Positions 1-64,000 of a stretch of DNA of 64,000 nucleotides are shown here, piece by piece (within the stretch, counting starts at the first letter, position 1; every line of letters starts with the position of its first letter). Origin of the DNA: Ancylonema sp. (taxonomy: Eukaryota); contig JBFLGF010000193.1 of NCBI GenBank assembly GCA_050230475.1, positions 1 to 64,000 on the forward strand. Reading direction: 5' to 3'. The notes beneath the pieces were generated by a model. That model saw nothing but the letters and a program-made list of their open reading frames with translations. It was not told where the DNA came from and ran no database searches. The position numbers and the translations under genes were made by a program.

Positions 1-1330
1 GCTGTTACCTGAAGTCGCTCTTGCATGAGCTCAAACTCCCTAATTAAATTACAGTTTACAGAGACTCGACTGCCGCACTCTCAATGATCCAGAACCCGGT
101 CCAGGGTCAAAAAGCCAAGCATTTCAATGTGGTGTACCACTGGGTGAAAGGGTGTCACAGAACTGGGAGACTGTAGTATGTATATCTGGCAGGGGTCAAT
201 CAACCAGCAGATATGTCCACTAAGGCTCTTCCATAGGTCTTGCTTGACAGACACGGAAAGTCTATAGGTTTTGGGAGGGTTCACTGAAGTGGGGGTGCAC
301 ATTAAGTTTAGAGGTTTCGGATGCCATGCTATGCTAGGAAGGGGGTGTATGTTCTGTTTTCTTCTTGAAAAATGCACCTGTGGAGGGCTCTCAACGCTCG
401 TCTATCCAGCTAAGTCACACCACTTTTTTTCTGCCCTGAAAATACTTAAGGACACCTGAAAAGTTGCAGATCTGCTTGCATCTAGAGTTGTCAGTTGTTC
501 ATGAATTTTAATAAATATGTTTTCATCTATGTTATGTATGTTGTGTGAAAATTTCAGTTGTTTTGGTGAAGTTTTGAGAAAGTTATGATGTTTTGAGTAT
601 TTCAAGTTATTCGGAGAAAACTGCAGAAAGTTTGTCATTGTATTGCCCTAACTTGTGGTGTTTGTTTGTATGTTCAGGGCTTCGGCCCGAAAAACGACTA
701 AGGATCTGGAGATATCGACGTCTGGAGTTCCGATCGGCGTCCGAGCGGCTGTGATTTTAGATAGGCCCCCCTAGCACGCTTGTATGCTAGGGAAGACCTT
801 ACTACCCCATGGGCTATGCAATGGTTCCGCCATGACTTAGCTGAACTTGGCATGGCATCCGAGGGGGTGTGTAGGACTTATATCGGATAGCCATGCTTGC
901 TAGTATGCTAGTCCGGGCTACCGGTTAGTACAATCGGTAGGATTCCTAGGGTGTGCTTGGATTGAGGGGCCGGACTTGTGTCCGGGCACCCGAACATGAC
1001 GTTTCGATTATGCCGTTTAGGGCACGTGTGTTTTACGTGTGGTCTAGATGGTTCCGGATCTAGACGTTAGGTCTTGTCAGACTGTCCGGCATGGGCCGTT
1101 GACATGATCTGACTGTTGTTGTGTTATGATAGGCCGCCGGTCTGCAGCACCGACCGTCGGTACACTTTGTTGATTCTCGATTCGTACGAGGCATCGTGGT
1201 ATACCTACACGATGCCGACCATTCAATAATAATACTTCCAACACAATACTTGTCATTGATCATCTTTGAGAGACGTAGTCCCTTGAAAGAACCACACGAT
1301 CTCGCACACCTATCACGTATCAACGCATAC
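1..1330 (+). mobile_element. 3' end of a Ty1/Copia LTR retrotransposon (family B): RNase H remnant, 3' region, PPT and 3' LTR
   Basis: Bases 1-290 match the RNase H end of the copy at 46103-46390 in reverse orientation. PPT GAGGGGGTG at 861-869 is followed by an LTR starting TGTAGG at 870, which is similar to the LTRs at 44982-45438 and 49730-50185. Confidence 0.9.
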
Positions 1331-3169
1331 GCCATTCGACCACCTGAGCCACTTTAGGTTTCTTCTCCAAAACCTCCCCCAGCTCCAGCTCCAGCCCGCA
1401 CTCCGGCTCTTCCAAGCTCTGCACCTGTGACTGCACCTAGCTGTGGGGTGGCAGCTCCAGCTTGCATAGGCCCTGCCACGGGACCAGATTATGGCAGGGC
1501 GCCAGCTAGGGCCTTGAAGATGCCACGCAACTTTGAGACGCGGCCATTCGGAGACTTGGAGCCTGGCACTACCAACGAGAACGAGCCGCCAGCCCAGAAG
1601 CTGCCTTCAGATCCACTCTTGGAGGTTGTGCAGCGGACCATGGAAGCTGCCAAGGAGGCTGAGCAGCACTTGGAGCAAGCCAGGGAAGCGGTCAAGAGGG
1701 TGCTGCTGGACGCGTCTGCAGCCGTTGCCAATGACGCAGCCAACGTGTTCCAGCTTCAGGGGGGGACTTTCAGGTGGGATCTGGTGAGGCCAGATCCAGC
1801 TTTTGTACAAGACCTGCTAACGCCACATACCCAGTCTCGGGAGGCCAGCAAGGGACACACTTCTTCTGCACCCCCTCCATCACTTCCTGTGTCCTGCGCC
1901 AAAGACTTCTCGACCTTCACGCCGGAGCTGCAGTCCCTACTCCTGGATCCGACCTTCGCTTCCATCATCCCTTCCAACCTTCGGGACATCATCTGCTACA
2001 AACACATGACGCTGCCGAATGCAACAAATGTGCTCACCCTTGACGGCACGGGAGCAGAAAACGTAATTGTGGACACGGGGGCCAACTACGTGATGATAGG
2101 GAAGAAGCAGGCGGAGAGGATGGGTATCAAAGACGCAGACCTGGTTGCAGACATTCCTTACCTCACTGCAGATGGCAGCACGGCCAGATGCAGAGGCGTG
2201 ACCAAGAAGACGGTGGCCATTCGACTTCTCCCTGGGACAGTGGACGAAGCCGTGGCACACCTGCACATCTTGGTGGACAACGCCGAGACTTACGACGTGC
2301 TCCTGGGGTCCCACTTCGTCAACCGGGTGGTCCACTCCATCAACCTGCGCCAAAACTACGTGGAGATCTGCCTAGACTGGGACGTCAAGGGGGAGAGGAC
2401 GGCAAGAGTGCCGATTGACACTTACATCCCCCCTTCCAGATTCCCAGTCCTTGAGGATGCCACCAACTTCCAGGGCCTCTTGGGTGGACCTCAGGACCCA
2501 GAGTCTGTGCGCGGACACGTGGCAGCACTGGAGGGGTTGGAGGCCCAGTGGCATGCTCAGGAGGCCTTCCGGGAGAGCAGACGCTAGATGCTGCGCACAG
2601 AGCAGGCCCACCTCTCTCTGGGCTGTTGGATGCGCTCTCTTCCTTCCTTCTCCCTCATGTCTGTCCCAGACCTCAGCGACATGGCTGACACGGTGCTCTT
2701 GCACGTGGAGCAGCTGCGCTCATATCTGGGCAGCAACCGCACATGTGGGCTCATTGGACCTCAGCCTGAGCTCTTCACTCGTCGACAAGACTTAGTGCTG
2801 GCGGTCATCCCGCCTCTGTCGGACCTGAGAGCTGAGCTGGACCGCAAGAAAGCTGTTGAGGAGAGGGCGAGGCGCAAGAAAGGCATCATCCTAGAGCCGG
2901 GACCCCCTCTCCCACATGGCAGCTGGTCTTTGGAGAGCCAGACCCTTGCCAAGCTTTTTGGGTTTTTTTTTTTGGTTTTTTTGGCGGCCATCACCAACTC
3001 CTTCCGGGAGGCTCGGCAACGGCGCTCTTGGATCAGCAAGCTAAAGTCTTCAGCCAAGAAGCAGCCGAAGAAACCGAAGTCTGCACCCGTGGTGTGGACT
3101 GATCCAGAACTCAATCCGGCCAGTCTTATCTGCCAAGACATCCAGCAGCTGACAGTGCAGCAACTGAAG

Positions 3170-4500
3170 GAGGGCGTCCACGTGGTGGATTTCATGGGCG
3201 GCTCGGGCTGCCCCAACCTGATGCTGTGAGTCGACAACGGCATCCCCATCAAAACTTACACCTTTGTGGACATCTCTCCAGATATCCACGTCGTGGCTCG
3301 TGCTGTGGTGGCCAAGCAGCACGCCCTACATCACACACACACTCGCACATCTAGCAAGCAAACTACCATGCACCAATTTGGTTTTACTCCCCCCCCCAAG
3401 CTCTCGGCTGAGAACCGAAGCTAGAGGTTGGCAACTTGAAGGCTACACTACAAGTGCCCCCCCCCAAGTTCCACTCACCCCCCCAAGACATCATACTAGA
3501 CCTACTGATAAGAACAGAGCAAGGCCCCAAGTGAAATGTATGCTAAGAGTGGAGAGATCAAACAAGTAGACACTTGAATTTTGCACACTAAGAAAACTAT
3601 GCACCACAACAAGTCGGCACACTAAAGAGCTTCGGCGGAACCGCAAGTCTTGTAACCACTTTCTATAGCATCTCCCTCATCCACACCTACTCCCTGCTTC
3701 TGCTCTCTAGGGGTTCGACAAGAAGCTGGCGCAGGACATCCGCAAGATAAGCGCCATGGACTTGGTCAACCTTACAGCCAAGCGTGGCCCCATAGATATG
3801 GTAGCCGCTGGTTTCCCCTGCAAGCCAATCAGTAGAGCAAGACCAGGTTGGGGCCAGAAAGACACCCGTTTTCCAGTCTTCCTTGACCTCTGCCGCATCA
3901 CCAACTGGTGCCAGACGCAGCAGGGAGGACGGCCGGTCATCTACCTCCTTGAGAACGTCTGCATCGACGCACACGTAGACAAGGCGGTGCTGGACGCGGA
4001 CAAGCTCATCCGAGCCCTCAATTTGCATCGACGCTCCCCAACTCGGATCCCTTTCCCACAGGTGGAGACGCTTCTGGACGAACATGCTGGCTCCAGATGA
4101 GCAGAGCAGCCTGCTGCCAGACGACCGCCCTCTTCCCATGCTGGAGGTCTACTTCGATGATGAGCACTCTCGAGCCCCTGTTTTCACCTGTGATCAACCT
4201 CCTTTTCGACTCTGCAACGTCAAGGGCCAGGACAGGAAGGTCCTCCCCACCATTGCCAGCTACCCCCTCAGCCACGCCGTCCAGCGCAGAAAGGATGGGC
4301 GTCCAGGGCCGGGGCAGCTCTTCAACAACACGACACAAAAGTGGGAGTCTCCCAACTTGCGGGAGAAGGAGATTCTGCTAGGCTACGATGTTGGCCACAC
4401 GGATGGAGGGCCATCTCTTTCAGCTGCCGACAGTCACCACATGCTGGGCCAGACTATCGACCGCCACGTCATCCAGTGGTTCGGTGCGAGTCTGGCATTC
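3170..4500 (+). pseudogene. DNMT3-like cytosine-5 DNA methyltransferase domain within retroelement pol (disrupted)
   Basis: Motifs in canonical order: I VVDFMGGSG, II YTFVDISP, III QDIRKI, IV IDMVAAGFPC, VI YLLENV, VIII IDAPQLGSLSHRWRRFWTN (after a frameshift at ~4015), IX REKEILLGYDVGHT and X HMLGQTIDRHVIQW. Interrupted by TGA 3227, the insertion at 3330-3685 and TAG 3708. Confidence 0.88.
3330..3685. mobile_element. 356-bp insertion (solo-LTR-like) inside the methyltransferase
   Basis: Flanked by the direct repeat CCTAC (3325-3329, 3686-3690). Composition differs from the host element, and removing it restores the reading frame KQHAL/LPASAL. Confidence 0.75.
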
Positions 4501-6482
4501 CACTCCATTCCGTAGGGATCAGACCCCACTCTCAGCCAAACACTCGAGGTGTGTGGTCTGAGGGGGGAGGGGAATACGGAGTGGTTTCTGGAGAGCATGG
4601 AGACCTTAGCGCTCTCACTCCCCGTTGAGTTCCATGCGCTGCACTTCGACGCTGCCTCCGAAGAGTTCTTATATGACCCGGAGCAGTTGCAGCACTACGA
4701 CACCGGTCCTGAAGAGCGCGTGCACCTCCACAACGCGGCTCTCACGGTGGAAGACTGGATCCGGCTCCTCGAACACGAGCCGACTAAGAGGGGGCAGCCG
4801 CTGCGGGACATGCTGCATGATCAGCAGCCCTTCATGGCAGCTGCAGACACCGAGGGTGCTTGGAAGCTGGGGGGGGGGCTCACTAAGGCGGAGAAGTTGA
4901 AGCTGGTGGACTTTCTCGAAGGCCACAAAGCTGACTTCGCCTACTCGACGGCTGATCTGGGGGGCTTCACTGGTGCGCCCATGGAGATCCCCCTGACTAC
5001 ATACCGCCCTATCTTCTCTCACGCCCACATAATGGGCAAGACGGAATGGGACTTCGTGGGAGAGAACTGCAGCAAGCTGGAGGAGCAAGGCCCCTCATCA
5101 CGCCATCCCACCAGTCCAAGTACGCCAGTGCCACGGTGGTGGAGCGTAAGCGCGACGAGGATGGAGCCTACACAGATCTGCGGCATTGCGATGACTACAA
5201 GCCCATCAACGGCTACACCGACCTGGACCGCTACCCCCTTCCTGCGATTGAGGACATCTTCCAGGAGCTGCAGGGGGCGGTGATCTTCCAAACTCGACCT
5301 TAAGTCTGGCTACCACCAGGTGCCAGTGGCTGAGCACGAAAAGTGCAAGACTGCGTTCTGGGGGATGCGACGTCAACTTTGGGAGTGGAACGTGGTTCCC
5401 TTCGGCCTTAAGAACGCTCCCCCCTTCTTCCAGCGCCTCATGGACCAGGTGCTGCGGGGCTGCCCTATGCCAGGTGCTACATCGACGACATCATCATCTG
5501 GTCGTCTTCCTTCGCTGAGCATCTGGAGCACCTCGAGATCGTCTTCACACGCCTCCGGGAGTGGGGCTTGAAGATCCATTCTGGCAAGTGCCTCTTCGGC
5601 GCTCAGGAGGTGGACTTCTTGGGGCATCGGGCACCTGTATTCTCATCAATCCGAAAACAACTCAATTAATCAAAGGTTAACTTTTTTTTTGAAAAAAGAG
5701 CGACTGTCGTCGACGAAACTTGGATATACCCGGGATGGAGTCGTGCCAAGGCGCACAAATATAGCTCCGCGGCAGTTTTTATGTTGTTTTAAGTTTCGGA
5801 GGTACTTTTTCTTTCGAATCGACATAATAGATGACGTGCAATATTCAATCGGCAAGGAGTCATCGATGACGTCAGCATTCCATGACGAGTAAATTCACAC
5901 AAGAGCTTGACACATTAGGATTGGTGTTGATGTAGTTAAAAGAAAAATGTGGAACTTGTGTGTGTGTTGGAGTGGTTGAAAGCTCAACTCTTAAAATTAT
6001 TATAAACTCTTAGTTTAAAAAGCTTCGCGTCCACATCTTGGTCATAAAAAAAGCATCGAGGATATTACACCGATGAGGATTATAGTGAAAATTTGATAAA
6101 TGGAGTAATGCAAGGTCAAATAACGATAGGAGGAGCGTCTGTAGCACCTCTCAATGACTAAAGTGTTTGTAATTTTGACCCTACAGAACTTGAATGTTTT
6201 TGCTTCATAACTATGTTTTCCATCAATGAACAAATCTATGTCGTCATTGTCATCCGAGATAGAGCTACATCGTGTTTTTCATTTATGGTGACATTTCGGA
6301 TCGAATTCGATCTTCAACTGCCGATAGGAATTGTTGTGTCAACTACTAATGAACCATTTGAATGTTGTATTGGGTTGGCATCTTTGCGGTTGATCGGTAA
6401 GTCATAGTATAACGTCACGGTCGTATATAACCGGCCCAGATACAAACACTACGAATGACCGTGAAAATATGATATAATTACG

Positions 6483-6600
6483 GGCCAAAACCTCAAATTA
6501 AGTTCTGCAATTTTGGGCTTCGGGCTGCAGCCATAAATGTGGGCTGAAGGTTGGCCCATACGCTGCTGTTTTTGGGCTGCGGCATCCCAGAGCCCAGTTC
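6483..6600 (+). promoter_or_regulatory. Cluster of site II-like motifs (TGGGCY/RGCCCA) upstream of UBC
   Basis: TGGGCT or GGCCCA/AGCCCA occurs near 6515, 6540, 6553, 6573 and 6590, about 300-400 bp upstream of the ATG. Such clusters are typical of plant housekeeping promoters. Confidence 0.4.
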
Positions 6601-6900
6601 GTTTGAATAGGCTCCTCGGAGCGGAGCGGAAACCCGAGCCGAGCCGGGTTGCCGGCTGTTCCACAACTAATCAAAATTCTCTGGAACCTACTGAGAACCC
6701 TGCACTCATTTACTACTCCCCTAAGTAGCTTCTAGAGCACGTTTGGAATCATCTCTATACGAAGTTTCTGTATCGTATTCTCTTGATCTTGTTCCCCCTT
6801 GTCTACGGTGGTACAATCCCTTTGGTTGTTGAGAGAGACTTTGAAAGAGGTTGCAGTGGTTGTTTGCTGGTGACGGGAGGCTTGGCCTGGGGGGCGAGTC

Positions 6901-8041
6901 ATGTCGACACCTGCGCGAAAACGGCTGATGCGGGACTTCAAACGCCTTCAGAATGATGCGCCCTCCGGTGTTAGTGGCACGCCGCAGGATAACAATATCA
7001 TGCTTTGGAACGCCATTATCTTTGGGTACGGCTCACTAACGCAATTCGCACTGAATGTCATGTTGCGTGGCTCAACTACATGGCACTCAGTCAACTTCAA
7101 AAATTTAAAGCCAATTCTCCGTGTCTCTTTCTTCATGGGGCAACCGTTTGTTGGTTGTCACAGGCCGGACGATACTCCGTGGGATGGAGGTATGTTTATC
7201 TCAACTTATCTCCGGGAAGATTCGCGAGCCATGCGGTATCATGCTAGCGCTCTCGATATACTTTGTATTTAGCGGCAGGATACCTGCATCGCTTTGTATG
7301 CCGCTTTCGCTGATATTTACGGGCCTCGACGCAGGACCATTCTAGCTCTCGTTGCAGTTCACGGAGGATTACCCAAACAAGCCACCCACAGTGCGGTTTG
7401 TCTCGAAAATGTTCCACCCTAACAGTGAGTGCATCTATCCCGGTCATCGCGTCACTCGCTGCAACGGTTGGTGAATCTGGAGTCCGGTTTTCACTCCATC
7501 CCTGTTCAATTTATAGTCTACGCAGATGGAAGTATCTGCCTAGACATTCTGCAGAACCAGTGGAGCCCAATTTATGACGTGGCTGCCATTCTCACCTCAA
7601 TCCAGGTGAGTCAGCTGCCCCTACTCTTCAGGTCATGAGTTCTGGGGGTGGCGTCTGGGAATTATGAACTTGTTTTGCGTCAAGGTTTTGGTCGGGGTTT
7701 AAGCATCTGGTGTTGCCGAGTTCACACCATCGTCGGTCGTCCGTTTTGGATATGTTTTCAAACAAGATTGGGTTTATGAACTGGTTCGTTTTGAAATTGA
7801 TCTTCTCAGGAGCTCAAAATCTGTACAGATTTAGGTTTTAGAGTGCCGATAATACTTGGGGGGCGGATATTCGAGAGTGTAACGTCCTTCTGTTTTCCTC
7901 TTATTTTGGCAGTCCCTTCTTTCTGACCCCAATCCTAATTCTCCTGCGAACTCGGAGGCAGCTCGTATGTACAGCGAGAGTCGGAGAGACTACAACAAGA
8001 GAGTGATGGAGATAGTGAATCAGAGTTATATAGCCGATTGA
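6901..8041 (+). CDS. UBC2: RAD6-type ubiquitin-conjugating enzyme E2 (UBC1/UBC2 family), 5 exons, with an in-frame TAG at 7343-7345
   Basis: Exons 6901-7025, 7164-7189, 7335-7424, 7517-7605 and 7913-8041 (GT-AG introns) total 152 codons plus stop. Sequence [17 protein letters not shown]...[36 protein letters not shown]...NSPANSEAA. Confidence 0.93.
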
Positions 8042-9471
8042 CGAGTCTCCAATCCGGTCAAGTGTGGGGAGTGATGGGTCTTGTCCTCAGAGCGCATGGT
8101 TGAATGGGATTCGTGATTCTGGGGATGGTGACATCATCAACGTCACCTTGACTTGTGCATCCAATGCCCAGAGATCCTGGTGGTGCCCTCGTGCCCTGTT
8201 GCCCTGTTGCCCTGGTGCCCTGGTGCCCTGGTGGTGCCAGGAGGAGGCAGAGTGGAGTAAAAGACGCACACCTATCACCTCTTCGACAGTTTGCTTGAAA
8301 ACGGGTTTTAGTCATGGTGAGGGGGATAGTGCGTAGTGGCCATTTGGTGGTTGTAGTAAGAAACTGTTGCTTTGATTCGTGTTTTGTTGAGGAGGCTGAT
8401 GCGTCGGCAGTTGACACGAGTATAATATTTGGACGTGGTACATATGGTTTCGAGTAATTGAAAGTGTGTTTCGAGTGTGAGATATGTGTTGTTGAGTGGA
8501 GAAGTTGTTGTTACATAAACGGTATAGCAAAAAGATTTGCGATGATCCATTTGCGATGACTTATGTGGATGACATGCTACTCGCTCTTTCACCAAGTGAC
8601 TATAATTGATGTGCATGTGTGTGACCGAAAGTGTCTTTTGTGGGTTTGATTTGCAACATTCATTCGTATGGTTGTGCTTGGCTGTGTATATATGGTTGGC
8701 GAGTTGGGTGCGTCTAATGTGAGTCCAACAATAATGATGTTGAGTTGTACTGTATCAATCGAGGTATTTCATGAAGTTTTTTCGGAGAAACACTACCATA
8801 TTGGTTAGAGAGTTGAATGGTGATCTATGTCTTCGGACTTATTCCGTTGGACTTGAAGTATTTGGCAACATGTAGTGGTTGGAGATAAAGGGAAAATCAA
8901 GGTGTTTAGTTGGAAAGTCAATGATTGCACAACAAGATTAGACCTGAGTTACATCCTTCTACAGAATTTCCTTTTCGAACCGGCTTCTCAATCTATGCAC
9001 CTATGTAATAAAGGCTCTCTCTCTCGCGATGTCGATAGGCATTGAATGGGTCAATGTGATTTCACCCTCCTACCACAGCAATTGTTGTCTCCCCAAGCTT
9101 CAGCGTAGGCCACCAAACCATCCTTGTTGTTTGTGTGGATCCTAGGCTGCCTTAGATTCTATACGCTTACGACAATATACCCAATCATGCGCACGAGTGT
9201 CTCTTAACAATGAAAGTACCACATAAAAGCAAGTAACAAATGATCCATCATGTTATAAGTGGTCCAAATGTTCTAACTTGTCATGTCACTGATAATCCGT
9301 GAGCTGCACGTGGTGTGCGCACAGCGCATGAGAACAATTGCAATGCCAGATTGTTTGACAAGATAACAATCACTGCAAGTTATTCTACGAGTGTGTCCAT
9401 ACACTTTCTACAACTTTCGCACTGACATGTCATTTCTATATCATGTTCCTTAGACAAGGAAGTACTTGCAA

Positions 9472-14367
<4,896 letters not shown>

Positions 14368-14419
14368 TATGAACTTAAGGCTGGTGGCGCAGGACCAACC
14401 CAGCTATAGCCGATGAGAT

Positions 14420-15100
14420 AGGGAGCTAAAAATCCAAATCTGCATGTGATTTCTTATGACCTCTGCCTCCCGTTACAAGCCTTTTGTCCCGAGCAAAAAT
14501 GCCCAGTCAGACTCTAAAGCTCTTTCGAGACCAAGAAAATTCATATATGTCGTCGTTTGATTTCTATCCCATTCTATCACTGAATGGACATTAATCCATG
14601 CCCACATTATAAAACTTTCAGTTCACAGGCTGGATGGAACAGTGCTGACTCTCAGCACAGCGGTGGTGTGAAAAGAAACGTTATATGTCTGCGACATGGA
14701 TCCTGATGAGTAAAGCTGAAGGCAGCGCCAAGCGTCAGTACACGTGGCGCGATGCCGCTGAAAACTGAAATGGCCACGTGGACCCCAAAAAGTTTTCCCC
14801 TGGTTACCGTACTGGTTACGTCAGAACGAACACATGAAGGCTCACGGACATGGAGCTCATGGGCCCGCGGGCGCACGGGCTCACTAGTTTTCGCCCCTCA
14901 AATTTGATTCCACCCGCAGAGCGAAGGTAGCTCCGCTCGGCAGTTGGTTCCACAAAGGTAGAACAGCCTGTTCTCCGAAGCTAGTTTTTACTGGGATCAA
15001 CGGGGTCCAAGCTACACGGTGTAGCGCCTTACAAGTAGAGACTGGAAAACAGTTTGTATTCCGTGACTGTAGGCGTCATCGTCGATCTATTTTTTTCCAA
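14420..15100. promoter_or_regulatory. Probable bidirectional promoter between the divergent COQ3 and DUF3598 genes
   Basis: The genes are head-to-head about 750 bp apart. Two G-box cores (CACGTG at ~14741 and ~14775) and a TGGGCC site II motif (~14860) are present. Confidence 0.45.
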
Positions 15101-15111
15101 GTAGTTGCAGA

Positions 15112-17452
15112 ATGATAGAGCTATCAGCCCCATATTGTGTCCTAATCACACTCTGTTCCAACTCAACTTCCGCACAACTTCCACGAAGAAAATATAGTCT
15201 GACATATTGCCCGTCATTCTCTTCACCGAATGAAGCACGAAGGGCCTCTGCGGCAGCTCATGCACAAAATGCTTGCAGGCTCCAGGCATCTAAGGATGCT
15301 TTCCCCCACACAACTCCTGCATCCCCACGCCTACGAAAGCGGAAACTTAAGTGTCAAGTGGGACTACATGTAGAGGGAGAAAGCGACGGTCCGCCAGTGG
15401 ACGAAGATGTATCATTGCCCGAGGATGATGACTCTGCACGAGCGTATGTGGACTTCAACGACGGCCAGTGGTCAGGCATTTTTACTGTGAGCATTCATGT
15501 GTCTGTCGTTCAGCTCCATGTAAACACCGAACACATTAAACAAGTTAATGGACACGCCCCTTGCACCTCTAGTAACAGCTACGTCCCCATAATTCCCCGA
15601 ATTTCCTAAGTGAACCGGAGTGTACTCTGGTGGGCACAGAGATACGACTTTGCAGGAAATGTGATGCACAAGGTGGCCACACAGCTCGCTGTGGTCGCAA
15701 GAGAAGACGAGAGTGGTGCCCCCGGCCTGCAGCAAACGTGACTATCAGCCCCTTTGTACTGCCGTTGTCAATGGCTAGCTATGGGAATCAATAGTTTGTG
15801 TGATGAAGGGCTGTCACATGTTGGAGTAGTTTGCCGCTTGTTCGTAGCTTGAGAGTCCATGGAGATCTGACAGATGTCCAGAAGTCCGTGTATCTTAAGA
15901 GAAAAGAGTCATTGGTTATGCTGTTTCAGATTGAAAATCCAGCAGGCAAACAACAACGGATGGAAGGAGGAGAAACCTGAAGTTTTCTACAAAGCAGCCA
16001 TGGACAGGAAAATGCAGGTAGTATCACCCAGCAGGCCTTCACCCTATTTTGCACATGCTGCCTCCACAGATGGCAGAATGGCAGAATGATAGAATGGCAG
16101 TATGGCAGAATGACAGTATAGCAGAATGGCAGAATGTCAGAATGGCAGAATGGCACAGTGGCAGAATGGCAAAATGGCAGGATGTCAGGACTGTCTTTGA
16201 CAACAGAACATGCGGACCATATGCCAACCTTTTTGGTTGCAGTTGGGCGTATTCAAGGAGCAGCATGCGCTGGCATTGCAGCACCAGAGTGCGGAAATGC
16301 TCGACAAGGTTCTACGAGTGGGAGTTCTTGGAGAGGAAGCTCAAGGGGACGAGTTTCCAGAGTAAGATTCCCTTGCTTTTCCTTTCTCTCTATACGCTCT
16401 GTATGACTGGCAATTAGCTAGAAGGATGTAAAGGAGTCGCCTAGGATTGGTTTCACTGCCTTTCCTGCCCTAGCATTTCCAGGCACGTGCGCTCATTTTC
16501 TGATGAGAGTGGTGATGCAGAGGGGTTAAGTTGCCCTCTCGGCGACCAGCTCTTGTGGCTGAGAGTTGTCTGTACGCAGCAGATCGTGGTAGACGGATAC
16601 GAGCGTTTCATGTGCTGGATCCGCGAGGGCTGATTGACACAATTGGCATCTTCGACGAGATCAGATTCTCGTCAGATGGTGCATCCACTGCTCTTGAGAA
16701 TGAAGTGTTGGTGAGTGGTCGCACGACATGCATCCTCCTCTTCATCTATATTTTCCAAGAGGTTCAGATCTCCTCACATAAGTAGGCGCTCTGGATCTGC
16801 AAACACGGGGAGCTTGGCAAGCCAGGTTAATTTCTCGATCAATGATAATGAATTTCGAGGTGGTGCAGGGACATGTTGATGGAGACCGACTCGAACGGTT
16901 GCTAGGGAGCTGGCACGGTTTGGGTGTGGTAAACCGAAGTGGGCTTTACGGCGGAACCTCATCGGAGCAAGTCTCCAATGTGAATTACAGACTAGAGGCT
17001 GACGGCAGTCTAGTGCAGGTTCGTCAACGCTCGTTTTGTTCGACAAACTTCGAGCGATATAAACATGTTGGGAGTGGTTGTAAAATCCAATGCTTCTCGC
17101 CAAGAAATGTTACGCGGATCAGATGATGGATTTTAATAGTTCTCGCGTGTATGAACTGGTTGATTGTCGGCATGTGCAGGAACTTTGTATGAAGATCGGC
17201 GGTCAATCGCGAACAATGGCATCGAAAGGCAAAGTCAACGGGTGTTTAATCTCCTTTGACAACTTTCAGATGACTTTGCTGCCAGGAGGCATTACCATGT
17301 CCAGTCCCACCCTCGTGGCACGAGGACAGGCCTTCTACTTTGAGACGGGATTGATGGAAAGAGATGGGACACGAAGGAGACTCGTGCGCACCTACGATCC
17401 CGAAGGAATGGTTGTTTCAACAACGTTGTATACGGAAACGAAACAAAGCTAA
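15112..17452 (+). CDS. DUF3598-family protein (AT2G44760-like), probably plastid-targeted, about 7 exons
   Basis: Spliced exons give GQWSGIFT/RYDFAGNVMHKV, KLPSRRPALVAESCLY, RAFHVLDPRG, LLGSWHG..NRSGLYG and FQMTLLPGG...RRRLVRTYDPEGMVVSTTLYTETK. The start codon is uncertain. Confidence 0.8.
16070..16185 (+). repeat. Intronic tandem repeat of about 8-bp ATGGCAGA units
   Basis: About 14 degenerate copies. Confidence 0.85.
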
Positions 17453-19376
17453 AACATTACCAATTTTCGTGATCGCAAGAAGTGCCAATTTTGGCACGTG
17501 TGGACACTGGAGAGTGCAAAACTGGATTGAGTGTGAATTTTCTTGTACACACAAGCCAAGTGCTTTGGCTCTTGTAGCCCAAGTTGGCCCCGGCCTTGCT
17601 GGATTTGTGCTACACGTGACCGCACAAGGGAACACAAAAGTCAAAATGTCCGAAACGTATAGCAAAAACATTCAACCAAAGTCTGCTTTTCATGTACGGA
17701 CCGATCTTACACAACTCACTCTTCTTGTAAATGTATTGTGGGCTTTGGGTCGCATCAAAGGAATGGTAGTACCGGATTCGCTGCCAACGCATGTGTAATG
17801 AACCAATGATAAAAGAAGGTGACTATGTGGGTTTTATCCTAGTTGATCCCCAATCCTTTGATCCCCTAACCGGATCGATCATGGACAGTATCGATGGATT
17901 CGGCCCCATCCGGGTCGGCGCCTAATTAAAGAATTATGTGAGCACCGTAGGCGCCACACATGATGCCACGGATATAGAAGAACGAATCAATAAGATTAAC
18001 GAACCACCAATTTAATTACCCGCGCACCCAATAGTAAATTTTCCAAATTCCTGATTCGTATTTATTACCGCAGTGATCAGAGAAGAAAAAAAAAAAATCG
18101 GACTTTGTGGCCCGGGCTTAAAAAAAACAATTAATTATCGGGGTGACCCACTGAAGTGACCCAAGCAAACTTTATTTATTATTCCTTGACCCAAAATTAT
18201 GACCCGGGTTAATAATATATATTACACCGTGACCCGGCAAGCAAAATGACACATCCCAAAACTACGCGTAATTCTCACCGCACCTATCATGGTAATGTAA
18301 ATGCTCAGACACTCGGGTGAAAGAAGCGGAGGGAGTTGTCAGCTCTAGATTTCGCCCCACTAGCAGGTCGGCAATCGTGAACATTGTGTCTAGGACGCAG
18401 ACACTCATATTGTTAGGCTTTGTCGTTGGTCGTCATGAAAAGAGGTCAGTTAGGCAAAGAAATGTTGAAATATCAAATACAATTGGGAAAGAAGCACTAA
18501 TAAGTTCAAAACGAAAAAATGTTTTTACCTCTAGCATTAGAGGTTTTCATGACTTGGACATTAAAACAAACATTGTTTTGATGTATCTGTGTAATGGCAA
18601 GATAGAACAATCTACATAGCCTTAGTCCGACATCTTTCTTGCGCGGTCCAACATCTTTTCCACACCCTACTCCACATCACATTGCTATATTGTCCACAAC
18701 CGATGCGAGAATTTGAAAAAAGCTAAGTAATGACGATCGACTTGGTTGCTACCGGAACACGATAACATTTGGGGCGGCCGGGGTCCAACAACAGTTTTGT
18801 TTTGAGGAAAAACCGAAAAAAAACAATTTTCATGATGTTGGACCACTGAGTTGGAATTCGGAATTTATGGCGTGACCCACTTCCAACTAATTAATAATCT
18901 GATTCGACCCGACCCGCCCTCATTATTTTCCGGTTATCATGTATGGCCAATAGCATAGGCAAACCCAAACGGCAAAAATGGTAACCCTCGAAACTGTTGG
19001 ATCCGGACCCGGCCATGAACACTTGGCCGGGTTTCTCGGGTAGGGTCGGGGCGGCGGTGTACGTCATGAACGAGACATGACGACCGCGGAAGCTTACTAC
19101 GAGGTTTCGCATCCGGAGAAGAATGCCACCGTTGCGGATTGGGTAAAAGAGATGGAAAATGAAGACGATGACATGTATAAATAATAATACAAGATGTAGC
19201 CTTTTCTTTGTAGGAAAACAGATGATGATCCTTTGTAATATCGAAGGGGAAAAAACCCCATCAAGAATTGATTTTGTTTTCACAATGAGATGATGTGATG
19301 GAAGAATGGTTTGAATGAACTTTGCAAATAGACTAGGTGAAGAAGGTTGAAAGAAATGATTAAAAGACAAATGAGC

Positions 19377-19894
19377 TACTGTGTACTGCCATACATAATG
19401 ACCCGGATTTTTTAAAACGAATTAATTTAGCTAAGAAACCACCACTTGACCCAACCCGCGCACCCGATAGAAATTTCCCAAAAATCCTGCAAAACATTTA
19501 TTATCTGGAAGCCCACATAATAGAATGACCCACTTTTTTAAAATAATGAATTGTTTCATTTGACCCGACCTACCCTTTTCATAATTATTTGAGGACCAAT
19601 ATGTGTGGCCAGAACAATAGTGGGGAAAATAAAATAAAAATGTATACATGATAATACGTGATAATAGAGAACTCGTGATAATAGAGTAAATGGCCGAAAA
19701 AAAGCATATGACTTACTTACTTACTTACATACGAATTACTTACATATTCTATAATGTGGGTCACGAGATAACAAATATTTTTCAGAATTTTTGTAAAATT
19801 TCTTTTGGGTGCGCGGGTTGGGTCAAATGGTGGTTTATCATTTAAATTAATTCGATTTTAAAAACCCGGGTCATTATGTATGGCCACTACGGTA
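19377..19894. mobile_element. Tc1/mariner (pogo-like) MITE family; related copies at ~20023-20231, 29031-32727 and 61422-61646
   Basis: Terminal inverted repeats of type CCGTAGTGGCCAnAnATAATGACCCG flanked by TA, with shared internal TTGACCCAACCCGCGCACCC motifs. Confidence 0.7.
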
Positions 19895-20707
19895 TTCATA
19901 ATGAATTAGGGGTTAGTGTGTGTGGTCAGTAACGTCTGGTAGTTTTGTCGAGCCTTACTGAGTCACAACAAAAACGGGTATTTCGAGTTGATGCGAGGTA
20001 AATATGTATGTATAACCTTTGAATACTGTCGTGGCCACACATAAAGAACCACCATTTGACCCAACCCCCGCACCCAATATAAAAGTTCCCAAACTCTTGA
20101 AAAGTATTTATTATGTGGTAACGCAGAGTATCGAATGACCCACTTTTTGCAACCCAAAAAAAAAAAAAAAGGTTTGACCCACCCTTCAAAAAATGTCATT
20201 ATTTAATAATCTTTTCGTGGCCATTCCGGTACATGACTTTTCCGGTTGAAAACATTGGAGGAATAAGTCCAGTTTGACCTACCAAAAATTGATATTAATT
20301 CACCCCATAAAATCACAAGTAAGCTTTCTTGTCCTACAAACATATAACACCACCAACTCGTCCAACATCACCAGTTGGTATTGACACTCGATGACCACCT
20401 CCAAATGTACACCCTCCCTTTCACGTCCCATTGGTTCCTTCGTGGGCCCTCTATGCACTACATTACGAAAACCACATTATCTCCATGATACATTTGTAGC
20501 CTGAAATGAAATACAAACAAAAGGAAGAAAACAAAAAGTATACACAAATCAGGCCCTAATTCACTCCGCATACACGAGGTCGACCTTGTTGTTGTAGCCC
20601 AATAAAAGCTCTTCATCCACGAATTGTGCCGCATCGTAATTCGCACCCCATCACATGCCGTAGCAGATGACGTACAAAAAGCGGAAAACGTAGAAGACGC
20701 AGGAAAC

Positions 20708-23700
20708 TCAAAACATGGTGGTCCACCCAGAGGCCGCAATCATTGCGCTCTTTTGCCACATCATCTTTGCAGCGCCCCCATCTTGGGCGCAAGAAAAGTG
20801 TGGCGAAAACCCTTTCACGACCTTGTCCGCTGCGGCAAACACGTTCCGACCAAACTCGACCTCCGCACACCCCACCCTCTCCAACCTCTTCCTCCAGTTC
20901 CCCAACCGCTCCGCCCGCACCGTCCTCTCCAACCCCTCACACGCGACCACGTTGAGAATGTCGCGGCCGATGTACTCGCGTTCGAAAATCTCGCGGGTTC
21001 GCACGGGGGCCTTGGATTGGTGTTGGGAGTCGAAGCTCGTGAGCCAGAATCGGAGGATTTCCTTGAAGCGCTCCATGAAGAAGAGGCCGTTTGTGTCCAC
21101 GTCGTGCTCCAAGAGGAGGAAGAGGTTCGGACGCAGCTGTCGCAGCACCTACACGAGGAGGAGACGAACAGAAGAAGAGTGTGTGAACAACACGGCGCTT
21201 GTCCGGGTCTACACACCTTCGGATAGGCACTTTCTGGAACAGTTTGGGACTCCAAACACTTTCACTACTGCTCTCCCGCGTAGTGCCTTCCAGATATAAA
21301 ACAGCTCGCGGGGTGCATCCACCCCTGATTACTCCCTTCTACCCTCCCCACCATTCCATATCTCCTTGTCCGTTCTAACGCCACAACAAGATCATGTCCC
21401 TCCTCCCCCTCCCCTACCCCTCCCATCCCCACAACTCCCACCTATCCTCCCAGCTTGCAATCACCAATCCCTCCCACAAACAAAAAAACCCTTTTTACTC
21501 TCCTGTGTACTTACTCCCTCCCCCCCCCCCCCCCCCCCCGCCAGACCCCCTCACCTGCAGAAACGAGTCCCTCGGATTGGCCCTCACCACCGTCGCATCA
21601 AACAGCGTGTTGAGTGTCATGGCGGCGCACACCACCAACACCTCCCCCGCCGTCCTCCGCACCTGACCCGGCCTCAACCTCTCCAGCCCCCCCACCTCCA
21701 CGGCCTCGTACTCAAACTCCACCCCCACCGCAGCCGCCCTCCCCTCCAGCTCCCTACGCACGTCGCTGCCCTTGGGGCGACAGGCGCCCTTGATCGGGTT
21801 CGCGAGCCAGGGGGCCTGCAAGAGGGTCAGTCTCACCGTGGGGGGCCCCCCCGGCCGCTTGCTCAGTTTCCAGAGGAGGGTGCACCCCAGGTTTGCGTGC
21901 CAGCTGTTGATGTCAACGATGTGGAGACGCGTGGCGGAGCGGGAGGCGTCCAGGATCTGCGTGAGGAGGACCTCGTGGCAGAAGGGGAGGTAGGGCATGG
22001 CGCCGCTGCACTTGCCAAAGCCTTCCAGCATTTCCTGGGGGAGGGGAGGAGGGGAGACAGGAGGGGGAGGAAAGGCATTGGGGACTGGTTTTTTTTTTTT
22101 TTTTTTTTTTTTTTCCTGGGGTCCATCATTGCAAGGAACGAAGCCTTAAAAGCAGGAAAGAGGGGCAGCACTGAAGGCCAAGATGTACCAGAGAGCAGAT
22201 GATCCGTTATAGCTATTCTAAGTACTAAAAAGGGGGGGGGGGGGGGGGAGGGCGGAAACAAAAACAAAACGAAACAGAGCTACAAACCAAGCCGTGTGAA
22301 TACGAGGAACGAGTTCCGGATTGCCTCCTACCTCTCTCGCCCCCCTGAACGGCTCGTTGTACCTCTGGCTTCCCGTCCCCTCCGCCCGCGCATGCAGGGC
22401 TTGCATGAAGTAGTGAACCGTTTTCTGCATCGGTCACCCGCAGGGATCCGCATGACGCTGAAGCATCCCGTGGAGAAAGCGGACCTTGGCCTGAATCAGA
22501 AAAATAAACATAGTATGAACATTTGAACAACTGCCGATCAATCAGCACCCCGATCTTCCACCCGTCCCTGGCCCCATTCCAGCCCCCCCATCCCTTTCAG
22601 AGCAGCCTCTATGCACCCCCTGCCAGCCTCAAACTTAACACCAACCTCCCGGCCTCCCAGCCCCCCAGCCCCCTGGCCTCGATTGCCTGTCCATTCACGG
22701 TACCCCCACCTGCCCACCCCCCTCCCAACCCTACCCTCCGCTGTTTTCACCTGATCATCGGTGGCCATGGCCTCCGCATACGCCACCAGCTGCACCCCCA
22801 ACTGCTCGGGTCGCACATCCCTCTGCATCGCGCCCACCGCGCCCCTGGCGAGCATGAGGTCCATGGAAGGACACGGGGCGGACGACGGGATCATCACACT
22901 TGACGGCCGTACAGTCCCGTCGAGGGCCACTAGACGACGGACACGTGGCGCCCTCATCTTCTTCTGGCTGGCCTCCGTTCCGGCCTTGATCTTCCCCTCC
23001 TTCCCCGCCCGCAACGCCAGCGGCCGCGATTTGTGGTTGGGGGGCAGGGGGCGCGTGGTGGAGGTCGACAGCGAGCTCTGTAACACCGTGCGCGCGGAGA
23101 AGGGCTCGGGCGGGACGAGGTTGCCGACGAGGGCGGCCAGCCGCGCGGACATGTCTAACGGCCGGGATGCCCCGTCGGCGACGGTTATCACCTTCCCGCT
23201 GGACCGGGTGTCCAACGACCCCGAATCCGACGCGCTTTTTGGCATCCCCCCCGACTCATAACTGCCCTCCGAGGATCCGGACCGCAAAAGACGCGAGGTC
23301 TGGCACTCCACGCAACCGCAATCCTCGTGCTTGTCTTCGTTCTCGTATCCCTTGGCAGGACGCAGAGAAACAGAGTTCTCCGACCTGAAACGTACGAGCG
23401 TCTTCTCGTCGCCTGGCAGGTCGGCACTCAAGGGCGAATCCGACGGTATGGAGTTCATCCACGTGTCCGGGCGACCGTAGATCGTCTGTGGTGCGTAGTC
23501 GGCCCAGGCACTCATATCCATGCCATCGGACAAAGGAGTTTCCGTGTCAAGAGGGGTCGGGGAACCGGCCAGGCTGCAGCCGGAGCCTGAACCGGAATGT
23601 GAAGTCAGTACAAGGTCGGGCACCTGCGCTCCCCCTTTATCACCTCGCGGGCCATGGCTGCTTGGAGGAGAGGTAGACGCCTGCCTGTCATGGCTCTGTT

Positions 23701-24613
23701 TTAACGACACGTGTACTTGTGGGAGGGCGATGAGAGGTTCTGGTTGGCGATACGGAAGACCGGGGTGAAGGCCTTCGAAGTCAGAAAAACTAAACACATT
23801 CTCCGCAGTTTCTCGAGCTTCGCCAGAAAAGTTTCCCAACAGGGAGTCTACGTTGGTGCCTCCAAAAAGCGCATCATCCCCCACATTCCCGCACTCTAAG
23901 TCCCCATTCCAGTTGAAATAGGAGTCGCGGGCTTCTGTGCTCGGGGGGGGAGGGTATAAAGGGATGAGGTTTGGAACGGGCCAAGATGGAGTGACCACCT
24001 CCAATCTATCTCCATAAGGTGACATACCATGCTTCGAGACATGACGACCAGAGGCAACTTCTTTGTGGAAATGACCGGGCATCATTCTCCTGCAAAATAA
24101 ATAACAAAAAAAAACAATGTTCGCTCTCCATCTCAGGACATTCTGAAAGAACATCCAAACCTGTCTTACATTCATTTACGTCAGCGCCAAGACTGCAAGG
24201 ACCATTTCATATGAAACTGAGACACCCAATGGCATACATTAGAACCACGTATGTCTTTTAGGAAAGCAGCCAAGCAGTCGCTACTGCAACGACATCATAT
24301 CTACAGTCGCTCCAACCATGCAACAACGAAGCTAAGGATCAATTTGATGCAGTACGGGACCGCACCTGTACTGCTCCGTCATATCAGGTACCAAAGCACT
24401 CCCATTCTGATCTGCTGCAAATGTATTTAACATTTCTTCTTCTGTCAGGTCGAAGTCATCGTCTGAGAGAGGCATCATGGAAGAACGAATCGACGAAGGG
24501 ACCGCCGCCGGAAGATCAGCCACGGTCATAGCCGACATCCGGACAATCGGGATGACGGAGCAGGCGGTTCCAACTGTGTCGGCTTCAATTAATCTACTTG
24601 GTGATGCCCGCAT
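20708..24613 (-). CDS. GRAS family transcription factor, at least 5 exons, with an in-frame TGA at 22434-22436
   Basis: Exons ~24366-24613, 22751-24089, 22332-22490, 21555-22034 and 20708-21148. Motifs: LHR I (LVAYAEAM...PMQKTVHYFMQALHAR), VHIID-like LHIVD, RPGGPPTVRLT, PFYRE-like FMERFKEILRFW, NVVACEGLER and SAW-like IAASGW. The 5' end is uncertain. Confidence 0.88.
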
Positions 24614-27600
24614 ACACTGCGCTACCGCAAAGACTCCCCTCTTCTTCAGTACTACGCGAAATGCGCATCGGTCACATTCATTAACTTCTCTGTAGGTCGA
24701 AGCATGTCTTCAAATCGATATTCCTTTCCTTCGTAAGCTATGCGCCAGTCCTTGCTTAAATCATGAGCAAGGTGAGGAGGGTACAAAAGTGCTGGTCGAT
24801 GTCGAAACGATCGCACTTTTCCAGCTCAGCTGTAAAAAGTACCCCGGATTCTGCGAGGACCCGAATCGTACACCAGTACGGTATTTCGCTCGTTTTTCGA
24901 TACGTCTACCACTTGGTGCAATGCCAGTCGTCGATCCAACATCTTGCCAAAATATATTTTTCGATTGCCAGGTGTACATCGTCTGGTTCCTTCACTCTGT
25001 ACGGTAGATGCTATCGTGATAATCAACGCCGCTGCCCAACGCCGTCTTCGCCGTACCCGTCAAAAGGAGTTGCGTGGGAGTCGAAAAATTTCACGAGTTC
25101 CGTGTAGTTGAGGGCTGGCCCGCTTTCACCAGATAACACCCAAATACTGACGTCACTATCTGGTCTGAAGGACGCCACGAAGCTTCACTTCACAATTTGA
25201 CACTTTTTGATAACATCATCGGCGGCATCGGCGGGAGTGCAGTTGTTGATCGGCGAGCGCATGAATGGATGGGCGCATGAGCTCATGTTCGCATTTTGCA
25301 GGATCATGCACATGAGCGCAGATCATCAAAATCCCTTCACCTTTTTGTCAGGAGATGTCAGGGCGTTGTTAGAACTCCAGTGTCAGGACTGCTGACAGAG
25401 GAGTCTTGTGAGGAGAGGACATGCTTCGAAGTGTAGGGGTCATGTTGTCTGGCAGTTCGGCGATGGGAAACCAGCTGCTCGTAAAACCGCAGCCAGGATG
25501 CTCGCCTTGTGCGAAAGTAAAAATAATTATTTTGAGCACTGTTCGAAACCGGATTCCGTATTTTGGTCTGCTTCAGTATTTTGTATGATTCCCCGTCATT
25601 TTATCCCGCTGTTTTTTTTTTTGCGTGTCTGTCACCTCTTCCTATGCTCGTTCTCGTTTTTGTCGGTATTATCGCACTTTTTGTAAAGGCGGACCTTGAC
25701 CCTCCTGCCTCCCCCGAGGGGGTTCAGCGATTCGACTGGTAGGAAGAGAGCTGAAAAGGTCGACGCAATCTGTGGAAAGCTGTTGTTTTGGTTCAGGCCC
25801 AACAGGACGAGACAAATATTCTTTAAGAGCAGCTCAGGGCCCAGCCCTAAGACCCGACATTCCCCAGACTCTACTCTCACACTTCGCACCTCACGACTCA
25901 CACTTTCACCTCTGAAAGTAATCCTTTGTCGTTACCTCTGCTGAGGAACTCAGCTTTTCCTTTGTGTATGGAGAACCTCGACATCTGCATGATAAAAAAT
26001 ATTCATATGAATTTAGTCTGGTGTTGCGAGTTCACAGAGAGAACGCGTGCTCTAGAATCATCATGCTTTTTGTGAAGGGTCCTTCGGGGACAATGGAAAT
26101 ATGCGATGAAGGAACGTTCCTGCTGTGATTTTCTCCACAGCAGTCACCCAAGAGTCCTATATCACAAAACAGTTTTCACGTTTGCACGGCATCCTGGGTG
26201 AGAGCCGTAGAGATTTCCACGCCCCGAAAGGATATGTCAGTCCTTCTCTCGGAACTCGTACTAATGACAAACCTTGTGGATGCCCGCGACCAGTCCGAGG
26301 CCGCCACAAAGCCACGGCTGAAGCTCGCGCAGCCCAGGAGAGTCACCGGGTAGACCCCTCCAACTACATCCATGTTTGTGTTCCCGAGGCTATGCAATTT
26401 GAGGGGTATTCTGTACGGAGCTAGCTTCCAACACGCACACACGCGGACCTCGACTGAATGCTTCCTGAATGTTTCCCTGCAAAGGAAGGCGATTTGAAAA
26501 GTGAACCCCCTCATCCGGTGCCCCGTCCTTTGGCCATCCTTGGACAGCTGATGCACAGCTGTCCAAAGGGACAGCAGTGGACGGAAGTCAGCGGCTCACG
26601 TCTGTTTGAAACTGACCTCAGAGTTGTAGGGAGGTGGGGGGTGGTACGTGCAGCCCAGATGGTGGGCTCATACATGGCGGGCTCATAGATGGTGGGATGA
26701 TAAGGAGGGGGGCAGAGAAAAGTAGACATTGTGGACCCCTTTCCTTAGTCCCACTGGACAGTGAGGTGGAACAGCTAGTGGAGGTGCTCACTCGGCTCAA
26801 TGCGCTCACTGGGCTCAGAGGGCGTTGGGTCAGCGCTGGGGAGGGGGGGGGAAGTTGGGGAAAGGAAGAGGTGTGGAGGAGAATGGGGGAAGGCACCCCG
26901 ATGGGAGGAAAGAGCTGGGTGAGGGAGGGGGGTAGATTTGTGGTACAGGTAGGCGTGGGGGTGTTGGCAGGAGGGGAGGTGGAGGGGAGGAGGAGAGGGG
27001 AGGTGGGGTGGAGGCGGCTCTGAGAGTTGTGGCACGCGCTGCCTCTCAAGGTACTCTCAGCTTTGTGGTTTGTGCTCCATGGGGCTTGTGGGGAGCAAGG
27101 GGGAAGTGGAGCTCATTGGGGGAGGAGGGAGGGGAGTGGCTCTTACACTCCAGTGCGGCAAAAAAGGGGCGGACTAGTTTGGGTCTTGGAAGACCTTGGT
27201 GGAAAGGGAGGAGGGGGTACGGAGTAGGCGTAGGAGGGGGATGTGGCAGGAGGAAATGGGGCGGATGTGAACAATAAGTGGTGCTTGGGGGGGATTGCGG
27301 AATTTGGGGGACACCGAGAGAGAGGAGGAGGTGGATTTGGAAGCGCCTCCAAAAAGCGATTCATGCCTTGACCATTAGCTTATTGCCTTGACGAATTTCG
27401 ACACAATTTGATGCAGGTGGGGTGCCATGGGGTAAAGCTGCAATGCGAGCTTACTTTTTAGGGGTGGAGTTGGGGGTCAGTTGAGGCACTTCGAAAGGGA
27501 AGGGGATTGGTCGTGGGTAGGGAGAAGAGGAAGGACAGACAAAGGGCCAAATGTGGTGCGTCTCTTCTTCTTGAGCTACCTTCTGAACTGTGTGGAATTT

Positions 27601-27619
27601 TGGGGGTCTTGTGGTTGTG

Positions 27620-28160
27620 AGTGTGCATGGATGTGTGTATGTGTGTATGTGTGTATGAATGTATGTATGTATGTATGTATATCTTCTTCCGTTTATGCAT
27701 TCATGTATATAAATGGTTGTGCTTGACATAATCATGTATGTACGTTTATTGTTTGAATCTGTGCATTGAATATATGTAGTCATTAATGTATGCATGTTCG
27801 TGTGCCGTCGGTCAACAGGCTTATGTGCATGCATGCATTCATGTATGTATGCATATTCGCACGAATACATACACTCTCAAGCAGAGGCATAAATTTATAG
27901 AAACAAACGAACGTACATACACACATACACAAACACGCATATATATGTCCACGCATATCTAGACACATTGAACCAAAGACGTTAATACGCACTGTACATA
28001 CAAGTCAAATATAAACACATGCAATAGTACTCACACATACATACGTTTATTCTAATGTACTTACAGTTGTACATACATCTTAAACACGTACAATCGTACT
28101 TACAGATACATCCATACATACATAAATACATAAAGAGAGAGATATATATGCGAGTGCGAT
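27620..28160. repeat. Low-complexity TATG/CATA-rich region
   Basis: Degenerate (TATG)n/(TG)n followed by (CATA)n/(CA)n. Confidence 0.6.
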
Positions 28161-29147
28161 ATGCGAGTGGGATCATTGACCAGGCTTGAAGAGTCCTACT
28201 GTGCTTTCGTCCCCTCATTTTCAGATTTTGGTTTTCATTCAAAGTTTGGTTCTTGTTCCCAAGCCCTACTCAAGGTTGCACCGGGACGGAGCCCGTTTTC
28301 CGTACGGCACGTTTTCCAGACGGGGCCGAGAGCAATCTGCCGGCCCTCGCAAATGCAAATGTCGTACGGATCGCTCGCAAACGTCCGGAATACGGCCGTG
28401 AAATGCGGCAAACGGGTACGGACTGAACGGATGCAAACGTTTGCGCTTGCCAACGTTTGCGTCCGAACATTCCGTACATGTCCGTACTAATGACTCCGGA
28501 TTTTCTAAAAAACAGGTAAATTTGGTCGTGAATGTGTACAGCATCTACCGACAACACGGGATTCGGACGGCATCGGGGGATGGGACGGGGTCGTGAACAA
28601 CGCTCACCCGTCAGATGCTAGATATTTCAGAAAACTGAAAGATTATGTCTCACAGAATCTATGATGGAACGGGAGACGGGCTAGGGGCCAAGATACGATG
28701 ATAGAACGGGAGACACGACAAAGTAGGGACGTGCTACAAGACAAAACGATGGGGAGAGGGAAAACACGGGGGAAATGTAATGATGACATAAACGGGGATA
28801 CAACAAACTGAGAGGGACAAATTGGGGGTACGACAAAAGAGAAAGTCCGCCGGATGTAATGGGTTTACGGTTTAGCCGGGAACGGGCCTATCTAGGGTCA
28901 TTATGTGTGGCCAGTACGATAATCACCTCTAGAGCTTGAATATTGGAAGATCCGAGTTGGTTCGTCTTAAAATTGGAAAAGGAATCTTAGAAGACTTCTA
29001 CTTACAGGCTGGACTCCTCGGAGTAGTATACCGTACTGGCCACACATAATGACGCGCAAATAATTATGAGAAGGGTGGGTCGGGTCAAATTAAATCATTC
29101 GATTTTTTCAAAAGTGGGTCATTCTATAATGTGGGTCCCATTCTATC

Positions 29148-32100
29148 TAGTGATCGGGGAGCCCGCTCCAAAACCCCGGGGCTCCGGATCCGGGCTCGCA
29201 AGCCCGACAGGCTCCTAATCCGGGCTCGTATACACGAGCCCGGACGGGCTCGTCGGGCTCAACGGGCTCTTCGAGCCCGACGAGCTCAGAACGGGCTCGC
29301 GGGCTCGACGCGCTCCCCAAGAAAAAATCCGGGCTCCGATTTTATAGCATCATTGAAATTATTACCACAAAAAAAAAAAAAAACGATGTCCCTAACGCGG
29401 TTCATAGGATGTTTGTGTAACAACATGTGTAGTTTATTTGATAACAAATTCACACGTGCACGTCATTTTATGACGCATGATGTTTCATGTGGGACATGTC
29501 CTCCATGGATGCCTTATTGTATTACACCGAATCATGCATTTCCGTACACACACACGAAAACTTCAACAAGAATATGTAGACCAAAAAATATGAAGGTTGT
29601 ACATCCACTACTAGTTAGTAAATATTGTATGGTAGAGAAGTCTAACGACATGAGAATCACACCAAGGTACTTTGTCTCAAGGGAACCGAAATATGAATAC
29701 AACCACATTCGAGCTTACCACATTACGTAAACAAACCCACATACCAATAAGACTTACACTACACTAACCATTGCGATTTCTCAACTCTCAACGTGTACTT
29801 GTACAAATCGAGACCTTTCTCCCTTATTTATTATTATAAATGGGTAAACCAAGAATCGGAAAACTTGGCATCAAAGGCATCAAAAGGGAAGGGTCCTAAA
29901 CTTGATGAATACATGATACTACTTTGAGGGGCCACTAATCCACTATGGTCTATAGCGTCCTATGGGCTTTTATGTATTTTTTTGATTTTTTCGGGGAATG
30001 AAAAGTTTTCACGGGCGTTGAACACGTTGTGTCGAATCTAGGGATGGGGCCCAACCCGCAACTCCACCCAACCCCGCAACTCCGTTCGGGTTGCGCAACT
30101 CCCGCCCCCGAGCAGGCCAAACCCAGCCAACCCAATCCGCAGCACGGAATTGCGAGTTGCGTGGTTGCGTCGGGGTTGCATGTTGCTGTTTGGGGTTGCG
30201 TGTTGCATTTTTGGGTTGCGTGGGGTTGCGTGGGGTTGCGTGGGGTTGCGAAAAACAATAAAAGAGGGAAAGTATCGATCCGAATATAGGATCGATATCT
30301 CGATCTACGGTTCAAAATTTTCGTCGTGGATTTCCCGCATCTTGGAAGTGACGAACCTTCTTCAGAGTCCCACATTCAGCACTCAAATGTGGTGACCAGT
30401 GAACGATTTGTAGTGTGGGGAGGCAGCCATGGCCGACGAAAGTAGCGGAGATAAAGCTCCAGCGGACAGCTCCGATTCAGGCTCTGGTAATTTCCGTAGA
30501 TCTAGTTCCCCAACGGTATTTCGTGTGGAAGAAAAGGTCTGCAGCCACTCTGTACACGCTTTGGTCAAGTGGGGAGTACACTTCGTACAGCGTCCCAGTG
30601 GCGATGGCAAAACAAACAAAAAAGCAAACAAAGCCTAGGGTGACGTATAGACTGAGATCGTACACTATCACCCTATCGCATACACAACATGCTCCAATCA
30701 CCTCAAGACATGCACGGGAATGCATTCTACCCACACCTAAACATCATATGCCCAAAGTTTTTAACTACTAGCCAAGGCGCGGACTGACGCTTGGGTGTCA
30801 CGCACGCCATAAACAATACACGTGCGATAGACTAAAGACATTCCTACCACTCAATTGAAATCATCATGCGAAGGTTTATAACGACAAGTACACGGCCCAA
30901 AGTCAAAAGAGTAAGGGGAAATGTTCCCGGAAAGACGAGTACAGTGAAACGTCTAGGCACTTCAAGAGAGCAAGTGCTAGACGGGAACCAACGGGGTCGC
31001 GGAATGCGGCGCCGCTTTGGTCCGGACGGGCACCACACGTGTAACGATAGCCTGCCCCAAGTCTATCCTGATTCCAGATGTTATGACAACAAGATCTAGC
31101 AAATGACGCTACAATCCTTGCACACCAATAGCATCACTCCTAACCGAGAAGACCACGGAAGGTGCTTTCGGTATACTCTTATAGCAAGACCTTCTAGCGT
31201 AACTTTTTCCCGCTTTACACACAAGGCTGGTTATGGCGGCTAAAAGCCCGCGATACACCGAACGATGCCAAATACTACGACAGGGGCTTTGTACAAAGCT
31301 TGGGGTTGGAGTGAAGAGTGTGATGAAGATAAGGATGTACCGACGGGATCAGCGAAAGTCACTCTTGAGTCCCTCTTTGGCGACTTGAAGATGCCGTCTA
31401 TTTGCTTTGCTAACCTCTTTGCCTACAATCAGGGATAGTTGATAGTAGAACCTTGTTATACATGTGCCACCATGGGGTGGTAGAAAATTTATGATTACAA
31501 ACTAGTCATCGTTTACACTTCGAGTTATGACTGCGGCACTTTAATTTATTACAATTTTGGAATGTATTACAATAAAATTTGTTAAATGTGTCGGTCTGAA
31601 TCCAATACCTGTAATGTTCGTTGCTAAACATTCACGTGGAGTCTCTCACATCCACCTAAAGTTTTAGGTCCTAAACACATTACTCACACAATGGCCCCAA
31701 GTATTGATTATTTTTTGTCGTTATACTCCAAAGCGATGCAATGGTGTCACACTCCCATGAAATGATAACATTGTGAATGAGTCTGTTAACTGTACAATAT
31801 AAGGTTATATGTAATGAACGACCGATTGCTATTTAATCCTTCAAAATAGTGAAGAAATGGGAATTGTTGGTGCGGAGCAAATAACACGAGTTGAACGGTT
31901 CAAAAGGATTGAATCAAGATAATGGGAAAATGTATAAACGTTCGTTGCATTATGGATGAAGACGATTTTAAGTAAAGAAAACCAACTATTCAATCACAGC
32001 CGAACATTGACTTCAAAGACAAAAAAAAAATCGATATGCAAAAGAAATACAAGTTATGTTTACAGTGAGATTATTAACTACCTTCCAATGTTTGTATCTT

Positions 32101-32593
32101 CGTCATGTGTTGTGCGTTACTCATAAGAACGCTCAACTCGCATTACATGTATCATAACTTTGTTTCCAAACTCGCATTGCATCATTTGGGGGTGGAAACC
32201 CTTTTTCCGGTGGTTTTTTGGGGTTGCGTGTTGCTGTTTGGGGTTGCATGTTGCTTTTGGGGGTTGCGTGTCGCTTTTTGGGGTTGCGTGTTGCTAATTG
32301 GGGTTGCGTTAGGTTGGGTGGGGTTGCCTGGGGTTGCGAAAAAAACAACAACACGCAACCCAAAGGGGTTTGGGGTTGCGCCCCATCCCTAGTCGAATCT
32401 GAAGATGATATTACAACCACAAAGTGAGTCAAAACGAGGAGCCCGTGCGGCAACCCTATCGACGCCCGGAGCGCATTGAGCCCGAAAATCGCGAGTCCAT
32501 CTGCCTCCGAGCCTGTCCGCAAACAAAACCAGGATTACAGGCTCGGAGCCCGCGGGCTCACGGGCTCGCGGGCTCGTGGGCTCCCAATCACTG
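29148..32593. mobile_element. hAT-like non-autonomous element (middle layer of the nest)
   Basis: TIR TAGTGATCGGG...CCCAATCACTG, subterminal GGGCTCG arrays at both ends, and a diverged 8-bp TSD ATTCTATC / ATTATAAC. Confidence 0.7.
30039..32391. mobile_element. hAT (Ac-like termini) deletion derivative (innermost layer)
   Basis: TIR TAGGGATGGGGC...GCCCCATCCCTA, perfect 8-bp TSD GTCGAATC and GGGTTGCG subterminal arrays. A possible decayed transposase N-terminus starts at 30429. Confidence 0.9.
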
Positions 32594-33039
32594 ATTATAA
32601 CAGGATTATTATTATTTCAGGATTTTGGGAAGTTTTATATTGGGTGCGTGGGTTGGGTCAAGTGCTGGTTTCGTAGCTAAATTACTTCATTTTTTTTCAC
32701 CCGAGTCATCATGTATGGCCACTACGGTACATGTTTTAAGTACTACAAGTGTTGCAACACTCGAAAGGCAAAGTGATGGCAAAATGAGACAATCGATATT
32801 GACAAAAGCAATCAAAGAAATATACAATTCAATCGGTCAGGCTAGCCTCTTAACGCCTGTACTTACACGACCAAACCCGACCCATAGAGCATGATATTGA
32901 AACAAAACAAAAAAACTGATGAAGTGGAAACCTAGCACTCCCTGGTTAGCACTTTTGAGCATGCTGTACAACTGACCTACGAATTCACAAATACACACCG
33001 AATAGACACACCAACCCCTCTCAAACTACGCCCCAGTTC

Positions 33040-36000
33040 TCAGAACTTGCAGGACGTACCAAACCGTTTTGCACTCATTCCTGCCTCTTGCTTCTGTATT
33101 TCCAGGAATGACTCCATTACTTCCTTCAAGACCTGTATATATAAGGCCCACAGCCTGTCACTCAGCTCTGAAAAGATCATGCCACCATCCGCTGGAAATG
33201 CCTTTTCAAGCTCAATAACACTGCTGCTCCCCCCTTGATGTACACTACTCCCAACCTTCGGGCCTAACGCACAATAGGACTTGGTCGGATATGAGAATGG
33301 CTGCGCAGCACGCGTATCAGCCAGAAGGGACTTTACAGCACGAACTTTTTCCACTGTACGATGAAAGACGTTGTCCACTGCCACACTCCTCTTGGTGACA
33401 GCTGGCTGCAGGGGAACAGCGACGGCACCTGACGGTCCTGCCATAAACCTGGAGCGATCTCCATCCCCAGCTGCACTGCCATCAGATTCCTCCAACCGCA
33501 GCAGGGTTGGTGCTGCTGAGGGTGCTGACGCCGGGGAGAACTGGATCCCAACGGGGGAGGAGGCTGAGGAGGTGGGAGTGGGTGAGCCACTGTGAGGGGA
33601 CCAGGGAGACATGAAGCCATTTCGGTCGAGAGAAGCTTTTGCGAATCCAGTCCGGACTTTCGAGATTTTGATGGCAAGACTGTGCTCCTTCGGTTCGTCC
33701 TCTTCAATGTCCGATCCAATCCCTGGACTCTGAGCTGATGTATCTTCCTCCTGATCCATCTCAAAGTGCAGCGGCTCCTCGGCCGGATCGGACTCCTCAT
33801 CTCCTGCTCTTGAAAGCATTTCAGACTGCCTGTGGCATTCCGCCGCAGCAGCTTCTGCCAACTTCCTCTCCAGCCTCGTTTTTGCCTCCACGCACATCAA
33901 TTCGAACTGACTCGCTTCCTCGTCCATGCCTCGCAGTTCCCTGCTCATCATACCTCCGATCTCTCCCAAGGTGAACCCTGCTGCCGCAGCTCGTTGTAGT
34001 AACGCAGTAGACATCACCAGCATGCGCAGTGCTCCAACTGGGAGGGTGGGGACGGAGGCCTTCAGCATTTCGACTTCGGCCTCCGCGTCCAGGGCATTGA
34101 TGTAGTCGAGTTCTTCCTGGGTGAAAGGAAGAGACACCTGCAGCGAAAGAAGGGCTCCCATTAGCAACGATAACGAGATACAGAGACATGAGACATGAGA
34201 CATAACAACACATACACATACAGAGACATGACAACGTCTTCAGATGCCCATAGAAGCACTGCTTGGAGCAACATCTGCCAATCGCTGACTCATCAACGGT
34301 ATAGCAAAAAAAATGAACAGAACAATTGTCATTCACAAAAGAAGGGCATACCTGCGGCCAGTGCAGCCATTCAAAGTAAGCTGACTCCACACTTTCTGGC
34401 AAGCAGAAGCCAGGGTCGATTGGTATCAGTTCCACGGCATCGTCCACCCGCAGAGACATGTCAGAAGTTGAAGAAGGTGACGTGCAGCCTTTAGTTTTGC
34501 GAACAAGTATGTTGCCTGCGGACGTCGACATGAAATGTGCCAGATGTCGTCAGAACTGGTCTAACAAGAGGCCTCTTGACAGGTAAAGAAACAGACAAAG
34601 AGGCAAGTCCAAATGCCTACAAGCTTGCTGATAGTGTGTTGTAAGTTCTTGCACAATAAACGAGCATGTCTACAAGCTAGACAAAGACCCATGACGGTCA
34701 TGTTCTGTCAATTCAAGATGCCTTTAGTGTCTCAATGTCAAGAAGCCCAACAAACTACAGCAGGGCTTTGCAAGGTCGGACAAAAAGCGTACCTGAGTGT
34801 CGATCAGTGTTAAGAATCCTGATATCGAGGATACCGATCCGATGTATTGCAGACACCGGGAACCGGGACGTGCCATGCTCACTGGCATCAAAGTCATGTT
34901 CAACATATTGTTGAAATGAAGCTATTTTTGTTGGAGGCCGGTCTCGACCTCCCAGCATGTTGCCCCCATTCACATAGAAGACACGGTGAACAGCCTTCAC
35001 CAAAGTAGTGGGCGGCACACTGGCAAATCCGCCATGGTCAAGAAGGTACGCAGCAACTTCCCGCGGGCCTGCAATTTACAGTAGAAACCCCTCTCTGTCA
35101 ATAAATACGTTTACGAATACTACCTCGCTAATTTCTGAATTGAACTAAGTTCAGAGAAATGCTAAACAAAATATCGGGGGGTGAAGCTGAAATCATATAA
35201 CAGTTTCTGTGAGAGAGGGTAGGAAAGCACGTGGCCATCGGCATGGTCACGGAGGGGGTAAAAACATCAGAGTGTAAGGATATCCAAGTGGAGGTACCTG
35301 CTTCGCCCACCCTGATAGTCCGTTTAAGGCCAGGCTGTCCCAGAGGTCTCCCTATGTATCCATTAGGGTTGTTGTGGGCGAAGGGCTCTTCGTCCGTCGG
35401 CTTGATGATGGCAATGCGCTGCCCTTTCCGATTTTTAAGGTAGTATGCGCCTCCAAGGCCACCTGTCGCTGTTTCTGGGTCCACACCGCAGTCCACAGCC
35501 GTCGATGCCTCCTTCACAAGCCGTTTGATTTGTGAATTGACGTGCATCCTGTCAAGCACCTCAAAAGCCCGAGATACATCTGCGCTCGCCGCGTCTGTGC
35601 AAGGACCCATGGAGGGACTGCTACAACACCTCGTGATGCCCCGAGAGAGAAGGACTGGAGAGGAATTTCGAAGCTCACTCAAGTCATCCACAACGTGGCC
35701 ACCCAGAAGCAACTCGGACTGTTCGGTAGGCACGGACAACACAGCCTGGACTGCTTTCATAAGCTTGTGTACCGTGTCTCCCCTATCCAAGTCCACGCCC
35801 AGAACTTCTCCGGTCTCAGTCTGGACGTATACGCGTCGCAGTCCTACCGTTCGAAAGCCAGAATTCATGTTTAATAGCGGATTGGGAACACCAACGGGAG
35901 ATTGCACCTGCATGTGCATGTGGCAATGAAAATAAGCTTGTGAACTGCCAATCGGGTCCACCCCTTCTGCTTTCAGCATTGTATCGTACTTGCGTACAAG

Positions 36001-36150
36001 AATATAACTCCTAATCTTGACAGAGCTAATACCGATCGATTGCTGACCAGAGGGCGAGTCAAACAGCTAGGATACCAGCACACTTACAGAACTATGTGAA
36101 AGCATTGAGCAACTCTTTACCTGAAGAGGACCGCTGAGACGAGGCGCCAT
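33040..36150 (-). CDS. Type II phosphatidylinositol 4-kinase gamma (ubiquitin-like domain kinase, PI4K-gamma5-7 like), 5 exons
   Basis: Exons 36121-36150, 35298-35907, ~34793-35068, ~34352-34515 and 33040-34137. UBL domain RRVYVQTETG, then GGLGGAYY, IIKPTDEEPFA, REVAAYLLDH, NTDRHSGNILV, YFEWLHWPQ and the C-terminal RFGTSCKF. Confidence 0.9.
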
Positions 36151-39100
36151 GGAGCAAGCGTTGTGCGAAAGATATGCGTTGTGCGAACGCTATGCCCTCT
36201 GCCTCGCTGAGATCCGGGTGTTTGAACATAAGTCGCGCCCTGAAATCAATAGGTGACCTTGGTACAGATAGCCATCCTGAAATCCTGGAAACTCAGTCGG
36301 TAGACGCAAAATGTGAGAGTTGGCCTTCTAAACGATTCAGAAGAAGCACTATTATTACAAATTCCGACACTCGCGCCCCCACCACTTACTCCCGTGCTTC
36401 CGGTCAGGGCACGATGTCGCACATGTGGTGCACACAGGCGTGTTGCAGACGTGGCTACACAGTTCCAGTCAAGTACCATTGGCCATGGTGCGCCAGATTC
36501 ACCATATAGGTCAGAAGAAGTCCCTATTCCATTTCAGGAGAGACGACTCGCAGTTTGTGGCTTACACGAGCGAACGTACGAGTTTCGTATCCACTTCATC
36601 TAGAACCGTCCTCATGCACCCATCCAGAACTTCCAGACGGTACAGGTGCTTCGCGCGTGCATGGAGGTGGCTCGGAGGATAAGATTGGTCGGATGTAAAG
36701 TTGAGACCTGCGGACGCGCACCGCAGGTTCCGGATCGCTTGTCGCAACTTACGGCCCGCAACACGCTCCGCGCCGCGCGGACATATCTCGCCCGGCGCGG
36801 GGCTGCAAACTCCCCTTATTTTGAGGCTTTTTAACTAGAAATCCAAGACAACATAGAACATGTACATATTTTCTGAATCCAATCTTGAGTCTGTTGGTTT
36901 TTCATGACATTGAATCCAAAATCAATTGGAAAAAAAATTGGGAGTAACGGAATGGGTTTTATAACTTCGAAGCCGGCCTGGATTGCTCTTGGGTTATTCA
37001 GCTGCAACCTGTAGCCCCCGCCCGGTAAATTCCCGCACAGTACGAAGTCAACTATGGTCCAAAAATAATATTAAAAATTCCTTACATACTTCATCCACAT
37101 TAATAAATATTGAGTTGTGTACAAGGTAAAAAACATTCATTAGCATACCATTTCCATAACAATGTTTGGACGCAATGTTATAATAATCATGCCCAGTAAA
37201 CTAACAATTCAATCACTCTCGATATAGTGATCTCTCCGATATCGGAAAAAATATGTCCGCCGTTTTCTAAGTCCCACCCGAAAACATTACAATATAGTTT
37301 ATAGTCACCCACGTTAAAAGTTACCCCAATATTCCAAATTTTGATGGTGCAAAGTGACTAGGGTTGTGCAATGTTGTAAATTCAAACATTATAAATCTCT
37401 TATTTAGAACCTTAAATTTAACCCTAGATAGTATACTACGAATCTATAACCAACTTTCATATGGTAAGTAACCTTAATAACTCATAACAAACTTGACCGC
37501 TCGCATTTGGTTATAACTGAGACCCTAAAAGGCACGTCGGTTCCTGCACATAGAAATACATTTCGCAGATACAAACCTATTTTCACGTGATTATTACTTG
37601 TTTTTATGATCTCGTTTTTGTCAGGTCAATAATGCGTCAAGCGGTCTAGCTATGCTTTGTTGATCTTTTGTTGATCAATAACAATGTGAGGAAGAGAAGA
37701 CGTTTTATTTGTTACATATTAGTATCGGGGGGCATTCAAGGTTTTTGAATTTTAACCCAACGTGCCGCAACAAAAACACAACCACCATCCGTAATAAGTT
37801 GAATGTATCAACGTCCATGCTTGGGTACATGTGCTAAAGTCGTTGCATTATATATAAAACACGATGACGAAACCATGATGATGCATTTCTATCATGATTT
37901 TGCATGTCTCTCCGTTTGACCCATACAAACTACACAATGGATACGTGGTGGTGGAGAACTCCCATTTGGAATAAACTAGGGTATCTTGCAACATCAATTT
38001 CATTCTATTCCATGATCATTGCTCGTGTGTGGGATGCAATTCGGAATTGATGCCGTCATGTTATTTGACATACCATATGACATAATTATACGCGTAAACC
38101 TTACGAATTTTTCCAACTCGTAAGGCGACGTTCTTAAAGGCCCAAAACACTTTAATCGCAATCTTACTTTTGCATATCGTGGCACGCGGAGGAAACAGGC
38201 AAGCACATGTGTTCTCGTTCTTAACCGTGTTTACATAAAAGAGACACTTAGTTCATGTTGATATCTTCGATACACGACCAACCAACTTCTTTCTGGAAGT
38301 ACTTCTGAAAAGGGGGCAAACATAGAAATACGGATGCATATGCATGTATCCCGGTATCACCCCCATAACATGGGGATCACCCCGGTGATTTCGTGAATAG
38401 TAAAACTACACCTCGAGATAGTGTTTTTTTAAACTTTCGACACGGAGGATTTGCGAAATGAGGAAATCGAGTAAGTAATGAGGTGTACACGCGTAATCAA
38501 CAATGCCATGACGATCACTATACAATGCATAGTCCCTGTTGCCAAGGAACTTTATGGAGAAGTAACTACCGTAAAAATGAGGTGATTTGAGCCATCACGT
38601 CGGCTCGAACATGTTTTTTTCATCTTTTGCATGCATTTTCTACCCATGGACGAGGCACGTAATCGAGTGTAACGGCACATAGAATATATCAAAATTTGGT
38701 GATTGTTCAAAAAGCATAGAGGAAATAATAGAATGAAGTGTCAAACAATTGTGTTTGTGAACACAATCAATGTGGCGTACATGTGACTCGTAAAACACAC
38801 ATAACACGATGCTTGAGTGTGAAAATGCCGTAGTTGTGCATTTTGTGCGCCGCACATGCACGCGTGTCGTACGCGTGCGCAAGTTTTGCTTACCATGCAA
38901 ACGGTGCTCACGGTGCGGACACGGTACACACGGATTTCGCACACGGTGCGCGGCCCTGGACGAGCCAAAATTCGACCGTAGCCCAGTATTTCGAGGTTAC
39001 ACAGATTGTGCGGATGCGGCACGCGTGCCAAACGCGCGCGAATTTCTCGCCCACGGTGCGCGGCCGTGACATAAACCATGGTTTATGCACTTACACCCAT

Positions 39101-41193
39101 GGGAACGTTTCAAATATTTTAGAACTTGTGACTGGTTATGAATGAAGGCGACACAATTCGGTAGTGCTTGTTTGCGTGTGTCCCGTTTATAACGTAAATT
39201 ACACACATCGGGATTCACATCGTTACAAATATGAGTCTCGAAAAAATAATATTAAAAATCGGCGTCTTCGCATGGGCGTGTTTTATATTATTAAACGGTA
39301 CCGTCACCTCGCATAGTAAAATCTGAGAATATGGGAAATAAAAAGGGGGAAAACAACTTCCGTAAGGAACTTTCCTGATTCCGCCAATATGATCCGTAAT
39401 ACTATTGAAAACCATATTGAAAAAACCCACAAAATTTGAAAATTTGTGTTTTAAAACACCGTGATACCTCGACAGCTCGGGATTTACATCTAGCGGATTG
39501 TGACTCAATATTTCGTTGGTTTCCCTCGCATAACTGACTTCAATCGTATGACATGCCGTAATATCTTTAACATCATAATGCAAGATAAGTGTGCTAACAT
39601 TAATTGGTACTCTGCGATTGACAAGTGTTGCCGAAGGGCTTCCTACATAGATTTGGCCATTATGTCATTTTGTTTCCCAAAATAAACTCATGTTAGACAT
39701 TATGTCAGATTTTTTTTTTTAAATCCCGTAGTGGTGTTGGAGATCCAATATTTACGGTGTCCGTTGATAAAGTCAGTATTGTGACTCTCATAATCGTTCG
39801 CTCGCTCGCTCACTGTTCATAGAAGTTAATGTATTCAATTCGTCTCGTCTCCACGGCTTGCACTAGAATAATACAATGATAATGAAGCCGAAATATATGG
39901 AGTCGAAGAAAAAAAGTCCAAATGGGAACAAAGAAATGAACTCGTATCCGTGAGTCGAAAACTTTTCTCACTAGCGTGACTGTAGTGACTTACAGTAAGT
40001 AGGCTCTCATAAGAAATTGACAACAAAAAGCATGAAACGGCAAAGACTCGTCAACTCACAAAAAAAACAGGGTGACAAACTTGCATACAATTGAAGACTT
40101 CGATGAAAATAATTCCTTCCGCTAGCCAATATATCATGTGTTCAAGATTGAGCTTCTACTAATAATATAGTAAATGAAGATCTTGCATTGTATGTAACTT
40201 ATCAGCGGAGTTCACATAATTTTCATCATTAATGAAGACTTATATGCACTCAATGTAAGCACGGGAGGTCTTGGTGACGATTCAATCGATAAAAAAAATG
40301 CACGTGATTAAAAATTAAAACTCACTACCAAAATGACAAAATACTTCAAGTGAAATAGTCAAATACATTTATGCAAAGATTGCATAGAACGAATTCAGCT
40401 TCAAATTACGCAAAACGGTAGAAATGTTAAATGTTAAAAAGAAATTACTATATAACAAAAAAATACACGCGCGCCAAATAAAAAACAATAAGAAGAAGTT
40501 ACAAGCAAAAAGTACGCGAAACAACGAAGCTTTTGAATCAAATGGTGTTTTGACGGCAGCGAAACTGTTTGTAACATATATTTATATAGTGACAATATTT
40601 GCCAATGAAACGCCAATCTAGGCACATGAAAATGAAAAAACAAATATTAACGACTTACATGCGAAACTTCACGTAGCAAAATATTCAAGATGGGAAAACA
40701 TGAAAAGAAGAAAATACAAAACAAAGAAATCGACGTCATTGGAACGATGCGACGAATGCAAAGTATTGGAACATCAATAGGCACGAAGGCGTAGTGAATA
40801 CACGATGACGGAGACACTGTGTCACACGGATACACGTCTCCAAGGAAATTGACACATAGCATATGAAAGATAATGGTAAGAAAACTTGAAATATAGACAG
40901 CGTGAACCAGTAGCGGAAGCTCGCACCTTCAAAAGCTATATTGGATTTTACACAATCACCGTGGCGATTCTTGAAAATCGTGCGCAAAAATCTTTGAGAC
41001 TAAATTTATATAAAGGCTGGAAAAGAAAAAGTTATTAATTGTTTATTCTGGGATCTTCGAATAAACAAGTGCAACAAATCATCGATGAAATTAGCAAGCT
41101 TGAAATCACTTATGATAAGAGGCGCGTAAAACGATTTGTCACTTAACAAAGTAGCGCACAAGTTCAATGTTTTACAAAACAAGACAAAATAAG

Positions 41194-44100
41194 TGTACGG
41201 TAAAGCAACGTCGTTTTGGTATGATTGTGAAATGTGTTTAGAAAAGTGTTCTCGTCGGGCTAATGTACCCGACGAGGCGACAACGGTACAATGATTACTG
41301 GACACTTTTCTAACCGACGGTCGGAACTATCGATCGCCGTCGTGCCACCGCACCTGTGTCCACGGCAACATGCCGGACTCGACTGTCACCACACAAATCC
41401 AGCTAATGGGGTGGTGATACCGCCTGGTATTCTACAACGACTACTAGCTAGGTCACGTCCGTACAAGTGTGGACGTGCCGTGTGCGAACGGATACCCGGG
41501 TATAGCATTCCCGGCTCCGTGTCCTAAAAGACTCTAAGGCAATTAGCCGGACAAGGCAAACAAGTTATTGTTGTGCCTATCCGAACTCAATTCCTAACAC
41601 ACCCCCTCGGATGCACATCCTTGTTTGGCATTGTCTAGTGCAAAGGAGGACTACCCTACAATGAAGCCGGGTAGTTGGTCTTCCCTAGTCAAATATCGAC
41701 CTAGGGGCTCCTATCTACGTCATCCCAAATCATCCACGCTTGAACTTGAAAAGCTCCCGTTCCTTGTCGTTTTTCGGGCCGAAGCCCTGAACATACAAAC
41801 AAAAACAACAAGTTAGTCGACAAACAAAAACATAAAAAATCGTTTTTCACTTTCCAGTTTTGAGTCAGAAAATTTAAAATTGCATAACTTCTTGCAAACA
41901 TAACAAAAAAATCTCAGATTTTGACAAAGCGCTTAAAAAGGTAATACAAACATATATGCGAAAATTTAGCTTTATAAAAGTTCATATGCAAAAGTTTAAT
42001 TTTCAGACTTTAACTTTTTCACATTTTTCTGGACTTGAAACACTTTAGAGGTTGAGAGTTGGAAGGGACTCAGCTTTGAAAACAATAGTAGTCCTCCACT
42101 CTGCATCACAAAAATCACCCCCTGCTAGACTAGGGAGTGGATCCGAAAGCTCCTCACCAGCACCACCTGTTTATTTGACTTTTCCAAAACCTACAAACTT
42201 CGTATGCCTATCTAACAAGAGTTGTGGCAAGGCCTTAGTCAACATATCTGCAGGCTACACTAAGATGCACATATCTCAGTCTACCCTTCCTGTGGCACTC
42301 CCTGACCCAATGATAGACCACGTTAAAGTGTTTGGCCTTCTGGCGTTGGACAGGGTTGATGATCATGGACAAGGCTGAGTTTGAGTCAGTATGAACAGTA
42401 ATCTGAATTGGCATCTTAAGCCCATGCAGGAGCGACTTAAGGTAGCATCACTCTTTATTGACACTACATGCCGCAATATACTCTGTCCCCGCCGTACTCT
42501 GTGCCACGGTGGACTGCTTCTGACTCTTTTAGTTGAAGGCTGTCCCTCCTACTGTGGTGACCCATCCTGTGACTGACTTAACTATCATGGGGCAATTGTT
42601 ATAACTAGCATCACAAAATCCCTTAATTTCCAAGCGTTTCTTGCCTACAAACGTAAGACCGTGATCTTGAGTACCCTTTAGATAGCGGAAGAGATGGTGA
42701 AGTGCCTTAATATGATTAGGGCCACGGTTGGACATGTGTTTTGCTAGCACCCCTACATTGTACGCAATGTCTAACCTGGTCTGTTTCATAGCATAGATTA
42801 AACCTCCTATCTTCCCTCTAAAGTCTGTGATAGCTTCAAGGGTAGGGGGGAAGGAGGGTTCATCACTTAGGGAGAATTGGGTTCCAGGGGCAAGGGGAAG
42901 TTTGGTGGGGTTACAGTCCCCCATACCATACCGATCCAGCACTTGCCGCACGTACCCGCCCTGAAAAAGCGTTAGCATCCTGCACCCCCTGTCACGTCTC
43001 ACTTCCACCCTCAAGATGTGGGTTAGGGGACCTAAGTCTTTCATTTTGAAAGCTGACCCTAACTCCTTCTTGAACTCAGCAATGACCTTCTTATTAGGAC
43101 CTACAATGACCTCATCATCTACATGAATACCCAAAATAATTCTGCTCTGACTCTCACCCCTGGTATATATACAAGTGTCCATAATAGACTGTGTGAACCC
43201 CACTTTCAGCATAAACTCACTAAACATTTTAGCCCAGACGTGGCTACTCTAGTTAAGGCCATATAGGGCACCTCGCACTCTTAACACCTTTCCCTCACTA
43301 CCACCTCGGATTTTCATACCCGGGGGAATCGTCATGTAAACCTCTTCCTCTGCCTGCCATGCAAAAAGGCAGTCATTACGTCCATACCCTCAATCTCCCA
43401 TTCATTTTGGTTAGCTATAGCAATCACCAAGGAAAGGAAGTGCTATCTACGACAGGTGCAAAAACATCGTTATAGTCTATACCTTCTTGCTGCAAAAATC
43501 CATGAGCTACCAGTCTGATCCTATGCCTCTCGATCTCACCAGAAGGCAAGAGTTTGAGTTTGAAAACGTACTTACAACCAAGAGGCCGCTTTCCGGGGGG
43601 AAGCACACACACTTCGAAAGCTACTCCTTTAGCGACTGCAGCTCAGTCTGAATAGCCTCCTCCCACTGCTGCCAGTCAGGTCGTTTCTTTGCTTGGTTAA
43701 AGGTGAGTGGGTCAGAAGAATTAGCTGTCTGGCTAGCAAGAACATAACCTGGATCAACTGGCCCATTAAAACCCGTGAAAAAACAGGTAGGCTCAAAGTT
43801 GTCAATAGGCATCTGCCCACATGCAATAGCGTCAATGACATCCTCATCTAACTCTTCCCCATCCCAAACTCAGCAAAGTTTACCCGTCGCCTCGCCATCA
43901 CGCGATCCGCGATGCTGTGCTCCTCCACCCCCGCGTCACCACCCCCTCCTTCAGCACCCCCTCTTTGCACCTCCTCCTCCTCATCTCCACCCCCCATATC
44001 ATTGACCCCTGACTCCGAGAGCTCGATGACTTCTGGCTGGTGTAGCTGGACGGCTAGTACATGGGCTACAGGGACTGCTGGGACATGGCCTAGTGCTCTG

Positions 44101-44981
44101 GCTGGTGCTGGGTCGTCATCTTCTCCACACGGGACAAGCTTGAAAAAATGTTCATATGAGGGAGGGGAAAGTGGTTGCGTTGCTGCCTTCTGCCCCATCA
44201 ATCGGGGGTAGCCTCGCACGGAGTCGTAGAAGCGCACGCTTGTCCTCACGATGAGACCAGCTCGCAGGGGATCGAAAATCCTGTACCCTGCTTGCCCAGT
44301 TGCCATCCCCAAAAACACCCCAAAAGCTGTCCTAGATGCAAACTTAGCACTCTTAGGATCCTTATCGTGTCCAACCTTCAAATACTGGACCAGGCACCCG
44401 AACGTGTGGCTATTCTGATACCTAACCTTCTTCCTCGACCAAACCTCAGTCGGTTTCTCACCCCCCAATGTTGTTGTTGGTGACCTAATCCTTAGCTTGT
44501 TTGCATGCAACAATGCAACATCCCAATAAGACTTAGGCAGTCTACTCCACAGCAGCAGGCATCTCATATTCTCTAGCAAGGTTCTATTCGGCCGTTCACA
44601 ATCCCATTCTGTTCAGGACTGTACGGACCTGTCAACTCATGCTTAAACCCTTTACTCTTAGCAAACCTAGTTCACTCATGTGAGTCATACTCTCGTCCCA
44701 TGTCAGTCTCGACCTTTAGCATCTGGACCAAATCCTTGGTAACCTCCGGTGCCTAACTCTTTTCTTCAGCAGACTCACAAAAGACACTCTTGTGCTGGCC
44801 TCTATCCTTGACTGGAAATACTGGTACCCCCCATTTGCTGACATTACAGCCAAAGGCCCTACCAGATCCAAGTGAATTCTACCCATCTTCTGTGCATGAC
44901 CTAGATCCTCATCACTGTCTGACCTAGACCGGTGTGGCAGCTGAGTCATCTTGCCCTGGCTAACAGATTTGACAGTTATAG
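41194..44981 (-). mobile_element. Ty1/Copia retrotransposon family A, 3' portion (integrase, RT, RNase H, PPT, 3' LTR), degenerate
   Basis: LTR 41194-41599 (TG...CA) with adjacent PPT. Pol fragments IHLDLVGP, TFGCLV, GCKYVFKLK, GIHVDD and GFCDASY. A matching LTR lies at 53580-53986. Confidence 0.9.
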
Positions 44982-47900
44982 TTTTAGCGATGTTACGTGA
45001 TAGGTGTGCAAGATCGTGTGAATCTTTCCGTACAAGGGACTACGTCTCTCAAAGATGATCGATGACAAGTATTGTGTTGGAATAATTATTATTGAATGGT
45101 CGGCATCGTGTAGGTATACCACGATGCCTCGTTCAAAACAAGAATCTACAAAGTGTGCCGACGGTCGTATCTGCGGACCGTCGGCCTATCAAAACACAAC
45201 AACAGTCAGATCATGTCAACGGCACATGCCGGCAGTTGACAAGACATAACGTCTAGATCCGGAGGAACCATCTAGACCACACGTGCAAAAAACGGCACAA
45301 TCGAAACGTCATAATTCGGGTGCCCGGGACATAAGTCCGGCCCCTCAATATAAGCACACCCTAGGAATCCTACCGGTTAACGCTAAACCGGTAGTCCGGA
45401 CTAGCACACTAGCAAATGGCTATGATATAATTCCTACACTCCCCCTCGGATGCCATGCCAAGCATGGCATTGAGTCAGCACCAAGGGACTACCCTATCTA
45501 CAGCTAAGGTCATGGCGAAACCATTTCATAGCCCATGGGATAGTAAGGTCTTCCCTAGCATACAAAAGCGTGCTAGGGGGCCCTTATCTAAAATTACACC
45601 GATCGGAAGCCGATCGGAACTCCAGAAGTCGATAGCCCAGCTCCTAGTCGTTTTTCGGGCCGGAGCCCTGACAAACAAATACCACAAGTTAGGGCAATAC
45701 AAAAATGACCAAGAAGTCAAACTTCTGCAGTTTTCTCCGAATAACTTGAAATACTCAGAACTTCACAACTTTCTCAAAACTTCACAACTTTCTCAAAACT
45801 TCACAACTTTCTCAAAACTTAATCAAAACAACTGAATTTTTTACACAACATACATAATATAAATGAAAACACATATTCCAGAATTCATGAACAACGGACA
45901 ACTCTAGATGCAAGCAGATCCGCAACTTTTCAGGTGTCTTTAAGTGTTTTCAGGGCAGAAAAAAAGTGAGGTGACTTAGCTGGATAGACGAGCGTTGAGA
46001 GCCCTCCACAGGTGCATTCTGCAAGAAGAAAATAGAACATACACCCCCTGCCAAACATAGCATGGCAGCCGAAACCCCTATAACTTAATATGCACCCCCA
46101 TTTTAGTTAACCCTCCCAAAACCTATAGACTTTCCGTGTCTGTCAAGCAAGACCTGTGGAAGAGCATTAGTGAACATATCGGCTTGTTGATTGGCCCCTG
46201 CCAGATACACATACCTCAGTCTCCCAGTTTTGTGACACTCTCTCACCCAGTGGTACACCACATTGAAATGCTTGGTTTTCTGGCGCTGGACTGGGTTCTG
46301 GATCATTGAGAGTGCGGTTGTTGAGTCACTGTAAACTGTAATTTCATCAGGGAGTTTGAGCTCATGCAAGAGCGACTTCAGGTAACAGCACTCCTTAGAC
46401 ACACTACAGGCATCAATATACTCAGCCTTTGATGTACTCTGTGCGACTGTAGACAGTTTCTGTGACTTCAAGCTTAATGCAATCCCCCCAACAGTTGTGA
46501 CCCACCCTGTGACCGATTTCCCAGTCATACTGCAGCTGTTCCAACTAGCATCACAGTACCCTTTGATCTCTAGCCTCTTTCGCCTCACGTAGCATAGTCC
46601 GTGATCCACTGTCCCCTTTAAGTATCTGAACAGTTGGTGTAAGGCCTTTATGTGAGCAGTCCCAGGATTCCCCATGTGTTTTGCCAGTACCCCCAGTGCA
46701 TGTGCAATATCCGGTCTGGTGTGTTTCATTGCATAAATGAGTGACCCAATTTTTCCCCGGAATTCAGTTATCTGTTCAGGTGTAGGGGGAGTTAGAGGTT
46801 CATCCTTCTTGGTGAAATGTCAGTCCAGGTGGTAAGGGTAGTTTGGTAGGGTTACAATTTGGCATCCCAAAACGTTCCAAAACCTGTGTTTTGAACCCTC
46901 CCTGATGCAACGTGAGCACCCCCTGTTGTCTGTCCCTTTTCACTTCCACCCCAGGATATGGGTTAGGGCCCCAAGATCCTTCATTTTAACCCAGACAGTT
47001 GTTGCCTGTTTGAATGCTTTAATGACCATGAGGTCTGGACCAATTATCACCTGATCATCTACATGGATCCCCACGATGATGCGTGACTATCCTTTCCCCC
47101 TGGTGTATATGCATGTGTCCATAATGCACTGTTTGAACCCTATACTGAGCATGAAGGTTGTGAACATCTCACCCCAGACCTTGCTACTCTGTTTCAGTCC
47201 ATACAGTGCCCCCCTCATTCTCAAAACTTTTCCCTCAGCCCCTCCCTTAATCTCCATGAATGGTGGAATTTTCATATATACTTCTTCGGTCAGTCTTCCG
47301 TGCAAGAAAGCAGTCACCACATCCATCTGTTCAATTTCCTTGATTCGCAATAGCTAGTAGGAGAGATATAGGATAGAGGTACTATCTACTACAGGTGCGA
47401 ATATTTCATTATAATCAACTTTTTCTTGTTGTAGGAAACCCTGAGCGACCAGTCTGACTTCATATATTTCAAGGGCTCCCATGGGTGTGTATTTGATTTT
47501 GAATACATACTTACACCCCACAGCCCTTTTACCTGGCGGAAGTTCACACACCTCGAAGGTGTTGAATTCCCCCAAGCTCTTCACTTCCTCCTTGATGGCA
47601 GCTAACCACTGATCCCAGTCTGGCGTTGTCATGGCCTGGTTTAGTGTCAAAGGGTCGGAGGAGTCAGCAGACATGGCCACCATGCAGAATCCAGGGTCAG
47701 AGGGGCCGTTGAAGCCTGTGAAGAAGCACGTTGCCTCCCACTCCTCGACCTAAATAGCTGCTTCCAGCGCCTCGTCGTCGAACTCCTCCCCATCATATCA
47801 GAGGACATCCCCAAAGTGGAGTGGGCGAAGTTCGCCCCCCTCCTCCCCATTACACGCTCAGCTTCAGCATTTACCCCTGGGTTGGCACCCCTTCACCCCC

Positions 47901-50185
47901 TTTTTGGACTTCCTCCTCCTCGCCTGCCACGCCTGCGTTGTTGATCCCCGATTGACTGTCTGACAGCTCAATCAAATCGATGGGGACCTCAGCAGCTGGT
48001 GGTGGCGGAAATTGAAGTGCTGGGACCTGGGCTCCCGGGTCGTTGTGGGGTGCTGCTGCTGGCACTGCTGTTGGTATAACAGCTTGTCGTGGCACCCCTC
48101 TAGCCTTAGGCTCATCATCCGTGCCGGGGAACAGTTGGAAGAAGTGTCCATATGCTCCGGCCTCGACCTGGGGAGCTCTCCCCCCCATCAGTCTCGGGTA
48201 CCCCGGCACTTCCTCAAAGAAACGGACGTTTGTCCGCACCTTCACACCGGCTCTGAGCGGGTCGAAGATGTTGTAACCGGCCTCATCTGCTGCCAACCCA
48301 ATGAACACCCCAAAAGCAGTCGTGGCAGCATACTTCCCCGTGTTTGTTCTTATCATGACCGACTTTCAAGTACTGCACTAGGCAACCGAATGTGTGACTT
48401 CTGTCCTGAGTTGATTTGGCGTCCCGTCCACTTCTCAATAGGGATCCCCCGTGTCAATGAACTAGTGGGGGTCCTCTTCCTTAGCCAGTTTGCATGCATC
48501 AATGCCACATCCTAGTATGATTTAGGCAGTTTTAACCACATCAGCAAGCATCTCATCTTCTCCATCAGTGTTCGGTTCAGTCTTTCACACATGCCGTTTT
48601 GCTGCGGACTGTAGGGGGCAGTCAGTTCGTGCTTGATGCCATTTTCCTCACAATAACCTTTCCAATCCTTGCTGGTATACTCCCCCCCTTCCATCTCTCC
48701 TGATCGATTTCCGGGACCGCCACTCCCACCTGGTCGACTTGGGCCAGCTCCGGAGCTGCCCGAGTAACCCCCTTTCCCCACAAAATTAGCCTGCTGCCCT
48801 CCCGGCAGCACCCCTCTTTTGCGGTCGTTGCAGACCTCCCGTCGATCGCCACCGGACAAAGTGTTGACGGCTTGAGGGATCGTGAAGAGTGTTGGCGCAG
48901 ATATCGCCCAAGACATCACACTCTCCACGCGCGCGCTGTAGCGAGTGTTAGCGAGTGTTGAGGGAATTCAGGAAGTTGATGGTCTGCTTCGCGGGCTTGA
49001 CTGGCTCTCCCAGATGCCCCAGACGATCATGCAGCTCCTGAAGCCGCATCACGTAGTCGCTTAGGTCCTCCGCCTCCCCCATGATGATCGCCGTGAGCTT
49101 AGCCTCAGCGTTGGCGATCTCAATGGCTACTTGAATGTCGTAGAAGGCTTTCAGGGAGTCCCACATATCCGCTGCAGTCTCGCAATTTCGTTCGTGCGTC
49201 AGCTCCCCCGTCTGGAGGTGTTTGACGATGTACGCCATTGCAACGATATTCTTCTTTGACCAGGCCTCTCGAACAAGAGTCTGTCGGTGCGTGCCGTGAC
49301 CGTTCGAGCGACGTCCGCAGCATCCAGTGCATCGAGCTCGTCCTGCGTCAGTGATGGAGACACGACAGGTTTCGCTTGCCTCGGGGATTCGCCCCAATCC
49401 ATGACAATGTCATGCAGCTCCTTGTCAGCTAGACCAAACTTTATTTTGAAAGCCCAGCCCTTGTAGTCTGCTCCTGTGAAGACCGGAATGTATGACTTTT
49501 CCGTCATTTTAGGCAGCAACTATATATATCTGATGATCAACTCTCAGCTGCTTCCTTCAGCGTGTTTCGTGCAGCGCAGCTCACACCTCTGTCACTGGCA
49601 GCGCAATTCGAAGGATTACGTGGAGCACTTAATAATCCCAACCTTAGAGTCTCTTTGCAGCGAATCGCGTGGAATGCTTGTAGTTATTGACACAACGTCT
49701 TTAACTAGACTGCAGGTGGGCCCATAACCTTTTAGCGATGTTACGTGATAGGTGTGCAAGATCGTGTGAATTTTTCCGTACAAGGAACTTTGTCTCTCAA
49801 AGATGATCAATGACAAGTATTGTGTTGGAAGAATTATAATTGAATGGTCGGCATCGTGTAGGTATACCACGATGCGTCGTCCAAAACAAGAATCAACAAA
49901 GTGTGCCGACGGTCGTATCTGTGGACCGTCGGCCTATCATAATACAACAACAGTCAGATCATGTCAACGGCACATGCCGGACAGTCTGACAAGACATAAC
50001 GTCTAGATCCGGAACCATCTAGACCACACGTGCCACAAACGGCACAATCGAAACGTCATATTCGGGTGCCCGGACATAAGTCCGGCCCCTCAATATAAGC
50101 ACACCCTAGGAATCCTACCGGTTAAACTAACCGGAACTCCGGACTAGCACACTAGCAAGCATGCAAGCATGATATAATTCCTACA
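44982..50185 (-). mobile_element. Ty1/Copia retrotransposon family B with two LTRs, internally deleted and degenerate
   Basis: LTRs 44982-45438 and 49730-50185; PBS GGTTATGGGCCCAC at 49716-49729. Gag (FTGADYKGW) is fused by deletion to the integrase core (GGEY...TAPYSPQQNGMCERLNRTL). RT (QMDVVTAFLHG, GIHVDD) and RNase H (GYCDASW, QQADMFT) follow. Confidence 0.92.
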
Positions 50186-53100
50186 GTGCGTGCCGTGATC
50201 GTACGAGCGACGTCCGTAGCATCCAGTGCATCGAGCTCGTCCTGCGTGAGTGGTGGAAGCACGACAGGTTTCGCTTGCCTCGGGTATTCGCCCCAATCCA
50301 TGACAACGTCATGCAGTTCCTTGTCAGCTAGGCCGAACTTCACTTTGAAGGCCCAGCCCTTGTAGTCTGCTCCTGTGAAGACCGGAATGTATGATTTTTC
50401 CGTCATTGTAGGCAGCAGTTGAAAGGCTTATCGACAGTCGATTTCTCAACGTGTTTTGTAACGCACCTCACAATTCAGAATCCCTCTCCGCAGTAGATCG
50501 CGTGGAATGCCTGAAGTTATTAACACATCGTCTTTAAGTAGACCGCTTGTGGGCCCATAACCTTTTGGCGTTGATACGTGATTGGTGTGCGAGATTGTGT
50601 GGTTCTTTCCGTACAAGGGACTACGTCTCTCAGAGCTGATCAATGACAAGTATTGTTAGGAGTGTAATATGATGGAGCTCCTAGCAAACTGGGTTGCGAA
50701 TGCACACACAAAATGATGGTGAAAATGAGTCGATAGGATAGGGGCGATTGAGCTGATGGTCAAGATGGTCGAGTAGGTATGGTAGAGGCACAATGTGCAA
50801 GTACATGAGTTGATAGGAATGCTCTAAAGGCATTCCTATCGACTATAATCGACTATATATAGTAAACTGGCTCAGGTCTGAATCCCGACTCCAAGTGGGA
50901 TAACTCACTCTGGATATGCTAAGGACACATCAAGTCTGGCTAACGGAACAACTGCCGGAGCGAAGGACACATCAGAATACTCCCTAGGGGCCAAGCGGCC
51001 GCTAGGGACACAACTCCCCCTCTATAGGGACAGAACTCGCTACAGGGGACTCTGAGCTAATAGCGCTCTAGCGCTAAGTGTGAAGGAGCTCTAGTGACTA
51101 GCGAGGGTCCTGGGGATGGGGGTGGTGGTGGGGGTTGGAAGCAAGCACTGAGCGGCACAGTGAGGGCTGGTGAGGGATATGGTGCCTGACTTCCAATCTA
51201 TGTTTGGGGTCTGTTTGTGCAGCCACGGGAAACCGAGGACCACCGGGCAGTGCGCCAGTCGGGTGACGTCCAATGAGATGGTCTCCGTGTGGTTGCCTGG
51301 AGATCTGAGCTGTGCCGAAAAATAGCAGGTAATGGGGCCCGCAGCCGGGGGGCTGCCGTCTATCAGCTCGACTGGGATGGGGTGGGGATGGGGGTGGGTT
51401 GGGAGGTTATTGTCTGACAAAACCTGCGGGTCGATAAAGTTGCCTGACGCCCCCGAGTCGATCAGCACTTTGACAGATATGGGAGGGAGGGGGTAACGAA
51501 GCAGGTGGCAAGCCAGCAGAAACTGGCGGGGGTGGGGAAATGGGGAGGGTAGGGGAAAGGGACCCGCACAGACCCCTCCTAGGACTGTGTGGGGTAGTCG
51601 TTTTTTGACTCGGGGGGTTGCAGATCGAGGAAGCGCACGGTGCGGCCCTTGCCCTTGTTGGGGCAGGTTCTGTTGTCATGGCCGGGCAGGCCACAGTAAA
51701 GACACAGGTTGCCAGCCACACGGCGGGCCATCTCCGCGGGTTCTACCTTGAGGATCTGGCGGCGGGTGCCGATGTCTATGGGGACAATCTGCAGGTGAGG
51801 GGGCAGCTGTTGGGGGAACTGATCTGCCACTCTGGCTGGTGGGGGGATGTAGGTGGATCTGGAGGGTCTGTCCAAACGAGCAGCAGCCAGGGCGTGTTCG
51901 ATGTTCTTGACAAAGGTAACATACTCGGAGAAAGTGTCAGGGGGGGACTGAACCTTCAAGATCTCCTGCCTGAGCTCTGGCTTCAGTTTGTCAAAGTGTA
52001 AGTGAAGATTAATGGATGATCTCCCCACCCCTGAAACCCTCTGACTAAGGTTCTGAACGAACTTGGAAGTGAAGAGTCCTGAACGCCCCCCCTGTTTGTT
52101 TGAGTTCCCGTAGCTGGCGTTCTGTGGTCAGATTGGATGGGGTGTCGCCAAAAGCTTCACTCAGCCCCCTGAGAAGAGCGTTCACGTCATAACCCGCGGG
52201 AAGGTTGTTATATCAGGGTCGTGTTGCTGAGTGAACCAGTCGCCAGCAGCACCAGTTAGGAAAGACGAGAGAAGTAGAGGACTGTATGCTCAGGGTCAGA
52301 GAATCTGATAGGAGCCACCCGAATCTGGTTACGCACTAGTCGTAGAAAAGTTGCCAGACTTGCAGAATCGCCTGAATATTTCTGTAAATCAGGGAGGACC
52401 ATTTCTGAGGAGGGTGGCTTGTAGACTGGTGGGGAAACAGGGATAGGTTGAGCAAAGGAAGGAAGTAGGGCTGAGATAGGAGATGGGGTGCTGAGGTGCG
52501 CCTCCACCACCCTTTGTTTTTCATGAAGCTCGCTCGATTGAGCAAATAAGGTTGTTATTCTATCATCTGTTTCCGCCTGCCGTTCCATGTTTTCGCTGAG
52601 TTGCAACCTCATTGCATTCAGAGTCTCGACAATATGTTGTAACTCCATGAAGAAAACTGAACTGAAAAAGTGAAAAAAGTTTCCTAAAAAAGTTAAAAAA
52701 ATCTCAAGTGTATTCCTATCAAAGTGTTAGGAGTGGAATATGATGGAGCTCCTAGCAAACTGGGTGGCGAATGCACACACAAAATGATGGTGAAACTGAG
52801 TCGATAGGATAGGGGCGAATGAGCCGATGGTCAAGATGGTCGAGTAGGTATGGTAGAGGCACAATGTGCAAGTACATGAGTTGATAGGAATGCTCTGCTA
52901 TAAAGGCATTCCTATCGACTATATATGGTAAACTGGCTCAGGTCTGATCTGAATCGAATCACGACTCCAAGTGGGATAACTCACTCTTGGATATGCTAAG
53001 GACACATCAAGTCTGGCTAACGGCACAATTGCCGGAGCTAAGGACACATCAGAATACTCCCTAGGGGCCAGGCGGCCGCTAGGGACACAACTCTCCCACT

Positions 53101-53576
53101 ATAGGGACAGAACTCACTACAGGGGAATCTGAGCTAATAGCGCTCTAGCGCTAAGTGTGAGGACCTCGCTAAGGAGCTCTAGTGACTGTAGCGAGGGTCC
53201 TAACAAGTATTGTGTTGGAAGAATAATATTGAATGGTCGGCATCGGGTAGGTATACCACGATGCCTCGTACAGATCGAGAATCAACAAAGTGTGGCGACG
53301 GTCGGATCTACGGACCGTCGGCCTATCACAACACAGCAACAATCAGATCATGTCAACGGCACATGCCGGACAGTCTCACAAGACATAACGACTAGATGCG
53401 GGAACCATCTAGAAACACACGTGCCCTAAACGGCACAATCGAAACGTCATGTTCGGGTGCCCGGACACAAGTCCGGCCCCTCAATACAAGCACACCCTAG
53501 GAATCCTACCGGTTACACTAACCGGTAGCCCGGACCAGCATACTAGCAAGCATGGCTATCCGATATAATTCCTACA
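50186..53576 (-). mobile_element. Second Copia family B copy (5' LTR, PBS, gag start), with its LTR split by a Gypsy insertion
   Basis: Gag start 50186-50406 duplicates 49288-49506. PBS at 50549-50562; LTR halves at 50563-50653 and 53206-53576. Confidence 0.88.
50654..53205 (-). mobile_element. Ty3/Gypsy element (Tf1/sushi/Tcn1-like gag and protease), deleted for RT-RH-IN
   Basis: LTRs 52725-53205 (TGTTAGGA...TCCTAACA) and 50654-51111; 5-bp TSD AGTAT (50649-50653, 53206-53210). Gag has KYSGD and a CCHC knuckle CLYCGLPGHDNRTC; protease has LIDSGASGNFID...VVLGFPWL. Confidence 0.92.
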
Positions 53577-53579
53577 AAT

Positions 53580-53986
53580 TGTACGGTAAAGCAACATCGT
53601 TTTGGTCTGATTGTGAAATGTAATTGGATAAGTGTTATCGTCGGGCCAATGTACCCGACGAGGCGACAACGGTACAATGATTACTGGACACTTTTCTAGC
53701 CGACGGTCGGAACTATCGACCGCCGTCGTGCCACCGCACCTGTGTCCACGGCAACATGCCGGACTCGACTGTCACCACACAAATCCAGCTAATGGGGTGG
53801 TGATACCGCCTGGTATTCTACAACGACTACTAGCTAGGTCACGTCCGTACAAGTGTGGACGTGCCGTGTGCGAACGGATACCCGGGTATAGCATTCCCGG
53901 CTCCGTGTCCTATAAAGACTCTAAGGCAATTAGCCGGACAAGGCAAACAAGTTATTAATGTGCCTATCCGAACTCAATTCTAAACA
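53580..53986 (-). mobile_element. LTR of Copia family A
   Basis: Near-identical to 41194-41599, with TG...CA ends. Confidence 0.9.
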
Positions 53987-56246
53987 GCGCGCACTATTAT
54001 TTTCGGGATTATCGAGATGCTAAACAACTCTGGTTTAATACGAAGTTCTACACCGACATATTGTGCGGACTACCAAAAAAAAAAAAAAAAAAAAAATCCG
54101 AACTACTTTTGAACAATTAACAAAAAAATCCACTTTCGCGACAAAAATCGACGAAGTACGAAAAACTCGGTGTTTAGAGGGGTTGGTTATTTCAATGGAA
54201 ATTTATTTCTGAAAATCTCGAACGGCGTGACAATAGTGGGGATCTATAAACACTAAATCAAAAGCGCTTTATTTTATAGGGAACAATTGTTATGTGCGGG
54301 TGTCATGGTGTCGTTTTATCGGGGTTCATGGGATGCATGGGACGCATGAAATCGTTGAGTAGAATGTCAACCGATGACAAAGAGGTTGCATTAGGTTGAT
54401 ATGCGGATATGAGTTTGTGCATTATGTGTCCGGTGATTATCTTCACGTTGCATGTAATACTAGGAGAAATGAAACGTCGTGGATAGTCTTCATGTGACAC
54501 GTGTATACTTTCACTTAGATATATCGTTATAGACGGCTGCATAGCCATTGGACTCTAAGACGGTGTAGAAGTCCTCAACCGCGTTTATGCCGAGGCAAAG
54601 CGTAACAACTATAGTGCCACATTTGTGTCAATTCACTTGTGTCAATTCACTACGCTCGCAACGTCACCATGTGTAACTTTGAGAGCGAGGTGTCTTATCA
54701 ATCCGTCATAATATTACCGCATTGTCGAATTTTAAGTGCACGGGAGCCTATCACTATAAACGCTCAATTGAGTTCGGAGTATAGCTCGGAGAAGATTGAC
54801 CCACTATGAAGAATCCTACAATGGGTGGGGAAGAACAATTTTATGATATAATCCACAAATAATTTGGTCGGGAGGGCTGTTAAGGGGGAGCGAAATCGGA
54901 ATAGCTTCTAACCAATGCCCGCGCCGGCCCCACTAGCGGAACGGATCCGTGCTCGAGATGTCGCCGAGTTGGTCGCATTAAAAATCACATCGTGCAAGGT
55001 ATCCTGATTGACGAGTGAGCATGAGCTTGAGTGTGTGTTCAATTGGTCTCTAATTTCGAATTTACTCTTATGACAAAGCTTTTTATAATTAAGTACTTCT
55101 TGTGTGATGGGTCCTTCCCGTTACGGTGCGCCCTGCTCCTTCCCACATGGGCTTATCGCCAACTTGGACCCTTTTGCGGTGGGTGAAGCCCCCGCGGATT
55201 TCTTCCCCTTGTTCCATTCTCTCTGTATACTAAACCCTGGGTATAACAATCTTCGTAATAACAACAAACTCGATATGGCAACACACGTTCGTGACCTTTT
55301 TCTCGTCTTTTTTAATTCCTATGTAAATGCTTTATATCAGTATGACGACCCTCCTCATAATGACAATGGATATCGTTATACCATCGTTATCGTTATTGTT
55401 CATGACCACACTTTCACGCATAACGAAAAGTCATTATGTATAAAATCGTGAAAATCTTGAAAATATTGGAAATTTGTCGTGCTTTGGAATCCGAGCGTAT
55501 AACAGACAATATAACTTGTCTAAAGGACTTCTGTTGTGGTGGGAGAATACATTCCTTTAGAGAGGTTAATTACTTATACAAGTATGGATTCTAACGATTC
55601 CGGTTTTGGGACCGGAATTTGGTATTCCTTTAAAGAGGTTAGTCCTTCATACATTATTCCTTAATATCGGTTATACTTTATGATAACACGCATGACGCAT
55701 TTGATGCAAACTCCAAGGCAAAGTAATAAATCCTCAATCTTGTGACACTTATTTCAGAGATGACGAGTGAATGTCGACGTTGTATAACGACACCTCAACA
55801 TAGCGACATCTTTCTACAGATTTGTGTTTTCGTTGTATGGAGGGTTTGCTTTACCGCGGTATTTGTTCCCCCGATTCATGGGGGACTGAGGGGGGACAAC
55901 GCTGGGCCGGGGGGGAAACGGAGACTAAAAAGCTGACGCTCGGAAACCCTCTGAAACTACCGCCCGAGTACGGAGAAGTTAGAATTAGAAATCAAGGTAG
56001 AGAAGGACAAAGAAATAAAGTGGACGAGAAGACAGAACGTTCGTGGAATATGAAAGTCTTGGTGGTATTCTCACTGTTCCGCTTCAGTTTAGTTTTCCAT
56101 TCGCTTGATCTGCTTCCTATGTATCCTACGGAAGACTGTTTCTGGTGTCCGATTCAACTTCTGGAGCGGTCCTTGTGCACAGTCGGCACATACTAGACTG
56201 TTGCTTTTTATTCGGCTAAAAGTTGTTATAGTCACGAACTCTTACG

Positions 56247-57822
56247 ATGCAGGTGGCAGCTCCAGAATCTGTACCGAATCAGCTGTCGTTGTTCATGGCG
56301 GCACAGGCTGAGCGAGCTCTCGCCTATAATGAGTTTGAGCGGTGAGCAAACATCTCTCTGTTTCGAGCAACCTCTGGTTCTTTGTCTTGACTCTGTCGAA
56401 ATCAGAACCAGGCCTTCAGGATGACATCTGACGGTCCTCTTAAGTCCACTCGAATGACGTTGGTTCTCCGTGCAGAGGTTTTAAAAAACATATGGTTGGG
56501 GGACCTGTATCTGAATACGAGGCCCTGTGTGCGGCTGTCACAGCAACTTTCAACAAGTGCTCCAGTCAGGTCAGTGGTAGCTTCAATGTATCTCCTCTTC
56601 TGAAAAACTGGCTCATGTATGGAGTCAGTATGTTTTTCTACAATTTCTGCTGCAAGACGGTCAGGCTTTGTTGGTGCCTCTCGGTGGTCCTCTAACTATC
56701 CCCACCTGCCTTCACACTACTTTGTGTTTTTTCTTCAAAGGACATATTTGCCTTATTGATTTGAGGTGTCAATGATAAATTCACGGCAGGTTAAAGCCGT
56801 ATCTGCTACTTTGAGGAACGGATCCCAACCACGACCAGACTTAGCAGACATTTTACAAGACATACAAACCGAAGAGCGAAAGAAGTTGCAGTCGGTGAGC
56901 ATCTACTTGACGAGTCTCTATGTCGCTTGTTAAGAAGACGGTGCATGCATTCGTTACCAACATATCAATGTGAGGTCGTGTGAACTTTTGAGTCTTGCCT
57001 TGAGAGGAAGAACAAAGTGAAAATTCATAAATAAACTTTCTTACATCTTTTTATGTGGGAGCATTGAATGGTCATGACGAGAGGGAGTGGCATTGCATGA
57101 GGAAGCAGTATGCATAACGATGGACATCATTGATACGTACATCAGTAATTGTGTTCCCAAATTATTATGTCACTTTTCAAAGAATATTACACTCTGTAGG
57201 CTTGTAGTAGTAGCCTATTCATTGCCATGTCCCAGCCCGAATACTTCGCTACCATGATTATTATGGGCCCACTTCATGTAATTCAGGGGATGCACCAGAT
57301 TCTTGGTTGTGGACTTGCCAATACTACAACGAAGAAGTCATTAAGAGGCGATGGTTCCTCAACCCTAGATGGGAGGGCCTGTTATTTGAAGCTCTTTATT
57401 CCATGAAGTTTTTAATCATCTACATCATTGAGAGAGGTTTAGTAAACTCGTTTGTTTTTTTTGCTAGAATCTTCCACTAATGTACGCTTCTTGGGATCTC
57501 ATACTTTGTTTGTGTGGTGGGTGTTGTAAATCGTTCTCTACAGACAGTAAAGCTACAAGTTTTGCGGGAAGGCAGGAAGGATCTTGAAAGCCATTCGAAT
57601 GGTGCCAAATCGATTGGACTAGAAGCTAGGTGGAGTACACACACTACGAATGCTATTGGAGTTGAACTAGAGGATGACTCCAATGGTGTTACTCAAGGTT
57701 CTTCAGATTTCACTAGCGAAATGCATCTAGCAACTAGAGCTTTGGAGCAAGCAATCGACACAATAAATGGGTACATTGAGGAGATACGATACGCTTTGGA
57801 GGAACTCCAAGGGGATTTGTGA
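56247..57822 (+). CDS. REX1-B domain protein (required for excision 1-B / C19orf60-like), at least 4 exons
   Basis: Spliced reading LSLFMAAQAERALAYNEFER/GFKKH..YEALCAAVTATFNKCSSQ/V...RPDLADILQDIQTEERKKLQS/TVKLQVL...AIDTINGYIEEIRY. There may be an extra first exon near 56050. Confidence 0.72.
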
Positions 57823-59680
57823 TACCTGTAAAACCACTCGATACATGGCATCCTTAAAACTCCCCGGTGCCTCCCACTTGTTCACATGTGTTTGTTCTTG
57901 GAAAGGAGTGGAGCCGTCATTTTGATTGCTGAAACAACTTTCGTTGAGCTTCATTGTTTGTCCCCTCAATTTGTTGGGAATGTAGGGTTCTTGAACGCAA
58001 GTTGGCGCTTCTTGTTGAAAGACCTCATGTAGTTGTACAATAATAACATTCTATGTCACGCTATTTATTTGTTAGCTTTGAAGTAGTATCACTTGCTGGC
58101 ACGTGCGATGTCTATATGTGTCCCTTGCACAATTCAATGCTGGACGTCGTGTGACCGGGCGGGAGTATTCTAGGACAAGGAATGGCGAGGTGTGACTAGC
58201 ATTGTGAATGTCACGTTTACACCTTACACGTACACTAGTACGTAAGGTGTGATGTAACATAAAACGTAGAATTACATGTAATTATTACGCATTACACATA
58301 ATTTGTAAATTATTCGTTACAACAACCAAAATTCCCAAGAACGTGAAGTCGATTAAAGTCCGGTCATAATAATTAATAAAATATTAATTTGTATGATAAA
58401 TTTTTATTTTTACATACATATTGTTAAATTAAAATATTGAAAAAAAAAATGATGCATTTCTTAATACTAATTATTTTTACGGAAATCATTATGTAGTTGC
58501 GAAACCTTTTTCCCACGTACATTGGCATACTATATTACCAAGTTTACTCTTCAACATCACCATTGAGTCATCGAAATCTTACGCATCAATGACTCAATGT
58601 CGTAATGAAAAGGTCACCATCTTTGTTATTGCAAAGTTTGCTAGTCTTGGTAGCTGTCAAGTTGTATTCACCGTTATTTTTCTTTGATGAGAGTGTGTTT
58701 TTGGGGCATTCTCATGACTTGGGCCACAATGCTAAATAAAACAAACTTCTCCGTCGCTGTGTGTCGTGTCTCGTAACGAGAGTGCACCCAAGATTCTTTC
58801 ATGTAGATATCTCTACTTGGTTGTTGGACTTCTTGCAATCTCTGACGTAGAGCTCGAAGAGTCGCTTATGACACGGCAGGTAATCTTGAGGAGCCGTCCA
58901 TACTAGTTGCATTCGTGACTTTGCTCAACAGTGATCCTCATTTCCAAAAAACCGGTTACTCGTTGTCTGACAATCAGTCACCATGAATAATAGTATTATT
59001 CATGGTGCGTGCTCAAGTGGGATAAAATGTTGGTATGGGGCATTTGGTCGTGAGAACTTATACGAGTTGCGAAACAATGTTGCATTGAGAAAAAGAAAAT
59101 GGAAGTTGTTATATGAACTATTTGATGATCAATTTATGAACTATTTGAACAATTTACTTCACTACTATTGTTGAATGTTTGAAATTGTTGCGACCGGTAT
59201 TAGTGGCATAAAATACATTTCAGATTATATTCAACATAGAAACACGTTCTTGGGGCACATAATTCTATCACGAATGGGCAATCAAGTGAGTCTTTCTACA
59301 AAACAATCAATTGGCGGACATCTCAATAGTGTGTGCACATGCGGTACATAAAGTGTTGATATGAGGCGTTCAGTCGTGATGTTTTACTCGAGTTGTGCAC
59401 ATCTTATCAATAACATACCCAATATTTAGCGAGGAGTTTCATCAGTTTCTTATACTATTAGTTTCTTTTATTGTACCACAATACGGTATGTTGCTTTCGC
59501 TTTTTGTAATATAGTTTACAAACCTTTTGACACGTTTAACCTCAAAACGTTTGAAGACGCATATGTTGACGGTTTCGTATCATCTCAATTTTCTTGTAAT
59601 TTCGGGGTTTCTATCATATTTTCTACTCCGCGTAAAACACGTAGTCTAAACTTTAGACTATTGTGAGTCATAGTGAGACA

Positions 59681-60392
59681 CATAGTGGGTCCCCGAGCCC
59701 GAAAATATGCGCGCCGGCTCGAAGCTGGAGCGCGCGCGCGCCGGCTCGAAGCCGGGCTCGCAAAATCCGCGAGCGGAACGAGGCCCACAGGGGAAAAAAA
59801 AAACACAAATGGTAGCCCCGTCCCCCGCTAATCTGTGGACCATTATCCTTGCATAGTACTGTTTCATTACACTTCGTATTCCGTCATTATCCCGTCCCCG
59901 TTCGCAATTCCTCCTTGTCGTTTGCAAGCTACAATTCTGTCGTTTCGCATGTCTCCCGTTCATCGTATTTTTCCGTACCATCGTTGTCCTCCCATTCCTT
60001 CGTAATGTGTGACTATCATAGATTCAGTTTGTCGTTTGGGCTACAGAATCTATTATTTTTTTGGAGAAATCCCGCATCTGACGGCTGAGCATTGTTCAGT
60101 GCCCCGTCCCTCCCCCATGTCGTCCGATTCCCGTAATGTCAGAAGATCTTTAAGATTCGACATCATTCAGGTGCCAAAAAAAAAAAACCGGATCGATCAA
60201 ACGGATACGGTAACCTTCAGAATATGGTTACTATGTTCCCGACGTACTGCCCGAAGTTCCGGTAACTAGTAACTACCTGCTTCGCATAGGAAGTCGCATT
60301 TCGATGTTTCCGTTTTTGCCAGGCGGCTCGCGGACGCGCGCCAGCTCGGAGCCGAGCTCGCAAATTCCACGAGCGGAGCGCGACCCACTATG
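59681..60392. mobile_element. hAT MITE, second copy of the 9783-10468 family
   Basis: CATAGTGGGTC...GACCCACTATG with high internal similarity to the first copy. No TSD is visible. Confidence 0.88.
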
Positions 60393-60400
60393 AATAATAC

Positions 60401-61847
60401 CATAATTGGGCGCGCACAATTAAAATCGCGCACATGTTCGGAATATGTGCGCGAAACCCGCGCACATGTGCGACTTTAACTAGAAAAAATCGTGTGTTTT
60501 CGAGTTGAAGGCACCAAACTCGGAGCATGAAATGCAGTGCATATGATTGATACCAAGACAATAGTACATGGACATGTAAAACTAGTGTTATATGACAAGT
60601 TACAACCAAGTATTAATTTTGTACTTTGGTATGCACAACCTAGAAATTGCGGTGGTCACCGAATGAACCACACAGGGGTACAACAAGCTTTGTCGAGGTC
60701 GAAGTTGAATAAGTACCGGACTATGGTCAATATCTATAATACGCAGGCGTGCGTGCACTGTCATATTTAATCTCAATTGTTTTCGCCATATGACGAGCAT
60801 TCTTTAAGACGTAAAACATATTGTCAAGCAATACACGTTAGATGCATTTTCATTGGTGAGGTACTTTTGTGTCTCCCTAGACGCATATGATGAAGGGAAA
60901 GCTACTTGTAAGGACCAAGAATTTACCAAACCACACGTAGGGTGGTATGGTATGTTTGGCCACCACTACCGTACAGGGTTGGAGACACCGCCCTCCCGCC
61001 CTACTCCCTACCGTTTCACCGCGGGAGATACCGCGGGAGCTACCGATGCTCAATTATGTAGTAGGGGGTAGGGAAATTAGCCCAACTGCGGTTGGCTCGG
61101 TAGGGGGTAGGGCGGTGGGAAATAATCGGTAGGGAATAGTAGGGAATGGTAGGAAACGGTAGGGAATCGAATGTTTCCGGTACTTTTTTTTTTTTTGGTC
61201 GCAAATTATATCTTTCACTTTACGTTGGAAAAAAAAATCCCTACCGATTCCTACCGCTCCCTACCATGTCCCTACCGATTTCCCAACCGCCTACCGCCGC
61301 CCTACCCCCAACCGATGCCTAGCCAGGCTGAATCCAAAATCGGTAGGAAAGCTGTAGGGTGAGAATACCGGGTAGAAACCCCCTACCGCGGGCCGAACAT
61401 GCGGTGTCACCAACCCTACTACCGTAGTGGCCGAAGATAATGACCCGGGTTTTTTAAATCGAATTAATTTAATTGAGAAACTACTATTTGACCCAACCCG
61501 CGCACCCAAAAGAAATTTTACAAATATCCTGAAAAATATTTATTATCAAGTGACCGACATTGTAGGATGACCAAAAAAAAAAAAAAAAAAGACCTAACCC
61601 ACCCTTTTCATTATTATTTGAGGGTCACCATGTGTGGCCAATACAGTACACGTGTTAAGTACCGTATACAAAAGAAATGAATCTTACTACTATGGGAGCG
61701 GCTTTATACTTCGTTTTTTTTTTTTTTTTTTCTAATTATACATTTATCTGAAGAGGTGCGCGATGCGCACATGTTTGGAATATGTGCATCGCGCACATGA
61801 TGCGTACATGTGCGCCAAACCCACGCGCATGTGCGCGCCCAACTATG
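60401..61847. mobile_element. TIR element (hAT-like) containing nested MITEs
   Basis: CATAATTGGGCGCGCAC...GTGCGCGCCCAACTATG with GCACATGTGC subterminal motifs. No TSD is evident. Confidence 0.6.
60974..61418. mobile_element. hAT MITE with CCTACC subterminal repeats
   Basis: TIR CAGGGTTGGAGACACCGC / GCGGTGTCACCAACCCTA with a perfect 8-bp TSD CTACCGTA (60966-60973, 61419-61426). Confidence 0.88.
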
Positions 61848-62717
61848 CCTTGTAGGTAGCAATCCGCTATCCACTTGTCCGGATTGTAATTCCTTCTCCT
61901 GCAACTGAAATATGAAGTTGGGAATGGGTGTATAGATTGGGCGGATGTCATTTGACGCATTACTTGATCTTCTATGTGCATAGTTTCGGGGAATGGAGAG
62001 ACTCATGAGCACCAATCACCTCTACTCTGGAGGTGATTGATGCTCTTCAAGCAATGAGTTCATATCACTGCAGATCTTTGCCCATTGTGGGTGCCTTATT
62101 TAATGTTAATGCAGGACTGCCAATTGTGGGTGCAGCTCAGCCAGTGAACATCACCCGATTTATCAGCTCGTGTAGGGACTGAAAAACACCTGGACCAGAC
62201 TACCCAGTCTTGCTTGTTGATGGTAGCAATGAGGGATCGTGATTCGAGAGCGAGTCGGATAATACTAATGAGACTTGAATTCAAATTGGGTGCTCGTGTT
62301 ATTGTGCTGAGTAATATCCAGAAAACAAATCGTTAAGAACTTTGAGAATGTAGAAATCTTTCCATAATATGAGCTGATTTCAAATGATTGAAAGTGCGGA
62401 CCAAGTGGGGATATAATGGTACTATAGTTGAAGAACCCATGGGGATACACGACAAATTTATAACTGTTTTTAGCGGTTGACTCTACTTTACAATGGCTAC
62501 AACTACCGGGCACCGCTGCAAAGAGAACAAGTTGACCATCCAGCTGTAATACCAGACTTAAGTGGGGCCAGAGGACTTGCTTTCTTTTTCGAAGTCTCCA
62601 CTACCGATGACTTTTTACAAAACTTGGAAGAGTGATGCAGGGAGGAGTCGCCTTGACAGCTGTGCTTCTCCAACCATGGGCCCGCTACCTACCCAAACCA
62701 CTGACAGTGATCACATC

Positions 62718-63885
62718 TTAACCGGAAAAGGTGTCAAAAATGGTAGTGTGAAGGGGGTCTGCCAAGTGAGTGGCCCAGTTGTCCAGGGGACCCTTTCCTG
62801 TGGCAGCAGCCTGGGCGGCGACGCCCAAAGCGGCGAGCATAGCCAGTCTGGCGTGCTTCAACTCCGCCAACTTCAAGTTCTCAGCCTTCTCAGGGTCGGC
62901 AGCCAAACCAAGGGGATCAAAGTAGGCGCCCCCTGGATACAGTCGCTTCTCGGGTGTTAGCTCGGAGTTCCTCTGGAACTCAATGTAGCCAATCAGAAGG
63001 ACCTCAATGACAGTCAGAGCGGTGACACTGAACGGCAATGGAAGACCCAAGTATGAAGATCCCTGCTCAAGTTCGACCTGCACAGCACGACTTGTAGACA
63101 TAATGAGGGAAAGCTCAAAACAGAGGAGACACCCTTCAACTTACTTCCTGATTTAGCCAGTCAGCTGTTTCCATCGCAAACATTGCATCTACCGAAGACA
63201 TGAGCGTGTCCGGGGAATCCTACAACCGTTCAGCTTTCTGCAATTGATGTGGTGACGCTCTCTTACTACACAGAAACCAAATGCAGTACAACCTGACGAA
63301 AGTTATGGGCAAGAACATGCCAAGTATGTCTGCCTCAAGTACCTTTCCGGCGTCTTGCCACGTCACACCAGTCAGGGCTTCTACCGCGACAGCTCCGAGT
63401 ACACCAAGCATCGCCCATCGGCCGTGAATCACTTCGTTTTCACGGAATCGGTTCAGGCTGAAGACTTCGGTATAAGGCTGGAAGGTGTTGTTGGACAGCT
63501 CAACCTTAGCTTTGTCGATACGAGACCCGAGAAGTGCCCCAGCGGAATTTTTACCCAAATTCTGGTCCAAACTGTCAACGTCGAATTGAAGATATTCAGG
63601 AGATTTTCCTAGGGACAAAGGATCAAACCCGTAGTCGCCAAGGAGAGATCCGTCCAACCACGCAGGGGCCTTCGCTCCGGGGAACCAAAGCGGGCGGTCC
63701 TTGGAGTTGATCGCTTTCTTAACTGCAACACCCGCTTTCTTCACAGACTTTCCGATATTGAATTTTCCAGTGGCAGCGACGACTCGAGCACCATTGGTCG
63801 CCCCAAATGATTTGGTAATCGACCTATCCAAGCTGCTGAGCTCCATGGCGCTCGCTACAGTTCGAGAGGCGATTGAGACGGCCAT
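62718..63885 (-). CDS. LHCB4: Photosystem II minor antenna protein CP29, 2 exons
   Basis: Exons 63343-63885 and 62718-63077 (300 aa). [15 protein letters not shown], the CP29-specific insert [29 protein letters not shown] and the end [14 protein letters not shown]. Confidence 0.96.
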
Positions 63886-64000
63886 ACTGGATGTGGATCA
63901 GACTTCTGTGGATGGGTATAGCAAATAAGTTTTTCAACTGACAGTGAATGCAGCTAGCGTCAACAGTGTTTCCGGGCAATAAGGTTTGCTATGCACACCT

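Follow-up and report, generated by a model that had tools for sequence, protein, structure and literature searches.

A broken Ty3/Gypsy retrotransposon copy with a DNMT3-like cytosine methyltransferase in its Pol frame

The 64,000-nucleotide stretch of DNA analyzed here (the window) opens with a Copia end (1–1326, by self-BLAST) whose LTR severs the 5' end of a second retroelement. This element (1327–5632) is almost certainly a dead Ty3/Gypsy remnant in which a DNMT3-like C5 cytosine methyltransferase (MTase) lies between protease and reverse transcriptase (RT) in a single Pol frame. Pfam matches place the domains in the order protease, spacer, C5 methyltransferase and RT (Table 1). The remnant is severed again at its 3' end, where RT ends; RNase H, integrase and terminal repeats are missing from this copy, and a search for long repeats across 1200–7000 found none. 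An assembly artifact at the 3' cut is ruled out by a contig of single-copy depth that spans 5585–6200 with 0 differences. The host is likely a GRAS-bearing streptophyte, probably a zygnematophyte alga, in agreement with the initial annotation, which had read the DNA as that of a GRAS-containing streptophyte.

Table 1. Features of the remnant and their positions in the window
Feature	Position	Strand	Evidence or remark
Ty3/Gypsy-type remnant with DNMT3-like MTase in Pol	1327..5632	+	Contig depth steps at ~1348 and ~5697
Pro-rich open frame, likely gag end	1358..2020	+	Without Pfam family; partly aligns to P0004
Retroviral-type aspartyl protease, DTG intact	2027..2410	+	PF13650 E 6.9e-8, PF13975 E 1.3e-7
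Spacer, ~254 codons, one stop (2585-2587), subfamily-specific	2411..3169	+	48% identical to P0004/P0005
MTase motifs I-II, stop at 3227-3229	3170..3331	+	78% identical to P0004
Later 349-nt insertion splitting MTase, piece of another repeat family	3332..3680	.	Joints in other contigs
MTase motifs IV, VI, VIII, target-recognition region, IX, X; stop at 3708-3710	3681..4512	+	PF00145
MTase-to-RT linker, opens with stop 4513-4515	4513..4860	+	P0180-P0182 read through in one ORF
Reverse transcriptase with YIDD, cut past last RT motif	4861..5632	+	PF00078

Every motif named in the initial annotation lies where it had been placed: DTGA in the protease (2080–2091); DFMGGSG (motif I, 3187–3207), GFPC (3810–3821), ENV (3951–3959), IDAP..HRWRRFWTN (4027–4083), EKEILLGY (4363–4386) and LGQTID (4444–4461) in the MTase; and YIDD in RT (5478–5489). 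We ran Pfam on nine single-frame pieces of the element. Asp_protease_2 matched the piece 1358–2584 (E 6.9e-8), RVT_1 matched 5284–5463 (E 6.9e-12) and 5460–5636 (E 6.4e-13), and DNA_methylase PF00145, the family whose absence would by the annotation's own account have refuted its reading, matched 3711–4013 (E 5.2e-8; 33.1 bits, where the cut-off is 22). Four of the nine pieces had no match. The spacer drew only an insignificant Pfam match (E 0.17) and no usable one from Pfam or the Atlas; in an intact relative it is predicted to form long helices (pLDDT ~55–80, model m7584f61367ac). Protein identity reaches 70% between the window's protease and P0004, 61% between its MTase (3681–4512) and P0005 (259 residues compared), and 58% between its RT and P0182 (248 columns compared). 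Two earlier measurements need correction. The spacer, given as ~350 codons, spans ~254 residues from protease end to MTase start in an intact relative, the larger figure having counted the protease body, and the open frame extends further upstream than the proposed start at 2050, to 1358.

The lesions of this copy can be separated from the architecture of the element. As first described, protease and motif I share one frame broken by a single stop (2585–2587), and motif X and the RT lead-in share another (4513–4515). The MTase holds two stops beyond those first listed (3227–3229 and 3708–3710), and a short deletion with a frameshift near 4015–4020. RT is frameshifted near 5090, 5286 and 5465, and other copies show indel rows near all three places; the annotation had listed frameshifts at ~4015, ~5090, ~5288 and ~5465. 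The insertion annotated at 3330–3685 exists, with different bounds: it occupies 349 nt at 3332–3680, with 4 nt that fit either side. Contig joints skip these 349 nt in X1, X2 and X4, and P0004 and P0005 are continuous across the site. Other copies are free of the insertion and of at least two of the stops, and at 3229 most other copies differ from the window. The window copy's own changes fall 9:11:11 by codon position (31 of 40 listed rows), which fits the expectation for a dead copy.

This broken copy is a member of a multi-copy family. Summed contig depth in X1 is ~300–1200 over the element and 13 in the flank, which we read as a sign of many copies rather than as a copy count. Contigs of diverged copies together cover the protease, the spacer, the MTase, the linker and RT; no contig spans the whole element. 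X1 and X2 are one sample, possibly the source of the window, and therefore do not count as independent support.

Intact relatives carry the same fusion. P0004 and P0005 are unbroken protease-spacer-MTase ORFs, 52–57% identical to the 5' half of the window element, and the single ORFs of P0181, P0024 and P0163 run from protease through PF00145, RVT_1 and RNase H to rve integrase (the protease of P0163 was detected by a custom profile). A PHD finger sits at the C-terminal end of 15 of the 29 relatives scanned, and of P0181. In the RT tree the window groups with P0180–P0182 (100/99) and with integrase-bearing loci, apart from integrase-less viral loci; in the MTase tree it joins P0004/P0005 (100) and then P0180–P0182 (99). 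MTase and RT distances are correlated (Mantel rho 0.76, p 0.001, 49 proteins compared), and 12 of the 16 well-supported MTase splits recur in the RT tree, as do 11 of 19 in the reverse direction. The two trees are congruent and show that MTase and RT descended together.

Given the intact one-ORF relatives, the congruent trees and the other copies free of the insertion and of at least two stops, the MTase fusion is a family trait. We also considered a one-off event: either a host DNMT gene or retrocopy came to rest in a dead element, or the fusion is a product of misassembly. Such an event would suit a broken copy with both ends missing, yet P0004, P0005 and P0181 refute it, and with divergent contigs tiling all parts and congruent MTase and RT trees its probability is vanishingly small. 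Our search for an MTase-less relative of the window's RT subfamily found none; because the searches were mostly MTase-led, this is a weak test. DNA loci of the relatives were found neither in viral contigs (searched with the MTase piece) nor in metagenome contigs (searched with P0004 and with alignment A5), and three broader alignments contained no part conserved enough to serve as a query. Searching by words, the C-terminal MTase piece confirmed 0 of 445 candidates, a longer query 1 of 1360 and a profile 3 of 7996; so few confirmations imply that most family members escape the word index. The rarity first supposed is not supported: 839 representatives match at E<=0.001, and 92 of the best 150 were assignable to a retroelement polyprotein. 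The original reading of a Gypsy-type Pol fusion carrying a DNMT3-like MTase, by comparison, is upheld by the Pfam matches and the one-ORF relatives.

By sequence and predicted fold the MTase is closest to DNMT3A/B. A search of solved structures returned DNMT3A as the top match (E 1.9e-7), and an MTase profile scored 75 bits against DNMT3A, 45–50 against DRM2 and 43 against M.HhaI in the PDB; DNMT3A/B/C outrank DRM2 and the bacterial enzymes. In a fold comparison the P0005 model aligned with DNMT3A (E 3e-14, TM 0.79 over the target), and every fold match listed is a DNMT3 structure. A bacterial Dcm origin was rejected as the nearest match. Motifs I, IV, VI, VIII, IX and X run in order, not permuted as in DRM, and the domain is intronless. 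A host DRM or DNMT3 gene lying beside a transposon was likewise rejected.

The catalytic residues are nearly invariant. Among relatives, the catalytic Cys and the motif VI Glu are each present in 95 of 95 and the two motif VIII Arg residues in 95 of 95 and 94 of 95, counts that lean towards conservation because the proteins were found via their MTase; the window copy keeps all of these residues. Motif IV is freer. In most relatives it reads EC or another dipeptide rather than PC (8 of 22 and 18 of 73 have P), and activity may be altered where PC is lost.

The relatives occur in two domain orders, which is the new observation here. In order 1 (the window and Closterium) the MTase precedes RT; in order 2 (Scenedesmus and most matches) it lies between RNase H and integrase. 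The orders separate in the MTase tree (98), which lacks host DNMT3 as a root, and in the unrooted RT tree (96/83). Against an outgroup, a thin one of three to four integrase-bearing elements without MTase, the RTs of the two orders fall into one clade (99/97; 96). The branch linking the window's subfamily with order 2 has support of only 80/49, and monophyly of order 1 is not rejected (AU p 0.515).

These data suggest one old lineage whose MTase relocated. In its fuller form we hold this reading tentatively, with belief and doubt nearly balanced: a large, old Gypsy-DNMT3 lineage spread over green plants (zygnematophytes, and chlorophytes such as Scenedesmus) would descend from a single DNMT3 capture, catalytically intact and often with a PHD finger, followed by one move within Pol. 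Held jointly with it, and just as tentatively, is the idea that the window's subfamily, which keeps the canonical PC motif IV, offers in its intact relatives better candidates for activity than the enzyme tested so far. Two separate captures of host DNMT3 by related Gypsy lineages would also place each order on one side of a branch in the MTase tree and the unrooted RT tree, and the authors of PMC5890265 interpret the two orders of SymbioDIRS-Dnmt3 as independent captures. We consider this unlikely, since RTs of both orders form a single clade against the thin outgroup, motif variants specific to the family are common to both (motif IV GWEC and motif X LG..MD, for example), and a terminal PHD finger is possible in either.

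What would the enzyme do in a live element? Taken whole, the best explanation is, with good probability, that the window holds a dead Gypsy-DNMT3 copy and that in active copies the MTase methylates the element's own new cDNA in the particle before integration. From its location in Pol, the MTase would be packaged along with Pol. It is probably catalytically active in live copies, presumably in CG context. Inside the particle, newly made cDNA would be methylated ahead of integration, and the benefit would be that the new copy resembles methylated host DNA. We lean only slightly towards cDNA as the main substrate. Methylation in cis on cDNA is the proposal of the PMC5890265 authors (discussion and review file). 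That paper also reports that SymbioDIRS-Dnmt3 domains methylated CG in yeast and that the isolated KnitGypsy-Dnmt3 domain gave no yeast DNA methylation, a result its authors call inconclusive since DNMT3B failed too. The epigenetic-writer role proposed in the initial annotation is not supported: the window copy is dead and carries no self-methylation footprint in the form of CpG loss beyond that of its MTase-less neighbors (CpG observed/expected is 0.61 in the element and 0.43–0.55 in three other retroelement stretches of the window that lack an MTase), though a footprint would be masked if the host methylated element and neighbors alike. Its 13 transitions, a sample too small to interpret, fall 2 in CG, 5 in CHG and 6 in CHH, against a background of 118, 145 and 390.

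Other substrates and benefits have to be weighed. The MTase might instead mainly target host DNA, riding with the integration complex to methylate the insertion site or the genome in trans, which would make the element a writer of host epigenetic marks. The PHD finger, a chromatin-reader fold, that ends so many relatives would suit this role, as would the position of the MTase next to integrase in order 2; the window's order nonetheless puts it beside RT, distant from integrase, and K. nitens is described in PMC5890265 as having a plant-like methylome although it carries such elements. We regard a host target as improbable. Somewhat less so, but still unlikely, is that the MTase is kept for self-restraint (pre-silencing new copies and easing host load), for nucleic-acid binding or for RNA methylation rather than for cDNA disguise. 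The discussion in PMC5890265 lists these possibilities, and they draw on the silence of the Klebsormidium enzyme in yeast and on the changed motif IV of most relatives. Near-invariant catalytic and base-flipping residues and a predicted fold that is a DNA enzyme's argue against a purely structural or RNA role, while self-restraint could operate through cDNA methylation too, the benefit being the only difference.

The only Gypsy enzyme tested so far gave no signal, which bears on the question of why retrotransposons retain a silencing enzyme. Intact natural relatives now exist in both orders (P0005, P0181, P0024 and the Closterium and Scenedesmus accessions), some from culturable algae, and allow tests of activity, context and substrate. 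The window adds one more host lineage to Gypsy-DNMT3 and, if the one-lineage reading is true, Gypsy-DNMT3 is no Klebsormidium oddity. In the searchable literature, which leaves out most subscription journals, figures and some supplements, Gypsy-DNMT3 remains linked with streptophytes and the 2018 paper, and we found no paper that treats elements of Closterium or Scenedesmus or describes two domain orders.

The MTase shares with the catalytic domain of mammalian DNMT3A/DNMT3B the motif order I to X and the motif VIII pattern IDA..S..HR.R.FW.N. It differs in its ~21% identity over the fold, its longer target-recognition region, the lack of PWWP or ADD, and its place in a polyprotein. Among mobile elements, the EpiLTRs of Cymbomonas and Euglena (bioRxiv 10.64898/2026.05.21.726589) likewise combine a cytosine MTase with a chromatin-reader domain in a Gypsy-like LTR element. 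In EpiLTRs the DNMT is the sister of DNMT4 and occurs together with a chromodomain and a Dam adenine MTase, whereas the MTase here is DNMT3-like and scans of 29 and of 9 relatives found no Dam or chromo Pfam match. SymbioDIRS-Dnmt3 of Symbiodinium (PMC5890265) also has a Dnmt3-like domain in Pol with RT, and two coexisting orders. It uses a tyrosine recombinase, whereas the full-length relatives of the window element encode a protease and an rve integrase; a DIRS element is ruled out, as the relatives' polyproteins carry that integrase and no recombinase match.

The closest counterpart is KnitGypsy-Dnmt3 of Klebsormidium nitens (de Mendoza et al. 2018, PMC5890265), and the kind is thus already published. 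That element has DIRS-like split repeats, and it shares with ours an intronless, non-permuted Dnmt3-like domain in a Gypsy Pol ORF, RT and RNase H, a streptophyte host and conserved catalytic residues. No K. nitens protein occurs among the 20 family matches whose source was checked. The likeness to Klebsormidium elements drawn in the initial annotation nevertheless holds, through the domains, the fused intact relatives and the predicted DNMT3-like fold. The MTase lies in the ORF of RT and RNase H (in the window, in the same frame apart from lesions and with RNase H lost), and the Gypsy order with integrase last is found in P0181, P0024 and P0163. The window element differs from KnitGypsy-Dnmt3 in its host, GRAS-bearing and likely a zygnematophyte, and in the 254-residue spacer of its subfamily.

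The Gypsy-type remnant carries a DNMT3-like C5 cytosine methyltransferase (MTase) fused into Pol between protease and reverse transcriptase (RT). Every motif named in the initial annotation is present in the sequence and its three-frame translation. One frame runs from the protease to MTase motif I, and one from motif X to the RT lead-in, each crossed by a single stop, as had been claimed. Pfam searches of nine single-frame pieces matched the methylase family PF00145 (E 5.2e-8, exceeding the curated cut-off), RVT_1 twice (E 6.9e-12 and 6.4e-13) and, for the expected retropepsin, an aspartyl protease (E 6.9e-8); four of the nine pieces had no Pfam match. Two positions needed correction: the frame opens at 1358, not 2050, and the insertion that splits the MTase spans 3332-3680 instead of 3330-3685. 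Two further stops lie within the MTase, at 3227-3229 and 3708-3710.

Sequence, profile and predicted structure all place DNMT3A on top, bearing out the proposed DNMT3 likeness. The window MTase, with X at the frameshift, aligned to DNMT3A at E 1.9e-7 versus only 0.1 for M.HhaI, and a 26-relative profile gave DNMT3A 75 bits, DNMT3B/C 58-67, DRM 45-50 and M.HhaI 43. An AlphaFold model of the relative P0005 (mean pLDDT 78.6, MTase mostly >90) matched DNMT3A at E 3e-14 with a TM of 0.79 over the target, and all its listed fold matches are DNMT3 structures. No variation occurs at the catalytic Cys or the motif VI Glu, and almost none at the motif VIII arginines, across 95 placed relatives whose domain has 280 residues or more, after removal of near-duplicates and unplaced rows; retrieval via the MTase biases this sample. 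Motif IV of most relatives reads EC, not PC (14/22 and 46/73); the window's subfamily retains the canonical PC dipeptide (window 3810-3824).

Intact relatives exist in two domain orders. P0004 and P0005 are unbroken protease-spacer-MTase frames with 52-57% identity to the remnant's 5' half, rising to 61% within the MTase. P0004 used as query in a full scan yielded 839 representatives at E<=0.001. Custom profiles found the MTase in 145 of the best 150 of these 839. In order A, the arrangement of the window element, the domain follows the protease or precedes RT (17 proteins); in order B it follows RNase H or RT or precedes integrase (75 proteins); the remaining 53 are too short for assignment. 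The MTase lies between RNase H and integrase in 75 of the 92 placed relatives among the best 150, often with a C-terminal PHD finger. Pfam confirmed both orders on 29 proteins and 9 more; P0181 comprises protease, MTase, RT, RNase H, integrase and PHD, and P0043 carries an additional Tudor-like domain. Source checks on 20 proteins named four of order A as Closterium and one of order B as the chlorophyte Scenedesmus; Klebsormidium was the source given for none of the 20. In other order-A relatives the spacer ranges from 42 to 309 residues, and the window's spacer had no family match. Two long proteins, P0012 and P0030, have protease and MTase followed by 167 and 477 residues in which RT was sought and not found; they are possibly split Pols or a different architecture.

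The fusion is not a one-off capture, since other copies lack the insert and the window's two MTase stops, and intact relatives exist. Contigs from sequencing runs X1, X2 and X4 omit exactly 349 nt at the insertion site, and at both MTase stops the majority of other copies do not match the window. Stops 2585-2587 and 4513-4515 are not among the differences listed for other copies, some of which have indels near the three RT frameshifts. X1 placed 2248 contigs on 1000-6200, with depth of ~300-1200 across the element versus 13 in the flank, a depth that is no measure of how many copies exist; X1 and X2 come from a single sample, possibly the one from which the window derives. The window copy is dead: among 40 listed majority differences, the 31 located outside the insert spread 9:11:11 over codon positions, as for neutral decay. 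In X1, 39 of 70 majority differences are transitions to A or T in the window, which would fit deamination following host methylation.

Contig depth shifts at ~1348 and ~5697, so the remnant spans about 1327 to 5632, ending directly past the final RT motif. A contig with zero differences crosses 5585-6200 at flank depth, and the 3' cut is therefore real in that sample's DNA. The remnant lacks RNase H, integrase and terminal repeats; searches found no long repeats in 1200-7000 and no second copy within the 64-kb window. The 3' end of a Copia element occupies bases 1-1326 (84% identity to 44987-46389), and this element probably truncated the remnant it abuts. Part of a different repeat family makes up the insert, whose G/C runs look like a minus-strand polypurine tract; contigs extend past it on either side.

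Features of the window beside the MTase and RT domains
Feature	Coordinates	Strand	Remarks
Nested Copia elements and LTR copies	1-1326, 42160-50656, 52725-53986		One or two families
Spacer between protease and MTase	2411-3169	+	254 residues, predicted helical, Lys/Arg-rich stretch; 48% identity with P0004/P0005
Small repeat family	9813-10468, 59738-60392		
(AT)n microsatellite	11646-12078		~430 nt
Small repeat family	19388-20186, 32610-32729, 61420-61648		
GRAS-domain gene	20600-24175	minus	Over several frames
Gene with ubiquitin-like domain	33040-36066	minus	Weak Pfam match
Gag-like and protease frames, other Gypsy-type element	51091-52726	minus	RVP_2 Pfam match
CP29/Lhcb4-like light-harvesting gene	63220-63897	minus	

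No MTase was seen in the other Gypsy-type element. The GRAS-domain gene, whose frame changes are apparently introns, agrees with the earlier description of GRAS-containing DNA. Land-plant CP29 structures outscore Chlamydomonas-type ones for the CP29-like gene. The host is probably a zygnematophyte alga, less likely a bryophyte. From its translation we take 6901-8040 to be an intron-containing ubiquitin-conjugating enzyme gene of RAD6/UBC2 type, and the gene with the ubiquitin-like domain presumably encodes a PI4K-gamma kinase. The two small repeat families, one with inverted copies, are possibly non-autonomous elements.

How the two orders arose was addressed with trees. An MTase tree of 101 rows, built by quick search from element sequences only, places orders A and B on opposite sides of one branch (support 98), and the window sits with P0004/P0005, then P0180-P0182. 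The split recurs in the RT tree (51 rows; 96/83) with the window's neighbours unchanged, and the trees share 12/16 and 11/19 well-supported splits. MTase and RT distances correlate over the 49 proteins with both domains (rho 0.76, p 0.001); as kin share labels, this indicates co-descent, not function. RTs of both orders form one clade against the outgroup (99/97, 32-row subset), which is itself thin: of the 64 loci it was taken from, four have integrase and none an MTase. We lean towards a single capture followed by a single move of the MTase. Two independent captures of DNMT3 may have occurred instead. On the direction of change, an AU test did not reject order A monophyly (p 0.515). A tentative extension is that a single capture founded one ancient lineage of green plants' elements, within which the MTase was relocated.

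Pol-borne proteins are packaged together with RT, and an MTase within Pol would travel with them. The element's own cDNA would be the most available double-stranded DNA there, and for that reason we favour cDNA methylation: ahead of integration the enzyme would mark the element's own cDNA, probably at CG sites. The CpG ratio counts against this, since at 0.61 the element does not fall below the 0.43-0.55 of its Copia and Gypsy neighbours that have no MTase; host genes range from 0.63 to 0.96. So does the silence of the isolated Klebsormidium domain in yeast, reported in the available text of PMC5890265, from which the self-marking model comes. The MTase may instead methylate the insertion site or genome, or may serve self-restraint or a non-DNA role.

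The literature searched contained no publication on Closterium retrotransposons with a DNMT, and search listings together with the available text of PMC5890265 showed nothing on two domain orders or chlorophyte members; the name KnitGypsy appears in a single paper. KnitGypsy-Dnmt3 of Klebsormidium nitens has a Dnmt3-like domain within a Gypsy Pol, according to the available text of De Mendoza et al. 2018 (PMC5890265), and the available parts of later texts keep this kind tied to streptophytes (PMC12344493, PMC6338049, 10.64898/2026.05.21.726589). The window element shares all four defining features of the streptophyte Gypsy-DNMT3 kind checked here, departing in none, and belongs to this already published kind.
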